The position numbers and the translations under genes are program-made. This document shows, piece after piece, positions 1-55,806 of a DNA stretch of 55,806 nucleotides. The notes under the pieces are model-generated. The model was not told where the DNA came from, made no database searches, and worked only from the letters and a program-made list of their open reading frames with translations. Numbering within the stretch: the stretch's first letter is position 1; every line of letters starts with the position of its first letter. Origin of the DNA: a virus (taxonomy: Duplodnaviria; Caudoviricetes). The stretch lies in IMG/VR virus record IMGVR_UViG_3300037780_000011, positions 1-55,806 of that record; one strand, given 5' to 3'.

Positions 1-127
1 GCTTGCGCTAACTGCTCTATCACCAAAGCCAAAAACTCCGAACATCGGAGACCCAAGGACACGGGGCTACAACGTAAACCAGCGTGGTTCCGCTCTCGAC
101 CATCAGATCATCTACGGACGTGCGCGC
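1..127. repeat. 127-nt direct repeat identical to 55680-55806; most likely the assembler overlap of a circular contig
   Basis: The first and last 127 nt are identical, and a gene reads in frame across the junction. Confidence 0.95.
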
Positions 128-2725
128 GTTGGTGGTGCAATCGTGTTCCGTGGAACGACAGGAACGGACAACAAGTTCCTGCATGAAGTAATTGCCTATA
201 CGGGGCATGAGATTGAATCGTTTGATGAGATTTACATTAATGATGAAATTGTCACGCTTGATGGAAGTGGGAATGTAACAAGCCCGTCTCGATACAACGG
301 CTTTGTTCGTATCAAAAAATATCTCGGAACCGCAGATCAAACCGCTGATCCTGACCTCGTTGCAGAAGTGGCTGAGTGGACGAATGATCACAGGTTACGT
401 GGATGTTCTTACCTCTACATTCGCTACTCATTTGACGGTGACGTATTCCCGAACGGGGTTCCGCAGGTCACAGCAACGATCAAAGGAAAGAAGGTTTACG
501 ATCCTCGCTCGGACACAACCGCATGGTCAGACAACCCTGCGCTTTGCTTGCGCGATTACCTCACGAACGGCTACGGGCTGGACGAGGCCGCAGCGAATGT
601 TGATGACACGCTGATTGGCACGGCGGCGGACGTTTGTGACGAAACGGATACAGACGCAGGGACTACACGCTACACCTGTAACGGCAACTTCACGACGCAA
701 GACACGCCATACGACATCCTGAACGACCTGCTAACCTGTATGGGTGGTCTTCTTTGGTATGCACAAGGCAAGTGGCGCATGAAGCCCGCTTACTGGACTG
801 CGCCATCCGTGGAGTTCACGGAAGACGATCTGCGCTCAAGCGTGTCTGTCAAAACGCGACATTCACGCCGTGACAACTTCAACACTGTTAAAGGGACGTT
901 CCGTGGCGAGGAAACGGACTGGCAAGTTACGGACTACCCGGAAGTCACAAACCAAACCTTCATTGACGCTGACAATGGGCAGGAAAGCGTTGTCGATATT
1001 GAACTGCCGTTCACGGATAACTCAATTGAAGCACGTCGCATCTCGCGCATCATCCTTGAGCGCAACCGTCAGCAGTTGACGGTAAGTGCTGCCTTTGGAT
1101 TGCGGGCCTTCCAGGTGCAAGTTGGCGACAACATCCAGCTATCTATTGACAGGTTCGGGTGGGCACAGAAAGAGTTTGAAGTCGTCGCGTGGACCTTCGG
1201 ACTTGCTGAGGGGATGGAACTCCAAGTCCAGATGACTCTTCGTGAAATCAGCGAGAGCGTATTTGACGAGGTGGACGATGGTATCGTTTACGAGCGTGAC
1301 AACACAACACTTGTTTCGGCATTTGAGGCTCAGGCTCCTGGTATCGCATTGGACGCGGAATTGCGGATCATAAACGAGCAAGTCGCTGGCGTTCTGAAGA
1401 TTAACCTGACAGGCGGCGACGCAGGGTTCAGGGATTACTTCGAGGTTGAATACAAACCGTCTAGTGAGTCAGAATACATTTTTGTCGGCAGTGGGACTGA
1501 CAAGAGATTTGAAGTTCCATTCATTCAGGACGGCAACTATGATGTCAGAGCAAGGTCCGTTAGCTACCTTGGGGTCAGAAGCCCATACAACACGATCACG
1601 AATTGGTATGCGTCTGTTTTTGACGCACCACCGTCCAACGTAGATAACTTTACCGGTAATGTCGTCGGGAACTCATTGCACCTCACTTGGAGTCCCGTTT
1701 CCGATCTGGACCTGTCGCATTACAAGATCAGGTATGCAACCGAAACGTCAGGTGCTTCATATCAGAACGCAGTTGATCTGGTTCCGAAAGTGTCTCGCCC
1801 AGGCGTGAGCGTTACTGTTCCTGCAAAGACAGGGACGTATTTTATCAAGGCAATCGACAAACTCGGTATCCCAAGCGCAGCAGCGACAAGTTTTGTCGTA
1901 GTGACAAATATATCACAGGTAGAAAACCTGAATGTTGTTGATACGCTCACGGAACACACAGCGTTTTCCGGTTCAAAGACTGATGTTGTAAGAACGGAGA
2001 ACGGTGGTGATCCGTATATCACTTTGGATACGGATGAAAACTTTGATGATGCAACAGGGGATTTTGACGACCAGTTGGGTCTTTTTGATGGCGGTGGCGA
2101 CAGTGTAGATATTGCCTCATCAGGTATTTATGAGTTCGCAAACTACATTGATCTTGGAGAAAAATACACAAGCAGGGTTCAGGTTGATCTAACGACGATA
2201 TTCTTGGATTACTCTAATACATTTGATTCTGCCCCAGGGTTATTTGACGGTAGGGAGGGTGACTTTGACGGCGACCCTTCTCAGTTTGACAGGACGAGCG
2301 TTCAAGCGCAGGTTTCATACACGGATGATGACCCGTCTGGGGCACCAACCTGGAGTGCGTGGCAAAACATATCGGTGAGCGATATATCTGCCCGTGCTAT
2401 ACGCTTCAGGGTTATCCTGTCTACTCAACTTGGTGATGTCGCACCTGCTGTTACGGAACTCACGGCAACAGTGGATATGCCTGACAGGTTGGAGTCGGAT
2501 GATGACATCACCTACACAGGCTCTAACGTCGTAACATTCCCGGTTGCGTTCAAGGCAACGCCCGCTATCGGGATCGCGGCCACCTTGGCGGACGGTGACA
2601 GGTATGTTATTTCTAGCAAAAGCAGAACCGGGTTCACGATAACGACTTACACGGGCGCATCTGTAAGCACAAACGCAACGACATTCGATTACGTTGCCAA
2701 AGGATACGGTAGAGAGATCGCATGA
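1..2725 (+). CDS. Tail tip / central fibre protein (lambda J-like, with FnIII-like repeats); 3' part of a gene that starts at 55546 and crosses the junction (about 952 aa)
   Basis: Motifs IKGKKVYDPR and SDNPALCLRDYL, FnIII-like segments, position after Dit/hub/NlpC genes. The frame is continuous: 134+142 nt = 92 codons before position 143. Confidence 0.9.
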   Translation, partial: LALTALSPKPKTPNIGDPRTRGYNVNQRGSALDHQIIYGRARVGGAIVFRGTTGTDNKFLHEVIAYTGHEIESFDEIYINDEIVTLDGSGNVTSPSRYNGFVRIKKYLGTADQTADPDLVAEVAEWTNDHRLRGCSYLYIRYSFDGDVFPNGVPQVTATIKGKKVYDPRSDTTAWSDNPALCLRDYLTNGYGLDEAAANVDDTLIGTAADVCDETDTDAGTTRYTCNGNFTTQDTPYDILNDLLTCMGGLLWYAQGKWRMKPAYWTAPSVEFTEDDLRSSVSVKTRHSRRDNFNTVKGTFRGEETDWQVTDYPEVTNQTFIDADNGQESVVDIELPFTDNSIEARRISRIILERNRQQLTVSAAFGLRAFQVQVGDNIQLSIDRFGWAQKEFEVVAWTFGLAEGMELQVQMTLREISESVFDEVDDGIVYERDNTTLVSAFEAQAPGIALDAELRIINEQVAGVLKINLTGGDAGFRDYFEVEYKPSSESEYIFVGSGTDKRFEVPFIQDGNYDVRARSVSYLGVRSPYNTITNWYASVFDAPPSNVDNFTGNVVGNSLHLTWSPVSDLDLSHYKIRYATETSGASYQNAVDLVPKVSRPGVSVTVPAKTGTYFIKAIDKLGIPSAAATSFVVVTNISQVENLNVVDTLTEHTAFSGSKTDVVRTENGGDPYITLDTDENFDDATGDFDDQLGLFDGGGDSVDIASSGIYEFANYIDLGEKYTSRVQVDLTTIFLDYSNTFDSAPGLFDGREGDFDGDPSQFDRTSVQAQVSYTDDDPSGAPTWSAWQNISVSDISARAIRFRVILSTQLGDVAPAVTELTATVDMPDRLESDDDITYTGSNVVTFPVAFKATPAIGIAATLADGDRYVISSKSRTGFTITTYTGASVSTNATTFDYVAKGYGREIA

Positions 2726-3573
2726 GTCAAAACGACTTCAACCTCACAAACCAAGGTTTCCCCGCAATGCGCGCCGATATGAACTCGGCGTTTCAGGCAT
2801 TGGCAAGCAACTCATCCGGCGCGACGGAACCTGGAACGACATACGCCTATCAGTGGTGGTATGATACCGACAATGACATCCTGAAAATGCGTAACGCAGA
2901 TGACGACGCATGGATTAACATTGCATCTTTCGATCAAGCGAGTGACACCTGGTCCCCTTATGTGGGTGCAACAGCGTTAACCGCTACAGGTGCAGAGTTA
3001 AACCTTCTTGATGGAGCGGTAGACCACGCTACAGCCGCGTGGGAGGCGGGCACGGCAACGGAGGCAGGTGTTCCTTCTCCAGCGGACGTTAAGGCGGCTA
3101 TTGATGCGCTTGGTGGAGGTGCAGACTTTTCCTCCGTTGCCGAAGACATCACTCCAGACGCCGACAGCACCCGCGATCTGGGTTCCTCAACAAAAGCATG
3201 GGCGGAAGCGCATGTTGACACTGTAATTTCTACCAACGTATCTGACGGAACCCTCTCCATACCCACCACCCATGTGACTAACGGTTCTGCGAAGGCGTGG
3301 GCTAACCTAAATGGAACAGGGACGATTGCGCTTCAGGATAGTTTTAATGTCTCAAGTGTGACGGACAATGGGACGGGGCTTTATACTTTCACTTTTTCCT
3401 CGGCAATGGATAATGCGAACTATGTTCTTTCCGGCGCAGCGGATACTGGCGCAGCGTTTGCTAATGTGGTTGTGGCCCGCACAAGGCTTGCTGGGAGCCA
3501 ACAAATTGTAACGACAAATGGAACTGCGATTGATCTTTCTCCAACCATAGCTATCCACGGAGACCTCGCATGA
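2722..3573 (+). CDS. Tail fibre / receptor-binding-type protein
   Basis: N-terminus MSQNDFNLTNQGFPAMRADMN is typical of fibre anchors. C-terminal AKAWANLNG...SFNVSSVTDNGTG fibre module. ATGA overlap with J. Confidence 0.75.
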   Translation: MSQNDFNLTNQGFPAMRADMNSAFQALASNSSGATEPGTTYAYQWWYDTDNDILKMRNADDDAWINIASFDQASDTWSPYVGATALTATGAELNLLDGAVDHATAAWEAGTATEAGVPSPADVKAAIDALGGGADFSSVAEDITPDADSTRDLGSSTKAWAEAHVDTVISTNVSDGTLSIPTTHVTNGSAKAWANLNGTGTIALQDSFNVSSVTDNGTGLYTFTFSSAMDNANYVLSGAADTGAAFANVVVARTRLAGSQQIVTTNGTAIDLSPTIAIHGDLA

Positions 3574-4004
3574 CGCACCTCTGGGACCGCCATCTCGACG
3601 CCAAGGCCCGCCTGAAGCCGGTGCAGTCAAAATACAGGGTGATATTTGAAGACCCCGCAAACCCTGACGCGCCTGCTTCTGTGCTTGTGCCTGACCCCAA
3701 CTGGATGGCCGCTGCGCTGGCTGGTGGCGTCCTGCCACCGATTGAGACCTACCTGCGGGATCGGGACGTGCCTGACGGTGAGCCGAAAGAGCATCCGTAT
3801 GCTGAACCTATCGGTCCTATGACCGAGGAAGAGGCTATCGAATACCTGATCCGAAAAGACATCCCGCCTCATATCTGGCGTGATTACCGAGGCAACCGCA
3901 CAATCCTAAAGATCGTTCCTGTATCTGCTATCACGACTGACAGGTCGAACCGCAATGCTTGGCGCGTAGCCCAAGGCCAAACACAAATTGAGGAGGCTGC
4001 ATGA
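3570..4004 (+). CDS. Hypothetical tail-fibre-associated protein
   Basis: ATGA-coupled ORF in the tail operon. Confidence 0.7.
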   Translation: MTHLWDRHLDAKARLKPVQSKYRVIFEDPANPDAPASVLVPDPNWMAAALAGGVLPPIETYLRDRDVPDGEPKEHPYAEPIGPMTEEEAIEYLIRKDIPPHIWRDYRGNRTILKIVPVSAITTDRSNRNAWRVAQGQTQIEEAA

Positions 4005-4429
4005 CCAACTCTTTTATCAATATCGACGGTAAGGTTGTTGATGCTTCCACTGTAACTTTGCCTTTGGATCGCCGCTTCCGCGATGCGTGGGTTCTGAACG
4101 GCAATGTGGTTGAAATAGATCGAGACCTTGCGTTGTCTCAAGCCCGCGACAAGGCGGAAATGGATCGCCTGACTTTTGCGACTCGCGCCGCTCAGGGCGA
4201 GTATCTGACCTTTGAAGAGGCAGCAGCATGGGCGGCTGGCAACAGCGTTCCGGCGGCGGTGCAGGCCGTGCTTGATGCCCTGCCGGAAGACGAACGAGGC
4301 CCCGCGTTGATTGATGTGTTGAGCCGACAGGTCATCAAACGAACCGGCAACCTGATGCCCGCAATCGCCGCAGCGTTTCAGACAGATAACGCAGGTCTTG
4401 ACGCTTTGTTTGGGATTGATGTGCCGTGA
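4001..4429 (+). CDS. Hypothetical tail-fibre-associated protein
   Basis: GAGGAGG RBS and ATGA coupling. Confidence 0.7.
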   Translation: MTNSFINIDGKVVDASTVTLPLDRRFRDAWVLNGNVVEIDRDLALSQARDKAEMDRLTFATRAAQGEYLTFEEAAAWAAGNSVPAAVQAVLDALPEDERGPALIDVLSRQVIKRTGNLMPAIAAAFQTDNAGLDALFGIDVP

Positions 4430-4695
4430 CACGCCTGCCCCCCTATTCCCGCTGGCGTGAAATCAAATCCGTGTTCTCACGTTTGTGGAACGTCATATGG
4501 CACCGTGGCGCCGCTGATATTCCATTGTCGGCACGAGCTTACCTGGAAGACATGCCGCAGATGGACGACATTGATAGGTTCTTCTACTGGCTCAAGAAGG
4601 AAGAGAACCATTGCCGTAACTGGGCTTACGTGGAAGCGTATCGCGCCCGTGAGATCGTCAGGAAGGCGATTGAAAAGGGACTACTTGAGGAGTAA
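4426..4695 (+). CDS. Hypothetical protein
   Basis: GTGA-coupled ORF. Confidence 0.6.
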   Translation: MTRLPPYSRWREIKSVFSRLWNVIWHRGAADIPLSARAYLEDMPQMDDIDRFFYWLKKEENHCRNWAYVEAYRAREIVRKAIEKGLLEE

Positions 4696-4698
4696 GAT

Positions 4699-4941
4699 GT
4701 GGAAGACGTAATAGCCCAATTCTGGAAAGTAATACTAGCTGCGATTGGTGCTATTGCTTGGCTGGTTAGGCTTGAGGCCCGCGCGAACCAGAACACAAGA
4801 GACCTTACGAGGTTGGAATTGCGTATTGAAAAGCAAAGAAAAGAAGACCTTGAGGCTCGCAAAGACGATTGGGGCCGCATGGAAAAGATGATGGACGAAA
4901 TGAGATCGGACATAAAGAAACTCTTAGAGAGAGGAAGTTAA
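4699..4941 (+). CDS. Small membrane protein with coiled coil, possible holin-like lysis protein
   Basis: N-terminal hydrophobic helix (FWKVILAAIGAIAWLV); directly upstream of the endolysin; GAGGAG RBS. Confidence 0.55.
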   Translation: MEDVIAQFWKVILAAIGAIAWLVRLEARANQNTRDLTRLELRIEKQRKEDLEARKDDWGRMEKMMDEMRSDIKKLLERGS

Positions 4942-4943
4942 AG

Positions 4944-5684
4944 ATGACCTACATTCCATCCCACAAAACCAAAATCATGGTCCATTGTCTTGCTACGCCG
5001 CCATCTTGGGGGATTGGAAAAACGGCGCAGGAGATGGTTGACGAGGTTCGCATCTGGCATACTCGTGATAGGGGTTGGCGTGAAATTGCTTATGCCGGAA
5101 TCATTGACTACGAAGGAAATTGGGCACCCGGTCGCGATCTGAACGATGACGAAAACACCTTTGATGATACAGGCGCTGGCGCAACAGGCCACAACTATGA
5201 CACCATTCACCTCGCGCTTGCTGGCGGTCGCTGGCCGGATGGTCGGTGGGGACTGAAAACCGACAGCTTCTACGACCACTTTACGCCGGGACAAGATCGC
5301 ACTTTGCGGGCCAAGATTGACGAAATCAATCATCTTGCTGGTCGTGAACTTGATGTTGTTGGTCACAACGATGTGACGAACCAGAAAGGGTGCCCGTCCT
5401 TCGACGTTAAGAAGTGGCTTGCTGAGAAACCGCGTCAGCGCACGTCCGTTACACAGACCCGCACCATGCGAGGCGCTGCAACGGCGACGACCGGGACAGT
5501 TGGTATGGCTGCTGTAGATGTGGCTCAGAACGTCTTGCAGGAAGCTGACACCGCCCTGCGTCCGTTCGCAGAGCACTTGCCGACCGTCGAGACGATCCTG
5601 TTGATCCTGACTCTTGCCGGTATTGCCCTCGTCGCTTACGCACGGTGGGATGATTGGAAGCGCGGTCACAAGGGACAGTCGTAA
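4944..5684 (+). CDS. Endolysin, N-acetylmuramoyl-L-alanine amidase (T7 lysozyme-like) with a C-terminal membrane segment
   Basis: VHCLAT, WHTRDRGWREIAY and VVGHND...KGCPSFDV zinc-amidase motifs. Start moved to the ATG at 4944. Confidence 0.88.
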   Translation: MTYIPSHKTKIMVHCLATPPSWGIGKTAQEMVDEVRIWHTRDRGWREIAYAGIIDYEGNWAPGRDLNDDENTFDDTGAGATGHNYDTIHLALAGGRWPDGRWGLKTDSFYDHFTPGQDRTLRAKIDEINHLAGRELDVVGHNDVTNQKGCPSFDVKKWLAEKPRQRTSVTQTRTMRGAATATTGTVGMAAVDVAQNVLQEADTALRPFAEHLPTVETILLILTLAGIALVAYARWDDWKRGHKGQS

Positions 5685-5929
5685 TGATCCGTTGGTTCCT
5701 CTCCACTCGTGTCGGGCGTTGGCTGTTCATCGCCTTCTCGATGGTGTCCGTGGTTGCTCTCGCATATCTGCGTGGAAGGTCGGAAGGTCGCAAGCAGGAA
5801 GAAATCCAACACGTTCGTCGCCGCGTAGAGGCGATGCGCGAAGCAAATGAGGTTCGAGATGACGTTCAAAGCCGCAACGATAGTGACGTGCGCGACGATC
5901 TTTCTCGCTGGATGCGTGACAACGACTGA
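5684..5929 (+). CDS. Inner-membrane spanin (Rz-like)
   Basis: N-terminal TM helix then a charged helical periplasmic part; TAATG coupling to the endolysin. Confidence 0.7.
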   Translation: MIRWFLSTRVGRWLFIAFSMVSVVALAYLRGRSEGRKQEEIQHVRRRVEAMREANEVRDDVQSRNDSDVRDDLSRWMRDND

Positions 5930-6050
5930 CTCTTGCGACTGGGCTTTACCTATTCGCCCATCGGTCAATGATGTGTTGACGGATGGCACAGTGCGTCAAC
6001 TGTTGATCCACAATGAAACAGGCGCAAGAAATTGCGGTTGGCGTCCTTGA
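5859..6050 (+). CDS. Outer-membrane spanin lipoprotein (Rz1-like), overlapping the i-spanin
   Basis: Lipobox FLAG-C, short Cys-containing mature part, overlap with the i-spanin 3' end. Start could be 5847 or 5859. Confidence 0.7.
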   Translation: MTFKAATIVTCATIFLAGCVTTTDSCDWALPIRPSVNDVLTDGTVRQLLIHNETGARNCGWRP

Positions 6051-6107
6051 CTTATCCATCCGGGTTCGGTTTACTGTAAAGGACAGCAGACCGAAAAGGA
6101 TACCCCG

Positions 6108-6452
6108 ATGCGTTACCTGTCTCTTGCGGTGATATTGGCCTCTATGCCCGCGTATGGGCAGGATATGCCGGTTGAGTGGCCTGCTGACGAGTGGAGCTTG
6201 GATCAGATCAACGAAGACCACTATCAAGTAACTTTCTATAATTCTGAACCACCATCCAGTGCAGTTTTCCCTAGATCACTCAATATGGAAGACATGGAAG
6301 TTGATTTGAATCTTGAATGGACTTCCGGCCCAGAAATTCTGTATGCCTACCCGCCAGTAGGTTGGATCGCCGACCCACCTTTCATTGTTGTTGACGACGG
6401 CTCTATTGGTTTTATTGACATCATACGTTACGAAGAATGGCAAGGAATGTAA
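6108..6452 (+). CDS. Acidic secreted protein of unknown function
   Basis: Signal-peptide-like N-terminus MRYLSLAVILASMPAYG; RBS AAAGGA. Confidence 0.65.
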   Translation: MRYLSLAVILASMPAYGQDMPVEWPADEWSLDQINEDHYQVTFYNSEPPSSAVFPRSLNMEDMEVDLNLEWTSGPEILYAYPPVGWIADPPFIVVDDGSIGFIDIIRYEEWQGM

Positions 6453-6454
6453 GC

Positions 6455-7573
6455 ATGACACCGGAACAGCAGACAGCACTAGACCTTCAAGAGCAAGGAT
6501 ACACCCGTGCGCAGATCGCGTCTCAAATGGGGATTTCCGAACATGCCGTGAAGCGCCGGTTGGCGGGTGCGCGGAAGTGGCTGGACGGCGACAAGGAGAT
6601 CACAGGAACAGCATCATCTCTTGGCGTGACAGACCCAAGGTCGCTGCGCCTCTACTGGGATAAGAACCACGAATTGCCAGACGGTCGCGTTGTAACTGCC
6701 CTTATCAACAATACGGATACGGAGGAGCAGAAGCAAACACTTGTTGATGTCCTACGCGAAACCCTGACGAACATCCCGAAATACGAACCTGTCCACGTTC
6801 CTCGGACCGAGGACAACCGCCTGACAGTATACCCACTAGTTGACGCCCATTTTGGGATGCGAGCATGGGGCAAAGAAACAGGAGGACCTGATTACGACCT
6901 AGCGCACGCAGAAAGCGACATCAAGATGGCGTTTTCCCGCTTGTGGTCCGATATGCAGGTGACTGACGACGCCCTATTGATCCTTGGCGGTGACACGCTC
7001 CACACGGACGACAACGAAGGACACACGCAGTCACGGTCGCATGTCGTTGATACGGACGGTCGTCTCTACAAGGTCACAGAGGTAGCTATTCGTTCAATCT
7101 GCTGGATCATTGATGGCCTGTTGCAGCGTCACTCAAAGGTCACTGTGCGCGTCCTGCGTGGAAACCATGACCCACACGCCCACATCGCATTGCACTTTGC
7201 TTTGTCAGCGCGTTACGGCGACATTGTTGTTCCGGCAGAGCGTGACATCTACTGGTATCGGCATGGCGTAAGCTTGATCGCTGCCCACCACGGAGACAAG
7301 GGTAACGCGAAAGACCTGTGCATGGTTGTATCTGATACATGCCCTGAGTGGTCAGCAACGCGAGACAGGCACGTTTTCACGGGGCACATCCACCATGACA
7401 GTATCAAGGACTTTCCGGGTGTGAAGTGGTGGTCACTAAAGGCTTTCTGCCCGCCTGATGAATACGGCTCCCGGTTTGGAGGCAAGCGAGCCTTGCAAGG
7501 CATTATCTTTGATGCAAAGCGAGGGTTCAAGACACAGGAAGTAGAGGGGGTTGTTCGGGATGCAACCCCCTGA
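6455..7573 (+). CDS. HTH-fused calcineurin-like metallophosphoesterase
   Basis: N-terminal HTH (RAQIASQMGISEHAVKRRL); DAHFG, GGDTLH, GNHD, HHGD and GHIHH motifs. Confidence 0.85.
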   Translation: MTPEQQTALDLQEQGYTRAQIASQMGISEHAVKRRLAGARKWLDGDKEITGTASSLGVTDPRSLRLYWDKNHELPDGRVVTALINNTDTEEQKQTLVDVLRETLTNIPKYEPVHVPRTEDNRLTVYPLVDAHFGMRAWGKETGGPDYDLAHAESDIKMAFSRLWSDMQVTDDALLILGGDTLHTDDNEGHTQSRSHVVDTDGRLYKVTEVAIRSICWIIDGLLQRHSKVTVRVLRGNHDPHAHIALHFALSARYGDIVVPAERDIYWYRHGVSLIAAHHGDKGNAKDLCMVVSDTCPEWSATRDRHVFTGHIHHDSIKDFPGVKWWSLKAFCPPDEYGSRFGGKRALQGIIFDAKRGFKTQEVEGVVRDATP

Positions 7574-7626
7574 CTGGTATGGTGAGGCGCTAGTGCTGAC
7601 CTTGGCCCTGGTCCTCGTCACCCTTG

Positions 7627-7899
7627 CTATGGTCGGGGTGGTGATGGGGGTTTAGTTCTCTCAGCGGTAATGAAAAAATCACCTACCGGCTCACCATTAA
7701 TTGTAAGACCCTTTATTTTCACCTCAAGGGTGTCCTTATCGAGTCGGTGCATATTGTGGGTGATCCACAAGGTAGACGCTTGAGCCAAGTTCCCGTCTTC
7801 CTTTTGGTATTTCTTGAAGGCGTCAAAAAATCGCCCGCCATAGAAAGCCCCATCGGGGTAATGCGTTTCAACCAGCCAGTTGATTAATTGTTTGAGCAT
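7627..7899 (-). CDS. Hypothetical protein
   Basis: ORF with GAGGAG RBS in a tightly packed minus-strand cluster. Confidence 0.55.
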   Translation of the reverse strand: MLKQLINWLVETHYPDGAFYGGRFFDAFKKYQKEDGNLAQASTLWITHNMHRLDKDTLEVKIKGLTINGEPVGDFFITAERTKPPSPPRP

Positions 7900-7903
7900 C
7901 ACC

Positions 7904-8323
7904 CTACTCCTCTGCCTCCGCGCGGATGGCCGTGGAGATTTCAGCCGCTTCCCGGTCTCGCCCGGAATTTCCCTCAACACGTGCCCATGCAATCTCAGCC
8001 GCCCGCAGCATACCACGCTTTTCCGCCTCTTCCATCATCTTATCCAGCGCCGCGATTGGCACAGTCAGTTTTGTCGCCTCGTTCACAGCGTCTGAGATCA
8101 TCTGGTCAAGGAAGGCGCGGGCGTCGTCGGGGGTGAGGGAAAGGCAGATCTCTTCCGCCTTCTGCCCAGTGTGGGACGTGAACACCGCTGGATAGGAGAG
8201 TTCCCCGCCCTCATCTTTTGTTCGGTAGCGGTTCCAGTGATAGTCGCCCATCGCTTTTGCGACCACCTTATACGCAGCCGCCACCCGTGCGTCGGCTTCG
8301 GCGCGGGGGATCATGTCAGTCAT
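7904..8323 (-). CDS. Hypothetical protein
   Basis: Coupled ORF in the minus-strand cluster. Confidence 0.6.
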   Translation of the reverse strand: MTDMIPRAEADARVAAAYKVVAKAMGDYHWNRYRTKDEGGELSYPAVFTSHTGQKAEEICLSLTPDDARAFLDQMISDAVNEATKLTVPIAALDKMMEEAEKRGMLRAAEIAWARVEGNSGRDREAAEISTAIRAEAEE

Positions 8324-8504
8324 CAATCGTGCCCTCAAATTTACCATCAACGGTCAGACCCAGCAACACATCGCAGTTGTCGTTCAGCACTTGATCGGCG
8401 TCGGACCCATACAGCACAATCTCGTAGCGCCCATCGGGTCCGTCATATGAGCAAAGCCACGGCGTCAGGGCGGGGATGCTTTGTGGTGGGATTAGGTCAT
8501 CCAT
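8316..8504 (-). CDS. Hypothetical protein
   Basis: AGGAG RBS; overlaps its neighbours. Confidence 0.55.
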   Translation of the reverse strand: MDDLIPPQSIPALTPWLCSYDGPDGRYEIVLYGSDADQVLNDNCDVLLGLTVDGKFEGTIDD

Positions 8505-8781
8505 CGGTTTTCTCCTGTAGGGCGGCGCGGGCCTCGGTCAAGCACGGCCCCGTTATGCGGCACCAGTGCGAACCGTCCTCTTCAATCGGCGAAAGGTGTG
8601 TGGCTTCATAGACCATCAAAGCAAGCGCCGCTTTCAGGGCGTCACGCTCTGCGGCGATGGCGCGGAGAACGCCCGGAACCCTGTCAAGGTATTCGCAATC
8701 AACGCGCTCCCCACTGATTTGCAGGGTGTTTACACAATCGGCTATTCTTTTCACCGCTTCCGTTGATGTGTCACTCATCAT
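8497..8781 (-). CDS. Hypothetical protein
   Basis: Coupled ORF. Confidence 0.55.
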   Translation of the reverse strand: MMSDTSTEAVKRIADCVNTLQISGERVDCEYLDRVPGVLRAIAAERDALKAALALMVYEATHLSPIEEDGSHWCRITGPCLTEARAALQEKTDG

Positions 8782-9091
8782 ACTCAATCCCATTCTCTTT
8801 CAGGATGCCCTCTAGGCGCTCGATTTCTTCCGTGGCCCATTCGTAGGCTTGCTGGAGCGCGCTGTCTTCAATCAGAATGGTGTGCGCCACGAGATCGCTG
8901 CGGCCTTGCTTGTCTTCATCAACGCTCATCTTGTTGCGAGTGCCAACGTCGTCCTCACAGAGTTCAAACGCGGCGATCATGTTGCCAGGAAGGTAAACGC
9001 TTTGTTCGTCGTTGGCGGTGATACCAAAACCGAACTTTCGGTTCCCCTCTCCCTCATCAACAATGCGAGTGATATAAACGTCACGAATCAT
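8771..9091 (-). CDS. Hypothetical protein (possible OB/cold-shock-like fold)
   Basis: RBS AAAAGGA; KFGFGIT...SVYLP segment resembles OB-fold proteins. Confidence 0.6.
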   Translation of the reverse strand: MIRDVYITRIVDEGEGNRKFGFGITANDEQSVYLPGNMIAAFELCEDDVGTRNKMSVDEDKQGRSDLVAHTILIEDSALQQAYEWATEEIERLEGILKENGIEYDE

Positions 9092-9160
9092 GATTCAGTC
9101 CTTTTCATGTGGATGCAACTGTGTTAGCAGATGTAAAGCCAGCATACAAGGAGAATGTGA

Positions 9161-9688
9161 ATGGGTAAACGCAGCAGTTTTGAGCGTAGGGCGAACGACT
9201 ACTACCCAACACCGAAGGAGGCCGTCCTTCCGCTTCTACCGCACCTTCCGCCTAACTCTACCTTCGTGGAGCCTTGCGCTGGAGATGGTCGTCTGGTTCG
9301 TCACTTGGAAGAAGAAGGACACAAGTGCCATTACTCGTGTGACATTGAACCTCATGACGTGCGTATCTTCAAAAGGGACGCCTTGGAAATCCCTCACGTT
9401 GCCGCTGATTTCGTTATCACAAATCCGCCGTTCACGCGCTCGATCCTGCACAGCCTTATTGACCATTTCGCACCTATGGCACCGACGTTTTTCCTGATTG
9501 ACGCTAACTGGATGTTCACGAAGCAAGCTGGACCTTACTTGGAACGCTGCAAGAAAATCATTACCATCGGGCGCGTGAAATGGATTGAGGGAACGAACCA
9601 GGCCGGAAAGGATGATTCCTGCTGGTATCTTTTCGGAAGCGAACCCTGCGTTACAGAATTTTACCCTAGAGTTCCCGCAAAGCGATAG
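9161..9688 (+). CDS. Small phage DNA amino-methyltransferase (N6-adenine type)
   Basis: DYYPTP, SAM-binding FVEPCAGDG and catalytic ITNPPF motifs; AAGGAG RBS. Confidence 0.85.
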   Translation: MGKRSSFERRANDYYPTPKEAVLPLLPHLPPNSTFVEPCAGDGRLVRHLEEEGHKCHYSCDIEPHDVRIFKRDALEIPHVAADFVITNPPFTRSILHSLIDHFAPMAPTFFLIDANWMFTKQAGPYLERCKKIITIGRVKWIEGTNQAGKDDSCWYLFGSEPCVTEFYPRVPAKR

Positions 9689-9872
9689 ACAACAGGCCCA
9701 TTGCCTCAATGTAACTGCTGGCGACTGATACACCGACCTCGCCATCTTCGTTCATCATCACGACAACGGCATCCGTCACGCGGTTTTCCTGCGCCAGTTC
9801 TTTCAACTGGTCCAAGAACTCCATGATGCTTTCATGTTGGTCGTCCTGCTTCGGGAACTCAATGACCTTCAC
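9666..9872 (-). CDS. Hypothetical protein
   Basis: Short ORF beginning VKVIEFPK; start uncertain. Confidence 0.5.
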   Translation of the reverse strand: MKVIEFPKQDDQHESIMEFLDQLKELAQENRVTDAVVVMMNEDGEVGVSVASSYIEAMGLLSIALREL

Positions 9873-10147
9873 CCTGACACCTCGATGTTGTGCTTGCGAC
9901 AAACAGAAACGACATCATCAAAGGACAGCAAAAGCTGCTTCGATAAATCCTCGTATGTCATGTCTGGATTCTTCTTGAGTGCGGTTCTGATGCGTTTAGC
10001 ATAACCCGCCATCTTGAACTTCAACGTAGACCGCTTGTTCCCGTATTCGTCATAAATAGACGAATACCCCGTAGGATATTTGATCGGCCTGTTCTTTGAG
10101 AGCCAATCTGCGATAGCGTCTTGTTCTTGTTGAGTAAGTGTCCCCAT
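9869..10147 (-). CDS. Hypothetical protein, possible C-terminal HTH
   Basis: ORF track; TTGACA lies upstream on the minus strand. Confidence 0.55.
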   Translation of the reverse strand: MGTLTQQEQDAIADWLSKNRPIKYPTGYSSIYDEYGNKRSTLKFKMAGYAKRIRTALKKNPDMTYEDLSKQLLLSFDDVVSVCRKHNIEVSG

Positions 10148-10192
10148 GCGGGTTTATTCGCACGGGGATCAGGTGGTGTCAATGGGGGTAGA

Positions 10193-10366
10193 TTAGTCTA
10201 CCAACTCCTCCAACTGCCAAAGCAAATCCTCGATTGCACTGGCTGCGTCAACGCCTTGCCCATATGGGCTACAGTCTGCACCCAGGTCGTCACTGTATGC
10301 AATATAGTGGTCACAGTTCTGGATCGGCGGCTGGATGAAGGATACGATGATCTTGTGGTCAGTCAT
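10193..10366 (-). CDS. Hypothetical 57-aa protein (MTDHKIIVSF...)
   Basis: Read by hand; GGAG RBS; below the ORF-track cutoff. Confidence 0.5.
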   Translation of the reverse strand: MTDHKIIVSFIQPPIQNCDHYIAYSDDLGADCSPYGQGVDAASAIEDLLWQLEELVD

Positions 10367-10509
10367 TTGCTTTTCTCCATCAGGTCCAGTAGTGCCAGGA
10401 TTTCACCTGCGCTCTGGTAGGTTGTGTTGTCGCCGTTCCGTGTGTCGATGCGGATGTTACTGACAATACGGCGGATGCGTTTCAGGATAAGGTGTTGGTC
10501 AGGGGTCAT
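10363..10509 (-). CDS. Hypothetical 48-aa protein (MTPDQHLILK...)
   Basis: Read by hand; ATGA coupling on both sides. Confidence 0.5.
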   Translation of the reverse strand: MTPDQHLILKRIRRIVSNIRIDTRNGDNTTYQSAGEILALLDLMEKSK

Positions 10510-10811
10510 TCCCACTCTCCTTCGTTCGCGGCAAAATCAGTGCAGATGTCCCACATAGCCGCCTCAATGTCTTTGCCGAATTTTTCCTTAGCTTCGGCGG
10601 TCGTGTAAGAAACCGCGTTAACCTCGTATTTGTCCACAACAATGTCCTCAATTTCATACCATACAGGCGATCCAGGAACGCCGTAGTCGTTGCGGACAGG
10701 GTTGCCGGAACACCACGCGCTGATCTCCAGATACCCGTCCTCGTCATAGAGCGAGGCCAGTGCGGGATGATCTTCAGGCGTTCCCGAGTCAATGGTTACG
10801 ATAGTTTGCAT
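10506..10811 (-). CDS. Acidic hypothetical protein
   Basis: AAGGAG RBS. Confidence 0.65.
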   Translation of the reverse strand: MQTIVTIDSGTPEDHPALASLYDEDGYLEISAWCSGNPVRNDYGVPGSPVWYEIEDIVVDKYEVNAVSYTTAEAKEKFGKDIEAAMWDICTDFAANEGEWE

Positions 10812-10880
10812 AATGATTCTCCTTGATTTTCATTACGACCCATGTTAAGCACACGTCAAAGCAGATGTAAAGGAAAAATT

Positions 10881-11159
10881 ATGGGTATCCATATTTGTGT
10901 CCAAACCGTAGACCACAAAGAACATCCTGATTGGGATTTCTGCCGATTCCATGGCGATAGGCAGCTTCCAGATGTCGTAGAAGAAGTAGGTCAGGAAAGG
11001 AACCATATTGAAGAATTTGATTACTTGTATAGGCCATCCTGTCCTCAAAAGTTCTATGAGAGGATGGTAGAAGTTACCGATGGCGCAAACGAAGAACGAT
11101 GGCGGCAGCTACGTGACATCCTAGAAGACGAAAAGTGGTGGCTACGCTACTCATATTGA
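10881..11159 (+). CDS. Hypothetical protein
   Basis: AAGGA RBS before the ATG at 10881. Confidence 0.6.
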   Translation: MGIHICVQTVDHKEHPDWDFCRFHGDRQLPDVVEEVGQERNHIEEFDYLYRPSCPQKFYERMVEVTDGANEERWRQLRDILEDEKWWLRYSY

Positions 11160-11171
11160 AGGATTTTTTTC

Positions 11172-11705
11172 ATGACCCCCGACATCCTCCTCTGGAAATC
11201 AGGCTGCGTGAAACGCTGGCATTGCAACATCGACCATAACCTGCGGGAAAGTGGCGATGACACGGCGTCCCACCAGTGGCGGGTGGCCATGCTGTTGCAG
11301 ATGTTGCATCCTTTGCCGTCCGCTCATCTGTTGGCCTGTGCGCTCACACATGACGTGCCGGAAGTCATCACGGGAGACATGCCAGCGCCCGCAAAGGCAG
11401 GTATGATGGGTGAAGTCATCGAAGCAGCAGAGAGCGAAGTTGCCGCCCATTGGGGTCTTCCCGTGCCGTCTGCAAAGGACAAGCAATGGGTCAAACTGTG
11501 CGACATGCTGGACGCTGTTCTGTGGGTCAAGTCGCGTGCGCCGTATCTGCTTATGGGTGGTGAGTGGGCCAGTAACGTGGATCAAATCCTGATCCTGGCA
11601 AAGGCGCTGGATGTCTATGAGAAGGTCAACGCCCTTTTGAACGGTTCCACAGGGTCAGGGCGCGCGCCTCAACATGGGGGCGTATCTTCGCAGGCAGTTT
11701 CTTGA
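11172..11705 (+). CDS. HD-domain nucleotide phosphohydrolase (YfbR/DatZ-like)
   Basis: RWH...SHQWRVAML...ALTHDVPEVITGDMPAPAK...KLCDMLD pattern. Confidence 0.8.
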   Translation: MTPDILLWKSGCVKRWHCNIDHNLRESGDDTASHQWRVAMLLQMLHPLPSAHLLACALTHDVPEVITGDMPAPAKAGMMGEVIEAAESEVAAHWGLPVPSAKDKQWVKLCDMLDAVLWVKSRAPYLLMGGEWASNVDQILILAKALDVYEKVNALLNGSTGSGRAPQHGGVSSQAVS

Positions 11706-11865
11706 GGGCTTCCTGTCGCGCCTTTTTCGTGGGCTTTCGCAAGACAGCCTCAGCACCCTGATGGATGAAAAATGACGCCCATGATTGTATGGATTCGTCC
11801 TCGTTCTCAAGTGGAACGCGGCCCATCAAAACGTCCTCTAGTCTTTGGCTTGGCTTTTTAGCCAT
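11626..11865 (-). CDS. Hypothetical protein
   Basis: Overlaps the 3' end of the VRR-NUC gene; overlaps the HD gene convergently. Confidence 0.55.
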   Translation of the reverse strand: MAKKPSQRLEDVLMGRVPLENEDESIQSWASFFIHQGAEAVLRKPTKKARQEALKKLPAKIRPHVEARALTLWNRSKGR

Positions 11866-12248
11866 TCCTCAAACGCCCCCATCGCTGCATCCGCGCCAAG
11901 AGCCACACAAACAAAAGCACCGGCTTTCTGCGCCGTCTCAAGGTATTCCAACTGCCCATCCTGCCACTTCGATTTCGTGTGATTCCGGCGTTTCAATTCA
12001 CATACGAAAGCAGGGCATCCAGGGATGATGATGTCGGACGCCCCTTCCGTCATGCCCTCTGATTTCTCACGCGATACTTGCTTGTAGTGTCGTTTTCCCT
12101 CGTTGCGCGGGTGCAGGGCAATACGGCCCCACAATGGCACCTTCCTGACCCTGTTGAAGAAGGTAATCTGCTCTACGGACTCAGACGGACAGTCTCCACG
12201 GAAACTGGTATCGCCGTAGATCGGAACGGGGCAGTCAGTCAGGCGCAC
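11838..12248 (-). CDS. VRR-NUC family nuclease
   Basis: HPRNEG...EGMTEGASDII...FVCELKR...QLEYL motif. Confidence 0.8.
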   Translation of the reverse strand: MRLTDCPVPIYGDTSFRGDCPSESVEQITFFNRVRKVPLWGRIALHPRNEGKRHYKQVSREKSEGMTEGASDIIIPGCPAFVCELKRRNHTKSKWQDGQLEYLETAQKAGAFVCVALGADAAMGAFEEWLKSQAKD

Positions 12249-14028
12249 GATCCGCCTCCTTGTTATATGCGATGACCCTGTAGAACTTCGTGTTAGGGTC
12301 TTTCTGGTATGTCACGGTCTTCGGCATGTCCTGCATGTTTTGCGTTGCAAACACAAGACTCTCCTTGTCGCGTAAGGCGCGCTCGTTCGTCGGGCGCTTC
12401 ATCACCCAAGTCGAGAAAGACCTGTATGGTGTCGTCCAGTCGATACGCCACGTTTCGTTGCCGGACCTTGAAATGTTGTCCGTAACCTTCCAATTCAGAA
12501 CCTCGTCAGTTTGCACATTGGTAGGGTCTTTCTTTAACGCCTTGAAATCCATACGCAATTTTTCATTCGGGTCAACGATCTCCCCACGGCAGTCATGGCA
12601 ATATCGAGCAGCTATGTCGTTGTCGGCACCGCAATGCGGGCACTCCTTGCAGGTCCATCTTCCAGAACACTGGACATATTGACCGTCAGGCTGACGTGAC
12701 AAACCTTGGCAGCGCCGACCGAAATGGGCAGGCATGAATCCATGATCCGTCTGGATACGCTCGCCATCCAGGTCCACGAAATAGCCGTTCTCGTCAATCT
12801 CAAACCCGTCTTCATTCTGACGCGCCTTGAACTCGTTGACAGTTCCACAGGATTCGCATGTCGCGTTGATCGTGATGACCTCACCACCAACAGGACCGGC
12901 GCGAACCTCCGGGCTGAAGATGTCTCCGTCCGGGCAATGACGGTCAATGTTCTCTGCGTAGTCGAGGATCAGGCAGTCATCCTTGCCGTCTGACAGGCGC
13001 AGCCCTCGACCGATGATCTGTTGCAACAGGCCGACGCTTTCTGTGGCACGAAGCATAGCAATGACATCGACATGAGGTGCATCGAACCCGGTCGTCAAGA
13101 CAGACACGTTCACAACATACTTGATCTCCTGCGCCTTAAACCTGTCGATGATACGCTTGCGCTCACTGGCCTTTGTTTCACCTGTTACCAGAGCAGACAG
13201 ACCCGGTGGCAGGGACGCCATGCACTCCTTGGCATGTTGAACCGTCGCTGCAAAAATCATCACGCCCCTACGGTCGCGCGACTGCGCCACAATGTCTGCT
13301 ATGATCGCGGATGTCTTCCTCCCATGCCCATGATACGCTTGGTCCACTTCCTCCTTGTCGAACTGTCCACGACTGTTCAGGGCCATGTGCAGGGTATTGT
13401 AGCCAGAGGCGTTCAACCGACCCATGACGGGTGGTGTCAGATAGCCCTGTTCGATCAGCATACGTGCGCCGATCTCGTAGACCAACTTGGTGAAATACGG
13501 CTCCTGCGTCTGGTGTTCAGGAACGGGCGTATCATCTGGTCTCAGCTTGTAGATGTAGCCTTCCCGCATCCTGTATGGCGTTGCTGTCATCCCCACGACA
13601 CGCAGGTTCGGGTTTTTCTCCCTGATGCTGTCAATGATCGTCTTGATGGTAGGAGTGAGACCGTGCGCTTCATCCAAGATGACCATTGCGAAATCGGCAC
13701 CGAACCTTTGAATCTTGTTCTTGACGGTGATCGGAGTGCCGAACACAACAGGATGGCGCAAGGAAATACCGCCCGCAGACGCGGAAAATATGGATGCTGG
13801 ATTCCCGGTAGCGATGAACTTCTCGCGGTTCTGCGTTACCAACTCCGCACTCGGAGCCAAGCACAAGACACGTTTTCCGCTTGCTTCATGGACCTGCCGT
13901 GCGATGTCAGCTACCAGTAGACTTTTTCCCGCCCCGGTTGCCGCTTCGATCAGGCACGGCTCAGTCGAGCGCCGCACCCATGACATGATGGCGTCAACGG
14001 CTTCTTGTTGGTAGGGGCGAAGGATCAT
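12235..14028 (-). CDS. Superfamily 2 DNA helicase (RadD/YejH-like, C-terminal Zn fingers)
   Basis: LRPYQ, ATGAGKS, DEAH, TATP, LTTGFDAP, QIIGRGLR and several CxxC pairs. Confidence 0.93.
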   Translation of the reverse strand: MILRPYQQEAVDAIMSWVRRSTEPCLIEAATGAGKSLLVADIARQVHEASGKRVLCLAPSAELVTQNREKFIATGNPASIFSASAGGISLRHPVVFGTPITVKNKIQRFGADFAMVILDEAHGLTPTIKTIIDSIREKNPNLRVVGMTATPYRMREGYIYKLRPDDTPVPEHQTQEPYFTKLVYEIGARMLIEQGYLTPPVMGRLNASGYNTLHMALNSRGQFDKEEVDQAYHGHGRKTSAIIADIVAQSRDRRGVMIFAATVQHAKECMASLPPGLSALVTGETKASERKRIIDRFKAQEIKYVVNVSVLTTGFDAPHVDVIAMLRATESVGLLQQIIGRGLRLSDGKDDCLILDYAENIDRHCPDGDIFSPEVRAGPVGGEVITINATCESCGTVNEFKARQNEDGFEIDENGYFVDLDGERIQTDHGFMPAHFGRRCQGLSRQPDGQYVQCSGRWTCKECPHCGADNDIAARYCHDCRGEIVDPNEKLRMDFKALKKDPTNVQTDEVLNWKVTDNISRSGNETWRIDWTTPYRSFSTWVMKRPTNERALRDKESLVFATQNMQDMPKTVTYQKDPNTKFYRVIAYNKEADRAPD

Positions 14029-14654
14029 CTGGGTCTTTCACCATGCTCAAAACGGGCGGAGCGGGCTGCCTTTATTGATTCACCGTGAACGCCTTTAAAT
14101 TGTCCGCTGGTGAATGGAATTGGTATATCTGAAGGGCAGTCGCCACTGTTACAAAAAAGCCTATCCTCATCAAGCCAGTATAGATGATCTCCGAAATGAT
14201 AATCTATAAGCCTTACTTTTTCATTATCACCTGCAGGGCACAGTCCATCGCCACGCGTGCAGTCACAAAATTCTCTAGAGCATGGGCACACTTCAAAACC
14301 TCTAATATCCGTTGCCCAATACCCAGTGTGTTCTGGTGTTCCAAATAGAAGGAGGCATGGATGTCCGCTCATCTTAGTTAGCTGCCAGCACTTCTTTACG
14401 TCATTTTCATATGCTGCATAATGTGTGTAACCTGTGGCCTCATAGCATCCACTTATTAGTGGTTTAACCTCGCCAAACATTTTTATCTGTGGAAACCAAA
14501 AGTCTGGAAGATACCACCCTTCGTCACCTAAATCATAACCTTCAGGTTCGTATTCCCATTTAAGCATGAGATTATCAAACATCACAGCATAACGAGCCTC
14601 TAACCGACTGCGGAAACGATAACCCTTATAGGATGTCTCGATTGCTTTTATCAT
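14025..14654 (-). CDS. PD-(D/E)xK-type nuclease-like phage protein
   Basis: YRFRSRLEARYA...WEYEPEGY...YLPDF...EVK motif; lower GC than its neighbours. Confidence 0.7.
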   Translation of the reverse strand: MIKAIETSYKGYRFRSRLEARYAVMFDNLMLKWEYEPEGYDLGDEGWYLPDFWFPQIKMFGEVKPLISGCYEATGYTHYAAYENDVKKCWQLTKMSGHPCLLLFGTPEHTGYWATDIRGFEVCPCSREFCDCTRGDGLCPAGDNEKVRLIDYHFGDHLYWLDEDRLFCNSGDCPSDIPIPFTSGQFKGVHGESIKAARSARFEHGERPR

Positions 14655-14778
14655 CTTCGTAGTCCTTCCAATCCCTATACCCGTAGGCCCGTGCGGCGGT
14701 ATCCTCGGCTTCTTCGCGTGTCATTCCTGCGTCGTATTCGAGGATTGCGGCGCGTTCTTGTATCAAGTCAGATTCCAT
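14626..14778 (-). CDS. 50-aa hypothetical protein (ERAAILEYDAG family)
   Basis: Read by hand: MESDLIQERAAILEYDAGMTREEAE... Confidence 0.6.
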   Translation of the reverse strand: MESDLIQERAAILEYDAGMTREEAEDTAARAYGYRDWKDYEDDKSNRDIL

Positions 14779-14995
14779 GTAACGCCTCTCGTATCATGAT
14801 TGCGTTTGCGATCATAACATCTTCATCTTGAGTTGTGATACCAAAGTATCTTTTCTCCGCACCCATTCTTATCATGGTTTCATAGCAGTAGCCTGCCATA
14901 CTATGGCAAGACCAAGGGTCAACATGAGACCAATCATTTCCGAATACCTTTTTGTATTCGGACCTTTTATTGCTATACCATTCTTCTGGTTTCAT
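14768..14995 (-). CDS. Hypothetical protein
   Basis: ATGA coupling to the exonuclease stop. Confidence 0.55.
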   Translation of the reverse strand: MKPEEWYSNKRSEYKKVFGNDWSHVDPWSCHSMAGYCYETMIRMGAEKRYFGITTQDEDVMIANAIMIREALHGI

Positions 14996-15846
14996 TTCAA
15001 AACCCAATACTCCGACTCCTTTCCACGCCATTTCTCAAGGTCTGCGTCTGGTAATAGTTCCTTGATCGCCTTCCCATATGAAATAGACCCTGCGCGTTTT
15101 ACCTTCGTCAATTTCCTGTTTCCTATGTCTGCATTACCTCCATCGGACAATTCAACCAGTTCGTCCAATACTTCCTTTTGGCGTTCCTTCGCCCTGTCGA
15201 TTGCCTCCTGCAATTCATCGTATTCCTGCGCCAAAAAGATCGCCCTATTCGTGTTCAGGGTCTTCCGTTTCGGTTGCAGGTGTTCCGGGTTATCCTTTTC
15301 AATCATAAATTGCTCGTAGAACTCCCTGAAAATCGGCAGGTGCTCGGTGAGCCAGTCGTCGTCTTTCTCAACGATGTCCAGCCTAGTCGCGTGTGGTGCC
15401 CATTGATAGAAATACGCTTTGTTACGCCCAGCGCATAACATCTCGATCTGCATTTGTGCGTGGTAGTGTGGCTGTTCTGCAACAGTCTTGTGTTCACCGC
15501 CATTTCTCAGGCGATACGGGCACTTGATCTCAATGATCGCATCGTCACCAACAAGTCCATCTGGTGATGCGCCAAGCCAATCTTCGTATGGGAAGAATCC
15601 ACATTGCTGAACATCCAGAGATGTCTCTATTGCGAACTCGAACGCCGCTCCGTCCTCGTGGAATTTGCCATATTCCGTCGCCACGTTGCCGGTAAACTCG
15701 GTTTCCACGCCATGCCAGGAACGAACCATCGCGCGCATCACGTCATCCGCGTTACGATACGGGTCCAAACCAAGGACAGCGCCAGCATTACTGCCGGTCA
15801 AGCGCCCTTTGCGCGCTGCGAACCATTCTGGGGAGCGTTGTTGCAC
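14992..15846 (-). CDS. YqaJ / lambda-exonuclease-like recombination nuclease
   Basis: QRSPEWFAARKGRLTGS, LGASPDGL and IEIKCP motifs; GAGGAGG before the GTG at 15846. Confidence 0.92.
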   Translation of the reverse strand: MQQRSPEWFAARKGRLTGSNAGAVLGLDPYRNADDVMRAMVRSWHGVETEFTGNVATEYGKFHEDGAAFEFAIETSLDVQQCGFFPYEDWLGASPDGLVGDDAIIEIKCPYRLRNGGEHKTVAEQPHYHAQMQIEMLCAGRNKAYFYQWAPHATRLDIVEKDDDWLTEHLPIFREFYEQFMIEKDNPEHLQPKRKTLNTNRAIFLAQEYDELQEAIDRAKERQKEVLDELVELSDGGNADIGNRKLTKVKRAGSISYGKAIKELLPDADLEKWRGKESEYWVLK

Positions 15847-15862
15847 GGAACCTCCTCTCAAT

Positions 15863-15940
15863 AAAAAACCCACCCCGGTCCTGACTACTCAGGATATGCG
15901 GGCTGCGGTCGGGGTCGAACCCTTCCGGGGTGGGGTAGGT
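15863..15940 (-). other. Branched stem-loop ending in a U-tract (terminator or small structured RNA)
   Basis: CCCACCCCGG/CCGGGGTGGG outer stem, inner hairpins TCCTGA/TCAGGA and GGGT-TCG-ACCC, T-run on the minus strand. Confidence 0.55.
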
Positions 15941-15950
15941 TAAGCCTCAA

Positions 15951-16505
15951 TCACCACGGGATGTCGTCGTCAAGGCTATTGTTCTGCGCAACCGGCTTTG
16001 GAGCCTCCTGCACGTTACCGCCGCTCTTGGCCGCGACCTGCTGGACCCAGTTTCCAACCATTTTGTTCCCATCTTTTCCCATCATGTCATAGACTCCAAG
16101 ACGGAGAACCATAGGTTTCCCCATGAGAGACGATTGCAGGTCTGTATCGGTCGGCTTGCCACCTTTTGCAAGCAGTTTTCCACCTGCGATGGTGTCGATT
16201 GCTGCAAGCATACGTTTTGCGTTGTCACCCTGTTTCTTGCGCTTTTCCGGGTCTTTCTTTTCCGGGTTGTTACCCAGAACCCAAAGTTTCGGAAAGATTT
16301 TTCGGTTCTTGTATGCTTCCGGCTGAAGGACCGTGAAACGCAGAGAGATATACTCCTCCCCGTTATAACTGTCCCATTTAGCCTCGTCGATGCTTGCTAG
16401 AACCTGAGTCCCATCAGGGATAGGTTCAATACTGCCACCAGCAGACTCGTAGCTGGTGGTCGCCTGGACGGTATCACCGTCAGAAAGTCCCCAGAAATCA
16501 CTCAT
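15951..16505 (-). CDS. Putative single-stranded DNA-binding protein (DUF669-like)
   Basis: Acidic C-terminal tail LDDDIPW; sits between the Sak4-like ATPase and the exonuclease. Confidence 0.75.
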   Translation of the reverse strand: MSDFWGLSDGDTVQATTSYESAGGSIEPIPDGTQVLASIDEAKWDSYNGEEYISLRFTVLQPEAYKNRKIFPKLWVLGNNPEKKDPEKRKKQGDNAKRMLAAIDTIAGGKLLAKGGKPTDTDLQSSLMGKPMVLRLGVYDMMGKDGNKMVGNWVQQVAAKSGGNVQEAPKPVAQNNSLDDDIPW

Positions 16506-16525
16506 GGGTGTTCTCCTCGTGTTGC

Positions 16526-17281
16526 TTAGTCAAAACCCGGAACGATACCCACAAGCGGGTTCACGCCCATAGGCACTTCGATAGGCTCGACAATGCCGAA
16601 CCGGTTTTTCGACACGGAAGCCGCCGTCGCGTAAGCGATCAGTTCCCGCGTGCCGTCCGAGATCGCCTTCTTGCGCTCGCCGTCACCAGTGGTGAAGGTC
16701 TGCAAACGCAGGAAACCCACCAGATCGGAATCATCGACATAGGGAGCCATCGACTTGTTACCCAGCCGCAGTTTGTAGCGTGTGTATGGGTCTTGGTCAG
16801 GCAGTTCAATCACTTCCGTGTCTGCGTGCGCCACGAACACGATATGCATACCGCGCTTCTTATTAAGCACTTCACATGCCTTACGAACACGCTGGTGCAT
16901 AGATGCAACAGCAGCAAGACCAGCGCCGTAACCACCGAGCGCCTGGTTTACAGATTTCGGCTGCTTGGGGTCGCTTGCGATGACATCCTCGATGAACATA
17001 CGTTCAAGAGCGGTCACGGAGTCGATAACGAGGGTCTGGTAGCTGTGCTCCTCGCTGATGAGGCCCTTCAACTGTTCCCAGAGGTTATCTACGCTTTTGA
17101 GGATGGGGAACGCATCGGGTCGGCTTTCGGACGGGATGGACTGCAAACCATCTTCTGCACGAATCACGATGGGGTTTGGGAACTGCGCGGCAAGGCTGGT
17201 CTTGCCCATACCGCTGTCCCCGCAAATCGTAGCGATAATCGCACGATCCTGTGGTTTTGCCACAGTGGAGAGAACTGACAT
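16526..17281 (-). CDS. Sak4-like AAA ATPase / ssDNA annealing protein
   Basis: Walker A GDSGMGKT, Walker B TLVIDS, and C-terminal KNRF. Confidence 0.85.
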   Translation of the reverse strand: MSVLSTVAKPQDRAIIATICGDSGMGKTSLAAQFPNPIVIRAEDGLQSIPSESRPDAFPILKSVDNLWEQLKGLISEEHSYQTLVIDSVTALERMFIEDVIASDPKQPKSVNQALGGYGAGLAAVASMHQRVRKACEVLNKKRGMHIVFVAHADTEVIELPDQDPYTRYKLRLGNKSMAPYVDDSDLVGFLRLQTFTTGDGERKKAISDGTRELIAYATAASVSKNRFGIVEPIEVPMGVNPLVGIVPGFD

Positions 17282-17370
17282 CTTGTCTCCTTTCTATCTT
17301 TCCACGAGGTTGTGTATGCCGACGTAAATCTGTATTGTCAACCTACCCGGCAGCAGGTAAGAGAAAAAAC

Positions 17371-17523
17371 ATGACCACAGAAGAAGCCCTCGCAAAGTTT
17401 GGCGGGTCTAGACGTAGACTTGCTGAAGCCCTCGGTATAAGTGTGCAAGCTGTTGCCCAGTGGGGCGCTCAAGTGCCGCCCCTCCGCGTCTACCAGATCA
17501 AGGAACTCCTGAATGAATCATAA
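17371..17523 (+). CDS. Cro-like HTH transcription regulator
   Basis: FGGSRRRLAEALGISVQAVAQWG...VPPLR; divergent from the recombination operon. Confidence 0.85.
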   Translation: MTTEEALAKFGGSRRRLAEALGISVQAVAQWGAQVPPLRVYQIKELLNES

Positions 17524-19756
17524 CGACTTCCGAGACGCTGGTTACCGGGTATTTGGCCTCCTTGGCGCAACAGACCATGACGGCACACCGTTAGACGAAC
17601 GTCTTGCCTACAAGAAGCCCTACTCCGCAGGATGGCAGCACACTCCTGACTGGTCTGACGAACAATGGGATGTGTTCCACCAGATCGGCGCGTTCGACAC
17701 GGGCTATGGTGTCTTGCTGGACACACTCCTTGTCATCGACATTGACGCCCGTAACGGCGGCGTGGAATCCTATGCACGCCTCTTGGACGCCATACCGGAG
17801 ATTTCCGGTGCGGGCCTTATTGTCGAGACGGGTTCCGGCAACGGCTCCAAGCATATCTACTTCAAAGCCCCCGGCTGCGCTCTCGTGCAGCATCTCAACG
17901 ACTATCCCGGCATTGACTTCAAATCGTCCGGTTATGTTGTGGGGCCAGGATCGGCCCATGCCAGCGGGACGCCCTACAGCATCGCCTACGGCTCCCCTGA
18001 CGACATTGACGACGCTCCCGCCGCGCTGGTCGCGCTTCTGGAGAAACCTGAATACCACCGGCACGAATACAAAGGCACGCCTATCGACGTGTCGCAGGAC
18101 GACATCGCCGTCATGCTCAGGCATGTGGACGGTCAGGACGACTACGATCACTGGGTCGAGATCGGCATGTGTGTCCACCACGCAACAGGTGGTGCAGGGT
18201 TTGATCTTTGGAACGACTGGTCACAGGAGTCCACGAAATACAATGCAGACGAGATGCACAAGAAGTGGCACTCGTTCGGAAAATCAGCCAATCCCAAGAC
18301 CATTGGCACACTGATCTATCATGCTGAACAAGGAGGCTGGGAAGGGCGTTCGGTGACGTTCACACCTACCGTTGATTTTGACGAGCCTGTATCCCTGCCG
18401 ACTGACAACGAGATCGACCTTTTGCGGCCTCCTGGCTTCGTTGGGGAACTCGCACAGTGGATTGAATCCCAGTCCCGCCGCCCCCGGGAACGCCTCGCTG
18501 TTGCTGCTGCGCTCACCGCAATGGGGAACGTCGCTGGCCTGCGGTATTATGACGAGCGGGACAACGTCACGTCCAACCTGTTCACCTTCTGCGTTGCCGG
18601 GTCCGGCACTGGCAAGGAAGCCATCCAGCAGGCCATGTCTGAAATCCACACGGTCTCAGGTATTTCTGCCGCCACCCACGGTGCCATCAAGTCCGAACAG
18701 GAGATCATGCGTAACATCGCGCTCCGGCACCAGGCTGCATTTTTCATCGTGGATGAGATCGGCATCTTCCTCCAGAAGATCAAGAACGCGCAGACCCGTG
18801 GTGGCGCGGCCTATCTTGAAGGCGTCATCGGTATCCTGATGTCTGCCTATTCCAAGGCGAACGGGCGTATGCTTATCACGGGGGACTTGAAAGACGACAT
18901 CCGCGCCGAGATCGGCAAAAAGATCGCACAGATCAACCGCAAGAAGGACGAGGGCGAGAAGGTAGACGAATCCATCCTCGCATCTCTTGTCGCCAAGATA
19001 GACGCGCTTGATGAGGGTCTTGTCAGGCCATTTGTATCTGCCATCGGGTTCACAACACCTGTGACGTTTGATGGCTTGGTGGATTTCGAGACGGCAACCA
19101 ACGGGTTCATCGGGCGCTCCCTGATCTTCGAGGAGAAAGAAACCGCCCCCCGCACGAAACGCCGCTTCCGCAAAACCGCCATGCCTTCGTCCATCGCAGA
19201 CCGCCTCAGGGCTATCTACCAAGCCGGTGAGTTCTCGCATGGGTCCGGGGTCGTGGAACTGCCCCAACGCCGCCCTGTGCCCACAGACAGCGCCGCTGAC
19301 GATCTTTTGGATGAGGTGGTCGCGTGGTTTGAAGACCAAGCTATCGAGCAGAAGGCCAAGACAGGCTTGGAATCCCTCTACCTGCGCGCCTACGAGCTTG
19401 TCGCCAAGGTGTCATTCATCCTCGCCATCCCTGAAGGTATTCGCACGGAAGAACACGTCCGCTGGGCCTTCGCACTGGTGAAGCGGGACATCGAATCCAA
19501 GATGCACCTTGTGATGTCCAACACGTCCGACAAGAGCAAATCCCGCATGGCGCTGAACTCTGCCATTGCACACGCCATCGGCGACGAGGGTTTGACCATC
19601 GGGGTGTTGCGGAACAAGCTGTCCCGCAAGTGGAAGAAGGAAGACGTGGAAGCCGCCGTCAAAGACCTCGTGGCGAACGGCCTGGTCACCCAGACCATCG
19701 TCCCCTTCGGGAAAGGTGGCGGTAGAACCACGGAATACCTCGTGTTGGCTTCTTGA
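17513..19756 (+). CDS. Bifunctional primase-polymerase with PriCT-2 and C-terminal P-loop helicase-like (DUF3987-like) domains
   Basis: LVIDIDARNGG, ETGSGNGSKHIYF, YVVGPGSAH; YDHWVEIGM...WNDWSQ...KWHSF; AGSGTGKE and DEIG. Confidence 0.88.
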   Translation: MNHNDFRDAGYRVFGLLGATDHDGTPLDERLAYKKPYSAGWQHTPDWSDEQWDVFHQIGAFDTGYGVLLDTLLVIDIDARNGGVESYARLLDAIPEISGAGLIVETGSGNGSKHIYFKAPGCALVQHLNDYPGIDFKSSGYVVGPGSAHASGTPYSIAYGSPDDIDDAPAALVALLEKPEYHRHEYKGTPIDVSQDDIAVMLRHVDGQDDYDHWVEIGMCVHHATGGAGFDLWNDWSQESTKYNADEMHKKWHSFGKSANPKTIGTLIYHAEQGGWEGRSVTFTPTVDFDEPVSLPTDNEIDLLRPPGFVGELAQWIESQSRRPRERLAVAAALTAMGNVAGLRYYDERDNVTSNLFTFCVAGSGTGKEAIQQAMSEIHTVSGISAATHGAIKSEQEIMRNIALRHQAAFFIVDEIGIFLQKIKNAQTRGGAAYLEGVIGILMSAYSKANGRMLITGDLKDDIRAEIGKKIAQINRKKDEGEKVDESILASLVAKIDALDEGLVRPFVSAIGFTTPVTFDGLVDFETATNGFIGRSLIFEEKETAPRTKRRFRKTAMPSSIADRLRAIYQAGEFSHGSGVVELPQRRPVPTDSAADDLLDEVVAWFEDQAIEQKAKTGLESLYLRAYELVAKVSFILAIPEGIRTEEHVRWAFALVKRDIESKMHLVMSNTSDKSKSRMALNSAIAHAIGDEGLTIGVLRNKLSRKWKKEDVEAAVKDLVANGLVTQTIVPFGKGGGRTTEYLVLAS

Positions 19757-19778
19757 CCAACCTCCATAGGCTACAAGG

Positions 19779-19803
19779 ACCGCCCTTCGGGGCGGTTTTT
19801 TTT
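19779..19803 (+). terminator. Rho-independent terminator
   Basis: ACCGCCC-TTCG-GGGCGGT followed by a T-run. Confidence 0.9.
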
Positions 19804-20210
19804 ATCACTTATGCACCACTTATGCATCACTTACACAGGAAAATCCTTTGTTTTCAAATACATCGTTCACTTATTCACTTATGCAGGATATATTCTTTGA
19901 GACATACCAGCAGACCGTCTGAAACCAAATATTCCACCTATGCAACCACTTACACAGGAAAATTGTTTATAATCAATGACATGGATCAAATATCCATCTA
20001 CACGGGATAGAAAGAAATACACCCTAGAGAACCACCTATCATATACCCTCTTACTCTTATGGGGGGTAAGCACTCAGGAGAAGTAGAGTCAGAATAAGTG
20101 ATTAGATGGTATATTTGGTTTTTATAGAGATATTATACCCTTGTTTCTAAAGGTATGTTAGCGCTAACACCAGTTATGCAGAGTTTGTGTAGATGGTGCA
20201 TAGGTGGTTT
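19804..20210. repeat. AT-rich non-coding region with CAC(T/C)TA(T/C) iterons; candidate replication origin
   Basis: About 7 direct copies in 19805-19960 and inverted copies (ATAAGTGAT, TGCATAGGTGG) near 20095-20206; follows the primase-helicase gene. Confidence 0.6.
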
Positions 20211-20212
20211 CA

Positions 20213-20244
20213 CAAAAGAAAACCCCCGGGTTGTGGCCGGGGGT
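20213..20244 (-). terminator. Terminator for the minus-strand gene cluster
   Basis: CCCCCGG/CCGGGGG stem preceded by an A-run on the plus strand. Confidence 0.65.
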
Positions 20245-20271
20245 CGTTAGTTTGGGGTGTTGGTGGTTTGG

Positions 20272-20625
20272 TTACTGTTGTTCTTGCGAGATCAGTGCTT
20301 CCAAGATAGCGAGGAGCCATGCACGGGCTGGGGTGGCGGCGTGGCCCTCATACTCATTACCCACTTCCACATTTGCCATAGTCGGGGATGAGGTCCAAAA
20401 CCTCATGTTAACGAAGTAACCAGGCAGCACCGCTTCATGCAACGCCTTGGCGGCGTCAAGGGAGCCGTGGTAGGAGCGGTCACACTCAAGAGCGCCCGGT
20501 GTTTGCCCCATGTATTCGTAATTCTTTCCGCCCATTGCGAGATGAAAATCATTACCTGGCCAATAGGATTTCCCACCAGCCTTAACATTGTCCCGCAGTT
20601 GGATCAGTGCTTCTAGTTTGGTCAT
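20272..20625 (-). CDS. Hypothetical protein
   Basis: GAGGAG RBS; SLDAAKALHEAVLPG...TPARAWLLAILEALI motif recurs in phage proteins. Confidence 0.7.
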   Translation of the reverse strand: MTKLEALIQLRDNVKAGGKSYWPGNDFHLAMGGKNYEYMGQTPGALECDRSYHGSLDAAKALHEAVLPGYFVNMRFWTSSPTMANVEVGNEYEGHAATPARAWLLAILEALISQEQQ

Positions 20626-20628
20626 GAT

Positions 20629-20931
20629 CTACTCCTCCCAGATTTCAAAGCAGAACAGGGTGGACGCCGTGGAGAACTCCTGAATGGCCTCCTGAATGTA
20701 GTCGTCCGTGCTGAACCGGGGTGTGCTGTAGGCGTCACGGATCATGGCCTGGAACAGGGAGTTCGAAGGGTCGATCTCCATAATGGCACCGATAGGGACA
20801 CCGGCTTGGCGGGCCTCCATGACCATAGCGGCGGTTTCACCGTATGCGATGCAGGGGTGGGTGTCGCTGTCTTGTGCGTAGGTCGTTGTGGCAGACAGGA
20901 TGATGACGGTGGTCATTAGGGTGCGGGTCAT
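20629..20931 (-). CDS. Secreted helical protein (paralog 1)
   Basis: Signal peptide; C...AAMVMEARQAGVP...AY...F...C. Confidence 0.7.
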   Translation of the reverse strand: MTRTLMTTVIILSATTTYAQDSDTHPCIAYGETAAMVMEARQAGVPIGAIMEIDPSNSLFQAMIRDAYSTPRFSTDDYIQEAIQEFSTASTLFCFEIWEE

Positions 20932-21209
20932 TGCTCGTTCTCCAAGATTAGACAGGTCTCAACAGCTTCATCCCTGAACCTAGAAACTGCCAGTGGGTCT
21001 CCTAAGCGGTAGGAGTAGGCTTGCAGGACGAGGACGGTTGCAGGTGCGTTACCGTCTACGGCGTCGAGCAGGTCTGCTATGGGCACGCTACGCTGGCGTG
21101 CCTGCATGATGTTAGCCGCCAGTTGACCGAATTGCTGGCAGGCGGTCAGCGGGGCGCTCAGAGGCTCTGTTACGGGTGTTAGGGCTAGGAGGATGATAGC
21201 GGGGGTCAT
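20928..21209 (-). CDS. Secreted helical protein (paralog 2)
   Basis: Signal-like N-terminus; C...AANIMQARQRSVP...AY...F...C. Confidence 0.65.
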   Translation of the reverse strand: MTPAIILLALTPVTEPLSAPLTACQQFGQLAANIMQARQRSVPIADLLDAVDGNAPATVLVLQAYSYRLGDPLAVSRFRDEAVETCLILENEQ

Positions 21210-21574
21210 GTCTTGTCTCCGTATTTGGCGATAAGGGCGCGGGCAAGTCCAATAGACCTCCAAGCGCACCAAATGTCATAGTCAATTCCGGCCCCCATTT
21301 TTTCTAACGCCTCAAGCGGATCGGTTTCAGTTGGGGGATGATTTTCAGGAAGGTGCAATGCCAAATGATTGCCGCCGATCATGCACGCCTGCAACCCCTC
21401 CACCAGTTCTGAGATGGCGGCGGTAAGGCATTCCTCGCAGGGCGTGATATGGTCGCACGGGTCACACAATTTTGGCAACATGAAGCACGGCGGGTCACCA
21501 TATTCCGCGCAAGTTTCGCGGCATAGGTTGCGCAGGCCGTCGCTAAATCCGGTTGGGTTTGGCGCTTTTGTCAT
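21206..21574 (-). CDS. Cys-rich hypothetical protein
   Basis: GGAG RBS before MTKAPN; several CxxC-like pairs. Confidence 0.55.
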   Translation of the reverse strand: MTKAPNPTGFSDGLRNLCRETCAEYGDPPCFMLPKLCDPCDHITPCEECLTAAISELVEGLQACMIGGNHLALHLPENHPPTETDPLEALEKMGAGIDYDIWCAWRSIGLARALIAKYGDKT

Positions 21575-21737
21575 GTCGGGGTCTCCATTTTTGTCGTCGG
21601 GGGTCAAAACGGCGGCTCCTCGTTTGGGTAGGTGGGTCTCCAAGGGGTTGGCAGGGGTGGTGGTTCGGCTTGTTTTCGTTGTGGGGGTAGGACGCCCAGT
21701 TGGTTGAGGGCGTCCCGTAGAGGTTTTGGTAAGGTGG

Positions 21738-22004
21738 TCACTTAATCTCCACCACACTATCCACTCGGAACATGCCCCACTTCCCTTTGCTTTCATCGCG
21801 GGGGTCTTCCTCGTTCGGGGACCAGATCGCAATGTAGCCTTCAGGGGTTTTGCGGCCCGTGCCTTTGATGTGGCTAAGGGGTTTGAACAGGCCGTTCTTG
21901 GTGCGCAGGGTGCCATCTTTCTTGACGAAGGATACCGTGGCAAAACGAGTGCCTTTGGCTTTAACCTTTGCACGGACTTCTTGCGGGTCTAGGTAGGTTG
22001 TCAT
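21738..22004 (-). CDS. SH3-like beta-barrel protein
   Basis: FATVSFVKKDGTLRT...WGMFRVDSV pattern; AAGGAG RBS. Confidence 0.65.
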   Translation of the reverse strand: MTTYLDPQEVRAKVKAKGTRFATVSFVKKDGTLRTKNGLFKPLSHIKGTGRKTPEGYIAIWSPNEEDPRDESKGKWGMFRVDSVVEIK

Positions 22005-22192
22005 TGATCATCTCCTTGGTAGGGTGCAACGATGTCGAGTTGCTCTTTTGTGAGGGTGTCCTGAAAGGCCATTTGAAGGTATTTACGAGCGCGGTTGACG
22101 TGGAACTTTTCGCCGGTCCAGTAGTGGATGGCGAGGCACTCGGCAGCATTGTCCAAGTGGTAGGTGGCGGGGTTGTATTTGGGTTCGGTCAT
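22001..22192 (-). CDS. Hypothetical protein
   Basis: GAGGA RBS; ATGA coupling. Confidence 0.55.
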   Translation of the reverse strand: MTEPKYNPATYHLDNAAECLAIHYWTGEKFHVNRARKYLQMAFQDTLTKEQLDIVAPYQGDDQ

Positions 22193-22353
22193 TGGCGGGG
22201 GTTCCTCTTGATCTGATACCCAATCTTTACACCTTGCGGGGTGATTCTGCAAGGGGAATCTTTACTGACGTATTGACACTTTGGATGCAAAATGTCAGGA
22301 TGTGTTTTGAGCGAATACGTAACTGTTTGAAAACACGAAAGTAATTTTAACGC

Positions 22354-22779
22354 ATGTCTGGTAGTGGGATTTTGAAAGCGGCTTACGAGGGGGAAAAAAA
22401 GAAACCTGGTAGACCACCCGGACCTGCAAAAACGACTCGCAGGAATATCCTAGCTGCGCAGAAGATGTTCCAACAGTATGCCGAAGAGGCAATGCTGAAG
22501 ATCGTGGACATCATGCGAGACGATGAAGCGGATCATGCTGTCAGGTTAAAGGCAGCTAATGATTTGCTCAACAGGGCTTACGGGACACCGGTATCGACGC
22601 AGGTGCAGCATAAGATCATTGAGGACGAGCGCGATTCCCCGATTTCTGCTGTGGCCCTCTCATCCGCAGGCACGACAGAACTATTGGCATTAGCCCAGGC
22701 TTTGAGCAAATACGTTGAGGACAAAGAGAATACAATCGACATTACGCCGGAAATGCCGGACGATTATCCTGATAAGTAA
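22354..22779 (+). CDS. terS: Probable terminase small subunit
   Basis: GRPPG...AEEAMLKIVDIMRD...VRLKAANDLLNRAYG and C-terminal IDITPE resemble TerS-type proteins; followed by a repeat cluster. No other TerS candidate precedes terL. Confidence 0.65.
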   Translation: MSGSGILKAAYEGEKKKPGRPPGPAKTTRRNILAAQKMFQQYAEEAMLKIVDIMRDDEADHAVRLKAANDLLNRAYGTPVSTQVQHKIIEDERDSPISAVALSSAGTTELLALAQALSKYVEDKENTIDITPEMPDDYPDK

Positions 22780-22808
22780 TTGATTAGCCTCGATTTATTA
22801 TGTCCCCC

Positions 22809-22960
22809 TGTTTGTCACGTGAGGGGTCTTTACTGTGATTGTCACGTCACCCTAGCTTCGACTGTGATTGTCACGTCGGGGGTATTTACTGTGATTATCA
22901 CGTCGGGGGTTCCCGTGCTGATTATCACGTGGGGGGGTCTGTTTGTCACGTCGGGGGTAT
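22809..22960. repeat. Six degenerate tandem repeats with core TT(G/A)TCACGT, mostly followed by a G-run and T; candidate packaging or terminase-binding sites
   Basis: Copies near 22809, 22833, 22862, 22889, 22918 and 22940; GTGA-N3-TCAC dyad in three copies. Confidence 0.8.
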
Positions 22961-23242
22961 CCAACTACCACACATCCCATACCGTTCCTGATTCGTTCCA
23001 CGCCACGATAGGCGAATCGCCCCAGCGTAGCATGGCGAATCAGGTTCTGGCAAGCACAATTTTGTGTCAAGCGAAATCCTCTCGCCTGGCGTTGCATAGG
23101 CGCAACAATGGTAACGATTTTTTACTATTGTAACAAATCGTTTGGAATCGTCGATTCTCGCCGATTCGGATAAAGACACGAGAGCAAACGGTATCAGCGC
23201 CGATCTGGTGGCGATCTGTTCCTGGCCATCGTTGCTGCCTAC

Positions 23243-23392
23243 TCAGCGCCGATTCAGATCGGCGAGATGCTGTCTGATGGTTTTGATCTGGTATCGGCTG
23301 AGATCGATCATCATCACCAGCTCCTGGTTGAACAACTCACAGATCGGCGATCCTGTTCGCCGATCGATCACAATCCAGCTCGCATCAATCAT
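23243..23392 (-). CDS. 49-aa protein MIDASWIVIDRRTGSPICELFN... in the GATC island
   Basis: Read by hand; AGAGGAGAGA RBS identical to that of the neighbouring gene. Confidence 0.7.
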   Translation of the reverse strand: MIDASWIVIDRRTGSPICELFNQELVMMIDLSRYQIKTIRQHLADLNRR

Positions 23393-23529
23393 CTCAGTCT
23401 CTCCTCTGGTCTGATGGTCTCAGAACAGCCCAGCGCCATCGCTGAGCTGATCACAGATCACCAGAAACGCGAAAACAGCCCAGCGCCGAGGCACCAGGCT
23501 GTTGATCTGTCAGGCTGTCAGAACAGCGA

Positions 23530-24042
23530 TCAGGCTGCCCGCTCCACCAGTTCGGCGATCAGATGCTGCACCATCTCGGCGCTGATCTGGGCATCCCAGC
23601 TGCGATCAGAGCTGACATAGGCGAAACAGCGATCAGCCGAGCAATGCGAAAAATAGGCATCACAGGATCGGCTGAGATGATCACAGATCGCTGATGACAG
23701 CTCGGCGATGCCAAGCTCCTCGGCGCTGATCTCGATCTCGATCTCGCCGATCATATAGGAATCGAGGAGAATCGATCCTGATTTCGGCGATGCATCGTAA
23801 ATATGAGATGGCACCATCTCAGCCCAGGAAATCACGTCCTCGGCGAGCTGATCGAAATCAACAGAGCTGTGATCGATTCCCAGTTCGGCGAGCTGTTCGG
23901 CGAGTCGGCGATCATGATCGCTGCACCAGCTCTCGCCGAGAATATGAGCATAGTTGCCACCAGAATCCTGATGCTCCTCCTCATATTCAACGCGATCAGC
24001 GATCAAGTTGTTGATCTGTTCGATCTGGTTATCTGTCAGCAT
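23530..24042 (-). CDS. Highly acidic protein (35 D/E vs 8 K/R in 170 aa); candidate DNA mimic or anti-defence protein
   Basis: AGAGGAGAGA RBS; composition counted by hand; function is inference. Confidence 0.75.
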   Translation of the reverse strand: MLTDNQIEQINNLIADRVEYEEEHQDSGGNYAHILGESWCSDHDRRLAEQLAELGIDHSSVDFDQLAEDVISWAEMVPSHIYDASPKSGSILLDSYMIGEIEIEISAEELGIAELSSAICDHLSRSCDAYFSHCSADRCFAYVSSDRSWDAQISAEMVQHLIAELVERAA

Positions 24043-24108
24043 GGTTTCTCTCCTCTGGTGCTGATGGTCACATGAAAACAGCCCAGCGATCTGGGCTGTT
24101 CGCTGTGA

Positions 24109-24684
24109 TCACCAGTAGGAGCTTATGGCTTTGAGAGATGGTGACTCGGCGATCATCAGCGCCATCACATCAACGTCAAGTTCCTCGGCGATCCCGAAAT
24201 CAGAGTGGACATACCTAGGCAGCTGATCATCGATCTGATCGGCGACCAGCTCGACTCGATCTCTCAGTTCTCTCAGCATATCCTGAGACCACCGACCAGC
24301 CGATGGACCATCCATCAGCGCGCTGTAAAGCTCGGCGATCAGCTCTCTGGTGCTCTCACTCTCTCTGAGCTTGGCCAGAGCTGTCTCGCCGATCTCGCCG
24401 AGATCATCAGGATCGCCGATCAGAGACCAGTTCACAGCCCAGAGATCGCCATCCTGATACAAGCTGATGCCATCGGCGGTCTCGGCGCTGTTCAACACAT
24501 CCTCCCATGCATCCAAATAGTGCTCATGATCTGGGCCGGTCTCCAAAATCGCCCAATCCTCGGCGCTGATGGTCTCGCCGAACAGCTCTCGCTTGATGGT
24601 CTCGGCGAAAACCTGAGGCACATATTGACCATGATGCGAGTCGACTAGCAGTTCGAATGGGTTTGATTTCGTCAGCATTTCCAT
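24109..24684 (-). CDS. Acidic hypothetical protein
   Basis: AAGGA RBS; DSHHGQYVPQ...GPDHEHYLDAW...LYQDGDLW segment looks like a conserved phage domain. Confidence 0.75.
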   Translation of the reverse strand: MEMLTKSNPFELLVDSHHGQYVPQVFAETIKRELFGETISAEDWAILETGPDHEHYLDAWEDVLNSAETADGISLYQDGDLWAVNWSLIGDPDDLGEIGETALAKLRESESTRELIAELYSALMDGPSAGRWSQDMLRELRDRVELVADQIDDQLPRYVHSDFGIAEELDVDVMALMIAESPSLKAISSYW

Positions 24685-24916
24685 TTCCTTTTCATTAGCG
24701 GATCAATTCCACCATGAGACGGCCCCATGACGGGGCCGTCCTAGCTGGAATCAGCCTAGGCTGACAATGGCCAGCGCCGAAGCCAGAACCGGCGCGATGA
24801 TTGCGAAATCAATCAGAGCTTGAATAAGCATTCTATGTTCCTTCACATGATATAGATGACAAGCGCCGCGGCGAAGATTGCCGCAAGCGCGATGGCGTCA
24901 GTGATTAGGTGGCGGA

Positions 24917-25243
24917 TCATTTGCACTCCCATAATTCGCGCAACGCATCGTCAAGGCCTATCGCGTCATCATAATAGCTTGCGATGTGCGATTCAGACCA
25001 CCAATAACCTTCAACATTTTTTGTTCGCGTGTTGATCCAAATGGTGGGGCCACCATATGCCACCAAGACTCGCGAGCCCAAATACTCGCCCTTGCCACTG
25101 ACGATGTATTCGATATCAAGCGCATCTTGCAAATAATCAAATGCGCTAGCGTATTCCGGTTCATCGCATTCGGTTTTCCAAGACTCGTCGGTTCCGTCAA
25201 TTTGATTGACGATGTATTCGACGTGATTTTTGATATCAGACAT
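24917..25243 (-). CDS. Acidic hypothetical protein (YLGSRVLVAYGGPTIWI family)
   Basis: AAGGA RBS before MSDIKNHV. Confidence 0.7.
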   Translation of the reverse strand: MSDIKNHVEYIVNQIDGTDESWKTECDEPEYASAFDYLQDALDIEYIVSGKGEYLGSRVLVAYGGPTIWINTRTKNVEGYWWSESHIASYYDDAIGLDDALRELWECK

Positions 25244-25649
25244 TGCCTTATCCTTTCCGATACAGTGACACGCCACGGTGCGCCATGATTGCGTCGACGA
25301 TGTCTTTCAACGTAGGTGGTGGTGTTTGGTGTTTCATGGTGTGTGTTCCTGTTGATTTGATGGGCTGTTTGTATCGTGATTCGCATGGGCGGCATAGTGG
25401 CAATTGTGCAACACATCCAGGTTATTTTGCGGGCGGTGTCGATCAGGGGTTGACGGGTCCGTGTTTTGTGAGTTGTCCGAGGTGATTCGGTTGGTGGCCC
25501 GCCTAAGGCCCTCTAAAATTCCCACCCGATTCCGAAGTTGACCTTTACACTATTTTTTTTGCAACAAATCCGATTTTAGTTCTTTACACCCCGCCAACAC
25601 CATGCTAGGGTCACGAGGCGAATAAACCCCGAACCGAAAGGACTACAAC

Positions 25650-25856
25650 ATGATCAACCAGCATCCCGACGCAAATAAGTGGGAATACATCATGCAGAGT
25701 GGAGATAAACACGAATACAACTATCAGGAGCCAGAACCACTTACCTGGAAAGAGATAGAGCAAATTGCCTTCAAAGGTATGCTGATGTTCTACGGACTGG
25801 CTTTCCTTGCTATGGCACCCCTGCTGTTCGTGTTCATCATCAAAAGCGTCTGGTAA
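25650..25856 (+). CDS. Small membrane protein
   Basis: AAAGGA RBS; C-terminal TM helix; first gene of the rightward cluster. Confidence 0.6.
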   Translation: MINQHPDANKWEYIMQSGDKHEYNYQEPEPLTWKEIEQIAFKGMLMFYGLAFLAMAPLLFVFIIKSVW

Positions 25857-25894
25857 TAGGTATAGAATCAACCAAAATAAAAAGGATCAACCCA

Positions 25895-26347
25895 ATGCCA
25901 AAAACCATATTCAAGGAAACCAAGACAGTATGGGTGTTCAGTGACAGCTTGCACGAATACAAGACCCGTGAAGAAGCTGTAACCGCATGGCGAGAAAAGA
26001 TGTCAAGAGAAGCACGGGCTGATCTTTGCTCTGGAAATTGTTTCTGCGCAGAGGAGGCGCGCAAACTGGCGGAAAAGTTGGATGAAATTAAGTCGTCCGA
26101 ACCACATGGACTTGGACAGGTTAGTTATGACGTGTTCCGCGTTAGCGGTAGCAACAAGGAACACAAAAGCCTTGCTAAGGCGGCATTTGAAATAAGGGAA
26201 GAATCAATCAAAAAAAGAATAGATAAGTTTTATCGTCCAACCGGAATCTATGAAATGTATGATTATACCCTTAAAATTGAAATGATGCTTATTTACGAAC
26301 TTGATAAGATCATCGAAGAAACATCCTACACCATCGTAGAAGTGTGA
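25895..26347 (+). CDS. Hypothetical protein
   Basis: AAAGGA RBS. Confidence 0.65.
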   Translation: MPKTIFKETKTVWVFSDSLHEYKTREEAVTAWREKMSREARADLCSGNCFCAEEARKLAEKLDEIKSSEPHGLGQVSYDVFRVSGSNKEHKSLAKAAFEIREESIKKRIDKFYRPTGIYEMYDYTLKIEMMLIYELDKIIEETSYTIVEV

Positions 26348-26374
26348 AAACATCAAAAGAAGGGACCACCACAG

Positions 26375-26686
26375 ATGGCCATGTTCCATGTCTGCAAGTT
26401 CCCGGTCTACGACGGAGAAAATGGTGTAACAGAAAAGACATACATCATCCGGGATGGCCACTATATGGACATCATTCATGACTTTGTTGAATCATGGACG
26501 GTCCTGAAGGTAGAAGACTGGGATCAAGAAGGTTGCCCTGATGTCGTTCTAATGAAGGTAGGATGCCTATGGACCGTGACGCAAATGGATGATGGCCCGG
26601 AAAAGTTGCCGGATGAATACTACCGATTCAAGAACATATACGACAAAAACATACGGCATAAGAGACGATCCCACCCATATCTGTAG
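26375..26686 (+). CDS. Hypothetical protein
   Basis: Leader GGACCACCACAGATG. Confidence 0.6.
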   Translation: MAMFHVCKFPVYDGENGVTEKTYIIRDGHYMDIIHDFVESWTVLKVEDWDQEGCPDVVLMKVGCLWTVTQMDDGPEKLPDEYYRFKNIYDKNIRHKRRSHPYL

Positions 26687-26701
26687 AAAGGACCACCACA
26701 G

Positions 26702-26935
26702 ATGTTCTGGAAAAACAAACCTGAATCAGATTCACCACCGCGCCCAATGGTCGCTACGTTCACCTTCATCTACAAGGACGGCCACCAGGAGGTAGAGGAG
26801 ATTGAGTATGACGAAAATGACTGGCTTAGGCCGGAACCTTGCCTGCTGAAAGGCTTCGTTGAGATCAATGGCGTTTTGGTCAACTCGGACCTCATCGAGC
26901 GAATCACTGTGGAGCATAAGGAGACCAACCCATGA
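26702..26935 (+). CDS. Hypothetical protein
   Basis: Leader GGACCACCACAGATG. Confidence 0.6.
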   Translation: MFWKNKPESDSPPRPMVATFTFIYKDGHQEVEEIEYDENDWLRPEPCLLKGFVEINGVLVNSDLIERITVEHKETNP

Positions 26936-27117
26936 AATTAACCTACGACACCAAACCCGATGAGCGCGAGTGCGTTGCGTATATTAGTGGAGATGGGGGC
27001 CTCGTTATCAAGGAACGCAGAGGGAATCATGTTTACATGGTTTACGATTCCTTCGACCCATCCGACGCCACCCACCGCTTCTACCCCGGCGACAGCATCA
27101 CGATCACGTTTGAGTGA
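26932..27117 (+). CDS. Hypothetical protein
   Basis: AAGGAG RBS; ATGA coupling. Confidence 0.6.
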   Translation: MKLTYDTKPDERECVAYISGDGGLVIKERRGNHVYMVYDSFDPSDATHRFYPGDSITITFE

Positions 27118-27129
27118 GAGGAGCACGGT

Positions 27130-27486
27130 ATGACCACCTACGCAAGCTTCGACTGCTACGAAGGCCACCCAGACTACCTTACGCCAGGTAAACGGTATGA
27201 GGTATTTAATGAGGATTACAGGGGTTTCGATACCATCGACGACAAAGGCGGGGAGATTTATTGCAGGTGGCGCAGAAGCGCGCATATCCATTGTCGCGAC
27301 TGGACCCGCCACGGCGAACCCAAGCAAACTCGATACAACATTCAAGTGCCGGGATATGCGTTTATCGAACACGTCATGGACTACCGAATGGATGGTGACA
27401 TGCTCTACGTGGCTGGCGCGGACTTTGAACACTACTACCGCATGAAACCCGGAGACCTCGTTGCCATTACCGAGATGGAGGATTGA
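27130..27486 (+). CDS. Hypothetical protein
   Basis: GAGGAG RBS. Confidence 0.6.
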   Translation: MTTYASFDCYEGHPDYLTPGKRYEVFNEDYRGFDTIDDKGGEIYCRWRRSAHIHCRDWTRHGEPKQTRYNIQVPGYAFIEHVMDYRMDGDMLYVAGADFEHYYRMKPGDLVAITEMED

Positions 27487-27489
27487 CAG

Positions 27490-28032
27490 ATGACAAATGA
27501 GTATAAGACCCTCCGCGAACTCGACGTGCAGCCGGGGGATGTGGTGTGCGACAAGATCGGTGTTCGAAAAATCATCATAGATATAACCGAGGATGCTGCA
27601 TATTCCACGGGAGGTTATCCGTTGCTTCTGGACAACCCTATCTGGCGCATCGTCTCCCGCGCGTCCGACACCACCAAGCGGGGACGGCCCCGCGCCAGCG
27701 TATCCCCGGATCACGCATGGGAGGTTGATGACACCCCCAAGCTTTGGCGCGACATGACACCCGAGGAAAAGGGCGCGTTGTTGCTGGCGAAGCATGAGGG
27801 GAAGGTCATTGAGTGTTATTTCTTGTCGGGGTGGGTTGAGTGCAATCCAGAATGGTATGAAAATTTCGCCTACCGCGTCCGCCCGGAACCCAATCGGGAG
27901 ACGGTGACTTATACGTGGGAAGAAGATGTGCTAGCAGTTTCCAGCCTTAACATGGAAGGAACCCACCGCATCACCTTTGACCTGATCGACGGCAAGCCCG
28001 ACTGCGACAGCATCAAGATGGAGGAACTTTAA
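27490..28032 (+). CDS. Hypothetical protein
   Basis: GGAGG RBS; KTLRELDVQPGDVV and LWRDMTPEEKGALLLA segments. Confidence 0.65.
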   Translation: MTNEYKTLRELDVQPGDVVCDKIGVRKIIIDITEDAAYSTGGYPLLLDNPIWRIVSRASDTTKRGRPRASVSPDHAWEVDDTPKLWRDMTPEEKGALLLAKHEGKVIECYFLSGWVECNPEWYENFAYRVRPEPNRETVTYTWEEDVLAVSSLNMEGTHRITFDLIDGKPDCDSIKMEEL

Positions 28033-28193
28033 TGACCGACCTTATCAACCCCGCCAACTGGGGCGGCGCACAGTGGGTGCTTTTGTGCCTTGTTACGTTT
28101 GGGCTTGTCAGCAAAAAGGATGAACTACTCATCCAAACACTTGGTGCTGCTCTCATGCTCGCCATCCTCGCATGGGGAGGCTTTTGGGCGTGA
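28032..28193 (+). CDS. 53-aa two-helix membrane protein
   Basis: Read by hand (MTDLINPANWGGAQWVLLC...); coupled to both neighbours. Confidence 0.55.
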   Translation: MTDLINPANWGGAQWVLLCLVTFGLVSKKDELLIQTLGAALMLAILAWGGFWA

Positions 28194-29188
28194 TGCAAAC
28201 CACCTACATCCAACACTGCGGGTCCGACCTTATGGTGGCCAATGCAGCGCGTGTGTCGTTTGATAAGAAGCATGATGAGTTTGACGATGACAAGGACACC
28301 CGCTTGATCCGCTACCTGGCGCGTCATGGACATACCAGTCCCTTCAACCACACGTTCATCACGCTACACGTCAAGGCTCCTGTCTTCGTGGCGCGGCAAA
28401 TGGTAAAGCACCGTTTCATGATTTGGAACGAGGTGTCTAGGCGCTATGTTTCCGAGAGGCCAGAGTTCTATTATCCTGAAGTGTGGAGGATGGCTGCCGA
28501 AGACAAGAAGCAAGGCAGCAGCGAAGTCGCGTTTGACATAGACAAGTCATACCGTGAAAAGTATGGAACCAGACCGGACCAGTCTATCACGAATCGAAAA
28601 CTGACTAACTGGAGGAACGGTGCGAAGAGGAAAGGCATTGAGTTTAACCTTGAATACGATGACATCCCTTGGGTTACTCACTGCCCGATTTTAGGCGTTA
28701 AACTTGACTACGACAGGAAGGGACATGGTAACAATGGCCCGGATTCGCCATCGCTCGACAGAATCAACAATGAGAAAGGATACGTAAAAGGTAACGTCCA
28801 AGTCATATCCAGACTTGCGAACACGATGAAAAATTCTGCTACGCCAGAGCAAATACGGCAATTTTGCTTGAACATGCTTCCGAGATATGGTGTATTCAAC
28901 TCTGGATCAGACACGGTAGAAGATTACTGTGAGGGAGTGGCGGACACTTATGAGCGCCTTATTAAGGAGGGGCTTTGCCCTGAGCAAGCAAGAGGTATCC
29001 TGCCATTGAATCATTACACCCAATGGTATTGGTCTGGAACACTTGGAGCATGGGCAAGCATGTATAACCTTCGTGCAAAACCGGATGCACAGGCTGAAAC
29101 ACGCATGATCGCGGAGCAGGCTGGTTCATTGATTGAGCCGCTGTTTCCGGTAAGTTGGGGTGCTTTGACTGGAGACGCAAAACAATGA
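28193..29188 (+). CDS. thyX: Flavin-dependent thymidylate synthase with an in-frame HNH-type endonuclease-like insertion
   Basis: NAARVSF, HTSPF, VARQMVKHR...NEVSRRY, PEQARGILP and AQAETR motifs; about 120 extra residues at 28535-28906. Confidence 0.92.
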   Translation: MQTTYIQHCGSDLMVANAARVSFDKKHDEFDDDKDTRLIRYLARHGHTSPFNHTFITLHVKAPVFVARQMVKHRFMIWNEVSRRYVSERPEFYYPEVWRMAAEDKKQGSSEVAFDIDKSYREKYGTRPDQSITNRKLTNWRNGAKRKGIEFNLEYDDIPWVTHCPILGVKLDYDRKGHGNNGPDSPSLDRINNEKGYVKGNVQVISRLANTMKNSATPEQIRQFCLNMLPRYGVFNSGSDTVEDYCEGVADTYERLIKEGLCPEQARGILPLNHYTQWYWSGTLGAWASMYNLRAKPDAQAETRMIAEQAGSLIEPLFPVSWGALTGDAKQ

Positions 29189-29388
29189 CCTTCATTGACA
29201 AACTGGCCCGCAGCGAGATCGGGGACGAGATTATCTACCACGAGGGCTTCCACTGTGTTGACCGCGATGGCCACCGCATCCGCGAAGCCAAGGAAGCCTG
29301 GCGCGCGTATGTGAACGGGGATGTCCTGCTCTACCAGCGCCGGGTAGGTGTGGATCATTTGCAGTATTGTGCGCGTGTTATTCGATAA
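29185..29388 (+). CDS. Hypothetical protein
   Basis: ATGA coupling; GDEIIYHEG...LLYQRR. Confidence 0.6.
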   Translation: MTFIDKLARSEIGDEIIYHEGFHCVDRDGHRIREAKEAWRAYVNGDVLLYQRRVGVDHLQYCARVIR

Positions 29389-29400
29389 GGAGATGATGGG

Positions 29401-29739
29401 ATGACCGACAAGAAATGGACGCCGGGGCCCTGGGTTACGGAAATACTTACTGGATGTGACCCAAATGGCGACGAGTGGGAAACAGACATTGAGGTTTCGT
29501 CTACCTGTGGAAAGCACATACACGGCTACGATCTTGGCTACAACGAAGATGTTGATTTAGAAATAAAGGCCAACGCCCACCTAATCGCAGCAGCCCCCGA
29601 CCTCTACGATGCGTTGGAGGCGGCAGAGGAAAGCATTGTGGCGTTCGTGGAAGGCGTGGGCATTTATGGATGTATCGGTGCAAATGACATTCTGGTTCAA
29701 GTGCGCACAGCTATGGCCAAAGCACGAGGTGAGACATGA
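29401..29739 (+). CDS. Hypothetical protein (TPGPW...ANAHLIAAAPDL family)
   Basis: Recurrent phage early-gene motif; AAGGAG RBS. Confidence 0.7.
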   Translation: MTDKKWTPGPWVTEILTGCDPNGDEWETDIEVSSTCGKHIHGYDLGYNEDVDLEIKANAHLIAAAPDLYDALEAAEESIVAFVEGVGIYGCIGANDILVQVRTAMAKARGET

Positions 29740-30020
29740 TCTATTTCCTTGGAGCAATTGCGATTGTAGCGTGGATTTGCCTTGTTGTTTATGCCTTCTT
29801 CCTGATAAATGAAGACAAGTTCAACGCAGGCGGAATCCTGCTGTGTGCTTGGCTTGTTGTGACAATCGTAATCGTGACACTTGGTGTTAACACGGATAAC
29901 GACCAAGGCCCCTGTCTGCGCTATGAGACAGGAACACATTACAACCCTGCAACACGGACCATAGCGCCGTATCGGCGATGCGTAGAGCGCGGTGAATGGA
30001 TTGGAGATACTGGACAATGA
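29736..30020 (+). CDS. Membrane protein with two TM helices
   Basis: Two hydrophobic segments; ATGA coupling. Confidence 0.6.
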   Translation: MIYFLGAIAIVAWICLVVYAFFLINEDKFNAGGILLCAWLVVTIVIVTLGVNTDNDQGPCLRYETGTHYNPATRTIAPYRRCVERGEWIGDTGQ

Positions 30021-30187
30021 CTTCAGAAACACCAAGAACACACCCTGATGTGGTTGCTAAAGAAATGTTACAAGTAGCACAGAAGCACGATTATGGGGTC
30101 ACAGTATTAGAACTGTCTTGGTTAACAGGAATAACAGGGACTCCGGTAATGAAATTGCGGTATTCAGCCATGGACGAATCCAAATGA
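30017..30187 (+). CDS. Hypothetical protein
   Basis: ATGA coupling; GGAG RBS. Confidence 0.5.
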   Translation: MTSETPRTHPDVVAKEMLQVAQKHDYGVTVLELSWLTGITGTPVMKLRYSAMDESK

Positions 30188-30281
30188 CCCGCTTCCTATA
30201 CTGGTTCTACGCCGAGTGCCCCGCATGGTATTCCGTGCCGGTTGTGCTGTTCCTGCTCATGCTGGGTGTGGAGGCGCTTCT

Positions 30282-30422
30282 GTGAACGAACGCGAACGAG
30301 ACGAACGAGACCTGCAAATCCTGCGGGCATTGGATGAAGGTGCAACCCGCGCTGGTGTGGCGCGTGCCTACAGGGTGTCGTTGCAATACATCGCAAAACT
30401 TGTGAGGGAGTCGAGGGGATGA
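30282..30422 (+). CDS. Small HTH protein
   Basis: ERDLQILRAL...TRAGVARAYRVSLQYIAKL; GGAGG before a GTG start. Confidence 0.6.
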   Translation: MNERERDERDLQILRALDEGATRAGVARAYRVSLQYIAKLVRESRG

Positions 30423-30515
30423 ACGCAGACAAAATGCTAATGGGGATGTTTTTCCTATACATGCTCGGCCTCGGCACAGGCATTTCTGTTGGCTATTCGG
30501 TATGGGGGTGGTGAT

Positions 30516-30689
30516 ATGCCTAAAGTAGACATTGACTACGAAACGCTGGACGAAATTATGGTTGTTGGTCTGAAAGACATGCTCAAAACGATGAATGAGA
30601 TATATCGTGAAGAGAAAGACCTAGACGACAAAGAGGACCGCGCAAAATATGTTGACGCTCTGGAACGTGTGTTGAGGCTTTACGAATGA
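30516..30689 (+). CDS. Hypothetical protein
   Basis: MPKVDIDYE...; coupled to the next gene. Confidence 0.5.
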   Translation: MPKVDIDYETLDEIMVVGLKDMLKTMNEIYREEKDLDDKEDRAKYVDALERVLRLYE

Positions 30690-30874
30690 CCCACCTGAAC
30701 GGCAACCGGGAGCGCGTTCTGGAGATGACGCTGGCCAATGACAAGGCCAAGAAAATCGCAGACGAGTTGGGTATTGCGCTATCGACCGTCTACGTCCATC
30801 AGCACGTCCTGCGTAAGCAGGGGCGGCTACCTGCATTGCCGAAGAAGCGGAAAAAGAAGGGGAAGAAGAAATGA
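30686..30874 (+). CDS. Small LuxR-like HTH protein with a basic tail
   Basis: AKKIADELGIALSTVYVH. Confidence 0.7.
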   Translation: MTHLNGNRERVLEMTLANDKAKKIADELGIALSTVYVHQHVLRKQGRLPALPKKRKKKGKKK

Positions 30875-31080
30875 CACAAGAATGGCAACCGATTGAGACG
30901 GCTCCGAAGGATGGGACGTGGGTAGCCGTTGTGGTGGACGACTGCAGACCAGATGTCGCCAGATACGACCAAGGACGCTGGGAAACAATTGCCGACGCCT
31001 TGGATTGGCAAAAATATGGTCATGACGAATGGCCGTTGACCCACTGGATGCCACTACCGGAGCCGCCAAATGCAACTTGA
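30871..31080 (+). CDS. DUF551-like protein
   Basis: WQPIETAPKDGT...THWMPLPEPP. Confidence 0.8.
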   Translation: MTQEWQPIETAPKDGTWVAVVVDDCRPDVARYDQGRWETIADALDWQKYGHDEWPLTHWMPLPEPPNAT

Positions 31081-31574
31081 CCCCAAAGACTACACATCCG
31101 CAGCCTGCGCAGACGCGCTGGTGGAGGGGCTGACCCTGTATGCATTGCAGGCGGCACATGACGTTGCTGATAGCCCGCAGGAGTTCTTCTGGGCCGTCCA
31201 GGGCGCTATTCTGTTGAAGGAGGTGACGGATGCCAACACTTGACGCCATCATCGCCGCCGCCTCCCTGTGGGGGCTTGCGCTTACAGCCGCATGGCTGCT
31301 TGTGCGCTATGTTATGCGGTGGGGCTGGGTTATCCCGGTTACGCTTGTGGTTGTCACGTTGATTTTTGTTACGGCTGCCATGCTGTCGTGAAATTGGAGA
31401 GGGATAAATGATGTTTACATTTGAAGGTTTGTTTTCTGGTCTCGTAGCAACTATTGGAGTGTGCATGTTTTGTATGCTAATGATTTCCTTCGTAAAGATT
31501 TTTGGCAGATCATTCTTGATTAACCTTTTATTTTTTGCGCCAGTATTTTTGATTGCTGCTTGGGTATTCTCCCA

Positions 31575-32096
31575 ATGATCTCCGCAGATGACATCGCCGC
31601 GTTTGAGCGGCCTAAGCTTTTGATCTTAGGTGCAGCACGTCACGGCAAGGACACCGTGGCTGAAATCCTGGCGCGCAAATACGGGTTCCGGTTTACATCG
31701 TCGTCCGAGTTCGTCGGGCGCGAGATCATCTGGGACGATTGGGGTAAACGGTTCTACCCAGACTTCGACGCCATGTTCGCTGACCGGGTGAACCACCGTG
31801 AACTGTGGATGCGGATGATCTCGCTCTACAACACACCGGACAAAACCCGCACCGCACGCACGATGCTGGCACGCGGTTACGATATGTATGTGGGTATGCG
31901 GCGTATGGACGAACTGTCTGCTTCCCGTCACCTGTTTGAATACGTGATCTGGGTCGAGCGCGCTGGTTTCCCACCAGAGACCGGCAGTATGGACATCACG
32001 AAAGAACTGGCGAAGCCGGACTACGTGATCCACAACGGAGGCACGCTGGAAGAACTGGAAGCATCGGTAGACGTTGTTGCGCGCCAAATCATGTGA
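31575..32096 (+). CDS. Deoxynucleoside monophosphate kinase-like P-loop protein
   Basis: LILGAARHGKDTVAEIL and DYVIHNGGTLEEL. Confidence 0.75.
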   Translation: MISADDIAAFERPKLLILGAARHGKDTVAEILARKYGFRFTSSSEFVGREIIWDDWGKRFYPDFDAMFADRVNHRELWMRMISLYNTPDKTRTARTMLARGYDMYVGMRRMDELSASRHLFEYVIWVERAGFPPETGSMDITKELAKPDYVIHNGGTLEELEASVDVVARQIM

Positions 32097-32108
32097 CATA
32101 ATAGCCAC

Positions 32109-33596
32109 ATGCAACTGACACCTGAGCAAATCCTTGAGCACGGACCGGAGGCCCTACAGAAAGTCAGGGCGGAACTTGCGCGTAGGAGCCTGCTGGAGTT
32201 CACACGGCAGGCGTGGCCTATCTTGGAACCGGGTGTCAAGATGAAAGAAGGATGGGCTATCGAGGCCATCTGCGAACATCTTGAAGCGGTTATACGCGGT
32301 GAGATCAAACGCCTCGTCATCAACATTCCGCCTGGAGCAATGAAGTCGCGGCTGACCCGCGTGATGCTTCCTTTACATCTATGGACGCAGAAGCCGTGGT
32401 CACGGGTTATCGGAGCGTCATACGCACTTAGCCTCAGCGAGCGAGACAACTACTATGCACGGACCATCCTGCAAACCGACTGGTATCAGCAGAACTTCGG
32501 TGTCTCGATCTCGTCAGAACAAGGCGCAAAAGTGAACTTCGACAACTCTCACATGGGTGGTCTACGCGCCATGTCGGTTGGCGGTGCAACGACCGGCTTC
32601 CGTGGCGACCTGTTGATCCTTGATGACGCCCACAACGCTTCTGAAGGTGAATCCGACGCTAAGCGATCAGAAGCCGTCCAATGGTTCCTTGAAACATTCC
32701 AGACCCGTGTGAACGACCTAGACAACAGCCCGATTATAGTTGTGGGACAGCGTATCCACGAGGAGGACGTGTATTCCACGGCCATTGAACTCGGATACGA
32801 ACACCTGAACATCCCGATGGAATGGGAAGAAGAGCAGCGCAAGACCACGAGCATCGGCTGGACGGACCCGCGCACTGAGGAAAACGAGTTGATGTGGCCG
32901 GAACGGTTCAGTGCAGAAGCCGTCGAGAGATTAAAAGCGGCGCTCGGCCCATACGCTGCGTCGGCGCAACTACAACAGCGTCCCGTCCCCCGCAAAGGCG
33001 GACTGATCCAAGTGGACAACATCCGCATTATTGATGAGTTGCCAGATGAGAACTTCATCGCCGTGCGAGCATGGGACTTGGCTGGCAGCGAAGGAAAGGG
33101 GGCATACACGGTCGGCACAAGACTCCTGTGGGGAGAGGCAAGCCAGCAGTTTTATGTCGCGGACATCCAGCGCAAGCAGTTGGGCGGTGGTGGCGTGCGA
33201 GACCTGATTCAGCGTATGGCGGATGAAGACGGGATCACCACGAAAATCGTCATACCGCGCGACCCCGGACAGGCCGGTAAGGCCCAGTCGGAAGACATCG
33301 CAGCGCAGTTGCGTGGATACAGCGTCAAGGTCGAAGCACAGTCCGGGTCGAAGGAGTTGCGCGCGGAGCCTTTTGCCTCGCAGGTCGAGATCGGAAAGGT
33401 CAATGTTCTCAATAGGACATGGACGAAAGCATGGCTGGACGAGTTGCGGTTCTTCCCAAAGGGAAAATACAAGGATCAGGTTGACGCAACGGCTTCTGCC
33501 TTTAACGAACTCGCAGCGATGACACGACGCGGCAGGAAGACACCACAGTTGTCGCTGGTTGGCTCCAAACAAGACAATGTTTTCAAAGTGGCATAA
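32109..33596 (+). CDS. terL: Terminase large subunit
   Basis: INIPPGAMKS (Walker A), LLILDDAH (Walker B), RAWDLA and KDQVDA nuclease acidic residues. Confidence 0.95.
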   Translation: MQLTPEQILEHGPEALQKVRAELARRSLLEFTRQAWPILEPGVKMKEGWAIEAICEHLEAVIRGEIKRLVINIPPGAMKSRLTRVMLPLHLWTQKPWSRVIGASYALSLSERDNYYARTILQTDWYQQNFGVSISSEQGAKVNFDNSHMGGLRAMSVGGATTGFRGDLLILDDAHNASEGESDAKRSEAVQWFLETFQTRVNDLDNSPIIVVGQRIHEEDVYSTAIELGYEHLNIPMEWEEEQRKTTSIGWTDPRTEENELMWPERFSAEAVERLKAALGPYAASAQLQQRPVPRKGGLIQVDNIRIIDELPDENFIAVRAWDLAGSEGKGAYTVGTRLLWGEASQQFYVADIQRKQLGGGGVRDLIQRMADEDGITTKIVIPRDPGQAGKAQSEDIAAQLRGYSVKVEAQSGSKELRAEPFASQVEIGKVNVLNRTWTKAWLDELRFFPKGKYKDQVDATASAFNELAAMTRRGRKTPQLSLVGSKQDNVFKVA

Positions 33597-33636
33597 AAGC
33601 CCTATACTACGCGCAACAAGCGCATAGGACTCATAA

Positions 33637-34923
33637 ATGGCACGCCAATTTCAGGAACTCGGGGTAGCGTCGGATTCTCGCCCGGATTGGGGAATCAGGA
33701 ATGACGAGTTCGTTGTCCAGCTTCGTGGGCGACAGGGCATCAAGAAGTATAGGGAGATGGCTGAGAATGACCCCATCATCGGGGCCATCTTGACAGCCCA
33801 GACCATGATGCTGCGGTCTATCGAGTGGCGCGTCGAGGAGGGGTCGGAAACTGCTGTCGAGTTCGTCCGTAGCGTCATGCACGGTATGGACGACAAGTCA
33901 TGGGAGGAGTTCGTCGCAGATGTCCTGACCATGCTCCCATACGGCTTCAGCCTGTTCGAGATGGTTCCGCGACGGGATAGTGATGGCCTTGTCCGTATGA
34001 AAAAACTGGCGTCCCGTGCTGCGTGGACGATTGACAGGTTCGAGACCACGGAAACCGGCGACATCAAGGGCGTGTGGCAGGTTGCAGCGCAGAAGAACGT
34101 CTACATCCCGTATAATAGACTGTTGCATTTCCGCACCACTTCTGCGGCCAACGAGCCTTCAGGCCGTTCTGTGTTACGTTCTGCCTACACTTCATGGCAC
34201 GCCGCGAACAACATCAAGTATTTTGAAGGGGTTGGCATCGAGCGCGAGTTGAACGGTCTGCCTATCTGGTCAATCCCCGGCGAGTGGTTCTCCAGTGACG
34301 CGCCAGACTGGCAAAAGAACTTCATCTCGGAGGCGAAACGTATCGGACGCGACGTGAAGCGCAACGAGCAGGGATTCATTGCTGTCCCGTCAGACCTGTG
34401 GGCCGAAGATGATGGTAAGCTGACCAATTCACCGATGGTCAAGTTTGACCTGATCGCGTCCAAGGGCACCCGTGACATCGACACCGGAAAGGTCATCACT
34501 CGTTACCAGCAGGAAATGGCTATGTCCTGTATGGCTGATTTCGTGATGCTTGGTATGAACGACCGTGGGTCTTTTGCGCTGTCAAAATCCAAGGCTGACC
34601 TGTTCCTGAAGGCGCTGGAAGGTTACGCTGACACGATTTCCGCGCAGTTGAACCGGAAACTGCTGCCCTATCTGTGGGAGTTAAACGGCATGAACAAGGA
34701 TGACATGCCGAAGATCGTGCGTGGCCGGATCGCGCCCGTGGACCTTGAAGAACTCGGCACGTTCATCCAGCGTCTTGCGCTGTCCGGTGTGGACCTGTTC
34801 CCAGACGACCGCCTAGACAAGCACCTGCGCGACGTTGCTGGCCTCCCTGAAGGTGACCCAGACAGGCCGCGCCCTAATGCTGTGGCGCAGGAGGCGGAAG
34901 GTAATGACCCAACCATGGCCTGA
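33637..34923 (+). CDS. Portal protein (DUF935-like)
   Basis: Follows terL; PYGFSLFE, NEPSGRSVLRSAY and GSFALS motifs. Confidence 0.9.
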   Translation: MARQFQELGVASDSRPDWGIRNDEFVVQLRGRQGIKKYREMAENDPIIGAILTAQTMMLRSIEWRVEEGSETAVEFVRSVMHGMDDKSWEEFVADVLTMLPYGFSLFEMVPRRDSDGLVRMKKLASRAAWTIDRFETTETGDIKGVWQVAAQKNVYIPYNRLLHFRTTSAANEPSGRSVLRSAYTSWHAANNIKYFEGVGIERELNGLPIWSIPGEWFSSDAPDWQKNFISEAKRIGRDVKRNEQGFIAVPSDLWAEDDGKLTNSPMVKFDLIASKGTRDIDTGKVITRYQQEMAMSCMADFVMLGMNDRGSFALSKSKADLFLKALEGYADTISAQLNRKLLPYLWELNGMNKDDMPKIVRGRIAPVDLEELGTFIQRLALSGVDLFPDDRLDKHLRDVAGLPEGDPDRPRPNAVAQEAEGNDPTMA

Positions 34924-35641
34924 ACGCCTGTGGCGCACGAATAACGCGGCTGACATAGCCCGTGGGAACGTGCCGGGGTCTACGCCGTTCACGTCCTTTG
35001 GGGAGAAGGTTGTCACGGGATCAGGCGCGAGCATCGTCTGGCAAACTGGTATGCCGACGACTCTTACGGTGCCTGACAACATCCAGCTTACGCTTGTCTC
35101 CACATCGGCAAGCGACACTGGCGACATCGTTATACGCTACCTTGACGGAAACCTGATCGAGCGTCACGAGACAGTGACGTTGAACGGCACAACATCAGTC
35201 ACGACAACGGCAACCGACATTCGCGCTCTTAACAACGCCTATTCCAAGTTCGGCCCGGTTAATGGAACCATCACCATGACGAGTGGTGGAACCACCTACG
35301 GGCGTATGTCCGCTGGTGACATCCAATTCCACACGTCCATGATCCGGGTTCCTGCGAACAAACGCCTGATGCTTACGGGCCTGTATGCAGGTTCGGCGTC
35401 TGGTTCGTCAGACAGCAAGGTTATCGTCAGCCTTGTCACGTCCTTCATCAACGGCGACAGTTTCGCGGAAGACGGGTATCTGCATCCGCTCGCGGCTGTT
35501 GCCATTCAGGACGGTTCTGCAACCTTCCCGAACTTTGGCCCTTTCCCAATTCCTGCTGGCGAATGGGTTGGGTTCCGCGCCAAGTGGGACAAGGCGGCTG
35601 ACATCACAGCAGGTTTCTTCGGGTATTTGGAAAACGCTTGA
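34904..35641 (+). CDS. Beta-rich virion-associated protein
   Basis: GGAGG RBS before the ATG at 34904; Thr/Gly-rich (ETVTLNGTTSVTT). Confidence 0.65.
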   Translation: MTQPWPERLWRTNNAADIARGNVPGSTPFTSFGEKVVTGSGASIVWQTGMPTTLTVPDNIQLTLVSTSASDTGDIVIRYLDGNLIERHETVTLNGTTSVTTTATDIRALNNAYSKFGPVNGTITMTSGGTTYGRMSAGDIQFHTSMIRVPANKRLMLTGLYAGSASGSSDSKVIVSLVTSFINGDSFAEDGYLHPLAAVAIQDGSATFPNFGPFPIPAGEWVGFRAKWDKAADITAGFFGYLENA

Positions 35642-35666
35642 CGAATCGAGTGGGGTGTGGTTAGTA
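35637..35666 (+). promoter_or_regulatory. Promoter of the CTTGACGAATC class (copy 1), upstream of the structured RNA cluster
   Basis: Identical 11-mer at four intergenic sites; TTGACG -35-like hexamer with an overlapping GANTC. Confidence 0.65.
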
Positions 35667-35672
35667 GGCAAA

Positions 35673-36050
35673 TGAGACGCGGCGGGTATCGCAGCCCGTA
35701 AGGAAGAACCCCCGGCCAAAACTTGCGAGGCGCAAGGGGGCTAGACGGAAAAGGTGCGGGAAAGGCCCGCACGCGCAACGCGAAACGCGCCCGTTGACCT
35801 ATACCGCGTCTCAACATATCCGCCTTTCTGGCGGTGTCAGGGACGGAAGTTGTAAGCCCGTAGAGCGTTTCAAACGCCACCTGACACCACCTGAGACGCG
35901 GCCTGTAAGTCGCCTGGATACCGGGTGCGTTAATGGATTGGGCTTAACCCGGTCGGCCCGCGTCTCAACAAGTTCAGGGGGGCCTTCGGGCTTGTTCACG
36001 CTGCTAAAGCTCCACCGGGACGTGACACACGCCCTACCCGGTGGGGCACC
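35673..36050 (+). ncRNA. Cluster of 4-5 structured non-coding elements, four closed by acceptor-like helices
   Basis: TGAGACGCGG...CCGCGTCTCAACA occurs twice; GGTGTCAGG/CCTGACACC; GCTCCACCGGG/CCCGGTGGGGC; many internal hairpins; no credible ORF. Confidence 0.7.
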
Positions 36051-36056
36051 TTCACA

Positions 36057-36085
36057 TTGACCCCCGCATCGCCACCCGTCATAAT
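36057..36085 (+). promoter_or_regulatory. Sigma70-type promoter for the phoH operon
   Basis: TTGACC-N17-CATAAT. Confidence 0.7.
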
Positions 36086-36115
36086 CGCACCAACGCCATG
36101 CGAACAAGGTGAGGT

Positions 36116-36820
36116 ATGACGCAGCAGCGCCCCAAGACCCGCACGACGAAAAGAACAACAACCTACAAAGGCGCAGACAAGGCCAAACCCATAGAAATCC
36201 TACCAAGAAATGAACGCCAGAAGGCGTATCTTGACGCGCTGGTGAAAGCGGATCAGGTTATCGTTTGTGGGCCAGCAGGGACAGGCAAGACTTACGTTGC
36301 AGCGTCCCATGCAGCAAGTCTCTACAATACTAAGCAGATCGACAAGATAATCATTACGCGCCCTCATGTGGAGGTAGGTAAGGGTATCGGTTTCCTGCCA
36401 GGAGACCTGACCGAAAAAGTCCTGCCGTGGGCCTTGCCTGTTCTTGATGTTCTTGAGCAGCACCTTGGTAAGGGCAAGGTCGAGACAGCGATCAAAAATG
36501 GCAATATCGAGATTGTTCCGCTCGCACTGATTCGTGGGCGCAGTTTTGACAATGCACTCATCATCGTAGACGAGGCGCAGAACCTAACCGTTCCAGAGAT
36601 GAAAGCCATGCTGACCCGCGTCGGTGAAAACAGTCAGATCGTGCTGGATGGCGACGTAGAGCAGACGGACCTGAAAGAAACCAGCGGACTTGCGAAAATT
36701 GTGCATCTTGCTAAGAAATACTCCTTGCCAATCCCGGTGATTGAGTTCACTATCGAGGATGTTGTTCGTTCCGACATCTGCAAGCAATGGCTCCAGGTGT
36801 TCAAAGATGAGGGGATATGA
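36116..36820 (+). CDS. phoH: PhoH family ATPase
   Basis: GPAGTGKT, IGFLPGDL, RGRSF, DEAQN and DVVRS. Confidence 0.95.
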   Translation: MTQQRPKTRTTKRTTTYKGADKAKPIEILPRNERQKAYLDALVKADQVIVCGPAGTGKTYVAASHAASLYNTKQIDKIIITRPHVEVGKGIGFLPGDLTEKVLPWALPVLDVLEQHLGKGKVETAIKNGNIEIVPLALIRGRSFDNALIIVDEAQNLTVPEMKAMLTRVGENSQIVLDGDVEQTDLKETSGLAKIVHLAKKYSLPIPVIEFTIEDVVRSDICKQWLQVFKDEGI

Positions 36821-37422
36821 TGCGCGAAATGCAAAGGGTTGCGGCTCTTTTCGTTCACAAAGACGGTCCATATGGCCACATGGATGGAGTTGATTTCTGG
36901 GGCATTGAACAGGACGCAAGAAAGTATGATGGGGGACACCCCGTTGTCGCACACCCACCATGCGCCAGGTGGGGGAAACTCGCCCCTATAAACCACGCCA
37001 GATGGGGAACTCCAATCGGAGAGGATGATGGATGTTTTGAGTCTGCGTTGTCCTCTTTGCGCCGCTGTGGTGGAGTTTTGGAGCATCCGGCTGGTAGTAT
37101 AGCTTACAGGCACTTCAACCTGCAAAAACCAAAAGGTAACTTCTGGAACAAGTGCGGGGATAACGAATGGGTAGGTGAGGTTTATCAGTCCATATATGGA
37201 CACAGGGCAACCAAAAAGACCTGGTTATATTACGTTGGCGACCGCGAGCCGATTGAGTTTACTACTGGGCGCAAGAAAGGAACTCACCAAGTCGGAGGCG
37301 GTGTAAACACGGGACACAATCAGAAACCAAGGCTTCCGTCTTCGGAATCGCATCTTACGCCAATTCTTTTTGCTGAGTATTTGGTTGCTCTTGCGAGACA
37401 TTCAAAAGGAGACAGCAAATGA
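36817..37422 (+). CDS. Compact DNA cytosine methyltransferase-like protein
   Basis: VAALF, VVAHPPC (motif IV-like), VLEHP (motif VI-like), GHRATKKTWL. Confidence 0.65.
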   Translation: MMREMQRVAALFVHKDGPYGHMDGVDFWGIEQDARKYDGGHPVVAHPPCARWGKLAPINHARWGTPIGEDDGCFESALSSLRRCGGVLEHPAGSIAYRHFNLQKPKGNFWNKCGDNEWVGEVYQSIYGHRATKKTWLYYVGDREPIEFTTGRKKGTHQVGGGVNTGHNQKPRLPSSESHLTPILFAEYLVALARHSKGDSK

Positions 37423-37904
37423 CCACCTACATCCAACAAGCCACCCGCACCGAGAGCTTGCAATTCAACGCAGGCAGTCCGCGCTTGCTGCACGCGACAC
37501 TGGGTATCGTGACGGAACTCATGGAATACGAGGATGCCGTTGACGATAACAACGCGCTGGAAGAACTTGGAGACATCTACTGGTATGTCGCTATCGCGGC
37601 GGACGAGTTGGGTCTAACGTTTGACGAGTTAAAGGATCATGGCGCACCAAAAGAACTTTCTTACCATGGGATCGTCGGAGGTCTCTGCGATGTCATGAAG
37701 CGATCCTGCTTCTACGGTGTGCAGACGGACATTCCGCGTTTCACGAAGTATATCGGAACGCTACTGCACTGGCTCGATTGGGCCTGCAAAATGAACGACA
37801 CCACACCGGAAGAACTCATGGCCGCTAATATCGCCAAATTGCGCAAGCGGTTCCCTGAGAAGTTCACCACGCAGGACGCGGTTGCGCGGCGGGATCAGGT
37901 GTAG
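37419..37904 (+). CDS. MazG-like NTP pyrophosphohydrolase
   Basis: LHATLGIVTE...EELGDIYWY...NIAKLRKRFPEKF. Confidence 0.8.
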   Translation: MTTYIQQATRTESLQFNAGSPRLLHATLGIVTELMEYEDAVDDNNALEELGDIYWYVAIAADELGLTFDELKDHGAPKELSYHGIVGGLCDVMKRSCFYGVQTDIPRFTKYIGTLLHWLDWACKMNDTTPEELMAANIAKLRKRFPEKFTTQDAVARRDQV

Positions 37905-37988
37905 AAACCACACAATTTACCACTAGACCCGCGCCTACCTGATTTGGTATTCAGGGGGTTCGTTTAACTCTACATAGAAGGAGATAAC

Positions 37989-39674
37989 ATGGCTGCGTTC
38001 AAGTCAAATCTAAATCCTATGTTCCGAAGCAAGTTTTCGGAAGACATCTTCAACCACAAGTATCGGCACGAAGGCGCTGAGACATGGGCTGCGCTCGCCA
38101 AGACGCTTGTTGATGATGTCATGTCTGCATATGTAACAAAAGAAGACAGGGATGCACTTGAAGAATATATCCGTGACCTGAAGTTTATCCCAGGCGGTCG
38201 CTATCTCTACTATGCTGGCCGCCCAAATAAGTTCTTCAACAACTGCTACCTTTTGCGGGCAGAAGAAGACACTAGGGAAGACTGGGCCAACCTTTCTTGG
38301 AAAGCCGAATCTTGTCTTATGACAGGCGGCGGAATAGGCGTTGATTACTCCGTGTATCGGGCGGAAGGATCGCCAATCCAGAGGACTGGCGGTCAGGCAT
38401 CCGGACCAATCCCAAAGATGAATATGATTAACGAGATTGGTCGCCGCGTAATGCAGGGTGGGTCTCGTCGTTCTGCCATCTATGCTTCTCTAAATTGGAA
38501 GCACGGAGACGTGAGTAAGTTCCTGAAGGCAAAAGACTGGGCTGACATGCCTGTTGGTAGCACAGGGAAGAGTCTATGGGACATCAAGCAGGACGACTTC
38601 AACTTCCCGGCTCCTCTGGACATGACGAACATTTCCGTCAACTACGACACAGAATGGCTGTTGAGTTATTGGCAAACAGGTGATCCGGGTAAGGTTTTTG
38701 AGGAGAATGTCCGTCAAGCACTGAAAACGGCGGAGCCAGGCTTCTCGTTCAACTTCTTCGACAAAGAGCGCGAGACGCTTCGTAATGCCTGCACCGAAGT
38801 TACCTCCGAAGATGATAGCGACGTGTGCAACCTTGGTTCCATCAACTTTGGTCGCGTTGAGAGCATTGACGAGTTGCGCGACATTGTTCGTCTCGCAACA
38901 ATGTTCCTGATTTGCGGGACGCTGAAGGCAAAACTCCCATACGAAAAGGTCTACGAGACCCGAGAGAAAAACCGTCGCCTTGGCCTTGGTTTTATGGGTG
39001 TCCACGAATGGCTCATCAAACGCGGATACGCTTATGAGGTCACACCAGAACTTCACCAGTGGCTGTCTGTCTACAAAGGGGTATCAGACGATGTGAGCAA
39101 GTCGTTTGCTGACCTATTGTCCATCAGCCGTCCTGTGGCGAACAGAGCAATCGCACCTACAGGTTCCATTGGTATTCTTGCTGGAACAAGCACCGGCATT
39201 GAACCCATCTTTGCCGTTGCCTACAAGCGTCGGTATTTGAAAGGCAAGGACCGCTGGGCGTATCAGTATGTCGTGGACAGCGCGGCGCAGGAACTTATTG
39301 ATTTCTACGGTGCCGACCCTGAGAACGTCGAGAGCGCGCTGGATTTGGCAGACAACTACGAACGGCGCATCAAGTTTCAGGCCGATGTTCAGGACTACGT
39401 GGATATGTCCATTTCGTCTACCATCAACCTTCCGGCGTGGGGGGGCAAGCTGAATAATGAGGACACGGTGTCTGACTTTGCAAAGACCTTGGCATCATAC
39501 GCGCACCGGCTTCGCGGGTTTACCTGCTACCCGGATGGTGCTCGTGGCGGTCAACCTCTTACGTCAGTGCCTTACTCAGAGGCTGTTACGAAGTTGGGTG
39601 AAGAGTTCTACGAACACGTCGAGACGCATGATATTTGCGATATTTCTGGCAACGGAGGTTCGTGCGGGGTGTAA
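37989..39674 (+). CDS. nrdJ: Ribonucleotide reductase, class II (B12-dependent) type
   Basis: PGGR, NNC, NACTE (NxCxE), CNLGS, IAPTG, ISSTIN and a C-terminal Cys pair; no beta-subunit gene nearby. Confidence 0.85.
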   Translation: MAAFKSNLNPMFRSKFSEDIFNHKYRHEGAETWAALAKTLVDDVMSAYVTKEDRDALEEYIRDLKFIPGGRYLYYAGRPNKFFNNCYLLRAEEDTREDWANLSWKAESCLMTGGGIGVDYSVYRAEGSPIQRTGGQASGPIPKMNMINEIGRRVMQGGSRRSAIYASLNWKHGDVSKFLKAKDWADMPVGSTGKSLWDIKQDDFNFPAPLDMTNISVNYDTEWLLSYWQTGDPGKVFEENVRQALKTAEPGFSFNFFDKERETLRNACTEVTSEDDSDVCNLGSINFGRVESIDELRDIVRLATMFLICGTLKAKLPYEKVYETREKNRRLGLGFMGVHEWLIKRGYAYEVTPELHQWLSVYKGVSDDVSKSFADLLSISRPVANRAIAPTGSIGILAGTSTGIEPIFAVAYKRRYLKGKDRWAYQYVVDSAAQELIDFYGADPENVESALDLADNYERRIKFQADVQDYVDMSISSTINLPAWGGKLNNEDTVSDFAKTLASYAHRLRGFTCYPDGARGGQPLTSVPYSEAVTKLGEEFYEHVETHDICDISGNGGSCGV

Positions 39675-39680
39675 TTCCCG

Positions 39681-39710
39681 CTTGACGAATCACATCCTTC
39701 GTGGTTGAAG
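39681..39710 (+). promoter_or_regulatory. Promoter of the CTTGACGAATC class (copy 2), upstream of the tRNA
   Basis: Same 11-mer, with GTGGTT 9 nt downstream as in copy 1. Confidence 0.65.
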
Positions 39711-39717
39711 AAATGGT

Positions 39718-39791
39718 GACACGGGACTTGGCTGGGCCATAGACGGATTGCAAATCCTGACACTCGGGTTCGATTCCCGCCCGTGTCTCCA
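39718..39791 (+). tRNA. tRNA-Cys(GCA)-like gene with imperfect D and anticodon arms
   Basis: Acceptor GACACGG/CCGTGTC, U73-CCA, loop TTGCAAA, T-loop GGTTCGATTCC. Confidence 0.7.
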
Positions 39792-39805
39792 TTGAAGGGA
39801 AAAAT

Positions 39806-39970
39806 ATGACGAAAAGGTTTCCATGCGATTACGACCGTGATGAGTTGATCGAGTTGGTCAGGTATCATAGCAATGGGCACAGAGAAAAGGCGATTGAACT
39901 GGACAGAACAAAACAAAGATTGATTGAAGTAAGCAAGGAACTATCCGCGCTGAAGCGTAAGAAGTACTAG
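39806..39970 (+). CDS. 54-aa coiled-coil hypothetical protein
   Basis: Read by hand (MTKRFPCDYDRDEL...); AAGGGA RBS. Confidence 0.5.
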   Translation: MTKRFPCDYDRDELIELVRYHSNGHREKAIELDRTKQRLIEVSKELSALKRKKY

Positions 39971-40045
39971 TCAACCCACCCATTTGCTAACTTGCAGGGC
40001 GCTGTGGTATTAAAGCCACAGCGTCTTTCTTTTTGCAGGTAAGCG

Positions 40046-41545
40046 ATGCCATACGAGCGACTGCCAGCCCGTCTCCGTCAACTGATCCCGTCAGAACGTG
40101 GTCAGGAAATTTTCCGCAACACCGTGAACTCCCAACTGGACGCAGGGCGCTCTGAAGCCGTTGCTATGGCATCCGCATGGGCTGCGCTTCGTCGTGCGGG
40201 GTTCAACCGGGATAATGCGACGGGCAAGTGGGAGCGCAACTCAACCGAGAAATCCAGTGACACCGGCTTGCGTAACAAAATTGACGAGTGGAACGATAAA
40301 TACGCCGACAAGCACGGCAAAATCACTATGGGTATGCTGCGTGACGTGTATGACCGTGGCGTAGGAGCGTATCGAACAAATCCTTCCAGCGTCAGACCGA
40401 ACGTCAAATCGCCTGAGCAATGGGCTATGGCGCGTGTCAACAGCTTTCTCTCAGCAGCCCGTGGTGCAAAGTCGATCAACCACGACAAGGACATCCACGA
40501 TAAGATCAAGAAATCCTCCCCAACAGCATCATCCGTTCACGTCCCGTCCGCCGATTGGGAGCGGACCCGGAAAGAGGATACGTTTAGACCGCCTGCATCT
40601 TCCCGCAACAACGCCCGCCGCGTTCTCCGCTGGAAGGAAAAGTATGGTGATGAAGTAAAAGGCATGACTCAGGTAGGGTGGACCCGCGCCAATCAACTTG
40701 CATCCGGTGAAAACCTGTCACGCGATACAGTTGCCCGCATGTCGGCCTTCGCACGTCACCGCAAGAACGCTGAAGTAGATCCCAAGTTCAAGGACACACC
40801 GTGGAAGGATCGTGGCCACGTAGCGTGGCTGGGATGGGGCGGGACTAGCGGCGTGAACTGGGCCAACTCTGTCATGGACCGCCTGGAAAAACGTCAGATT
40901 GACGACGACAGTTTCACAGAACCAGCAGAGGCCGCTGTCCGCTCGATGGACCTTGGGCTTGAAGGTGAAATCCACGTCCATGATCGCAATGGGCAGGCCG
41001 TCTACATGCCTGGAGAAGACCACGAAGAATACCTTGAACGAATCAGGGAACTTGCAGGAATCAAAGACCACGATGAGCCTGTCAAGGAGGGGTTGCTTGA
41101 AAGGACGATTTCCGCGATAATTGCGACCATTATGCAACACACGCCTGTGTCCAAATCTGTTGAGCAAGCGAAAGTCGTCAAGATGGACGACGAGCAGCGC
41201 ATTGTCTGGGGTTGGGCTTCTGTCGTGACCGAAGACGGCAAGGCTGTAGTCGATACACAAGGCGATGTAATCTCGCCCGAAGAAATGGAGAAGATGGCAA
41301 ACTCGTTCATGCTGGATGTGCGAAAGGCAAAAGCCATGCACGAAGGCGAGCAGATCGGCGAAGTCATCCATTCTATGCCCCTAACCAACGAATTGATGAA
41401 CAGGTTTGGAATCTACTCCGACCGAGAGGGATGGATTATTGCCATGAAAGTTCATGACGATGACACTTGGTCCGAAATGAAGAAGGGCCGTTTCACCGGC
41501 TTTTCCATTGGCGGCAAGGCTGGCTCGCGGGAGGAAATCGAATGA
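40046..41545 (+). CDS. Multidomain prohead protease (C-terminal XkdF-like domain; ChaB-like N-terminus)
   Basis: EQRIVWGWASV...DTQGD...AMHEG...FTGFSIGG; first gene of the head operon. Confidence 0.8.
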   Translation: MPYERLPARLRQLIPSERGQEIFRNTVNSQLDAGRSEAVAMASAWAALRRAGFNRDNATGKWERNSTEKSSDTGLRNKIDEWNDKYADKHGKITMGMLRDVYDRGVGAYRTNPSSVRPNVKSPEQWAMARVNSFLSAARGAKSINHDKDIHDKIKKSSPTASSVHVPSADWERTRKEDTFRPPASSRNNARRVLRWKEKYGDEVKGMTQVGWTRANQLASGENLSRDTVARMSAFARHRKNAEVDPKFKDTPWKDRGHVAWLGWGGTSGVNWANSVMDRLEKRQIDDDSFTEPAEAAVRSMDLGLEGEIHVHDRNGQAVYMPGEDHEEYLERIRELAGIKDHDEPVKEGLLERTISAIIATIMQHTPVSKSVEQAKVVKMDDEQRIVWGWASVVTEDGKAVVDTQGDVISPEEMEKMANSFMLDVRKAKAMHEGEQIGEVIHSMPLTNELMNRFGIYSDREGWIIAMKVHDDDTWSEMKKGRFTGFSIGGKAGSREEIE

Positions 41546-42375
41546 AACCGCACATGCTCAAAAACATTCAACTGGACGAAATCAGCCTCGTTGACGTGCC
41601 CGCGAACAGCGATGCGCGGATCACCCTTTTCAAACGCGGAGACAACATGGACGGAATGACCGACGAACAGAAGGCAAAAATGAAGGAATACATGGACAAG
41701 GGTTATTCCGAGAAGGAAGCCAAAGCCATGTGTATGGGCGAGAAAACCACGAAAGGAGGTCAAAACATGGACCCTCAAGAACTCGCTGTGAAGCTGGAGG
41801 CTCTGGAGGGCCAGGTTGATGACCTGACCAAGCGGGCTGAAGGCGCAGAAGCAGAAGTGGCGGCACTCAAGAAAGCCGCAGACGAAGCCGGTTTTGACGT
41901 TGAGGAAGGCAAGCTGACCAAGCGTGCCGATCCTGAATATGTTGAGATCGACGGTGAGCGCGTCGAAAAGTCGGCAGTTCCGGCACCGATCCTGAAGCGG
42001 ATCGAAGCACAGGAAGCAGAACTGACCAAGATGCGTCAAGAGCGCGAAGAAGTCACCCTCGCAAAGCGCGGCGCAGAAGAACTGCCGAACCTTGCAGGAA
42101 CCGATCTTGCAAAAGGCAAACTGCTGGCCGCTGTTGGTGAAGACGCTGACGTGCTGAAGGCCCTGAAGGCGGCTGACGCAGCAATCAAGAAGCAGATGGA
42201 AGAAATCGGGTCAAACCCGATGGGCGACGAAGCATCTGCCACGTTCCGCCTGAACAAGATGGCAACCGACTATGCCGCAGAGCATAAGGTGCCGTTCGAA
42301 TCTGCATACGCAGAAGTAACCAAAGCCGGTGAAGGCAAGGCCCTGATGGCCGAAGCCCGCGCCGAAGCCAACTGA
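41542..42375 (+). CDS. Capsid scaffolding-type protein
   Basis: LDEISLVDVPAN then a long acidic, helical region; GGAGG RBS; upstream of the capsid genes. Confidence 0.7.
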   Translation: MKPHMLKNIQLDEISLVDVPANSDARITLFKRGDNMDGMTDEQKAKMKEYMDKGYSEKEAKAMCMGEKTTKGGQNMDPQELAVKLEALEGQVDDLTKRAEGAEAEVAALKKAADEAGFDVEEGKLTKRADPEYVEIDGERVEKSAVPAPILKRIEAQEAELTKMRQEREEVTLAKRGAEELPNLAGTDLAKGKLLAAVGEDADVLKALKAADAAIKKQMEEIGSNPMGDEASATFRLNKMATDYAAEHKVPFESAYAEVTKAGEGKALMAEARAEAN

Positions 42376-42386
42376 GGAGAGCGCAA

Positions 42387-42752
42387 ATGGCTACCTACAA
42401 CTCCCAAACTTGCGTCACCCTTGAGGCTGGCGCGGACCTTTCGAGCAACCAGTTTCACTTCGTGACGATGGACTCGGACGGTCAACTCAGCGTCTCGACT
42501 GACGGCGCTGCTTCCATCGGTGTTCTGCTGAACGACCCCGCCGCAGCGGGCCGTGCCGCAGAAGTCTGCATCGGTGGCCTGACCCGCGTTGAGGCAGGTG
42601 GCACTGTTGCTGCTGGCGCGGCTGTCGCATCGAACGCAACAGGCGAGGCCATCACCGCAGGCACCGACGACATCATTCTTGGCACCGCAGTTACTGGCGG
42701 CGCTGATGGTGAAGTCATTTCCATCGTGTTCCAGCCGCGCGGCGCGGCCTGA
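42387..42752 (+). CDS. Capsid decoration/cement protein
   Basis: Small Ala/Gly/Thr-rich protein directly before the MCP. Confidence 0.75.
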   Translation: MATYNSQTCVTLEAGADLSSNQFHFVTMDSDGQLSVSTDGAASIGVLLNDPAAAGRAAEVCIGGLTRVEAGGTVAAGAAVASNATGEAITAGTDDIILGTAVTGGADGEVISIVFQPRGAA

Positions 42753-42770
42753 TAGAGAGGAGTGTGAACA

Positions 42771-43769
42771 ATGACACAACCTACGAACAGCGCCGTTCAT
42801 GTTGACGCGGCCCTGACGAACATCTCGGTTGCGTTCCTTCAGAACGCCAACCACTTCGCGGCAGGTCGGGTTTTCCCGAACGTCCCGGTGTCCAAGCAGT
42901 CGGATCGCTACTTCGTGTTCGACCGTGGTGACTTCAACCGTGACGAAGCAGAAGTTCGCGCACCCGGCACCGAGTCTGCTGGCGGCGGTTACGAACTGGA
43001 CAACACGCCTACCTACTTCGCCAATGTCTACGCCTTCCACCACGATGTGCCGGATCAGGTTCGCTCGAACGCTGACCCTGCCGTTGACGTGGAGCGCGCT
43101 GCTGCTGAACTGGTGATGCACAAGATGCTCATCAAGCGGGAGAAGGTCTGGACCACCAACTTCTTCACTGGCGGCAAGTGGACCAACGACTACGATGGTG
43201 TGGCCTCCTCGGCTGGCACCAACGAAGTCATCCAGTGGTCGGACACCGTTTCGGGCGACCCGATTGGCGACATCCGCACGGCGAAGACCACCATCCTGGA
43301 ATCGACCGGGTTCATGCCGAACAAGCTGGTTCTGACCCAGCCGGTGATGGACGCTCTGGTTGACCACCCGGACATCGTGGACCGCGTGAAATATGCAACC
43401 TCGACCACCGCCAACCCGGCGATGGTGAACGAGCAGACCCTCGCAGCCCTGTTCGGTCTGGACGAGATTGTTGTTTCTCGCGCAATCGAGAACACCGCCG
43501 CCCAAGGTGCAACGGCATCGCACTCGTTCATCGGTGGTAAGAAAGCCCTGCTCTGCTACGCAGCGCCCACGCCGTCGCTGATGACGCCGACTGCTGGCTA
43601 CCAGTTCTCGTGGTCGGGCTTCATGGGTCAAACCAATGCCTTCGGTGTTGCAACCAAGCGGTTCTATCTGGATCATCTGGAAAGCACCCGTGTTGAGGGC
43701 CAAGCCGCCTTTGACATGAAACTGGTTTCGGCTGACATGGGCTACTTCTGGGATACCATCGTCGCGTAA
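42771..43769 (+). CDS. Major capsid protein
   Basis: HVDAALTNISVAF...VFPNVPVSKQSD; strong codon bias; GAGGAG RBS; terminator follows. Confidence 0.9.
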   Translation: MTQPTNSAVHVDAALTNISVAFLQNANHFAAGRVFPNVPVSKQSDRYFVFDRGDFNRDEAEVRAPGTESAGGGYELDNTPTYFANVYAFHHDVPDQVRSNADPAVDVERAAAELVMHKMLIKREKVWTTNFFTGGKWTNDYDGVASSAGTNEVIQWSDTVSGDPIGDIRTAKTTILESTGFMPNKLVLTQPVMDALVDHPDIVDRVKYATSTTANPAMVNEQTLAALFGLDEIVVSRAIENTAAQGATASHSFIGGKKALLCYAAPTPSLMTPTAGYQFSWSGFMGQTNAFGVATKRFYLDHLESTRVEGQAAFDMKLVSADMGYFWDTIVA

Positions 43770-43787
43770 CGACATCAAAAGATCAGG

Positions 43788-43819
43788 AGGGGGCGGCTTT
43801 AGTGCCGCCCTTTTCCTTT
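43788..43819 (+). terminator. Terminator after the MCP (possibly bidirectional)
   Basis: GGGCGGC/GCCGCCC stem followed by TTTT. Confidence 0.75.
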
Positions 43820-44196
43820 CAACACCAAACAATTCCACGGGCGTGTCTCTGTGCTGCAATACCAGTTTCACCATAGCCCTTTGGAGACATAGCAATCTCT
43901 GCCATCTTCAACTGAGACGATCCCGACATAGACATCTTGGGAGGAACAATCCTGTAGTTCCACGTCCTTCGGCACAGAATGATAGTTGTTCCCCACGGGA
44001 TCGGAGCCTCGAAAACATCCCATTCAATGTATGTCAGTTTGTAAAACGTGCCTGACTGAAACTTGAACTCTGGGCGACCGCCAGCGATTGGCTGACCAAA
44101 CGAACCTCGCCAGTCTTCTGGCAAGTCTTTGACCTTCATGCCCTCCTTTAAGGTCACAACGTCTGTCCAGTAATCGTCTTCGTATTGCATGTTCAT
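43819..44196 (-). CDS. Antisense inserted (moron-like) hypothetical protein
   Basis: AAAGGTG RBS; has its own CTTGACGAATC promoter at 44234-44244. Confidence 0.6.
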   Translation of the reverse strand: MNMQYEDDYWTDVVTLKEGMKVKDLPEDWRGSFGQPIAGGRPEFKFQSGTFYKLTYIEWDVFEAPIPWGTTIILCRRTWNYRIVPPKMSMSGSSQLKMAEIAMSPKGYGETGIAAQRHARGIVWC

Positions 44197-44214
44197 CACC
44201 TTTTTCTGTGCGAT

Positions 44215-44244
44215 CCCTACCCCGTCATTGCCTGATTCGTCAAG
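44215..44244 (-). promoter_or_regulatory. Promoter of the CTTGACGAATC class (copy 3)
   Basis: GATTCGTCAAG at 44234-44244 on the plus strand. Confidence 0.6.
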
Positions 44245-44286
44245 AACTTTTATACTGCCCCAAACAAACACTCAGGAGACCTATCA

Positions 44287-44739
44287 ATGGCACGCATCCC
44301 CGAGCGGAAGTTCGACCCCTCCAAGCCCATCTACGCACGCAAGGCGTTCACCGCGAACGGCAACAAGATCGCAGGTGGCCAGCAGTTCGACTGGAAGAAA
44401 CTCGCCGTAGCACAACGCCGCGTTCTGCAAATGTTCGAGGCAGGGTATCTTTATCATGCTGACAGCAAGCCGGTTAATGTTACCGTTGAGGATAAAACTA
44501 CCGTAAAACCAACACCTGAACCGGTTGATGTTACCTTCAAGGATAAGATTGAAGAACTGGCTGAGATTGAGGATAACCCGCTTGAGTCGATGGATTACTA
44601 TGACGAACCCACCGACGAACTCGACGCCATTGACGACATGAAGGAACTCCGCGCGATTGCAGACGCAGAAGGTGCCCCTTACAAGGTGTCAAAGAAAGAC
44701 CAGCGGCAGGCAATCCGTGACAACCGGGCGGACGCATGA
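44287..44739 (+). CDS. Head-associated hypothetical protein
   Basis: AGGAG RBS; position after the MCP. Confidence 0.65.
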   Translation: MARIPERKFDPSKPIYARKAFTANGNKIAGGQQFDWKKLAVAQRRVLQMFEAGYLYHADSKPVNVTVEDKTTVKPTPEPVDVTFKDKIEELAEIEDNPLESMDYYDEPTDELDAIDDMKELRAIADAEGAPYKVSKKDQRQAIRDNRADA

Positions 44740-45191
44740 CAGCCACATACACCGACCCATCTAACTCAAACTCTGATGCCGTCAGGTTCCTGATCGGTGA
44801 TACCGATGTGGACGGGACTAACGACGCTGACCTGACTGATGCTGAGATCGCCTTCGCGCTGACGCAAGCCGAGAATGACATCTACCTTGCAGCGGCCATG
44901 TGCGCTCGCGCTATCGGCGCAAAGTATGCGTCCGATACGGACCAACGCTTTGAGAATGTCTGGTCCAACGGCAGCAGCACGGCAGACAACTACTACAAAC
45001 TGGCTGTCCGGCTGGAATCGCAGTCCAAGAAGTTCGGCAGCAAAGGCTTTGGCGTCCCGCTCGCTGGTGGCATGACTGTTTCCGGTATCCGCGCGAATGA
45101 CGAGAACGACGACCGCGTTCAGCCGAAGTTCAAGCAGGACCAGTTTGCTAACCCGCCGAGCCATTACGATGGTGACAAGTATGGCTATTAA
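44736..45191 (+). CDS. Head-tail adaptor
   Basis: DAVRFLIGDTD...LTDAEI pattern; position. Confidence 0.75.
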   Translation: MTATYTDPSNSNSDAVRFLIGDTDVDGTNDADLTDAEIAFALTQAENDIYLAAAMCARAIGAKYASDTDQRFENVWSNGSSTADNYYKLAVRLESQSKKFGSKGFGVPLAGGMTVSGIRANDENDDRVQPKFKQDQFANPPSHYDGDKYGY

Positions 45192-45732
45192 ACGTGACAG
45201 TGAGGTAGCCAAATACGTCGCCGCCTACCAGCACGAGAACTACCGGCTCGGGGACCGTCGTCGTAAACACATCCTGAAGCACCTTGAGCGCATCGAACGT
45301 GGCTCTCTGCTGGACGTATCCACCGGGCGTGGTGAAGTGCTGATGATGGCAGAGAAGCTTGGGCACGGCCCCGTGCAGGGCACCGAGGCTGTCCCATACC
45401 TCTGTGACGGCAAGCATGTCGTAAACTCTCTTGTCCACGACCTGCCGTTTGACGATGACGCTTTCGATACCGTCACGATGTTCGACGTGATGGAGCATCT
45501 TGTTCCGAGTGACACCGCTCTCGCCTGCAAGGAACTGAAGCGTGTCGCCAAGAAACGTGTTCTACTGACCGTCCATAATGGCCCTTCAAGATTTAACGGT
45601 GTTGACCTCCATGTGAACCGGCGTGAAAACTACGAGGCATGGCATGAAGAACTCGCTGACCACTTCGATGAAAAGGTGATCCGCTGGGGTAGCGAGGGGT
45701 CTATTTCGGAGATGTTTGAGGTCATCCTATGA
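45181..45732 (+). CDS. Class I SAM-dependent methyltransferase
   Basis: SLLDVSTGRG, LPFDDDAFDTVTMFDVMEHL. Confidence 0.85.
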   Translation: MAIKRDSEVAKYVAAYQHENYRLGDRRRKHILKHLERIERGSLLDVSTGRGEVLMMAEKLGHGPVQGTEAVPYLCDGKHVVNSLVHDLPFDDDAFDTVTMFDVMEHLVPSDTALACKELKRVAKKRVLLTVHNGPSRFNGVDLHVNRRENYEAWHEELADHFDEKVIRWGSEGSISEMFEVIL

Positions 45733-45748
45733 AGAGGTCATATTGTGA

Positions 45749-46327
45749 ATGACTACCTGTTATGTCATCGCATCTGGCCCGTCCCTGCAAGGGTTTGACT
45801 TTAATCGCCTTCCTGATGGCTACCGTATAGGTGCCAACAAGTCAGCCTGGATCGCAGACTGTGATGCACTTGTCACGATAGACAAGCGGTTCTGGCGCGG
45901 CTTTCAGGATGAAGTCGTTAAGTTCAAAGGTGACAAATATGTCACAGAACTTGTAGTTGACGATCAGCCAAGGCACGGCGCTCATGTATCAAAACGCGGC
46001 AGGTTTAAAGGTCTGTCAGAATCCCTTGATGAATTGACCGGCACCAATTCCGGGTTTGCCGCCCTGAATATCGCATATCTTCTTGGATACAAGGAGATCG
46101 CGCTACTAGGCTTCGACTTCAAATGGGATGGCGATAAAAGTCATTTCCATGACGGCTACAGGTGGCAGGCACGCAACACGTCAAACATGCTTCCGCGATG
46201 GGCGCGAGAGTTTGACCATACCGTTGAGCAGTTTGCAGCCAAGGGTGTAAACGTGATAAACTTTGTCGGGCCGAACGGTTCAAATGTGACAGCATTTCCG
46301 ACGCGCCCATTGGAGGATTTGATATGA
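45749..46327 (+). CDS. Glycosyltransferase-like protein (MAF/DUF115, GT42-like fold)
   Basis: YVIASGPSL, NSGFAALNIAYLLGYKEIALLGFD, SHFH. Confidence 0.7.
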   Translation: MTTCYVIASGPSLQGFDFNRLPDGYRIGANKSAWIADCDALVTIDKRFWRGFQDEVVKFKGDKYVTELVVDDQPRHGAHVSKRGRFKGLSESLDELTGTNSGFAALNIAYLLGYKEIALLGFDFKWDGDKSHFHDGYRWQARNTSNMLPRWAREFDHTVEQFAAKGVNVINFVGPNGSNVTAFPTRPLEDLI

Positions 46328-46893
46328 CAACCGTATTGACTGTGCTGCGGCGTGGTGGCGATTTCAAAGATGAGCATGTAGAGCGTCTGCGCAAACAGGT
46401 GGAACCCTACACTGATGCCTTCCTGTGTCTTGACGATGAAATCCTTGAGCATGACTGGCCGACATGGTGGCCCAAGATTGAAATGTTCAAAGTCAGCGGC
46501 CCATGCCTCTATTTCGATCTGGACACAACGATTACGGGCGACATCACGCCCATGTTGGAAGCAGCGGAGCAGCATCCTTTCATTGCATTGCGTAACCCAA
46601 GCAAGGGCGTTTCTATCGGCTCCGGTATCATGGCGTGGAATGGCGATATGTCACGGCTCTACGAAAAATTCGCACGTCGCCCTGAACTCTACATGGACAG
46701 GTATCGCAAGATGCCGAAGATCGGAGATCAGGGATTCATCTGGGACAACAACCTTGAACCCGTAACCTATTGGCAAGACCTGTTTCCTGATCAAATCCTC
46801 AGCTACAAGGTGAATTGCAAGCGCACTATGCCCAAGGAAGCGATGGTGGTATATTTCCACGGAAAGCCACGCCCTTGGGACGTTGAGAAATGA
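46324..46893 (+). CDS. GT-A fold glycosyltransferase (GT8-like)
   Basis: WWPKIEMF, LYFDLD (DxD), GDQGFI and VYFHGKPRPW. Confidence 0.8.
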   Translation: MTTVLTVLRRGGDFKDEHVERLRKQVEPYTDAFLCLDDEILEHDWPTWWPKIEMFKVSGPCLYFDLDTTITGDITPMLEAAEQHPFIALRNPSKGVSIGSGIMAWNGDMSRLYEKFARRPELYMDRYRKMPKIGDQGFIWDNNLEPVTYWQDLFPDQILSYKVNCKRTMPKEAMVVYFHGKPRPWDVEK

Positions 46894-47234
46894 GCCTGCA
46901 AAAATCGGTTGACGACCTTGTTGCGAAGCACGGATACGCCGTATCTTTCAGTCGTGCGCAGTCTGGCGGGGCTTACGATCCTGTAACAGGGGATGTTACA
47001 GGTGGCACTACGCTCACGTGGAGCGGTGAAGGTATCTACGCCGATTACATGGAGAACGAAGTCAACGGAACGTCAATCACGAACGACGACCGGAAACTGA
47101 TGCTCAAGGCAACAGGATTGACACGCGCCCCGGAACCCGGTGATCTCGTTGATGACGCATACCAAATCCTGAACGTCCGCACCACGAAATCCGGCTCTAC
47201 TATCATTGGCTATGTCTGTCAGGTCAGGGGGTGA
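46890..47234 (+). CDS. Head closure protein
   Basis: GAYDPVTG...DDRKL...YVCQVR; position. Confidence 0.7.
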   Translation: MSLQKSVDDLVAKHGYAVSFSRAQSGGAYDPVTGDVTGGTTLTWSGEGIYADYMENEVNGTSITNDDRKLMLKATGLTRAPEPGDLVDDAYQILNVRTTKSGSTIIGYVCQVRG

Positions 47235-47237
47235 GGT

Positions 47238-47720
47238 TTGGTTGGTGTAAACGTAACTGTAACAGGAAACACTGTTCAGGCTGAAATTGATCTTATCGAG
47301 TCTGACATTAGGGAACTGAAAAAAGAAGTCCTCACAGGCTTGGCAAGAATAATTTCAGAAAAAAGCCCTGTAGACAGCGGAACATACGCTGTTAGCCATG
47401 AGGTGTCGGCTGGAAGCGGCATAACCGGCGGAACAAGATCAAGAAGCCCAAATGCTAAAAGAGTAAGTAAGGGTGGCGTTGCCCAATATCCAAACGCAAA
47501 ACAACAGGGCTTTCAGAACATGATTGGTGCAATCAACAGCATCAGCATGGATTCAAACAGTTTTGTGATAAGTAATCCAATGGATTATGCAGCACTTATT
47601 GAAGCTGGAGTATATGGTTTGAAAACTGGAGGTAAACCACCTCCCTATGCTTCCGCAATTCGTGAGGCGCCCAGTATCATTGAGCGCGTTGCACAACAGA
47701 TCGCCGCGAGGAACCGCTAA
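47238..47720 (+). CDS. Tail completion protein (HK97 gp10-like)
   Basis: SPVDSG...NPMDYAALIEAG. Confidence 0.7.
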   Translation: MVGVNVTVTGNTVQAEIDLIESDIRELKKEVLTGLARIISEKSPVDSGTYAVSHEVSAGSGITGGTRSRSPNAKRVSKGGVAQYPNAKQQGFQNMIGAINSISMDSNSFVISNPMDYAALIEAGVYGLKTGGKPPPYASAIREAPSIIERVAQQIAARNR

Positions 47721-48127
47721 TGCCCATCATGAACGACATCCGCGCAACGCTTGACGGTGCCTTGGCTGATTTGTCCAACCTACCGCCTATCGCGTTTGAG
47801 AACGCGCCATTCTCGCAGATCGCAGGATCGGCGCACCTGCGCACGTCCCTGTTCCTTACGTCCCGTCGCCCCGCCGTCCGTGGACCCAATCCGCAGCACC
47901 GCTATCAGGGCCTCTACCAGATCACCATTGCCACACCCACCGACATCGGGACGGGTGACGCCTTTGACTACGCTGACACGCTCATGGACGCTTTTGACGG
48001 CTCCACAGACATCATCGGTGACGCCGCCACTGTCTCCATTGAATACGCAGAACTCGGAACGCAGGTGTTTTCTGATCCGTTCTACCTGCTTCCGGTGCAG
48101 GTTGGGTGGTATGTGTATAGTGATTAG
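47720..48127 (+). CDS. Tail terminator protein
   Basis: IAFENAPF...GLYQITI; position before the tail tube gene. Confidence 0.75.
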   Translation: MPIMNDIRATLDGALADLSNLPPIAFENAPFSQIAGSAHLRTSLFLTSRRPAVRGPNPQHRYQGLYQITIATPTDIGTGDAFDYADTLMDAFDGSTDIIGDAATVSIEYAELGTQVFSDPFYLLPVQVGWYVYSD

Positions 48128-48153
48128 AAAGAGGGACGCCGAAGCGCCCCTCT
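48126..48153 (-). terminator. Terminator of the TIGR operon
   Basis: Minus strand AGAGGGGCGC-TTCG-GCGTCCCTCT-TTCT. Confidence 0.75.
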
Positions 48154-48154
48154 G

Positions 48155-48202
48155 AAGTGTGACTCGCGCGCTCTGGTTTACTCATGAAGCGTGGTCACAC
48201 TT
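48155..48202 (-). ncRNA. TIGR-type guide unit 5 (overlaps the tasA stop codon)
   Basis: AAGTGTGA-CCA-CGCTTCATG-AG-TAAA-CCA-GAGCGCGCG-AG-TCACACTT. Confidence 0.85.
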
Positions 48203-48962
48203 TTCTCCAAGCCAAAGTCAAATCCTTCAGCAATTCTTTCGTCATGTAGCGCATGGCGCGGTTGTGGGCGTGTCCTTTTGAGATGTCGCGCGCCAACTCG
48301 TATTCCTTTCGCTTATCATAGATAATACGATACCGTCCAGCGTTTTCATCTTTGCCTTGCGCCTTCAATAGCGGGTCAGCGATATTCCAGAACACCGAAC
48401 GACGCTCCGGGCTGTATCCATGTTCTAGTGCGGCTTCGCCCGCCACACGACGTTGACGACCTCCGTTGATGACAGCAAGCCCAGCCCGCTTCCACACACC
48501 CGCAACGGACGGGTAAACAGACAAGTCTCCGCACTCAGCGACAGTCTTTGCGAGAGCAAGCGCACCGAAACCCTTGATAGATTCCGTGAACGGATAGATC
48601 GGAACCTGCTTGCCAAGTTTCTCAAGTTGACGCTCGTATGACTTGCGTTGCTGTTCAAGCGGATCGCGTGCCATCAGAAGCGGCGCGACAGCCAGAGCCT
48701 CCGGGCCATCATAACCCTTGCCGATTGCGCCATAGAGTTTGGTGGCTTCCTCCTTGCTGCCGCCACAAAGACGCCGAAGGACGGCCTGCGCTTGCAGGGA
48801 CAGCCTGGACTGTGCGCGCACCATGTCCTGACGAAGCCGCCATGTCTCAACGATCTGGATGATAAGGGGATCGGCAAAGCGCCGATCCCCCTCAAAGCGA
48901 GGCTCTCTAACAATGGACTTCTGGCATGGGGTGGCCTCGCTAAACTCAATAAGGTCTTTCAT
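48195..48962 (-). CDS. tasA: TasA-like RNA-guided DNA-binding protein (IS110/Nop-related, no nuclease domain)
   Basis: Coiled-coil segment then IKGFGALALAKTVAECGDLSVYPSVAGVWKRAGLAV and GHAHNRAMRYMTKELL. No N-terminal DEDD RuvC domain and no SG catalytic loop. Flanked by dual-spacer stem-loops; AAGGAG RBS. Confidence 0.8.
   Translation of the reverse strand: MKDLIEFSEATPCQKSIVREPRFEGDRRFADPLIIQIVETWRLRQDMVRAQSRLSLQAQAVLRRLCGGSKEEATKLYGAIGKGYDGPEALAVAPLLMARDPLEQQRKSYERQLEKLGKQVPIYPFTESIKGFGALALAKTVAECGDLSVYPSVAGVWKRAGLAVINGGRQRRVAGEAALEHGYSPERRSVFWNIADPLLKAQGKDENAGRYRIIYDKRKEYELARDISKGHAHNRAMRYMTKELLKDLTLAWRKV
48896..48941 (-). ncRNA. TIGR-type guide unit 4 (inside the tasA coding sequence)
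   Basis: AGCGAGG-CCA-CCCCATGCC-AG-AAGT-CCA-TTGTTAGAG-AG-CCTCGCT. Confidence 0.8.
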
Positions 48963-48983
48963 GTGTATCTCCTTTTATTAACC

Positions 48984-49027
48984 TTGTGACTACGTTTTTT
49001 TGGGTGACTGTCATTAGGTGGTCACAA
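48984..49027 (-). ncRNA. TIGR-type guide unit 3
   Basis: TTGTGA-CCA-CCTAATGAC-AG-TCAC-CCA-AAAAAACGT-AG-TCACAA. Confidence 0.85.
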
Positions 49028-49036
49028 AGTATGGGT

Positions 49037-49107
49037 TTTCAGGGTTTGGTGTGGCTTGAATCCGTTGGTTTCCAATCGGCGGTTGGCTCACTCTCCAAAC
49101 CCTGAAA
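49037..49107 (-). ncRNA. TIGR-type guide unit 2
   Basis: TTTCAGGGTTTGGAGAGTGAG-CCA-ACCGCCGAT-TG-GAAA-CCA-ACGGATTCA-AG-CCACACCAAACCCTGAAA. Confidence 0.85.
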
Positions 49108-49111
49108 CTAT

Positions 49112-49165
49112 TGCGTGGTTGGCTAATTCCTGGCGGATTGCTTCACCCCATTGGCCAACCACGCA
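49112..49165 (-). ncRNA. TIGR-type guide unit 1
   Basis: TGCGTGGTTGG-CCA-ATGGGGTGA-AG-CAAT-CCG-CCAGGAATT-AG-CCAACCACGCA. Confidence 0.85.
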
Positions 49166-49170
49166 GCGGC

Positions 49171-49659
49171 CTAAGCCGCAACTCTGACCGCTTCCAAGTC
49201 GTCCGGTTTGAACGCCTCGGCCACGGTCTGTTTTTCTGTCATCTTCTCGGCAACGATACCGAAGAAGCGCGCCTTGTCGGCCATGTGGTCCGACATCTTG
49301 CTATAGTAGTCGCGTTCATCAACGACTTCTTCCTTCATGGCATCCCCGAGACGCTTACCGGAACGCAAACGCATATCCATGATTGTCAGGCTGTTGATCT
49401 GCGCCAAGACTTTCGCGCGTTCATCCGGCGCTACTGGACGTTCCCAGTTTGCAACAGTCTTGTTCCAGATGTTCTTTCGCTGTCCGCGCTTTGCGTCACC
49501 GATAAGACCATTAACAACGGACCATTCATGCGGCTGCATGACGGCGCGATACAATGCGCGGTCATTTTCCATCATCCGCAACATATTCTCACATGCTTGT
49601 TTGACGCTATCCGCACCATCCCAAGCTGCCTCAATGGCTTCTTTCACGTTCATGCTCAA
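49171..49659 (-). CDS. Uncharacterised helical protein, first gene of the TIGR operon
   Basis: 162-aa ORF; the AGGAG RBS favours the ATG at 49653; between the promoter and guide unit 1. Confidence 0.8.
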   Translation of the reverse strand: MSMNVKEAIEAAWDGADSVKQACENMLRMMENDRALYRAVMQPHEWSVVNGLIGDAKRGQRKNIWNKTVANWERPVAPDERAKVLAQINSLTIMDMRLRSGKRLGDAMKEEVVDERDYYSKMSDHMADKARFFGIVAEKMTEKQTVAEAFKPDDLEAVRVAA

Positions 49660-49681
49660 CTCCTAACGAATCGCAAAGCCA

Positions 49682-49711
49682 CCCAACCACACTCCCAACC
49701 GATTCGTCAAG
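49682..49711 (-). promoter_or_regulatory. Promoter of the CTTGACGAATC class (copy 4), upstream of the TIGR operon
   Basis: Minus strand CTTGACGAATC-N10-GTGGTT. Confidence 0.65.
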
Positions 49712-49789
49712 CGCGAATCACGACGTGTTGTTGCACGGCAACAGTCAACCTGATATTATCGCAACAACGATTTTATCTTGGAGACTGTC

Positions 49790-50704
49790 ATGGCGTTCGC
49801 CCAGGGATCACGTAGCGCATTGGCCGTAGGTGTAGAAGGCACGTTCGGAACGGAAGCCTCCTCCTATGACCTTGTTCCCATCAAGACCCATTCGCTTGAT
49901 CTGACGAAAGAGCGCTTGCAAGGCATGGACATTCAGGCGGACCGTATGCCGCGTGTCAGCCGTCACGGGAACCGCCAAGCCGCAGGGTCCATCGAAGTTG
50001 ACCTCCGCATGGGGAACTACGACGACTTCCTTGAATCGGCCATGCTGTCCACCTTTGACAGCAACGATGAAATGACCATCGGCACTACGCCGAAGTTCCT
50101 GACTATCGAAGATCGCCTCGCGGACATTACGCAGTATCGCCTGTTCACCGGCATGGCTGTATCGACCGCCACGTTCAGCATCGCGCCGAACCAGATGGTC
50201 AACACCACCTTTGAAATGGTCGGCAAGAACGCATCCATCAGCGGCACGCCTAAGTCTGCATCTGCTGCTACCACCAACACCCCATTTGACAGCTATAACG
50301 GCTCTATCTACGAAGGTGGTGTCGGCACGTCTGACCTGATCGAGATTGTCACTTCGGTTGAGTTCAGCATTACCAACTCGTTCGCACCTACTTTCGTGAT
50401 CGGTGACGACACCGCTCCGCAACTTGAATATGGCCGGTCGATCATCGAAGGCACCATGACGGTGTATTTCGAGGATGCGACTCTTATCAACAAGTTTCTC
50501 AACGAGACTGAGAGCGAATTGCAAGTTAGTGTCGCGGAACCCGGTGGGACCAACCCTTACACGTTCTACTTCCCGCGCATCAAATTTAACGGTGCATCAG
50601 TTCCCCTAGCAAACGAACAGTCCCGCACAATTGAACTGCCATTTGAGGCACTCCATGACAGCGTAGAAGGCACCCAGATGCTTCTCACGCGCTCGTCCGC
50701 CTGA
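49790..50704 (+). CDS. Major tail tube protein
   Basis: MAFAQGSRS...RHGNRQAAGSI...FLNETES; GGAG RBS; upstream of the chaperones and tape measure. Confidence 0.9.
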   Translation: MAFAQGSRSALAVGVEGTFGTEASSYDLVPIKTHSLDLTKERLQGMDIQADRMPRVSRHGNRQAAGSIEVDLRMGNYDDFLESAMLSTFDSNDEMTIGTTPKFLTIEDRLADITQYRLFTGMAVSTATFSIAPNQMVNTTFEMVGKNASISGTPKSASAATTNTPFDSYNGSIYEGGVGTSDLIEIVTSVEFSITNSFAPTFVIGDDTAPQLEYGRSIIEGTMTVYFEDATLINKFLNETESELQVSVAEPGGTNPYTFYFPRIKFNGASVPLANEQSRTIELPFEALHDSVEGTQMLLTRSSA

Positions 50705-50793
50705 TCCCGGCGTCGGGATTTCCGGGCGGGCGGTGAAGTCGGGGTCATCGCTCGCCCATCCCTGACATACCCCGTCACCTAAGGAGACCCCCG

Positions 50794-51192
50794 ATGGGCT
50801 TGAATAAAGTCGGTGTCGTCAAGGACACCACGGACGTTGAACTCGTCCACCCGATGAGCGGAGAAGTGCTGACCAACGATGATGGTAGCGCGATGACCAT
50901 TACCGTCTATGGTCCGTATTCCGACTTCTACAAGAAAACCATGCACGCACAACAGAACAAGCGTCTCGCAAAAGCACAGCGCATGGGCGGAAAGATGAAC
51001 CTGACCGCCGAAGAATTGGAAGCGGGTGCTCTGGACCTTCTGGTGAAATGCACCAAGGGCTGGAAGATTACGCTGGATGAAGGCTTGGAGAAATTCTCCG
51101 AGGCGAAAGTCCGCGAAGTCTACACGGAATTGCCTTGGGTGCGTGACCAGGTTGAAGCGGTAATGGGAGACACCCGCGCTTTTTTGGGCTAG
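50794..51192 (+). CDS. Tail assembly chaperone (gpG-like)
   Basis: Position; ends at the slippery sequence T TTT TTG. Confidence 0.85.
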   Translation: MGLNKVGVVKDTTDVELVHPMSGEVLTNDDGSAMTITVYGPYSDFYKKTMHAQQNKRLAKAQRMGGKMNLTAEELEAGALDLLVKCTKGWKITLDEGLEKFSEAKVREVYTELPWVRDQVEAVMGDTRAFLG

Positions 51193-51545
51193 TCCAAAGT
51201 AGGCTTCTCGATTTCGCTGAACACTCGTTCGCACTAAACAAGACGGACAAGAAAGGTGTTTCCTTGCGGGAACACCTTGAGCAAGTCGAGAAGTCTACCG
51301 GCAAGACACCTGAAGAACTCATCGGACCTGAGTTCCCTGACATCGCCGCTCATGTTTGGGCTGCTTTTCTCGACCTCCATAAGGGCCGCTCTTATGGCAT
51401 GTCAGGAGGCAATCCGCTAACATGGTCGGACATAGCCGCATGGTGTAACCTCACGGGAATTGTGTTATCTTCGTGGGAAGTAGACACTATCAAGGCGCTG
51501 GATATGGCGTGGGTCGCGTCAGCCAACGAGCGAGATGACCAATGA
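51180..51545 (+). CDS. Tail assembly chaperone frameshift extension (gpT-like)
   Basis: The -1 frame is open from 51180 to 51545; no good independent RBS and ATG. Confidence 0.75.
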   Translation, partial: FFGLVQSRLLDFAEHSFALNKTDKKGVSLREHLEQVEKSTGKTPEELIGPEFPDIAAHVWAAFLDLHKGRSYGMSGGNPLTWSDIAAWCNLTGIVLSSWEVDTIKALDMAWVASANERDDQ

Positions 51546-53971
51546 GCCTAAGAACGGTCGGGATTGAGTTTGAACTAAAAGGACAGAGGGAGGTTGTTCA
51601 GGGCCTTAAAAATGTTGCCAAGGCTCAGGAGGCTTTAACAAGGGGGATTCGTGTATCAGTAGACGCATCCAACTCCAATGCGAGAAGCCTAGACAGAATC
51701 GCAAGAGAAGCCCTGAAGGCGCAGCGAGAAATGGATAGGCTTGCGAAAGCTCTTTCTCAAGGTCGGATCGCGTCTTCCCAATTTCATGCCGAGACAAATA
51801 AGATAGCCACAAGGCTAAGGTCTATGGGAATGGACCGAGCGCAGTCAGAGGTTACTAGGTATAAGAACGCGCTTCTTCAGGCATCGCAAGGCCAACGTAT
51901 GCTTGCTACTGCAACAGTAGCCGGAACACAGAGATCGGATGCGTTTGAAGCACAGACACGACAAACAACAAATGCACTAAATGAGCAAGCTGCGGCAAAC
52001 CAATTTGCTGGCAGAAGAATGAACGCTATGGGTATGGCAACCCAGCAAGTTGGTTATCAGGTCGGTGACTTCTTGGTGCAGGTGCAATCCGGCACAAACG
52101 CTTTCGTGGCGTTCGGTCAGCAGGCCACGCAGTTGGTTGGTATTCTGCCGCTCATGGCTGACAGTCTTAACGTAAGCACAGGAAGAATGATTTTGATTTC
52201 TTCTGTGCTTGGTATTTTGATTCCCCTTATGACAGCTTTTGGTGCGGCTTTGGCAAGGACGGGTGGTGCGGGAGAAATATTCTCTGAACTCGCTTATGCG
52301 CTTGAGCCTATAAGACCGCTTCTTGATGCTCTCGCAGTCGCAATGTCTACTGTCGCGGAAGTCACCATAAACACAGTTAATCTGCTCGTTAATAACTTGG
52401 ATCGCCTTGTTGTAATGGCGACTGTTGTTGCTGCCTTTTTCGCAGCCAAATGGGTTGCTGCTTTTGTGGCAGCGGGCGGTGTTACTGCCGCTCTTACTGG
52501 CGCTCTCGGGCTTCTCAGGATCGCAATGCTAAGGCTTCCTTTCGTTGGACTCGTGGTTGTGGCGACTGAAATCGTCTATCAGTTTTCACGGTTGGCAAAT
52601 GCGGCTGGTGGACTTGGCGAAGCAATGTCTATGGTTGGCGCTGTCATTGTTGAATTGTGGCAAAGGGCTGGTGTCGCAACGCGAGCCGCTGGTGCCGTGT
52701 TTTCAGAAGTTTTCAACAGTATGAAAGCGAACGCAGCGTCCGCTGTCCAAGAGACACTTACAAGCATTGTCGGGCTTGCAAACACTATTGCCAACGCTTT
52801 TGAGGGTGCGTTTCTAGCAGTTCAGGCAATATGGCAGGCACTGCCCAATGTATTTGCCCGCGTCGGCGCTATGGCCATGAACGCTCTTATAGGCGCAATG
52901 CAGCAAGGATTGACAGCTCTTGTTGGAGTAATGAACGACGTTCTGACTCTTGGCGGTCTCGCACCAGAAATGGCAATACCAGCGCCAGATTTGTCAGGGT
53001 GGCAAGTCACTGTCCCGGAGGCCGCAAACATTGGCGTTGCAATATCTGACGCATTTAATTCCGCATTTGACGACAATCCATTGCAAGTTCCTGATATTGG
53101 GCTTCAGGGGATCATAGACAGATCGCTTGAGGATGCTGATTTTTACAGGGGAGTTGCAGCGGACTTGGCGGAGCAACTGAATATGCCCCTTGAGGCATTG
53201 AATGAACTGCGCCAAGCGATGATTTCAGCAAATGAGGAAGGCCGCAACATTGATGTCAGAGAGTGGTTTGGAGGACTATCTGATGAGGATGCTGGTGGCG
53301 GAACCGGCGGAGGCGCTACAGATGAGGCAAGCAGCGCGCTAGAAGACATGCAAAGACAGTTTGAGAGTCTAGCAGAAACCATAAAATCATCCATGTCTGA
53401 CGCCTTCATGTCTATCGTAGATGGGACAAAAACTGCTGCCGAGGCGTTCAGGGATATGGCCCGGAACATACTCAAGCAACTCTTTGATATTCTCGTTGTC
53501 CAAAGGATAGTAGGTTCTTTCGATAGTCAGACAGGAACCGGAACTGGTTTGGTCGGCGGCATAATGAGGATTTTCGGTTCCGCAAATGGTAATGCCTTTC
53601 AATCTGGTAACGTCATACCATTTGAAAAAGGTTCGGCCCTTTATAGCGGAAACGTCATCCCCTTCGCCAACGGTGGCGTCGTATCCAGTCCGACCATGTT
53701 CCCGATGCGCGGCAACCAAACCGGTCTCATGGGCGAGGCTGGCCCGGAAGCGATCATGCCACTCAAGCGTGGGCGTGACGGTAAACTAGGTGTGCAGGCA
53801 GAAGGTGGTGGCGGTAACGTCGTGGTAAACAATCACTTCCACTTCCAAGCCAACGGTGATGAAAGCGTCAAGAGGATCATCGCACAGGAAGCACCTAAAA
53901 TAGCTAATCTGACACAGCAGCAGATCATCGACCAGCGGAAGCGCGGTGGTGTAATGAAGGCAACATTTTAA
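51542..53971 (+). CDS. Tape measure protein
   Basis: Long Ala/Gly-rich helical ORF; QQVGYQVGDFLVQVQSG and C-terminal GLMGEAGPEAIMPL. Confidence 0.93.
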   Translation: MSLRTVGIEFELKGQREVVQGLKNVAKAQEALTRGIRVSVDASNSNARSLDRIAREALKAQREMDRLAKALSQGRIASSQFHAETNKIATRLRSMGMDRAQSEVTRYKNALLQASQGQRMLATATVAGTQRSDAFEAQTRQTTNALNEQAAANQFAGRRMNAMGMATQQVGYQVGDFLVQVQSGTNAFVAFGQQATQLVGILPLMADSLNVSTGRMILISSVLGILIPLMTAFGAALARTGGAGEIFSELAYALEPIRPLLDALAVAMSTVAEVTINTVNLLVNNLDRLVVMATVVAAFFAAKWVAAFVAAGGVTAALTGALGLLRIAMLRLPFVGLVVVATEIVYQFSRLANAAGGLGEAMSMVGAVIVELWQRAGVATRAAGAVFSEVFNSMKANAASAVQETLTSIVGLANTIANAFEGAFLAVQAIWQALPNVFARVGAMAMNALIGAMQQGLTALVGVMNDVLTLGGLAPEMAIPAPDLSGWQVTVPEAANIGVAISDAFNSAFDDNPLQVPDIGLQGIIDRSLEDADFYRGVAADLAEQLNMPLEALNELRQAMISANEEGRNIDVREWFGGLSDEDAGGGTGGGATDEASSALEDMQRQFESLAETIKSSMSDAFMSIVDGTKTAAEAFRDMARNILKQLFDILVVQRIVGSFDSQTGTGTGLVGGIMRIFGSANGNAFQSGNVIPFEKGSALYSGNVIPFANGGVVSSPTMFPMRGNQTGLMGEAGPEAIMPLKRGRDGKLGVQAEGGGGNVVVNNHFHFQANGDESVKRIIAQEAPKIANLTQQQIIDQRKRGGVMKATF

Positions 53972-54561
53972 TGGCACTCTCCTTCCCTCTTTCCCTACCC
54001 ACGTCCATCGGTATCGAGTCCATCGAACTGCGAGCCATGAACGCTGTTGCTACGAGCGAGTCTCCGTTCACCTACAAGCAGCAAATCCACGCGCATCAAG
54101 GTCAGCGGTGGGAAGCCAGCGTCAATGTGGCGTCTAATATCCGTCGTGACCTTGCAGCCCCGTGGAAAGCTTTTCTTACGTCCCTCAAGGGCCAGCAAGG
54201 CACGTTTCTCCTCGGAGACCCTGACTACGCCACGCCGCGTGGGACGGTATCTGCCTGCACACTGAGTGGGTCTTCCGGTGATGAAAGCGTTACCGTCACG
54301 ATGACAGGTTCTTTGCTTGCTGGCGATTACATTCAACTTGGCACGGGAGCCAGTGCAAAACTGCATCAGGTTCTCGCCGATCTTTCTGGGAACGGCACAC
54401 TGGAAATCTGGCCCGGACTTCGTAGTGACTATACCGATGCGACAGTGACGTTCAACGCGGCAAAAGGTGTGTTTCGGCTCTCCACACCGATGTCGTCTTG
54501 GAGTATTAATAACGCAAGCGCATACGGTATCAGTTTCGAGGCGGTGGAGGCGCTTGTCTGA
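53971..54561 (+). CDS. Distal tail protein (Dit-like)
   Basis: Follows the TMP; SESPFTYKQQ...GQRWEA. Confidence 0.75.
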   Translation: MALSFPLSLPTSIGIESIELRAMNAVATSESPFTYKQQIHAHQGQRWEASVNVASNIRRDLAAPWKAFLTSLKGQQGTFLLGDPDYATPRGTVSACTLSGSSGDESVTVTMTGSLLAGDYIQLGTGASAKLHQVLADLSGNGTLEIWPGLRSDYTDATVTFNAAKGVFRLSTPMSSWSINNASAYGISFEAVEALV

Positions 54562-55124
54562 TGGCATCCCGCGATCTTACGACAGCCGTATCCGATGCTC
54601 TTGATGATGAAATCGTCAAGCCGTTCTTTGCTATTGAGATGCTGTTCGACAGTTCTCCGCTACGTGTCTGGACGGGCGTTGGTGAAGCGACAATTGACGG
54701 AAACGCATATACCGGCACAGGCACGCTTCTCAACGTGTCCTCTATTGAGGAAACGTCTGAGATCGCTGTTCGTGGGGCTACGCTCACCCTTAGCGGTATG
54801 CCAAGCGAAGTCATATCCCTTGCGCTACAGGAGCCATATCAAGGGCGCGTGTGCAAAATCTACTTCGGCGTCGTTGATGGGAACACGTATTCCAATCTCA
54901 CCGAAGTCTTTTCCGGTTACATGGACGAGATGAACATTGAGGAAGGTGCTGACTTTGGCACCATTGAACTCAAGGTTGAGAACAAACTGATTGACCTTGA
55001 GCGAGCGCGCGTTCGCAGGTTCAGCAGCGGTTACCAGAAATCTGTTTATCCTGGAGACAAGGGCTTTGATTTCGTTGAAGACTTGCAGGACAAGGATATT
55101 GTTTGGGGCAGGTCTGTGCAATGA
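54561..55124 (+). CDS. Tail tip / hub protein
   Basis: LRVWTGVG, FSGYMD, YPGDKGFDFVEDLQDKDIVWG. Confidence 0.75.
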   Translation: MASRDLTTAVSDALDDEIVKPFFAIEMLFDSSPLRVWTGVGEATIDGNAYTGTGTLLNVSSIEETSEIAVRGATLTLSGMPSEVISLALQEPYQGRVCKIYFGVVDGNTYSNLTEVFSGYMDEMNIEEGADFGTIELKVENKLIDLERARVRRFSSGYQKSVYPGDKGFDFVEDLQDKDIVWGRSVQ

Positions 55125-55546
55125 ATCCGTTTTTTATAGAAAACGAGCGCATCCCATCTTTCCTGATGTCAGTTAAGGATGAGCCTTGGCAAAGGGGTAT
55201 CTTTGACTGCGTGACGTTCATTAATCTCTACGCGGATGAGGTATTTGATAAGCCATACGCAAATCCTGACGATTACCCGTTCCATGATTTCAAGACGGCT
55301 GTTCGAGCGTGCCGCAGGATCTGCAAAGACAATGGTGTTCGACATTTCAACGAGGTTCTAGACAAGCATTACCACAGGATAGACTTGCCGGAAGAAGGTT
55401 GTATTGTGGCCAAGGAGGACAACGAAGGCATCACTGGATACACATACGGTGTGTGTTATGATGGTTTCGGGTATTTCGCTGGCGATGATGGCCTGCAAAC
55501 GATGGAATTGAACCCGGCAGAAGACCATTACTGGAGTGTTGAGTAA
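55121..55546 (+). CDS. NlpC/P60-like tail tip assembly protein
   Basis: WQRGIFDCVTF; sits between the hub and J genes. Confidence 0.65.
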   Translation: MNPFFIENERIPSFLMSVKDEPWQRGIFDCVTFINLYADEVFDKPYANPDDYPFHDFKTAVRACRRICKDNGVRHFNEVLDKHYHRIDLPEEGCIVAKEDNEGITGYTYGVCYDGFGYFAGDDGLQTMELNPAEDHYWSVE

Positions 55547-55806
55547 TGGGTGCTATTGCGTCAATTATCGGTGCCGCTGTATCAACTCTAGTCGCTGGTC
55601 CAATTGGCGCTATTTCAATCTTCGGGGCTAGTATTACACTAGGTCCGTTTGCATCCTTCCTAGTCCGCGCCGCTATCGGGCTTGCGCTAACTGCTCTATC
55701 ACCAAAGCCAAAAACTCCGAACATCGGAGACCCAAGGACACGGGGCTACAACGTAAACCAGCGTGGTTCCGCTCTCGACCATCAGATCATCTACGGACGT
55801 GCGCGC
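55546..55806 (+). CDS. 5' part of the J-like tail tip gene (continues at position 128)
   Basis: TAATG coupling at 55546; in frame with ORF 143..2725 across the junction. Confidence 0.85.
   Translation, partial: MGAIASIIGAAVSTLVAGPIGAISIFGASITLGPFASFLVRAAIGLALTALSPKPKTPNIGDPRTRGYNVNQRGSALDHQIIYGRAR
55680..55806. repeat. 127-nt copy of bases 1-127
   Basis: Exact identity. Confidence 0.95.

Follow-up and report, generated by a model that had tools for sequence, protein, structure and literature searches.

The window, by which the whole analysed stretch of 55,806 nt of Caudoviricetes DNA is meant, harbours a sharply bounded island in which GATC and a small set of other palindromic words are packed into a cassette of three genes and its spacers, independently of codon usage and of protein sequence, and among relatives this density is conserved whereas the individual sites turn over. 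As far as can be judged at the nucleotide level, these properties support selection for a dense array of GATC and other palindromes on double-stranded DNA. A possible explanation, which is put forward tentatively, is that these words form a cis-acting array of sites which is read through methylation and superimposed on a cassette of early genes.

Density, bounds and vocabulary of the GATC island

Exact counting gave 49 GATC sites at positions 23202 to 24531 (no strand assigned), as an earlier count by hand had put it (about 49 in about 1,330 nt), which amounts to 36.8 sites per kb and is about eightfold above the 4.39 per kb of the rest of the genome. In this interval 5.8 sites are expected from the background (Poisson P = 1.6e-28), and all other segments of 1,330 nt contain 5.8 GATC on average (sd 2.3) with a maximum of 13. 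The other open reading frames of the genome reach at most 8.2 GATC per kb, and a second gene with the same dialect was not found among them. On the left, dense GATC begins at 23202 after a complete lack of sites in 22700 to 23201; on the right, the final site of the run at 24528 is followed by those at 24701, 24915 and 25034, and dialect words other than GATC continue to about 24610. Judged by word counts, the restricted vocabulary, which is closed under reverse complementation and likewise assigned to no strand, extends in full from 23142 to 24700. The non-coding parts of the island take part in the enrichment, with 6 GATC in 304 nt versus 1.33 expected (P = 2.5e-3).

Mononucleotide shuffles of the island yield 5.1 +- 2.2 GATC and dinucleotide-preserving shuffles 24.9 +- 3.9 (maximum 39 in 1000 runs) versus 49 observed, so that dinucleotide composition accounts for half of the excess. 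With the counts of the trinucleotides GAT and ATC taken as given, GATC reaches, by our arithmetic, only about 1.15 times the expected number. GATC and AGCT exceed the expectation from dinucleotide content about 2-fold or more, while CATG, TGCA and CGCG are not enriched.

Besides GATC, the 1,500 nt from 23181 to 24680 contain TCGSCGA 22 times (versus 6 copies across the remaining 54 kb), SAGCTS 15 times (with a single copy elsewhere, at 52914) and ATCGAT five times, and palindromic words, namely GATC, AGCT/SAGCTS, TCGA and TCGSCGA, dominate the island. AGCT occurs 19 times and TCTC 23 times, where 1.5 and 3.7 occurrences, respectively, are expected from the rest of the genome. Of all 256 tetramers 206 are present, compared to 246.7 +- 5.0 (minimum 226) in other segments, and the number of distinct hexamers is 717 versus 1068 +- 28. 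The flanks of GATC are biased as well: YGATCR accounts for 22 of the 49 island sites, including 8 TGATCA or TGATCG and 13 CGATCA, versus 40 of 237 elsewhere, and RGATCY for none of the 49 versus 3 of 237 elsewhere; the hexamer GCGATC occurs 17 times. The sharp bounds, the presence of GATC in coding and intergenic DNA alike and the restricted vocabulary in which AGCT, TCTC and CTCGGCG recur, all described in the sequence-only reading, are borne out by these counts. Tandem or long repeats were considered as the origin of the vocabulary and rejected, as a search with TRF and a repeat finder retrieved only short arrays (GATCTC x3.2) and imperfect 14-27-nt pairs, and no duplication accounts for the dialect.

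Tetramer counts of the island correlate with those of their reverse complements at 0.78, compared to 0.18 +- 0.15 (maximum 0.46) elsewhere, and within the two larger genes, A and B, the correlation of 0.72 drops to 0.25 +- 0.09 once they are recoded. As the vocabulary is closed under reverse complementation and both strands behave alike, we infer that selection acts on double-stranded DNA.

Genes of the cassette, coding constraints and conservation

Three minus-strand open reading frames with GGAG-type ribosome sites make up the cassette, as had been proposed from the letters alone: gene B (24109 to 24684; 191 aa, pI 4.10, 13 GATC), gene A (23530 to 24042; 170 aa, pI 4.19), with GATC at 20 of 25 synonymously possible places, and the variable third gene C (23243 to 23392; 49 aa, 8 GATC). 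The N-terminal domain of B (approximately residues 3-91) is the widespread phage domain phrog_21544, with a clade-specific C-terminal part, and the A family is conserved and found in metagenomes alone. The start of gene C and the sequence downstream appear to align only with one locus (L025), and other relatives possess different sequence there. With 35 (A) and 41 (B) aspartate and glutamate versus 8 and 12 lysine and arginine residues, A and B resemble the acidic DNA-mimic anti-restriction proteins of the Ocr/ArdA type in being small and strongly acidic. Neither protein matched Pfam or NCBIfam models or a PHROG family with a named function; Foldseek against the PDB gave nothing at E <= 0.001, the best VIA-align Z scores of 5.0 (A) and 5.9 (B) were each to an unrelated chain, the ESM Atlas gave no usable match, and for the N-terminal domain of B the BFVD contained uncharacterised phage proteins only.

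Between B and A, a conserved minus-strand hairpin, AACAGCCCAG-loop-CTGGGCTGTT (24077 to 24100), is followed by a T-run, and two more AACAGCCCAG hairpin modules are located on the same strand between A and C (23424 to 23503). Five 21-nt direct repeats, TGWTTRTCACGTSGGGGGT-like and assigned to no strand (22809 to 22960), separate the island from a terS-like open reading frame and are outside the dialect (0 GATC). Searches for known RNAs and tRNAs found none, and a promoter and terminator scan gave no signal above shuffles.

When the proteins are kept fixed and codons are redrawn from genome usage, A and B together contain 11.6 +- 2.8 GATC, and when their own codons are permuted 23.4 +- 2.1, versus 33 observed (0 of 1000 runs in each case). 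The excess thus persists under codon- and amino-acid-preserving shuffles, the check that the sequence-only reading had proposed. Permutation of their own codons costs A and B 10 of 33 GATC and 11 of 18 TCGSCGA and raises the number of distinct hexamers from 672 to 805 +- 13; in A and B together, TCGSCGA occurs 18 times versus 2.2 +- 1.4 and SAGCTS 12 times versus 4.0 +- 1.8. The dinucleotides TA, AC/GT, AA/TT and GG/CC are depleted, and this depletion, together with the excess of TCGSCGA and SAGCTS, indicates that GATC alone leaves the rest of the dialect unexplained. GATC is made at 41 of the 53 synonymously possible places in A, B and C (77%) versus 146 of 699 in 32 other genes, and the amino acid sequences themselves offer more such places (9.4-20 per 100 codons versus 6.4 elsewhere). 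Aspartate is encoded by GAT in 93% of the cases in island genes versus 40% elsewhere, and Nc is 43.0 versus 55.4 for the genome set.

All eight metagenome loci with a gene A homologue (seven of them distinct, since L026 and L027 are identical) show 19-38 GATC per kb in A at 71-86% amino acid identity, with dS of 0.3-1.2 and dN/dS of 0.14-0.41. In the nine-row alignment, only 3 of 31 GATC columns are common to all rows and 5 are found in one row alone, which shows that the density of GATC is kept and the positions are not; wobble bases within GATC are conserved at 82% versus 75%, a slight gain from pairs that are not independent. The proposal of a positively selected dense GATC array, one of the two options raised in the sequence-only reading, is supported in so far as the array exceeds both codon nulls and is kept in relatives through gains and losses of sites.

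In every relative the limits of the dialect match those of genes, and in L026, where a different gene with ordinary composition takes the place of B, the dialect is present in A only; as judged from these comparisons, the dialect tracks the cassette genes and not genomic position. The neighbours of the cassette vary among relatives, which are represented in each of two sequencing runs by several hundred short contigs that differ from one another (503 and 312). That the dialect is a trait of the B protein family was considered and rejected, as 21 + 80 IMG/VR loci with homologues of the B N-terminal domain contain no island, their GATC maxima of 18 and 25 per kb occurring in ordinary GC-rich sequence. 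Close relatives of the whole phage were not found in the phage collection by megablast, and the best TerL match has 40% identity. Relatives of gene A were found neither in IMG/VR nor, in a scan for the A family, in the genome contigs collection, prophages included; IMG/VR likewise gave no relatives of the terS-like open reading frame.

A possible methylation-read site array and known systems

If the cassette is a methylation-read site array, nucleotide-level selection would hold the conserved genes for the acidic proteins B and A plus a variable third gene to a short palindromic vocabulary, with GATC first, followed by AGCT/SAGCTS, TCGA and TCGSCGA. The cassette would then double as a cis-acting site array read by a GATC-recognising, methylation-sensitive activity, for which a host Dam-type methyltransferase together with a SeqA-like binder, or the putative NPPF methyltransferase of the phage, are candidates. 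The reading activity may control the cassette, which it could leave open on the genome that enters the cell and close or mark once replication has taken place. The reader protein, the methylation and the regulatory outcome are the parts which we infer. Alternatively, the array may label a zone next to the terS-like gene where packaging starts, comparable to the GATC hexamers of P1 pac.

N6-adenine methyltransferases are recognized by the SAM-binding motif I and the catalytic (D/N/S)PP(Y/F) motif IV. Considered here as context only, the plus-strand open reading frame at 9161 to 9688 (175 aa) contains FxGxG-like and NPPF motifs (EPCAGDG and ITNPPF), thus both signature motifs, and matches phrog_799, annotated as 'DNA methyltransferase'. 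The adenine methyltransferase that the sequence-only reading had placed at 9161 is consistent with these amino-methyltransferase-like motifs and the PHROG match, while Pfam, NCBIfam and the PDB provided no match, so that these searches gave no relative whose specificity is established, and the product is a possible N6-adenine methyltransferase. Dam-family models of Pfam and NCBIfam found no match among the open reading frames of the genome.

SeqA-like binding is an obvious comparison, since the high local density of the island (36.8 GATC per kb) resembles that of oriC (about 45 per kb), which is subject to sequestration by SeqA. The island sites differ by the lack of same-face helical phasing: pooled over seven islands, Fourier values are 0.06 at 10.5 bp and 0.11 at both 10 and 11 bp, compared to 0.21 at 3 bp, and GATC pairs at distances of 10, 22, 31 and 32 bp number 0, 2, 1 and 0, respectively, so that same-face binding of the SeqA type is not favoured. 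BclI and ClaI are sensitive to Dam methylation. Outside the island the genome is purged of their sites, TGATCA and ATCGAT, for which there would be no need if GATC in the phage DNA were reliably methylated; this counts against the methylation reading. In cyanobacteria, HIP1 (GCGATCGC) is a GATC-centred palindrome that is far over-represented and linked to methylation; HIP1 is a single octamer of genome-wide occurrence. The island shares with it the over-representation of GATC-centred palindromic words, but its enrichment is confined to one cassette.

The packaging site of P1 consists of a cluster of TGATC(A/G)-type hexamers inside coding sequence beside the small terminase function, where seven sites in about 160 bp allow the Dam methylation state to gate the start of packaging. 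Of the 49 island sites, 22 are YGATCR, the class to which the P1 hexamer belongs, though only 8 are TGATCA or TGATCG, and a terS-like open reading frame on the plus strand (22354 to 22779), convergent with the cassette, is located about 460 nt away; this is a weak call (phrog_2538, E = 1.3e-4, as the terS family match; phrog_15261, E = 4.6e-8). In L023, L026 and L028, too, the cassette faces a relative of it. In contrast to pac, the island contains 49 sites in 1.3 kb over whole genes, includes other palindromes and tracks gene boundaries, and no Dam-family gene was found in the phage genome. There is no reason for a pac site to track gene boundaries, and the array of L026 is separated from the terS-like open reading frame by other genes over 1.4 kb; both observations count against the packaging version. 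The assembly closes to a circle through an overlap of 127 nt.

Intragenic GATC clusters of E. coli and Salmonella, defined by at least 4 GATC at a mean spacing below 18 bp, are situated within coding sequence and shared by related genomes, and the sections of Riva et al. (2004; PMC493266) drawn on here propose that they work via the hemi- or unmethylated state or SeqA. The island is similar in being intragenic and conserved, and gene A contains a cluster of this kind at 23728, 23734, 23740 and 23749 (spacings 6, 6 and 9). Those clusters, as far as these sections describe them, comprise a few sites over some tens of bp, whereas the island has 49, gene-wide, with a vocabulary closed under reverse complementation and an amino acid bias.

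Early-injected or leading regions with anti-defence genes share with the island small acidic proteins, a variable region and a composition under special selection, and Pectobacterium phage CBB encodes a homologue of the B N-terminal domain within its 22.5-kb terminal repeat, an indirect hint that the island may be first-ejected DNA as the sequence-only reading suggested. Gene 0.3 of T7, the pre-early region of T5, Murciavirus phages and plasmid leading regions provide examples. Such regions show target depletion or codon adaptation; in the island, restriction-type palindromes are enriched.

Competing explanations and significance

That the cassette, expressed before defences are neutralised or working in many hosts, has been stripped of most dinucleotide steps from which restriction, BREX or PAM-type motifs are assembled, with GATC, AGCT and TCGA as the residue, is unlikely. 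It would agree with the very strong purging of the genome outside the island, where GTAC occurs once versus 137 expected, 19 of 64 palindromic hexamers are absent and RGATCY is as rare as given above; GRCGYC-, CMGCKG- and RCATGY-type pairs are likewise among the purged words. The island itself is nearly devoid of 9 of 16 palindromic tetramers (AATT, CCGG, GTAC and TTAA 0, CTAG and TATA 1, ACGT and GGCC 2, ATAT 5), it lacks RGATCY, and 58 of the 72 hexamers purged elsewhere are absent from it too. Furthermore, the depletion is strand-symmetric, as expected for double-stranded DNA targets, dinucleotide content by itself provides 24.9 of the 49 GATC, and early-injected regions determine restriction sensitivity in Murciavirus phages, according to the sections of PMC12455610 drawn on here; motif depletion has also been examined in plasmid leading regions (bioRxiv 10.1101/2025.04.03.647016, in part). 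This idea, raised in the sequence-only reading as DNA purged until only safe words remain, is not supported: with 22 palindromic hexamers versus 5.5 +- 2.8 (maximum 15) in other segments, the island is richer in palindromes than any other 1.5-kb stretch, the opposite of what a safe-word leader would show, and it concentrates words that are near-absent elsewhere. GAGCT/AGCTC occurs 17 times in the island versus 8 times in the other 54 kb (63.5 expected there), CAGCTC/GAGCTG 13 times versus once and CAGCTG twice versus never; ATCGAT is absent elsewhere (14.5 expected), and TGATCA occurs four times in the island and four times elsewhere (24.5 expected). Relatives show the same contrast, with 8.55 GAGCT/AGCTC per kb in islands versus 0.78 in flanks, and depletion does not predict that GATC and AGCT exceed their dinucleotide expectation while the other permitted palindromes CATG, TGCA and CGCG are not enriched.

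A wider conception, doubtful at present, is that of a dual-use element: the palindrome array (GATC, SAGCTS, TCGA, TCGSCGA and ATCGAT) in an otherwise purged genome may itself serve in counter-defence or timing, either by soaking up or sensing host methyltransferases, restriction enzymes or a SeqA-like binder, or by providing the zone designated for cleavage or marking, and may have co-evolved with the encoded acidic proteins and shaped their amino acid composition.

Selection for folding of the cassette as mRNA or single-stranded DNA, with self-complementary words as the cheapest route while coding, and with resistance to RNases or to RNA-targeting defences, or shielding from Rho, as the benefit, is quite unlikely. 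Island segments of 150 nt do fold more stably than their dinucleotide shuffles (mean z -1.63 in 19 segments versus +0.12 +- 0.98 in 24 controls), intergenic hairpins are conserved, and a vocabulary closed under reverse complementation and bounded by the cassette would be consistent with such selection. Sense and antisense strands, however, fold alike (z -1.27 and -1.67 in a second run; Wilcoxon P = 0.22), which gives no sign of selection at the transcript level. RNAalifold on seven sequences found no covariation (term +1.57) and compensatory change in 7 of 166 pairs, the invariant paired columns being mostly in the intergenic hairpins, so that a conserved RNA structure was rejected. Folding also leaves the choice of GATC and AGCT over CATG, TGCA and GCGC unexplained.

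Without any function of the words themselves, the dialect could be a mutational or historical signature, left by hairpin-templated strand-switch mutation in a hot region or by the foreign origin of a mobile cassette, an account with a low probability. The loop of the B-A hairpin, which contains GATC, is inverted among seven rows (ATCG in five, CGAT in two), the footprint expected from intrastrand template switching, and the variable neighbours, the many short variant contigs and the modest position-specific conservation of GATC point in the same direction. On the other hand, the density remains steady up to a dS of about 1.2, the amino acid sequences themselves are richer in GATC-compatible places, the bounds match gene ends in every relative, and a mutational process would need to be confined to these genes; a source genome carrying such a dialect is not known.

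It is very unlikely that the island is a programmed cleavage zone, in which SAGCTS, ATCGAT and perhaps GATC are targets of a nuclease used or tolerated by the phage to initiate packaging series, form ends or shut off early genes. The pattern of a signal present here and purged elsewhere, most distinct for SAGCTS, is conserved in relatives, the island adjoins the terS-like open reading frame and repeats, and several nucleases are among the products of the phage (an HNH/EndoVII-like insert in thyX, an N-terminal resolvase-like open reading frame at 14025 to 14654 and a YqaJ exonuclease). Yet cuts would hit conserved coding sequence, no nuclease with such a specificity was identified, and GAGCT/AGCTC has escaped purging in the flank of L026, with 4 copies in 3.1 kb.

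Translational tuning, by which very fast early expression would be gained from a smaller set of codons or from codon reuse and GATC would be a by-product of preferred GAT, ATC, GAG and CTG, is highly improbable in spite of the lowered Nc and of reports that anti-restriction genes of plasmid leading regions show high codon adaptation (bioRxiv 10.1101/2025.04.03.647016, in part), as permutation of the own codons destroys GATC and TCGSCGA and adds hexamers, the non-coding spacers are enriched too, translation does not predict a preferred codon set closed under reverse complementation, and the mixed preferred endings (GAT, CAT and TAT, but AAC, TTC and ATC) fit no simple tRNA rule. Long codon-aligned antisense reading frames (24205 to 24648 in the window, 238 to 747 in L023 and 543 to 1064 in L028) were judged a by-product and rejected as overlapping genes, because all they require is that the codons TTA, CTA and TCA be rare in the sense frame (0, 1 and 5 in island genes) and because their lengths are not conserved among relatives.

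A cassette-bound dialect of this kind was not found described in the full text of PMC open-access articles and bioRxiv. If its words are functional, whether read through methylation or otherwise, the island would represent a second code at the DNA level laid over protein genes, which fixes 77% of the possible GATC places and biases amino acid usage. It stands against the other 54 kb, which are among the most thorough restriction-site purges one can find, and scans of phages for motif depletion can miss such local islands of opposite sign. The island offers a clean, recodable test bed for methylation- or palindrome-read cis elements in phage early regions.

Word composition of the cassette DNA

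The island at 23202-24531 contains exactly 49 GATC sites, where the sequence-only reading had estimated about 49, at a density of 36.8 per kb versus 4.39 per kb elsewhere in the genome (Poisson P = 1.6e-28), and all other 1,330-nt windows hold 5.8 ± 2.3 sites with a maximum of 13. As had also been proposed, its bounds are sharp, with the run of sites starting at 23202, preceded by a GATC-free stretch of 500 nt or more, and ending at 24528, its vocabulary is restricted (206 of the 256 tetramers versus 246.7 ± 5.0 in other windows; 717 distinct hexamers versus 1068 ± 28), and it carries three ORFs together with spacers that are themselves enriched (6 GATC in 304 nt versus 1.33 expected). Palindromes are the leading words of this dialect. 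AGCT occurs 19 times versus 1.5 expected from the rest of the genome and TCGA 12 times versus 4.1 expected, CAGCTC/GAGCTG 13 times versus once elsewhere, GATCGAT/ATCGATC seven times versus none elsewhere, and the 7-mer TCGSCGA 22 times in 23142-24700 versus six elsewhere. Depleted dinucleotide steps are TA (0.29), GT/AC, AA/TT and GG/CC; GA/TC and AT are enriched. Counts of tetramers and their reverse complements correlate at 0.78, versus 0.18 ± 0.15 (maximum 0.46) elsewhere, and recoding with genome codons lowers this correlation to 0.25 ± 0.09.

The GATC excess of genes A and B survives codon-preserving shuffles with the proteins fixed, the check suggested along with the original proposal: the 33 sites observed compare with 11.6 ± 2.8 under genome codon usage and 23.4 ± 2.1 when the genes' own codons are permuted (0/1000 in both cases). 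TCGSCGA is likewise in excess (18 observed; 2.2 ± 1.4 and 7.3 ± 1.8, respectively), and distinct hexamers are fewer than in either null (672; 894 ± 13 and 805 ± 13). SAGCTS (12 observed) exceeds the value under genome usage (4.0 ± 1.8) but matches what the genes' own codons yield (10.7 ± 1.9). In A, B and C, 41 of 53 synonymously possible GATC places are realised, versus 146 of 699 in 32 other genes, and Asp is encoded by GAT in 93% of cases versus 40%; per 100 codons, the cassette proteins leave room for GATC at 9.4-20 places versus 6.4 elsewhere. Neither codon usage nor protein sequence is the source of the GATC excess. The claim of a selected dense array is supported, as far as sequence can show, as nucleotide-level, strand-symmetric selection, beyond the codon nulls, for a GATC-centred palindromic word set tied to one cassette.

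Genes and relatives of the cassette

The minus-strand genes C (23243-23392, 49 aa), A (23530-24042, 170 aa) and B (24109-24684, 191 aa), with coordinates from ORF calls made within this analysis, are separated by conserved hairpin modules. A and B are real genes encoding acidic proteins (pI 4.19 and 4.10) whose alignments look like those of globular proteins. Each has 68 database matches, the window's own protein included, with 61-91% identity among relatives of A and 43-87% among full-length relatives of B, six further matches of B being short N-domain proteins. The AlphaFold models of A and B are confident (pLDDT 82 and 91) and matched no solved fold, and a BFVD search with the N-domain of B retrieved only uncharacterised phage proteins. 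Almost all matches lie on metagenome contigs of 1-3 kb, probably because the population of relatives in aquaculture- and algae-labelled metagenomes seems to be very microdiverse. Across 22000-26000, two runs (X2 and X3) gave 503 and 312 short contigs of 85-99% likeness spanning the whole 4 kb.

A small hydrophobic ORF (24751-24846, 31 aa) lies just upstream of B on the same strand. After it come a second one, read by eye, with roughly 25 aa and its end near 24920, and an acidic ORF (24917-25276, 119 aa, pI 4.37); none of them is written in the dialect. Long codon-aligned antisense ORFs across B or A (24205-24648, plus strand, in the window; 238-747 and 543-1064, both minus strand, in the metagenome loci L023 and L028) probably just follow from how seldom the sense codons TTA, CTA and TCA are used.

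Eight metagenome loci, seven of them distinct, carry an A homologue (dS 0.3-1.2, dN/dS 0.14-0.41), and in all eight the A gene holds 19-38 GATC per kb. In the nine-row alignment, three of 31 GATC columns are common to all rows and five are private to one, which argues that density is maintained through turnover and not by position. Wobble bases are only modestly better conserved inside GATC (82%) and TCGSCGA (86%) than the 75-76% found otherwise, the pairs being non-independent. At the cassette edges of every locus GATC, TCGSCGA and SAGCTS go up and down together; L026 has a different gene in place of B, and there the dialect is confined to A. None of 101 IMG/VR loci with distant homologues of the B N-domain is rich in GATC. 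One such homologue, CBB_43 (KU574722.1, 17042-17374), falls within the terminal repeat (22.5 kb, annotated as a 22,456-bp 'redundant repeat') of Pectobacterium phage CBB; in related jumbo phages, homologues are found 12-19 kb into the record.

The phage genome and its purged words

An exact 127-nt terminal direct repeat (1-127 = 55680-55806) indicates a circular or circularly closed assembly of the whole 55,806-base genome, so that the physical ends are not readable from it. This metagenome-derived phage encodes a siphovirus-type tail module, TerL (32109-33596), a Mu-type portal, primase-helicase, YqaJ exonuclease, RNR and PhoH; megablast against the phage collection found no close relative, and the best TerL match has 40% identity. 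The Thy1 domain of ThyX (28172-29188) lies in two stretches around an HNH/endonuclease VII-like insert (residues about 104-239) that looks like an intein or homing-endonuclease insertion. In ORF 6437-7573, an N-terminal sigma-70 region-4-type HTH (PF08281) is fused to a part that belongs to the PHROG family 'DNA repair exonuclease'. Three domains meet in ORF 40046-41545 (499 aa): ChaB, DUF5824 and an S78 prohead protease of the XkdF type. A group of five 21-nt direct repeats (22809-22960; TGATTGTCACGTCGGGGGT-like; spacings 56, 27, 27 and 21), immediately following the terS-like ORF, could be iterons or putative terS or initiator binding sites; in the equivalent place of L023 and L026, repeated peptide strings in the ORF lists suggest other repeated elements.

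Outside the island, GTAC occurs once (at 39964) versus 137 expected, AGCT 60 times versus 145, GAGCT/AGCTC eight times versus 63.5 and GAATGC three times versus 32; RGATCY makes up 3 of 237 GATC sites, and 19 of the 64 palindromic hexamers never occur. The purged pairs agree with degenerate sites (GACGTC with GGCGCC, CAGCTG with CCGCGG, ACATGT with GCATGC). The extreme purge of restriction-type words outside 23142-24700, where AGATCC/GGATCT is found twice versus 31 times expected, implies a very rich restriction-modification repertoire in the host clade.

Candidate readings of the island

Blanket avoidance, a rather unlikely alternative, draws on the share of this purge that reaches the island (RGATCY in 0 of 49 sites, no GTAC, 58 of 72 purged hexamers absent). 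The idea that only safe words are left there does not hold, since the island is instead richer in palindromes than any other stretch of the genome (22 palindromic hexamers versus 5.5 ± 2.8, maximum 15) and holds words purged elsewhere (GAGCT/AGCTC 17, ATCGAT 5, TGATCA 4, CAGCTG 2). Relatives carry 8.55 GAGCT/AGCTC per kb in islands versus 0.78 in flanks, the L026 flank being the one unpurged exception. No other part of the finding is as poorly explained as this paradox of purge outside and enrichment inside.

Selection for nucleic-acid structure is an unlikely explanation: both island strands do fold better than shuffles, but equally so (z -1.27 sense, -1.67 antisense), and RNAalifold found no covariation. 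Mutational or foreign origin appears just as unlikely. The conserved B-A hairpin (24077-24100) has the loop ATCG in five of seven rows and CGAT in two, an inversion concerning the L023 and L029 equivalents that is a footprint of strand-switch mutation, and both loop forms keep GATC. A programmed cleavage zone is improbable, and translational tuning, given the codon nulls, very improbable.

The favoured reading, though a tentative one, is that the cassette DNA serves in cis as an array of sites for a methylation-sensitive activity that recognises GATC. It is weakened by the companion words, which an array leaves unexplained, by the GATC sites, which show no 10.5-bp phasing, by TGATCA and ATCGAT, which are purged from the rest of the genome, and by the genome itself, in which no Dam-family gene was found, only an NPPF-motif ORF at 9161. 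A purely GATC-based version is further weakened, as dinucleotide-preserving shuffles of the island already reach 24.9 ± 3.9 sites and GATC lies only slightly above expectation given the GAT and ATC counts. A bioRxiv preprint on the T5 pre-early region (10.1101/866236) reportedly presents a related concept. A GATC-dense, cassette-bound phage dialect was not found described in PMC open-access and bioRxiv full text, supplementary motif tables aside; related concepts appear in PMC12455610 and bioRxiv 10.1101/2025.04.03.647016. Of the two closest precedents, one is the set of GATC clusters within E. coli genes (PMC493266). The other is the P1 pac site.

Follow-up and report, generated by a model that had tools for sequence, protein, structure and literature searches.

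What kind of gene, if any, occupies the 474-nt gap (35642-36115) between a 268-aa head-module gene and phoH in a roseophage-like, marine-type phage? The window, that is the whole stretch of DNA analysed here, spans an entire virus record (55,806 bp) that has direct terminal repeats, and carries a tailed-phage gene set including terminase, portal, tail tube, tail terminator, Prim-Pol primase, ThyX and a ChaB-plus-protease head gene. Its PhoH shows 62-68% identity to PhoH of Roseobacter, Lentibacter and Celeribacter phages. The 268-aa gene comes after the portal gene, and downstream of the gap the gene order is phoH, a PHROG-12600 gene, mazG and ribonucleotide reductase (nrd). Loci other than the window are given L numbers in the following. 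In three of them (L013, L015 and L017) the ChaB-protease gene follows the 268-aa gene almost directly, and because relatives join these two genes in this way, the RNA array described below and the phoH-to-nrd block are placed in a variable accessory island within the head module.

The initial annotation had proposed that the gap carries a promoter-driven cluster of four structured RNAs. Our reading of the sequence confirmed four helix-closed elements at the coordinates given there (Table 1), with element 2 and the last hairpin built as it had described. Elements 1 and 3 are indeed identical at both ends: they have in common a 10-bp closing helix, the 5' arms of which, TGAGACGCGG, are exact at 35673 and 35892, while the 3' arms plus tail, CCGCGTCTCAACA, are exact at 35804 and 35958.

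Table 1. Features of the array and its borders in the window
Feature	Position	Strand	Description
Promoter-like site	35637..35666	+	word CTTGACGAATC; 17 nt between TTGACG and TTAGTA
C-type module 1 (element 1)	35673..35816	+	helix 35673-35682 / 35804-35813; 121-nt multi-hairpin interior; tail ACA; MFE -64.2
Small hairpin h	35820..35834	+	5-bp stem, loop TTTCT; precedes every B module
B-type module (element 2)	35833..35891	+	9-bp closing helix, anticodon-arm-like hairpin, AGA linker, 4-bp hairpin, tail ACC
C-type module 2 (element 3)	35892..35970	+	closing helix as in element 1; 56-nt interior with two hairpins; tail ACA
Small TTCG-loop hairpin	35980..35993	+	opens the conserved 3' end of the array; in the window, L023, L031, L118, L119 and L193
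Terminal 11-bp hairpin (last element)	36009..36050	+	no T run downstream; 5' arm variants all keep pairing on +
Sigma-70-like promoter of phoH	36057..36085	+	TTGACC, 17 nt, CATAAT; 10/12 matches; bounds the array; conserved in L006

For the analysis of folding, each element was compared on the + strand with 200 dinucleotide shuffles of its sequence. Element 3 gave the strongest signal (z -4.43; 0/200 shuffles equally good), followed by element 1 (z -2.92; 1/200) and by hairpin h plus element 2 (z -2.70; 2/200), and the terminal part alone was not significant (z -1.12; 34/200). For the gap as a whole, z was -2.45 on the + strand and -1.41 on the - strand. No intrinsic terminator was called on the + strand in 35642-36115: the terminal hairpin runs into ACCTTCACA, not into a T run, and does not have the make-up of an intrinsic terminator. 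It is probably a 3' end protector or a processing mark, and in L118 it stands alone without modules. Tandem Repeats Finder detected in the array only a 7-nt x 2.7 (19-nt) trace. An alternative pairing was also noted, in which 35820-35841 (hairpin h plus the 5' arm of the B module) is 82% complementary over 22 nt to 35880-35901 (the B 3' arm, the linker and the C 5' arm); this helix is incompatible with both hairpin h and the C closing helix, and could represent an RNase III-type site or a folding switch. Elsewhere in the window, at 15874-15950 on the - strand, a long inverted repeat with 10-bp arms followed by a T run encloses the T-arm-like sequence GGGTTCGACCCC and resembles an elaborate terminator.

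The array and a tRNA-like gene at 39717-39791 had been said to have the same promoter, and the word CTTGACGAATC is in fact exact at both 35637 and 39681 on the + strand. Two more exact copies are located at 44234 and 49701 on the - strand; all four are intergenic and point at a gene or an RNA, and about 0.03 copies are expected from the length (our own arithmetic). The word heads structured RNAs at two sites, the array and the tRNA-like gene, and protein genes at the two - strand sites, and it also heads arrays or small RNAs in L005, L006, L012/L014, L023 and L192. Six of its letters match the -35 consensus at 5/6 positions, and the -10 region is weak, for which reason the array promoter was missed by the sigma-70 consensus scan. 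The word starts 36 nt ahead of the first helix, and with the promoter spacing transcription would begin at about 35672-35674, where element 1 has its first base; by the same spacing, the tRNA-like gene at 39717 would be transcribed from its first base. The product of the phage ORF at 6437-7573 (378 aa) contains a sigma-70 region 4 domain, and we may speculate that this protein is the reader of CTTGACGAATC. As to RNA libraries, run X23 (oligo-dT metatranscriptome) yielded 4 contigs, one of which, of 158 nt and depth 2.9, lies at 35799-35955. It was excluded as evidence of transcription because DNA carry-over may explain the signal. The coverage of the array in run X24 ends at 35684.

The ARAGORN and Rfam scans that the initial annotation had suggested recognised nothing in this region. 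ARAGORN called 0 tRNA or tmRNA genes in the whole window, and Rfam 15 at gathering scores gave no match for the elements. At E up to 10 the segment 35400-36300 gave one chance snoRNA match only, on the - strand and outside the elements, and no match to the tRNA, tRNA-Sec and tmRNA models; the arrays of L023, L031 and L006 were also without Rfam match. The array does not have the RF00005 cloverleaf, the conserved T-loop and the N73-CCA or CCA-acceptable end of a canonical tRNA, nor the 8/4 or 9/3 arrangement, the 12-bp branch and the long D stem of irregular or allo-tRNAs; when set against a 12-bp acceptor branch, element 2 has a 9-bp helix, 2 nt before the 3' hairpin, and no D arm. The features of tmRNA (RF00023, RF01849, RF04321) were likewise not found, with no match in the window region, and a permuted tmRNA was rejected on the lack of a model match. 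A hammerhead ribozyme was considered for module A, a three-hairpin module of some arrays, and was discarded on the grounds that the core positions differ between copies (by eye) and that Rfam gave no match. An H/ACA-like reading of the ACA tail was dropped as well, since bacteria are not known to have machinery for such a tail. Antisense regulation of the phage's own genes was also abandoned, since the array is complementary to other parts of the phage genome over 13 nt at most, a length at chance level. Among the 47 larger ORFs (Pfam) and the 8 ORFs around the array (PHROGs), none was recognised as coding for an enzyme of RNA processing, RNA ligation or CCA addition. In the literature on tRNA-like small stable RNAs of phages, small RNAs of roseophages, phage decoys for anticodon nucleases, mimics of anticodon stem-loops and T4 RNAC/RNAD, no account of such an array was found; the modules may be among the 8,495 candidate structured RNAs from IMG/VR in a 2023 catalogue (PMC10690425).

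Relatives of the array were collected in several ways. Search with the 268-aa protein yielded 21 IMG/VR loci, 19 of which were examined beyond the stop of this gene. Window-type modules are present at 3 of the 19 (L005, which is truncated, L006 and L023), only a 46-nt spacer ahead of phoH, that is an empty site, in L008, a short B-like RNA closed by a terminator in L012 and L014, and unrelated small ORFs or genes in 12 of the 19. Word scans added L031, L118 and L119, then L192, L193/L195 and the truncated L142. The array set thereby comprises 7 full arrays (L193 and L195 counted once), 2 truncated ones and one locus with terminal hairpins only (L118). The 14-mer of the C 3' end was found in 92 stretches of viral contigs, and among 118 sequences scanned for both helix arms within 30-400 nt one new locus, L031, was obtained; a match in L046 was rejected as a chance match in coding sequence, and L080 as a repeat of the L006 contig. 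The junction word gave 71 stretches in metagenome contigs, of which only L142 is real, and 42 stretches in bacterial genomes, of which 0 are real and 0/42 carry other array words. The two-ended C pattern, scanned in bacterial genomes with a gap of 80-110 nt, gave 1 chance match in coding sequence. The module A word was found in 26 stretches, 5 of them known arrays and the other 21 outside the count; the inner hairpin word was found in 4 stretches, every one already known; and of 7 loci from a terS-based search, the one new, L265, is without an array. Against phage GenBank records no match was obtained with the gap (blastn) or with the upstream 268-aa protein (tblastn), and the PhoH relatives CRP-13, CRP-207 and CRP-2 are not syntenic and carry no array. 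The family is seen in few metagenomic phage contigs, and no representative bacterial genome had a real copy in the word and pattern scans.

The arrays follow a common grammar: promoter; a C module or module A; hairpin h; a B module; exactly 3 nt; a C module with ACA; the TTCG hairpin; and the 11-bp terminal hairpin. The h-B-C unit may be repeated within an array. The order in the window is C - h - B - C - terminal, and L006 carries a C module alone. The string h - B - 3 nt - C - ACA with conserved closing helices was identified in the window, L023 (two units), L031, L119, L193/L195 and L192 (two units), with hairpin h ahead of the B modules in the window, L023 (twice), L031, L119, L193 and L192. 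These arrays belong to two phage lineages, in which they are located at different loci behind different promoters: in lineage one, after the 268-aa head gene and behind the CTTGACGAATC promoter; in lineage two, they are flanked by a 111-aa gene and terS-terL and stand behind another promoter, whose end is again about 7 nt short of the first module.

The 10 C modules of the 7 arrays carry interiors of 121, 56, 110, 56, 93, 144, 81, 81, 48 and 81 nt, representing 7 unrelated sequence types within a near-constant helix, of which at least the first 7 pairs are kept in 9/10 modules and all 10 pairs in 8/10. The B modules have a closing helix either of the GGTGT... type or of the GA(A/G)CCAAGC type, and their interiors differ. 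Element 3 has a 97.6% identical copy in L023, and a counterpart of its second hairpin, differing in the loop, is present in L119, L193 and L192. Mosaicism was seen INDEPENDENTLY: a contig of DNA run X3 joins 35636 to 36090 with 23 other letters between, making an empty site, and loose ends at 35820, 35901 and 36048 continue into sequence matching L119-type neighbours, positions which identify the X3 breakpoints as module borders. In L005, hairpin h is joined through a deletion to a C-module 5' arm. As judged from these sequences, the modules behave as cassettes that are gained, lost and swapped among related phages at conserved helices, and the constant helices could persist partly as recombination joints.

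The helices are maintained where the sequence changes. In the alignment of B modules (element 2, the L119 copy and the two B' modules), 5 of the 12 consensus pairs are compensatory and 0 are broken. The second C module of L192 has an interior of the L119/L193 type within a closing helix that is shifted in sequence and stays paired through 4 compensatory pairs, and its inner helix is kept via a fifth; comparison of L192 with the L119-type C module gave 6/33 consensus pairs compensatory and 2 broken. Because the independent sequences are few (7 arrays, several from one sample), the covariation counts rest on 2-3 lineages, and the pair counts for B and C are a matter of consistency, not statistical proof.

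How far are these modules related to tRNA? A genuine tRNA is located exactly at the site of the array in L011 (3734-3816), an 83-nt tRNA-Ile(GAT) with a G3:U70 pair and an encoded ACCA end, which scores highest with the tmRNA model, above the other tRNA-clan models, at 43.5 bits, below the gathering score of 47. It is followed by a second promoter word, ahead of a short RNA with a terminator. The anticodon arm of this tRNA has a 12-nt exact run in common with the first hairpin of the L005 B' module, for which we estimate a chance probability of about 3e-4. In the MAFFT alignment, the L011 tRNA is matched with B' and element 2 over the 5' closing arm and the hairpin and on into the TAGAG linker, with 20/32 positions matching element 2 (by eye). 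The hairpin of element 2 can be drawn with four pairs, two mismatches and a seven-base loop, in which U is second and A-A follows the central triplet; this triplet is TGT in the window and in L193, and TAT in L119. Since the hairpin aligns with the arm of the L011 tRNA, the B family plausibly originated as a cut-down anticodon branch, a three-way junction without D arm or true T arm. The suggestion of a heavily remodelled tRNA is therefore reasonable for element 2, its hairpin being homologous to the L011 anticodon arm, and is not matched by any ARAGORN or Rfam tRNA call.

For the C family the link to tRNA is weaker than for B. The initial annotation had likened the stem of elements 1 and 3 to the acceptor of the tRNA-Cys-like gene: the C closing helix matches the acceptor of the gene at 39717 at 15/18 positions (own count) with one compensatory pair, which is modest evidence. 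One C interior of L006 contains a T-arm-like hairpin. The gene at 39717-39791 (+) is itself below ARAGORN and Rfam gathering detection; the model that it fits best is tRNA-Sec (28.4 bits, E 5.5e-4 when 201 nt were searched), and it has an 8-bp acceptor, a 4-bp T stem, a 6-bp D stem, a GCA anticodon, U73 and an encoded CCA. These features match the (8/4) selC*-type tRNA-Cys architecture as described in PMC5389517, and the gene looks like a tRNA-Cys of this type.

Other tRNA-like traits noticed initially did not hold among relatives. The 3-nt tails, which had been drawn as A-CC or A-AC, vary: B modules are followed by ACC (window, both B'), CCC (L119, L193, L031, L192) or TTC (L023), C modules by ACA (9/10) or ACC (1/10), and the terminal hairpin by ACC in 2 and AAC in 4. 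The supposedly T-loop-like loop of element 2, TTCAA, is replaced by CTAGA in the B' modules and by CTTGA in L012. GTAAG is present in elements 1-3, as had been pointed out, and is not conserved among relatives (TTATAAG in L119), and a tyrosine-anticodon meaning of this motif was rejected on the finding that its G is A in L119. The sequence thus does not by itself imply that tRNA enzymes would recognise the array, which is without T-loop, D arm and conserved CCA-like end.

Taken together, the array may best be read as a member of a new family of small-RNA cassettes in phages, which is narrow in distribution and derives in part from tRNA. That the gap is a phage gene cluster for small non-coding RNAs, forming a trans-acting small-RNA cassette array, is a proposition we hold to be about evenly balanced between right and wrong. 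In this model a phage-specific promoter would yield a single + strand transcript, beginning with the first base of element 1 and folding into autonomous helix-closed modules of two families, the B modules of about 58 nt with a three-way junction and the C modules with a constant 10-bp helix and a hypervariable interior of 48-144 nt, with hairpin h and an invariable linker of 3 nt as joints and two hairpins closing the 3' end. The transcript may then be cut at the helix bases into separate stable RNAs; as trans-acting mimics, decoys or sponges, these would engage a host or rival-phage factor recognising tRNA-like RNA in the course of infection, and the fast interior turnover would reflect an arms race. 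Such a role is favoured because the handles are constant, the contents change fast and one module type keeps an anticodon-like loop. The decoy version in particular is tentative, and we regard it as unlikely. The same tentative standing is given to the widest form of the proposal, a new class of RNA cassette array in which tRNA-derived miniatures with a constant handle for a common processing or loading machine would carry hypervariable cargo, be traded in an integron-like manner and serve as decoys or sponges against tRNA-targeting immunity.

Among the alternatives, a cis-acting leader of the downstream operon mRNA survives best, and is nonetheless unlikely. The modules would then be stabilisers, RNase III/E sites or processive antitermination elements, and it fits this idea that arrays always lie directly upstream of an operon (phoH-mazG-nrd here, terS-terL in the other lineage), that read-through is likely with no intrinsic terminator before the next gene, and that the 22-nt pairing between 35820-35841 and 35880-35901 has a length typical of RNase III sites. 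However, phoH has its own promoter downstream of the array, and close relatives express the same operon without the array (L008 and the X3 joint); the downstream genes differ by lineage, and 7 unrelated interiors fit one cis function poorly.

Quite unlikely, in our estimate, is a decaying phage tRNA cluster, in which the modules would be nonfunctional former tRNA genes with D and T arms lost. The real tRNA at the same site in L011, the irregular tRNA-Sec-like tRNA 3.7 kb downstream, and the homology of the B hairpin to an anticodon arm in modules unseen by tRNA models are all to be expected of such decay, but the compensatory changes keep the helices and the folds are far more stable than shuffles. 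The strong conserved promoter and the use of one grammar in two lineages at different loci also argue against decay, and compact phage genomes lose pseudogenes and do not shuffle them.

Very improbable is a DNA-level element, such as a MITE/REP-like repeat or a recombination or packaging site, with the inverted repeats acting as duplex or cruciform DNA. The 10-bp inverted repeats are perfect, the swaps occur exactly at the repeats, and in one lineage the array is directly upstream of terS; yet the repeat is not dispersed, no real copy appeared in the bacterial genome scans, and an essential packaging site would not be missing from close relatives. A REP/MITE-like identity had been named initially as the finding that would speak against structured RNAs. 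Many dispersed copies, the mark of such elements, were not found: the 10-mer TGAGACGCGG or its complement has 4 exact sites in the window, all within the array, and the 3 other matches carry a mismatch. A further point against a DNA element is that substitutions give G.U on one strand only. In the terminal hairpin (6 sequences) the 5' arm varies at 3 positions (C/T, C/T and A/G) and the 3' arm is invariant, so that the variants always allow pairing on the + strand (G.U or Watson-Crick) and give a mismatch on the - strand; a C/T variant in the 5' arm of hairpin h (4/8 copies) and a C-to-T change in the second hairpin of the L023 copy of element 3 are each G.U on + and a mismatch on -. The MFE of element 3 is -40.9 on + vs -30.5 kcal/mol on -. 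Because the G.U changes fit the + strand only, and because of the promoter orientation, the evidence favours RNA from the + strand over a pure DNA-level palindrome.

Hardly credible is the idea that unrecognised small protein genes overlap the array: three mechanical ORFs, one on the + strand (88 aa) and two on the - strand (131 and 124 aa), do overlap it, so that the initial view of a region without a credible ORF needs a caveat, but 0/4 of the overlapping ORFs match PHROGs, relatives break them by 1-, 2- and 7-nt indels and whole-module swaps, and G+C-rich sequence yields long chance ORFs. A promoter-headed string of independently folding modules on the + strand, the core of the initial proposal, is upheld by the shuffle tests, the strand-specific variation, the absence of PHROGs matches and the absence of a dispersed repeat.

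The proposed cassette array was compared with known systems. Type III antitoxin (ToxI-like) arrays are promoter-driven structured RNA units that are cut into monomers and play a role in phage-host conflict; they consist of identical tandem repeats beside a toxin gene. In contrast, the array in the window has no near-identical tandem repeats, nor any tandem repeat beyond the 19-nt trace, and its neighbours are a head-module protein and PhoH, with no adjacent toxin. Phage T4 encodes RNAC and RNAD, which are located in the T4 tRNA gene region. As in that case, the RNAs predicted here would be small stable RNAs that are encoded by a phage and accompany tRNA genes. The T4 RNAs are two in number and fixed, whereas here a cassette array with a constant helix and swapped interiors is observed. 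PMC9697503 describes RNAC and RNAD as late RNAs and as small regulatory RNAs of function yet unknown.

Polycistrons of irregular tRNAs or allo-tRNAs, including (8/4) tRNAs in tRNA clusters of alpha-proteobacterial phages, have been described (Mukai et al. 2017, PMC5389517), and some irregular tRNAs are thought there to be non-translational. The resemblance lies in several non-canonical tRNA-related RNAs per transcript, as predicted here, in phages of the same host class. The irregular-tRNA polycistrons, however, keep cloverleaf, D arm, T arm and 12-bp acceptor branch, and tRNA models find them, whereas the array modules have no D arm, conserved T-loop, CCA or model match, and their C interiors are large and unrelated. 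The functional model is borrowed from the evasion of anticodon nucleases, in which a tRNA-like RNA is supplied by the phage in a conflict over tRNA cleavage: phage tRNAs are reported to stand in for tRNAs cleaved by anticodon nucleases of the host, or to evade this cleavage (eLife 2023, PMC10264068; PARIS study, bioRxiv 10.1101/2024.01.02.573894). The B modules keep an anticodon-loop-like heptaloop, whereas the nuclease-evading phage tRNAs are complete and chargeable; unlike them, the array modules could at most bind or distract a factor. Of the known systems, the nearest are the polycistrons of irregular tRNAs and T4 RNAC and RNAD. In our view the array is thus best grouped with the small RNAs that accompany tRNA genes in phages, and it may well prove to be more than that.

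The small RNAs of phages have been mapped only sparsely, and what their tRNA-like RNAs do has been a matter of debate for decades. In the locus described here, a tRNA anticodon arm has apparently been reduced to a 58-nt three-way junction in a promoter-driven string, and a constant handle with fast-changing content is the pattern expected of molecules in host-virus conflict. The array is a testable candidate for RNA-based counter-defence in abundant marine alphaproteobacterial phages, and cassette-array decoys, if true, would be an RNA counterpart of the protein anti-defence islands. Even if the modules are inert, the locus documents tRNA gene decay and recombination in phage accessory islands.

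Two further observations were made at the related loci. In L012 (1785-1905) and L014 (3491-3610) the promoter word stands ahead of an RNA, about 100 nt long, that contains AGAGCG(C/T)C three times, a B-like hairpin and a canonical terminator; this RNA may be a single-module relative of element 2. In the terS lineage, the array is followed by a tiny, very basic ORF of 13-14 codons (M-P-C-K-K-G-R-K...), located at about 1044-1088 in L023, at 2382-2424 in L119, and at about 2312-2352 and again, in duplicate, at 2579-2620 in L193.

Follow-up and report, generated by a model that had tools for sequence, protein, structure and literature searches.

A probable stem-loop TIGR-TasA cassette with a conserved partner gene, antisense to the late structural operon of a Caudoviricetes phage

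The window analysed here is the virus record IMGVR_UViG_3300037780_000011 (Caudoviricetes) from position 1 to 55,806, a complete record of 55,806 nt with terminal repeats. The locus is a cassette of 1.55 kb that runs antisense to the phage late structural operon. It is flanked by the tail terminator gene (47720-48124) and by a plus-strand tail-tube-like gene that starts from 49778 or 49790, the ATG at 49790 lining up with the start of the tail tube gene of a relative. The first gene of the cassette, p160 (49171-49653, minus strand, stop codon included), encodes a protein of 160 residues. The second, tasA (48195-48962, minus strand), encodes a protein of 255 residues that is identified by profile, sequence and fold matches. 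At the end of the cassette is a terminator-like hairpin (48130-48153, minus strand) with a 10-bp stem and a UUCG loop, followed by UUUCU, which folds at -19.4 kcal/mol (z -5.4). A consensus terminator scan missed this hairpin because its T-run is short. The divergent intergenic region (49654-49789) separates the cassette from the tail-tube-like gene and presumably holds the cassette promoter. The first-pass annotation had described a self-contained minus-strand unit, promoter included, between the tail genes; its layout and its UUCG hairpin hold, but a consensus scan finds no sigma-70-like promoter upstream of p160. The region 47000-51000 has no match among GenBank phages by blastn, and no Rfam family matches at E values up to 1.

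Five stem-loops, U1 to U5, span 48155-49165 on the minus strand and share a loop of the form CCR-N9-WG-N4-CCR-N9-AG, in which each 9-nt spacer has a box C at its 5' side and a box D at its 3' side. There are six matches to this pattern in the window, compared with an expected 0.75, which is the mean over 100 dinucleotide shuffles; the largest number in a shuffle is three, and none of the 100 reaches six. Five of the six matches are clustered in 1 kb of the minus strand. The sixth, on the plus strand at 47653-47684, is without a closing stem and is taken as a chance match. In all five units a stem directly next to the boxes closes the loop, and the stems differ from unit to unit.

U1 (49112-49165, core 49123-49154) has the core CCA-ATGGGGTGA-AG-CAAT-CCG-CCAGGAATT-AG and folds at -29.8 kcal/mol (z -4.9). 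U2 (49037-49107, core 49055-49086), with the core CCA-ACCGCCGAT-TG-GAAA-CCA-ACGGATTCA-AG, has an extended stem with an internal loop and folds at -32.7 kcal/mol (z -5.8). In U3 (48981-49030, core 48990-49021) the core is CCA-CCTAATGAC-AG-TCAC-CCA-AAAAAACGT-AG, and the energy of -11.5 kcal/mol (z -2.3) is a modest gain over shuffled sequences. The gain is also modest for U4 (48896-48941, core 48903-48934; -12.6 kcal/mol, z -1.8), whose core is CCA-CCCCATGCC-AG-AAGT-CCA-TTGTTAGAG-AG. This unit lies within tasA, at codons 8-22, where it codes for the disordered and unconserved N-terminus of the protein. U5 (48155-48202, core 48163-48194), with the core CCA-CGCTTCATG-AG-TAAA-CCA-GAGCGCGCG-AG, folds at -19.3 kcal/mol (z -3.8) and overlaps the tasA stop codon, its 5' arm covering the last two tasA codons and the stop. 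An 8-nt complementarity between spacer A of U1 and the box C and spacer A of U4 was considered and set aside as chance (estimated at about 0.1) with the wrong geometry. The boxes and the ten 9-mers, all of them different, are exactly as the first-pass annotation had listed them, and so is the composition of box D, which is AG at nine of ten positions and TG at one. Its count of five hairpins is also correct, but their placement is not, since U4 is inside tasA and the 5' arm of U5 extends over the end of that gene.

Three independent lines, a profile match, a sequence match to TasR and a predicted fold, identify the 255-residue product as a Tas-family protein with a Nop/IS110-CTD domain. The NCBIfam profile NF052498 (TIGR_Tas_endo) matches residues 87-253 with an E value of 8.4e-27 and 94.5 bits, which just misses the curated cut-off of 100 bits; this model is named after the endonuclease forms of the family. 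A phmmer comparison with the solved TasR (9mty) gives an E value of 6.3e-12. In the AlphaFold model (pLDDT 84.9, pTM 0.78), residues 1-23 are disordered, residues from about 32 to 117 form a coiled coil, and residues from about 123 to 254 form a domain like Nop and the C-terminal domain of IS110 proteins. In a Foldseek search with this model the first ten ranks are all TasR and TasH entries (TMq 0.57-0.63), with TasR 9mty at an E value of 4.5e-6 and TMq 0.60. ISCro4 and IS621 follow at E values of about 0.02, and Nop5, Nop56/58 and Prp31 come after these. The predicted structure consists of the coiled coil and the C-terminal domain only and has no nuclease domain, and a Pfam scan gives a below-threshold match to PF02371 and no nuclease family. 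The earlier description of a nuclease-less protein with an IS110/Nop fold is supported. A TasA with 72% identity is present in the supplement of Faure 2025.

Related loci share these features. In 34 non-duplicate tas loci the box pattern matches 319 times on the tas strand, and 88 of these matches are directly flanked by a stem of at least 5 bp; none of the 107 matches on the opposite strand is. The units of the relatives sit between p160 and tasA, inside the 5' end of tasA and downstream of it, and intragenic 5' units are also found in loci L002, L011, L013 and L059. One stem, GTGTGA/TCACAC, encloses three different spacer pairs, in U5 of the window, in L002/L011 and in L014. L002/L011 and L008, the loci most closely related, have the AG form of box D as well. 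Among the 40 best-supported of 356 differences between near-identical metagenome contigs, those within U2 and U4 affect spacers and linkers, and none changes box C or the G of box D. In a near relative, U2 differs in spacer and linker, and its first box D is AG. The relatives thus appear to keep the boxes while the spacers vary, which is the pattern that the first-pass annotation had expected of orthologous loci, as far as this part of the differences shows. The tasA reading frame is intact, at 40-94% identity, over many phage and bacterial contigs and is always accompanied by arrays. In a related phage the tail terminator and tail tube genes are separated by about 110 nt, and the cassette sits between two other genes. 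In the cultured Rhizobium phage RHph_X2_25 (recorded host Sinorhizobium americanum), an unannotated locus of the same architecture lies between the genes for repressor C and an XRE-family regulator. Judged by comparison of the genomes, the 1.55-kb cassette is a mobile one.

The locus is best explained as a stem-loop TIGR-TasA system, with a probability of about 0.85, and both the profile and fold of the protein and the hairpins beside tasA in relatives support the earlier reading as a stem-loop TIGR array with a TasA-like protein. The two structural checks that the first-pass annotation had set for this reading were both run, and neither speaks against it. The novelty implied by that reading does not survive, as the architecture was published in 2025-2026. 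Stem-loop arrays with TasA are described in Faure 2025 (PMC12045711), intragenic units in disordered regions and a role of TasA as a repressor in a preprint (Xu 2026), and two 9-bp heteroduplexes in the cryo-EM structure of PlTasA in another (Guan 2026). PlTasA (from a Peromyscus leucopus gut contig), BlTasA and MbTasA are the same kind of nuclease-less protein with a coiled coil and a Nop domain. The published stem-loop systems likewise have two spacers of about 9 nt, each with a 5' box C (CCA) and a 3' box D, closure by variable palindromic stems, few units per locus, and units upstream, downstream and inside the disordered region of the tas gene. In the characterised and catalogued stem-loop arrays, however, box D is UG or CG, whereas in the phage locus it is mostly AG. 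Since box motifs may diverge if they covary (Faure 2025, PMC12045711), AG is treated here as a variant rather than as grounds for exclusion. The phage locus also has a conserved 160-residue gene before the array.

TaTasR (9mty) and SpTasH of a Salicola phage (9vzx, 9w02-9w04) are the closest structural matches, and TasR is the best sequence match. Although CCA box C and tandem 9-nt spacers are common to these systems and the phage locus, TasR and TasH cut DNA and carry RuvC or HNH nucleases, and regular arrays of edge and loop repeats supply their guides as 36-nt units, unlike the phage hairpins. A Y/H processing loop is present in dual-repeat Tas proteins and absent from the stem-loop ones (Xu 2026); the phage TasA ends shortly past the last helix that aligns to TasR 9mty.

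The distant relationship in fold to Nop5 and Nop56/58 of the box C/D RNPs, together with the logic of two-spacer guides in which a box C and a box D surround short spacers, might suggest a guide system aimed at RNA, for example one that modifies or binds host RNA, and the Nop5, Nop56/58 and Prp31 structures are indeed among the weaker fold matches. This reading is nevertheless highly improbable. TasR and TasH match at E values of about 1e-6 to 1e-4, compared with 0.14 for Nop5; the boxes are CCA and AG, and no K-turn boxes are evident; and fibrillarin (PF01269) has no match in the window, although the host might encode such a partner. The Tas family targets DNA, the characterised members binding or cutting it, and TasR is reported to be inactive on RNA substrates (Faure 2025, PMC12045711).

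IS621 and ISCro4 share a homologous C-terminal RNA-binding domain with the phage TasA, and the guide loops of IS110 bridge-RNA recombinases follow the same box logic (Faure 2025, PMC12045711). The cassette could be a decayed IS110-family insertion sequence, that is, a transposase remnant minus its DEDD/RuvC domain with hairpins that are relics of a bridge RNA. A PHROG match to phrog_4285, 'transposase' (E 7e-21), an NF033542 IS110 match (E 9.4e-8), the presence of IS621 and ISCro4 among the fold matches and the different sites of the cassette in related phages would all agree with such an origin, which is very improbable all the same. The NF033542 match has only 31.6 bits compared with a cut-off of 140, TasR and TasH rank above the IS110 recombinases in the fold search, and PF01548 (DEDD_Tnp_IS110) has no match anywhere in the window. 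The guides are five separate dual-spacer hairpins rather than one two-loop bridge RNA, and the conserved, intact tasA frame with its constant arrays is not what is expected of a remnant. The phage TasA would not be expected to function as a recombinase. It is just as improbable that the hairpins serve ordinary regulation or RNA stability (as attenuators, terminators or RNase sites), that their shared loops have no guide function and that the protein acts without them. Their intergenic and gene 3'-end positions and the thermodynamic weakness of U3 and U4 would fit such a role. However, the loop pattern is far above chance; stem-closed matches in relatives are confined to the tas strand (88 to 0); the 9-mers and stems vary although the length of the spacers and the position of the boxes stay constant; and U4 persists within coding sequence although the part of the protein encoded there is unconserved.

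As a stem-loop TIGR-TasA system, the phage locus would be expressed as a minus-strand transcript that carries p160, U1 to U3 and then tasA with U4 and U5, and that ends at the UUCG hairpin. By analogy with Xu 2026, a host RNase acting near the base of the stem may free each hairpin, giving tigRNAs some 45-70 nt long. A TasA dimer would bind each tigRNA, to judge from the solved complexes of TasR, TasH and PlTasA. Its Nop-like C-terminal domain, for which the fold is found together with the motifs, should recognize box C (CCA or CCG) and box D (AG), and the G of box D would pair with the first C of box C, closing the outer stem and the 4-nt inner loop. On an 18-bp DNA site, one of the two 9-nt spacers probably pairs with one strand and the second with the other, as reported for other family members, so that the five guides would specify five different sites. 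Because TasA is nuclease-less, the complex should bind without cutting, and it may block transcription or replication as reported for MbTasA and dead TasR. Non-cutting RNA-guided DNA binding is the likely mode of action. Excision of U4 from the transcript would deprive tasA of its ribosome-binding site and start codon, so that the maturation of guides should compete with the synthesis of TasA.

The own genome was searched in both geometries with gaps of 0-2 nt. At up to four mismatches there are 4, 6, 5, 0 and 5 matches for U1 to U5, where simple arithmetic gives an expectation of about 2.6 per guide, and no site in this genome is within two mismatches of 18 except the DNA of U3 itself. Since the phage itself has no site for any of the five guides, these presumably target genes of the host or mobile elements that compete with the phage. 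For the search of a viral contig collection, spacer A was joined to the reverse complement of spacer B, gaps of 0-2 nt were allowed, and the 18-mers had to match exactly; this geometry was chosen because 3' overhangs are reported in Faure 2025. U1 is found at three loci, two of which are the same sequence, U2 at one locus, U3 and U4 at none, and U5 at 14 high-GC loci (0.58-0.69) that are mutually unrelated. These matches to U1, U2 and U5 are at chance level in unrelated loci and are rejected as targets, and neither the own genome nor the viral contig collection yielded a natural DNA target of U1 to U5.

The start of p160 is most likely ATG 49653, judging from the homologues, which are 160 residues long, rather than the start of the 162-residue gene proposed at first; AGGAG is found 7 nt before this ATG. 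The gene is conserved but fast-evolving and unannotated, and it encodes an all-helical protein. All 26 informative loci have a homologue upstream of tasA in the same orientation, and these loci come from contigs as diverse as those of alpha-, beta- and gammaproteobacteria and of Dehalococcoidia. A related-locus search with a closer p160 alignment returned only the L002 contig. No family in Pfam, PHROG or NCBIfam matches p160. Structural searches give a best E value of 1.8 against the PDB with Foldseek, a best Z of 4.3 in a wide search with VIA-align and a best E value of 2.5e-3 against BFVD, to an unnamed viral protein of 172 residues, while the ESM Atlas search gave no usable match. No fusion of p160 to TasA is detected by the p160 HMM among 120 TasA homologues.

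The TasParB-TasA operons mentioned in the text for fig. S14 of Faure 2025 likewise have a second gene in the tasA operon and units between the genes. They carry dual-repeat arrays and a ParB homologue, however, whereas p160 is without a ParB_N signal: PF02195 has no match to p160 at E values up to 1 and none window-wide, and ParB is found neither in 25 members of the p160 family by Pfam scan nor among the fold matches. The texts of the TIGR-Tas papers, and their Science supplements for the few terms checked there, do not describe a 160-residue partner. Most likely p160 functions as a partner of TasA. A bolder and rather doubtful proposal is that p160 may be an obligate third component, defining a two-protein subtype of stem-loop TIGR-TasA in which a phage-mobile p160-array-tasA cassette has an A-type box D. 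Alternatively, p160 could act as an adaptor through which TasA, itself nuclease-less, gains an effector output. Because the conserved p160 has no assigned role, the view of TasA as a plain binder may be incomplete.

The core of the locus is of a known kind, since stem-loop TIGR-TasA systems, intragenic guides included, have already been described (Faure 2025; Xu 2026), and its recognition amounts to a rediscovery, from raw sequence, of a family published in 2025. The additions to the known system are the AG box D, the mobile 1.55-kb cassette and the conserved, unannotated 160-residue partner. The published stem-loop array finder seeds on TG or CG only and requires perfect units (Xu 2026 Methods), so that arrays with AG may be under-annotated. 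The locus is a clean native example of the system, with five natural guides in a complete phage genome, and RHph_X2_25 is a possible laboratory model for the p160-array-tasA architecture. The fixed p160 partner makes testable two questions that the papers leave open, the maturation of stem-loop tigRNAs and the natural role of TasA.

The window, 55,806 bp long, is a complete virus record carrying direct terminal repeats, and its PHROG matches follow a siphovirus-like gene order, with terminase (32109-33593), portal (33637-34920), head closure protein (46890-47231), tail terminator (47720-48124), a tail-tube-like protein (from 49778/49790) and tape measure protein (51542-53968). For the tail-tube-like gene, ATG 49790 is a more probable start than the upstream TTG 49778, because the gene of the related phage aligns from that ATG. 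The terminase shares less than 40% identity with those of Shewanella, Rhizobium, Paracoccus and Roseobacter phages. On the plus strand, a 338-aa ORF (28172-29185) matches thymidylate synthase at residues 8-120 and 248-320 and an HNH/endonuclease VII-like family at residues 104-235, which suggests that its middle segment is a homing-endonuclease or intein-like insertion. A separate plus-strand ORF of 178 aa (31560-32093) corresponds to a different part of that thymidylate synthase family.

The tail terminator and tail tube genes flank a 1.55-kb opposite-strand unit, at the place where the first-pass annotation had put a self-contained minus-strand unit with this order of genes and hairpins. Its first gene, p160 (49171-49653), is followed by the hairpins U1 to U3 and by tasA (48195-48962), which encodes 255 aa; U4 lies in codons 8-22 of tasA, U5 overlaps its stop codon, and a 10-bp UUCG hairpin (48130-48153) ends the cassette. 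Two details of the original description have changed. The upstream gene, given as 162 aa, probably has 160 aa, with a start at ATG 49653 by alignment with homologues, and a consensus promoter scan found none of the kind proposed for the cassette.

The five hairpins share the loop grammar CCR-N9-WG-N4-CCR-N9-AG, in which each 9-nt spacer (A or B) is preceded by box C (CCA or CCG) and followed by box D (AG or TG). All are on the minus strand within 1 kb, exactly with the sequences first listed. The grammar occurs six times in the window against 0.75 expected, and six was reached in none of 100 shuffles. All five units are closed by stems abutting the boxes; the sixth match (plus strand, 47653), which has no closing stem, is not accepted as a unit. 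Compared with shuffled sequences, folding is strong for U1, U2 and U5 (z of -4.9, -5.8 and -3.8) and modest for U3 and U4 (-2.3 and -1.8). When a looser grammar with a required stem was applied to the rest of the genome, six weak matches were found against a mean of 3.7 in shuffled genomes. The departure of box D from UG holds, with AG in nine of the ten positions. In a direct reading of the sequence, the stem base has CUU in U3, U4 and U5 but not in U1 or U2. U4 falls in the disordered, unconserved N-terminus of TasA. U1 spacer A (49143-49151) is complementary to 8 nt across box C and spacer A of U4 (48925-48933), at the 5′ end of tasA; as targeting this was rejected, being at about chance level by estimate and of a geometry different from that inferred for targeting.

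The 255-aa protein is a TasA. It matches the NCBIfam profile TIGR_Tas_endo (NF052498) with an E-value of 8.4e-27 and 94.5 bits, slightly short of the 100-bit cut-off, and its sequence matches the solved TasR (PDB 9mty), a nuclease-bearing relative, at E 6e-12. The IS110 model reaches no more than 31.6 bits (cut-off 140), the sole Pfam match, to Transposase_20, is below threshold, and PHROGs give a family labelled "transposase". The predicted model, built on 31 homologues, has a pLDDT of 84.9 and a pTM of 0.78, with residues 1-23 disordered, and its best structural matches are, in order, TasR, eight chains of the nuclease-bearing TasH, the ISCro4 and IS621 recombinases, and Nop5, Nop56/58 and Prp31. 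No nuclease domain was detected in the protein, which has no room for one, and a window-wide search gave no match to DEDD_Tnp_IS110, fibrillarin or ParB_N. The proposed nuclease-less Nop/IS110-type protein is thus borne out by profile, sequence and fold, and the fold search that had been suggested as a way to refute it leaves the reading in place. Among genomic homologues, the nearest TasA (60% identity) comes from a 9-kb contig of a Roseicyclus MAG.

Searches gave 9 related tas loci in viral contigs, 21 in metagenome contigs and 8 in genome contigs. In 30 of them, a set with some contigs repeated and one double parse, a stem-requiring detector found 90 units on the strand coding tasA and 8 on the other. 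When boxes alone were matched, with no stem demanded, in 34 non-duplicate loci (142,865 nt), a stem of at least 5 bp abutted 88 of the 319 matches on the tas strand and none of the 107 on the opposite strand. Relatives have units in three positions: after the upstream gene and before tasA, within the tasA 5′ end (L002, L011, L013 and L059), or downstream. Box D varies by clade: it is AG in the window, L002/L011 and L008, and CG or TG in most other loci, with TG in L027 and L030. The 6-bp stem GTGTGA/TCACAC is common to U5, to a unit downstream of tasA in L002/L011 and to one in L014, and the three spacer pairs that it closes are unrelated to one another.

Variation at the locus itself was read from contigs of four public DNA runs with at least 80% likeness to it; the changes inside units, dense in U2 and U4 and taken from the best-supported 40 of 356 differences, are illustrative rather than statistical. 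Among these 40, U2 differs at seven of nine positions in spacer A, at three positions and by an indel in spacer B, and at two linker positions, both spacers of U4 are changed, and no change affects box C or the G of box D. The first box D of U2, TG in the window, is AG in one relative. The 9-mers thus vary while the boxes are kept, and the opposite pattern, named at first pass as grounds for refutation, was not seen. In a sister clade (L003-L007 and L015-L023), a conserved 8-nt linker, CAGAAATG, joins the half-units, a form that resembles the intermediate between stem-loop and dual-repeat arrays mentioned in Faure et al. 2025 (PMC12045711). Some whole units, such as CACAAGGTC / ACCTGTTGG, are common to many contigs of this clade, which hints at conserved targets. 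In long TasA homologues (P0008-P0119, 330-440 aa) the N-terminus is extended by 65-180 low-complexity residues, among which P, A, G and S are abundant and short motifs recur. Because proline is encoded by box C (CCA/CCG), these extensions look like translated intragenic arrays of guide RNAs (tigRNAs).

Fold, motifs, motif conservation and spacer turnover are observed in this analysis; expression, processing, binding and repression at this locus would be expected from the experimental record of the family. Minus-strand transcription would give one precursor with p160, the units and tasA, ending at the UUCG hairpin, from which host RNases would cut the hairpins free. A TasA dimer would take each hairpin through boxes C and D, and each RNP would read an 18-bp site, 9 bp per strand, and block it without cutting. 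Excision of U4 would part tasA from its ribosome-binding site, so that guide production and TasA translation should trade off, an idea also raised in Xu et al. 2026 (10.64898/2026.09.09.750476). In the phage's own genome no guide has a site with two or fewer mismatches, apart from U3's own DNA, and an exact guide-target search of the viral contig collection gave only unrelated matches at chance level.

The cassette is mobile. In the related L002/L050 phage, about 110 nt without any cassette separate the tail terminator gene from the tail tube gene. There the cassette has the homologues of window genes 45097-45729 and 45749-46324 on its two sides and is likewise antisense to the structural genes. 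One contig of public DNA run X5 joins 48129 to 49685, skipping 1,555 nt, exactly the cassette with its UUCG hairpin. This join points only weakly to an empty site, as if from a sibling phage lacking the cassette, because the shorter side of the contig has only 24 nt.

The p160 gene is a conserved partner of tasA. By tblastn, 18 of 30 loci have it upstream of tasA, and by profile it is on the same strand, directly before the array, in all 26 loci whose TasA shares 40% identity or more and whose upstream sequence runs to 800 nt or more; of the 26, eight (L025, L027, L051-L055 and L057) are independent of the profile training rows. The profile search found it absent from L010, L031 and L058, which have very distant Tas proteins, and gave only a weak, partial match in L030. 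The genome contigs have host labels ranging over Roseicyclus, an alphaproteobacterium, Methylophilaceae, Pseudoxanthomonas, Luteimonas and Dehalococcoidia. At E up to 0.001, the family comprises 1,759 representative clusters. Among 25 members sampled from 150 listed, none reaches a Pfam threshold, 24 match no PHROG, and one has an N-terminal endonuclease VII-like PHROG match. The predicted structure (pLDDT 83, pTM 0.37) consists of helices only, two of them about 30 residues long, and has no convincing match among solved or predicted viral structures. None of 120 TasA homologues is fused to p160. In the available text of Faure 2025 (PMC12045711), TasA is without clear protein associations save occasional ParB-like genes, and "accessory" refers to domains and RNAs rather than to a partner protein; the preprint text of Xu 2026 (10.64898/2026.09.09.750476), supplements aside, has no mention of accessory, ParB or neighbor. 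A ParB-like identity for p160 is rejected, as the ParB signal is absent in protein and whole-window profile searches.

Rhizobium phage RHph_X2_25 (MW960032.1; L059), whose host on record is Sinorhizobium americanum, has the same arrangement at 1307-3421. An unannotated p160-like gene (profile E 3.6e-11) is followed by two stem-loop units, by the gene for a TasA of 351 aa (33% identity), labelled "hypothetical protein", whose 5′ end contains three units, and by one further unit downstream. The locus is flanked by a repressor C gene and an XRE-family gene, and the phage offers a culturable model for the p160-array-tasA arrangement.

The original observation is confirmed, and the window locus is supported as a TIGR-TasA system. 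It belongs to a kind published in 2025-2026, and the near-unique discovery first implied does not hold. Stem-loop TIGR arrays are described in Faure et al. 2025 (PMC12045711), including a TasA of a Peromyscus leucopus gut contig whose 13 units are expressed and processed. The preprint text of Xu et al. 2026 (bioRxiv 10.64898/2026.09.09.750476) reports 2,559 stem-loop arrays, units within disordered regions of tas coding sequences, a CUU motif at stem bases and RNA-guided transcriptional repression by TasA, and Guan et al. 2026 (bioRxiv 10.64898/2026.08.11.744272) describe PlTasA solved with two 9-bp heteroduplexes on opposite strands. All structural features of the window locus, including U4 in the disordered N-terminus, fit these descriptions. 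The L002/L012 TasA, 72% identical to that of the window, appears in supplementary file 3 of Faure 2025, and the clade is therefore already catalogued as Tas. The stem-loop detection in the Methods of Xu 2026 seeds on a TG or CG box D and perfect units. Only one half-unit of the window array, the first half of U2, fits that seed, so the array may escape this finder. What the locus adds to the known kind is an A-type box D, a mobile cassette and a conserved partner protein of unassigned family, and this partner, p160, is the part of the system most worth following up.

Follow-up and report, generated by a model that had tools for sequence, protein, structure and literature searches.

The window analysed here, a stretch of 55,806 nucleotides, is the near-complete genome of a marine-type tailed phage and carries a stem-loop TIGR-TasA cassette of about 1.6 kb. 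The cassette consists of an upstream gene (ORF162), a gene for a Tas protein (tasA) and five tigRNA units placed around and inside the tas gene. Its neighbours are a tail terminator gene (47720-48127) and a minor tail gene (49778-50704), both on the plus strand, and nine open reading frames of at least 120 aa lie between 47238 and 50704. The features are:

48119-49721, minus strand: module of ORF162, array and tasA, inserted against plus-strand tail genes
49171-49659, minus strand: ORF162, 162 aa, unannotated, stop codon 5 nt before unit 1
49112-49165, minus strand: tigRNA unit 1, spacer A 49143-49151, spacer B 49125-49133
49037-49107, minus strand: tigRNA unit 2, spacer A 49075-49083, spacer B 49057-49065
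48981-49030, minus strand: tigRNA unit 3, spacer A 49010-49018, spacer B 48992-49000
48195-48962, minus strand: tasA, 255 aa, coiled coil and Nop/IS110-RBD-like C-terminal domain
48896-48941, minus strand: tigRNA unit 4, spacer A 48923-48931, spacer B 48905-48913
48155-48202, minus strand: tigRNA unit 5, spacer A 48183-48191, spacer B 48165-48173
48130-48153, minus strand: GC-rich hairpin with UUCG loop directly 3' of unit 5, read from the sequence

The protein encoded by tasA belongs to the Tas family. In a phmmer search it matches the TIGR-TasR structure 9mty (PDB, chain A) with an E-value of 6.3e-12 over residues 107-248, and the top nine Foldseek matches of its AF2 model (pLDDT 82, long helices at residues 32-65 and 87-119, residues 1-21 disordered) are all TasR or TasH proteins, with E-values from 7e-6 to 7e-4 over 219-248 aligned columns. 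TasR (9mty, E 7e-6) is followed in this search by TasH (9w03/9w04), then IS621 and then Nop5. The Pfam search returned no nuclease family, only a sub-threshold match to PF02371, and neither Pfam nor the AF2 model revealed an N-terminal DEDD/RuvC catalytic domain, so that the protein is not placed in the IS110 family; among PHROG families it matches phrog_4285 ('transposase', E 7e-21). The initial annotation had described the locus as a TIGR-Tas system with a nuclease-less effector, and the protein is indeed a TIGR-Tas effector of the nuclease-less (TasA) subtype.

When both strands of the window were scanned in full with a strict motif, six matches were obtained, five of them on the minus strand (49123-49154, 49055-49086, 48990-49021, 48903-48934, and 48163-48194). 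On this strand, which is the tas strand, the units follow the consensus CCA-N9-[A/U]G-N4-CC[A/G]-N9-AG, and all five fold as a closing stem with an open spacer loop; in four of the five the closing stem is an ungapped run of 7-11 pairs, and every stem differs in sequence. Unit 1, whose spacer A reads ATGGGGTGA on the minus strand, is closed by 10 Watson-Crick pairs and a terminal G-U pair (fold z = -4.9). Unit 2 has an extended stem with a perfect 13-bp outer helix and a bulged inner helix (z = -6.5), and its loop is UG-GAAA-CCA. Unit 3 (z = -2.3) directly precedes the ribosome-binding site and the start codon of tas, unit 4 (z = -2.4) lies inside the tas reading frame at about codons 8-23, where the encoded residues fall in the disordered N-terminus of TasA (pLDDT below 50 for residues 1-21), and the 5' stem arm of unit 5 (z = -3.8) extends into the end of tas, overlapping its last codon and stop codon. 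Motif matches on the plus strand were rejected as units at 47653-47684, where there is no stem, and at 11269-11300, where the stem is mostly G-U and far from tas and the match was treated as chance.

The same layout is found on the tas strand in 33 closing-stem units of relatives' loci (L001, L008, L014, and L015), and differing stem arms were tabulated for the 38 units with closing stems in the window and these loci. With a looser stem filter, the window and the same four loci give 41 motif matches; a looser scan also returned scattered short-stem matches on the non-tas strand. Box C is CCA at 37 of the 41 5' positions and at 29 of the 41 loop positions, and the ungapped stems contain 306 Watson-Crick, 5 G-U and 1 A-C pairs. 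These paired stems, together with the fold z-scores, set the units apart from chance matches, and the box and spacer plan with variable palindromic closing stems, which recurs in the relatives, places the array in the stem-loop type. In L001, the closest relative, other spacers are found in the same scaffold, and one unit sits at the same place as unit 4, inside tas, again with other spacers. Among related phages in metagenomes the spacer positions differ and tas is kept, and the spacers vary between runs; this variation within a kept scaffold is as expected for guides under changing selection.

Metagenome contigs of related phages skip the module at slightly different junctions, joining 48118 to 49722/49725 (run X5), 48118 to 49658 (run X6), or 48129 to 49685 (run X4), and G327, the closest relative, has the module at another position and the two tail genes side by side. 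Phages related to this one, with and without the cassette, are present in the same metagenome runs; run X1 contains the stretch in full and runs X2-X9 contain parts of it. At the "empty site" of relatives, the sequence found in place of the module was compared by eye with all five predicted targets; the best agreement, 12 of 18 positions for guide 2, was judged to be chance. A search upstream of the module found no promoter. The hairpin at 48130-48153 is a possible candidate for the end of a minus-strand transcript; the terminator scan left it uncalled because its T tract is too short.

ORF162 accompanies tas in most relatives. Of 11 relatives' loci searched with tblastn, 9 have a homologue immediately upstream of tas (E ≤ 3e-6 in eight, E 0.006 in the ninth), and the homologues are 24-58% identical in alignment A2. 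Its gain and loss among related phages in metagenomes go hand in hand with those of tas. The ORF162 protein matched no Pfam or PHROG family; its model is all-helical (pLDDT 80), and a fold search with it returned no PDB match and no ParB-like structure. None of eight members of the ORF162 family matched a ParB family (Pfam, E ≤ 0.1), and the locus is thus not assigned to the TasParB loci. Faure et al. 2025 (PMC12045711) describe TasA as having no clear protein partners except an occasional ParB-like gene.

Judged by its sequence, the locus is a further stem-loop TIGR-TasA system, TasA proteins being already known elsewhere as RNA-guided repressors. By their published descriptions, PlTasA (from a Peromyscus leucopus gut contig; PMC12045711, 10.64898/2026.08.11.744272) and BlTasA and MbTasA (10.64898/2026.09.09.750476) share with it the nuclease-less Tas protein, the phage setting, the position of units upstream, downstream and inside a disordered segment of tas, and the 9-nt loop region between spacers. 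Unlike these systems, the locus has only five units, its box D is mostly AG rather than UG, and its tas gene is accompanied by the conserved 162-aa upstream gene. The dual-repeat TIGR-TasR/TasH systems (9mty; 9w03, 9w04) provide the best sequence and fold matches and have the same CCA/NG boxes and tandem-spacer logic; however, they carry RuvC or HNH, cut DNA, and have edge and loop repeats in guides of a fixed 36 nt, whereas the present locus has no nuclease, and stems take the place of the edge repeats. The IS110/IS621 bridge-RNA recombinases have a related C-terminal RNA-binding domain (sub-threshold PF02371; phrog_4285; Foldseek 8wt6 and 9t56, E 0.02-0.06), but no DEDD/RuvC domain was detected here, the RNAs are dual-spacer stem-loops and not a bridge RNA, and the fold scores are far weaker than those to Tas. 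Archaeal and eukaryotic box C/D snoRNPs (Nop5/Nop56/58) share with the locus a Nop-type domain and the placing of C and D boxes on either side of the guides; however, the fold matches are distant (E 0.17 or weaker), the targets here would be DNA and not rRNA, and the packing of reading frames at 47238-50704 leaves no room in the module for an extra gene the size of fibrillarin.

The initial annotation had predicted an 18-bp target for each guide by joining spacer A to the reverse complement of spacer B, in that order (A+rcB). We recomputed the five 18-mers from the coordinates and obtained exact agreement, and the span assigned to them, 48165-49151, has the outermost spacer bases of unit 5 and unit 1 as its two ends. 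The order of the two halves would also agree with the published TIGR-Tas geometry. Faure et al. (PMC12045711) place the spacer downstream of box C and describe, for TasR, cleavage at spacer base 5 with 8-nt 3' overhangs, and Guan et al. (10.64898/2026.08.11.744272) locate both box C and the first base of the tigRNA to pair at the unwinding junction; in our own working, these overhang and junction geometries as described would fit A+rcB only. Xu et al. (10.64898/2026.09.09.750476) report that each spacer pairs 9 nt, that stem-loop tigRNAs may sit inside tas in disordered regions, and that the short spacers lead to many false-positive targets. They also report that TasA and dead TasR repress a reporter and chromosomal genes without cutting. 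By analogy with the other TasA proteins in that preprint, silencing rather than cutting, as the annotation had suggested, would be the likely outcome here too.

The phage genome contains no A+rcB site with up to three mismatches and gaps of 0-2 bp apart from one at guide 3's own locus (48982-49000; two mismatches and a 1-bp gap), which bears out the earlier observation that only half matches occur within the phage. At up to four mismatches, the 55.8 kb hold 7 sites against 6.7 ± 2.7 in 200 shuffled-spacer sets, and five related phage records (234 kb) contain no targets above chance. Exact matches in IMG/VR, with gaps of 0-2, number 3, 1, 0, 0 and 14 for guides 1-5, which is not above chance; their contexts are unrelated, two of the three guide-1 matches are the same sequence, and the swapped-order controls gave 0 and 6 matches.

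A further search, at up to two mismatches, covered 23 genomes from the genus to which G001, a MAG titled Planktomarina sp., belongs. Without gaps, A+rcB gave 23 matches (8, 1, 6, 1, and 7 for guides 1-5), every one at two mismatches and none standing out; the number expected under a Markov model is 16.5-18.9, and recurrence of the same site in orthologues raises the observed number. With gaps of 1-2 bp, guides 1-4 gave 10, 7, 7 and 3 matches, including one at a single mismatch, and about 1.9 matches at up to one mismatch are expected over all guides and gaps in these genomes. The single-mismatch match, of guide 4 with a 1-bp gap (G315:C70:372-390), lies inside an unremarkable 438-aa reading frame and was set aside, the count being at chance. 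Among 301 genomes of the family, searched with guide 1 only, there were 82 matches against 54-57 expected, none exact and four at one mismatch. These near matches had been considered as 16S rRNA, but their contexts are protein-coding genes; a recurring one in a short-chain-dehydrogenase-like gene would need an in-frame TGA to match in full. The reversed-pattern control of this search gave 0 against 82 and was left unused as a null because of its composition, the Markov model expecting about 5 reversed against 54-57 real matches. Exact searches of all species genomes with guides 2 and 3 only, and of metagenome contigs with guide 3 only, found no target above chance. In the Microvirga MAG that carries L014 on a 284-kb contig, three of the six L014 guides have no match at up to one mismatch. 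With the halves swapped, guide 1 gave 8 matches in the 23 genomes against about 8 expected, guides 2-5 gave 3, 0, 1 and 1 in five genomes, and the phage genome has no site at up to two mismatches and one at three, which is at chance. The enrichment of paired matches over controls that the initial annotation looked to was thus absent from every search, whichever spacer order it used.

The host of the phage bears on where such targets should be sought. Since an 18-mer is informative only against a few tens of megabases, naming targets first requires knowledge of the host or of the source community. The phage RNR is 83% identical to that of Roseobacter phage CRP-3, and neither CRP-3 nor CRP-212 has a match to the tail proteins of the phage; a host assignment from the likeness to CRP-3 would be a weak one. 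A search of species genomes with the Tas protein, a megablast of 24 kb against phages, and a search for tRNA genes in the phage all returned nothing. The earlier proposal that the targets would lie in the host or in rival elements draws only on their absence from the phage. Most likely, the natural targets reside in DNA absent from the searched collections, such as that of the real host strain, its plasmids or co-occurring phages.

Taken together, we think that the module probably works as a stem-loop TIGR-TasA cassette whose five guides direct TasA to sites that are bound and blocked but left uncut. ORF162, the first three units, tasA with unit 4 inside its 5' coding region, and unit 5 would most likely be transcribed jointly from the minus strand, and the transcript would be cut into five tigRNAs. 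Each tigRNA would be held in a TasA dimer, where its two 9-nt spacers would pair, by analogy with other TIGR-Tas systems, with opposite strands of one 18-bp DNA site, whose top strand would read as spacer A and then the reverse complement of spacer B. The complex would then bind and block this site, for example by repressing transcription; binding or blocking is proposed rather than cutting because TasA has no nuclease domain.

The absence of enrichment in any search could also mean that the guides currently have no cognate target, with spacers arising by duplication of units, mutating and drifting, and the cassette persisting for other reasons or as a reservoir. Two units of L001 share seven of nine spacer-A bases and the same loop, which resembles duplication followed by divergence, and the discussions of Faure et al. 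(PMC12045711) and Xu et al. (10.64898/2026.09.09.750476) know of no adaptation machinery for TIGR. However, the scaffold is strictly kept in its boxes, 9-nt lengths and paired stems while the spacers change, which argues for selection on working guides, and the collections were searched without the host strain and source sample; we therefore regard guides without targets as unlikely. That the guides act on imperfect sites in the phage or the host appears more improbable still. Guide 3 might regulate its own locus upstream of the tas start, since its self match spans the stem, CT and its own spacer-B DNA, and TasR is described as tolerating 1-2-bp gaps and edge mismatches; however, half of this match is automatic, and the mismatches fall at spacer-A bases 4-5, adjoining the seed described for TasR. 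Guide 3 might otherwise act on tatC, whose orthologues hold four of its six 2-mismatch matches. This candidate was rejected: the two-mismatch site occurs in 3 of the 23 genomes, the 18 covered orthologues encode L-K-T-R-F and differ from guide 3 at 2-8 positions, all 18 have a Lys codon at the position where pairing with the guide would call for Met, and no tatC site is among the exact matches in species genomes or metagenome contigs. The match counts, moreover, equal chance.

Two further explanations concern how the locus is read and what TasA does once bound. If the RNAs were read from the plus strand, or the halves joined in the other order, the true targets would be rc(B)+A, and the CU...UGG that brackets each spacer on the plus strand is similar to the CUU/UG boxes described for PateTasR (10.64898/2026.09.09.750476). 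We consider this very improbable, since on the tas strand each spacer has the published CCA (box C) before it and NG (box D) after it, and the loop region measures 9 nt, which holds for the window and for the 33 closing-stem units of relatives alike; the units abut and enter tas on that strand, where G-U outnumber A-C pairs 5:1, and the swapped-order searches of the 23 genomes, the five genomes, IMG/VR and the phage found nothing either. It is also conceivable, though we give it little credence, that TasA and the conserved ORF162 protein form a two-protein system with an output beyond simple repression, such as recruitment, guide processing or action on RNA. The position of ORF162 directly upstream of tas, its joint gain and loss with tas, and the contrast with the mostly partnerless TasA described by Faure et al. 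(PMC12045711) speak for such a system; however, no family, fold or motif points to an activity of the protein, and a conserved neighbourhood alone is no proof of joint function.

What TIGR-Tas systems target in nature is an acknowledged open question, and the cassette of this phage offers a small and clean case, with five defined guides and a nuclease-less effector, in which the null result puts numbers on the target problem. As a speculation that we hold to be rather unlikely, the TasA clade may be a two-gene system in which an ORF162-family protein is obligatory for guide maturation or output, the cassette moves between phage genomes, and the fast-changing guides are directed against rival phages or plasmids that share the same ponds and coastal waters and are in no database yet. 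In that case, a dedicated accessory protein combined with a traceable natural presence/absence polymorphism would be described for the first time in a TIGR system. The relatives with and without the cassette in the same runs, the variation of spacers from run to run, and the conserved upstream gene together give a starting point for asking about the natural role of the system.

The window is a whole phage contig of 55.8 kb (53% G+C) whose genes include those for a terminase, portal, major head protein, tail proteins, primase, helicase and ribonucleotide reductase (RNR). A minus-strand insert sits between two plus-strand tail genes and is read in the order ORF162 (the gene upstream of tas), three hairpin units, the tas ORF, a fifth unit and a GC-rich hairpin. 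The features are as follows.

47720-48127, plus strand: tail terminator gene (PF13554), one flank of the module
49171-49659, minus strand: ORF162, first gene of the insert
48195-48962, minus strand: tas ORF (255 aa), with the fourth unit within its first 23 codons
3' end of tas, minus strand: fifth unit, its stem overlapping the tas stop codon
Last in the insert, after the fifth unit, minus strand: GC-rich hairpin
49778-50704, plus strand: minor tail gene (phrog_290), the other flank of the module

Elsewhere in the window, each end of the plus-strand ORF at 28172-29188 matches thymidylate synthase families, and its central part (residues about 104-239) matches an endonuclease/HNH family. This arrangement points to an insertion of homing-endonuclease or intein-like type within a thymidylate synthase gene.

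The 255-aa protein is a TasA. In a sequence search its residues 107-248 match the TIGR-TasR structure PDB 9mty (E 6.3e-12), and the nine best Foldseek matches of its AlphaFold model (pLDDT 82; residues 1-21 disordered) are all TasR and TasH structures (E 7e-6 to 7e-4), followed by IS621/IS110 recombinases and then Nop5. The Pfam search found no nuclease domain in the protein, its only match being a sub-threshold one to the IS110 C-terminal family. Relatives occur at nine loci in IMG/VR (29-72% identity) and further ones in three MAGs. At the related locus L008, eleven units (1160-1786) lie inside one long open frame (1057-2706) that runs into tas and spans 539 aa counted from its earliest ATG. 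Translation may take in the array as a long N-terminal extension; the alternative is that tas truly begins at the GTG at 1903.

The five window units look like real guides. Both strands were scanned for the strict motif CC[AG]-N9-[AT]G-N4-CC[AG]-N9-[AT]G, and five of the six matches fall on the tas strand, in the 1 kb that surrounds tas; the sixth has no stem. All five fold into an open spacer loop held by a closing stem (z -2.3 to -6.5), the stems being ungapped runs of 7-11 pairs in four units, with unit 2 closed by a 13-bp outer helix and a bulged inner helix. The same plan recurs on the tas strand of L001 (the locus of the closest relative), L008, L014 (in a Microvirga MAG) and L015, which together hold 33 units with closing stems; a looser scan of the relatives' loci also gave scattered short-stem matches on the opposite strand. 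The stem arms of the closing-stem units vary from unit to unit across the window and these four loci. In a pooled set of 41 motif matches from the same five sources, selected with a looser stem filter than the 33, box C is CCA at 37 of the 5' positions and 29 of the loop positions, and the stems contain 306 Watson-Crick, 5 G-U and 1 A-C pairs. That the guides are read from the tas (minus) strand is inferred from three things: how the boxes are ordered, where the units lie with respect to tas, and the excess of G-U over A-C pairs (5:1). Unit 4 encodes residues about 8-23 of Tas, the disordered N-terminus, which agrees with the intragenic stem-loop tigRNAs reported by Xu et al. (bioRxiv 10.64898/2026.09.09.750476); L001 also has a unit at this position, with different spacers.

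The initial annotation had predicted five 18-bp targets by joining spacer A to the reverse complement of spacer B (A+rcB), and all five strings were reproduced exactly from the unit coordinates of guides 1-5. Published geometry appears to favour this order. Faure et al. (PMC12045711) give box C as CCA and box D as UG; the DNA is cut at base five downstream of box C, which leaves 3' overhangs of 8 nt. In a stem-loop TasA, according to Guan et al. (bioRxiv 10.64898/2026.08.11.744272), box C and the guide base that pairs first are both found at the junction where the DNA unwinds, and each spacer forms nine base pairs. Both spacers would thus have their 5' ends on the outside of the site, as in A+rcB and not in the swapped order (rcB+A).

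The phage itself, said in that annotation to hold only half matches, was searched with gaps of 0-2. At up to two mismatches the only A+rcB site is guide 3's own locus (48982-49000), matched with two mismatches and a 1-bp gap across stem, CT and spacer-B DNA. Half of this match is automatic. The site is some 40 nt upstream of where tas starts and might be one to which guide 3 itself binds, but the mismatches are near the seed. At up to four mismatches there were 7 A+rcB sites versus 6.7 +/- 2.7 for shuffled spacers, and 13 in the swapped order. In the closest relative, no self target at up to two mismatches was found for any of its three guides. Exact A-N{0,2}-rcB searches of IMG/VR returned 3, 1, 0, 0 and 14 matches for guides 1-5, all in unrelated contexts (swapped-order controls: 0 for guide 1, 6 for guide 5).

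Table. Matches in 234 kb of related phage DNA (CRP-3, CRP-212 and three whole Tas-bearing IMG/VR contigs) at up to three; up to four mismatches
A+rcB: 2; 29
Swapped order: 3; 26
Same-strand control 1: 1; 26
Same-strand control 2: 4; 31
Shuffled spacers: 2.1 +/- 1.5; 27 +/- 6

Clues to the host are an RNR 83% identical to that of Roseobacter phage CRP-3 and 81% to that of CRP-212, both of which lack Tas and the window phage's tail proteins, and a MAG titled Planktomarina sp. that contains a phage-like RNR contig; metagenomes holding window DNA are from pond, aquaculture, algae and marine sources. Short contigs with phage-like RNR (L016, L017 and L027; 76-92% identical to the RNR of the window) occur in MAGs titled Mycobacterium, Nitrosopumilus and Planktomarina, and are probably phage sequences that ended up in these bins.

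The set of candidate hosts comprised 23 genomes (about 59 Mb) of the genus of the Planktomarina sp. MAG. Here A+rcB gave 8, 1, 6, 1 and 7 matches for guides 1-5 at up to two mismatches, and none at zero or one mismatch for any guide; these 23 matches, a number inflated by orthologous repeats, compare with 16.5-18.9 expected under a Markov model whose training set was 104 kb from these genomes. With gaps of 1-2, guides 1-4 had 10, 7, 7 and 3 matches (for guides 2-4 about twice the gap-0 expectation) and guide 5 had 6 in 5 genomes; a one-mismatch match among those of guides 1-4 was dismissed, as it lies inside an ordinary ORF. The swapped order gave 8 for guide 1 versus about 8 expected in the 23 genomes, and 3, 0, 1 and 1 for guides 2-5 in 5 genomes. 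The sole lead, tatC, was rejected as a target: in each of the 18 orthologues covered, Lys is conserved at the position for which a match to the guide requires Met.

Among 301 family genomes, guide 1 had 82 matches (none exact, four with one mismatch) versus 54-57 expected. An exact search with guide 3 of all 185,579 species genomes gave three matches, which lie in MAGs of Treponema and Methanoregula, and one of metagenome contigs gave three, none related. Guide 2 with gaps matched 100 stretches over many phyla in the species genomes, with no roseobacter among the 80 listed. L014 served as a test of host targeting since its carrier is known, the locus being on a 284-kb contig of the Microvirga MAG; for three of the six guides at L014, that 5-Mb MAG contains no site at up to one mismatch.

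By the criterion that the initial annotation had set, paired matches are not enriched over controls in any orientation in the DNA searched, which included candidates for the host that the initial annotation had considered, with competing mobile elements, the probable place of the targets. No convincing target is thus present in the DNA searched, which is not proof that none exists. The power of an 18-mer is limited: chance alone should yield exact matches in searches larger than a few tens of gigabases, and matches at up to two mismatches beyond about 20 Mb. The result therefore covers the searched DNA only. A true site would seldom be kept in relatives at 75-80% identity between species; the same difficulty with target finding is named in the Discussion of Xu et al.

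The module at 48119-49721 behaves like a movable cassette. Three metagenome runs contain contigs in which 48118/48129 is joined straight to 49658-49725, so relatives without the whole module exist, and two joins in run X5 carry 13 or 19 other letters in place of 48119-49721; in G327, the closest relative, the two tail genes sit side by side and the module is elsewhere. Between runs, spacers of units 5, 4 and 2 (48165-48191, 48905-48931 and 49057-49065) show substitutions and paired indels, and tas shows scattered single-base differences; one metagenome contig has 48909-49018 and 49124-49262 replaced by other sequence. Spacer A of unit 1, ATGGGGTGA (49143-49151), is identical to spacer A of a Microvirga unit (L014 3955-3963), whose Tas is only 50% identical to that of the window. 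This is the sole identity in about 2,170 cross-locus spacer pairs (uniform-chance p about 0.008), and no other such pair is within one mismatch.

In 9 of 11 related loci an ORF162 homologue lies immediately upstream of tas; the homologues are 24-58% identical in the family alignment A2 and share the motif G-x-x-[LI]-[GA]-[DE]-A, with the G and A invariant in all eight rows of that alignment. The 162-aa model is all-helical, and searches of Pfam, PHROG and PDB folds gave no match. TasA is described by Faure et al. as without clear partners, except an occasional ParB-like gene; ORF162 is possibly a dedicated partner of the window's TasA clade. The best-supported reading is that the system would act as an RNA-guided DNA-binding repressor, a behaviour demonstrated by Xu et al. 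for MbTasA and dead TasR proteins.
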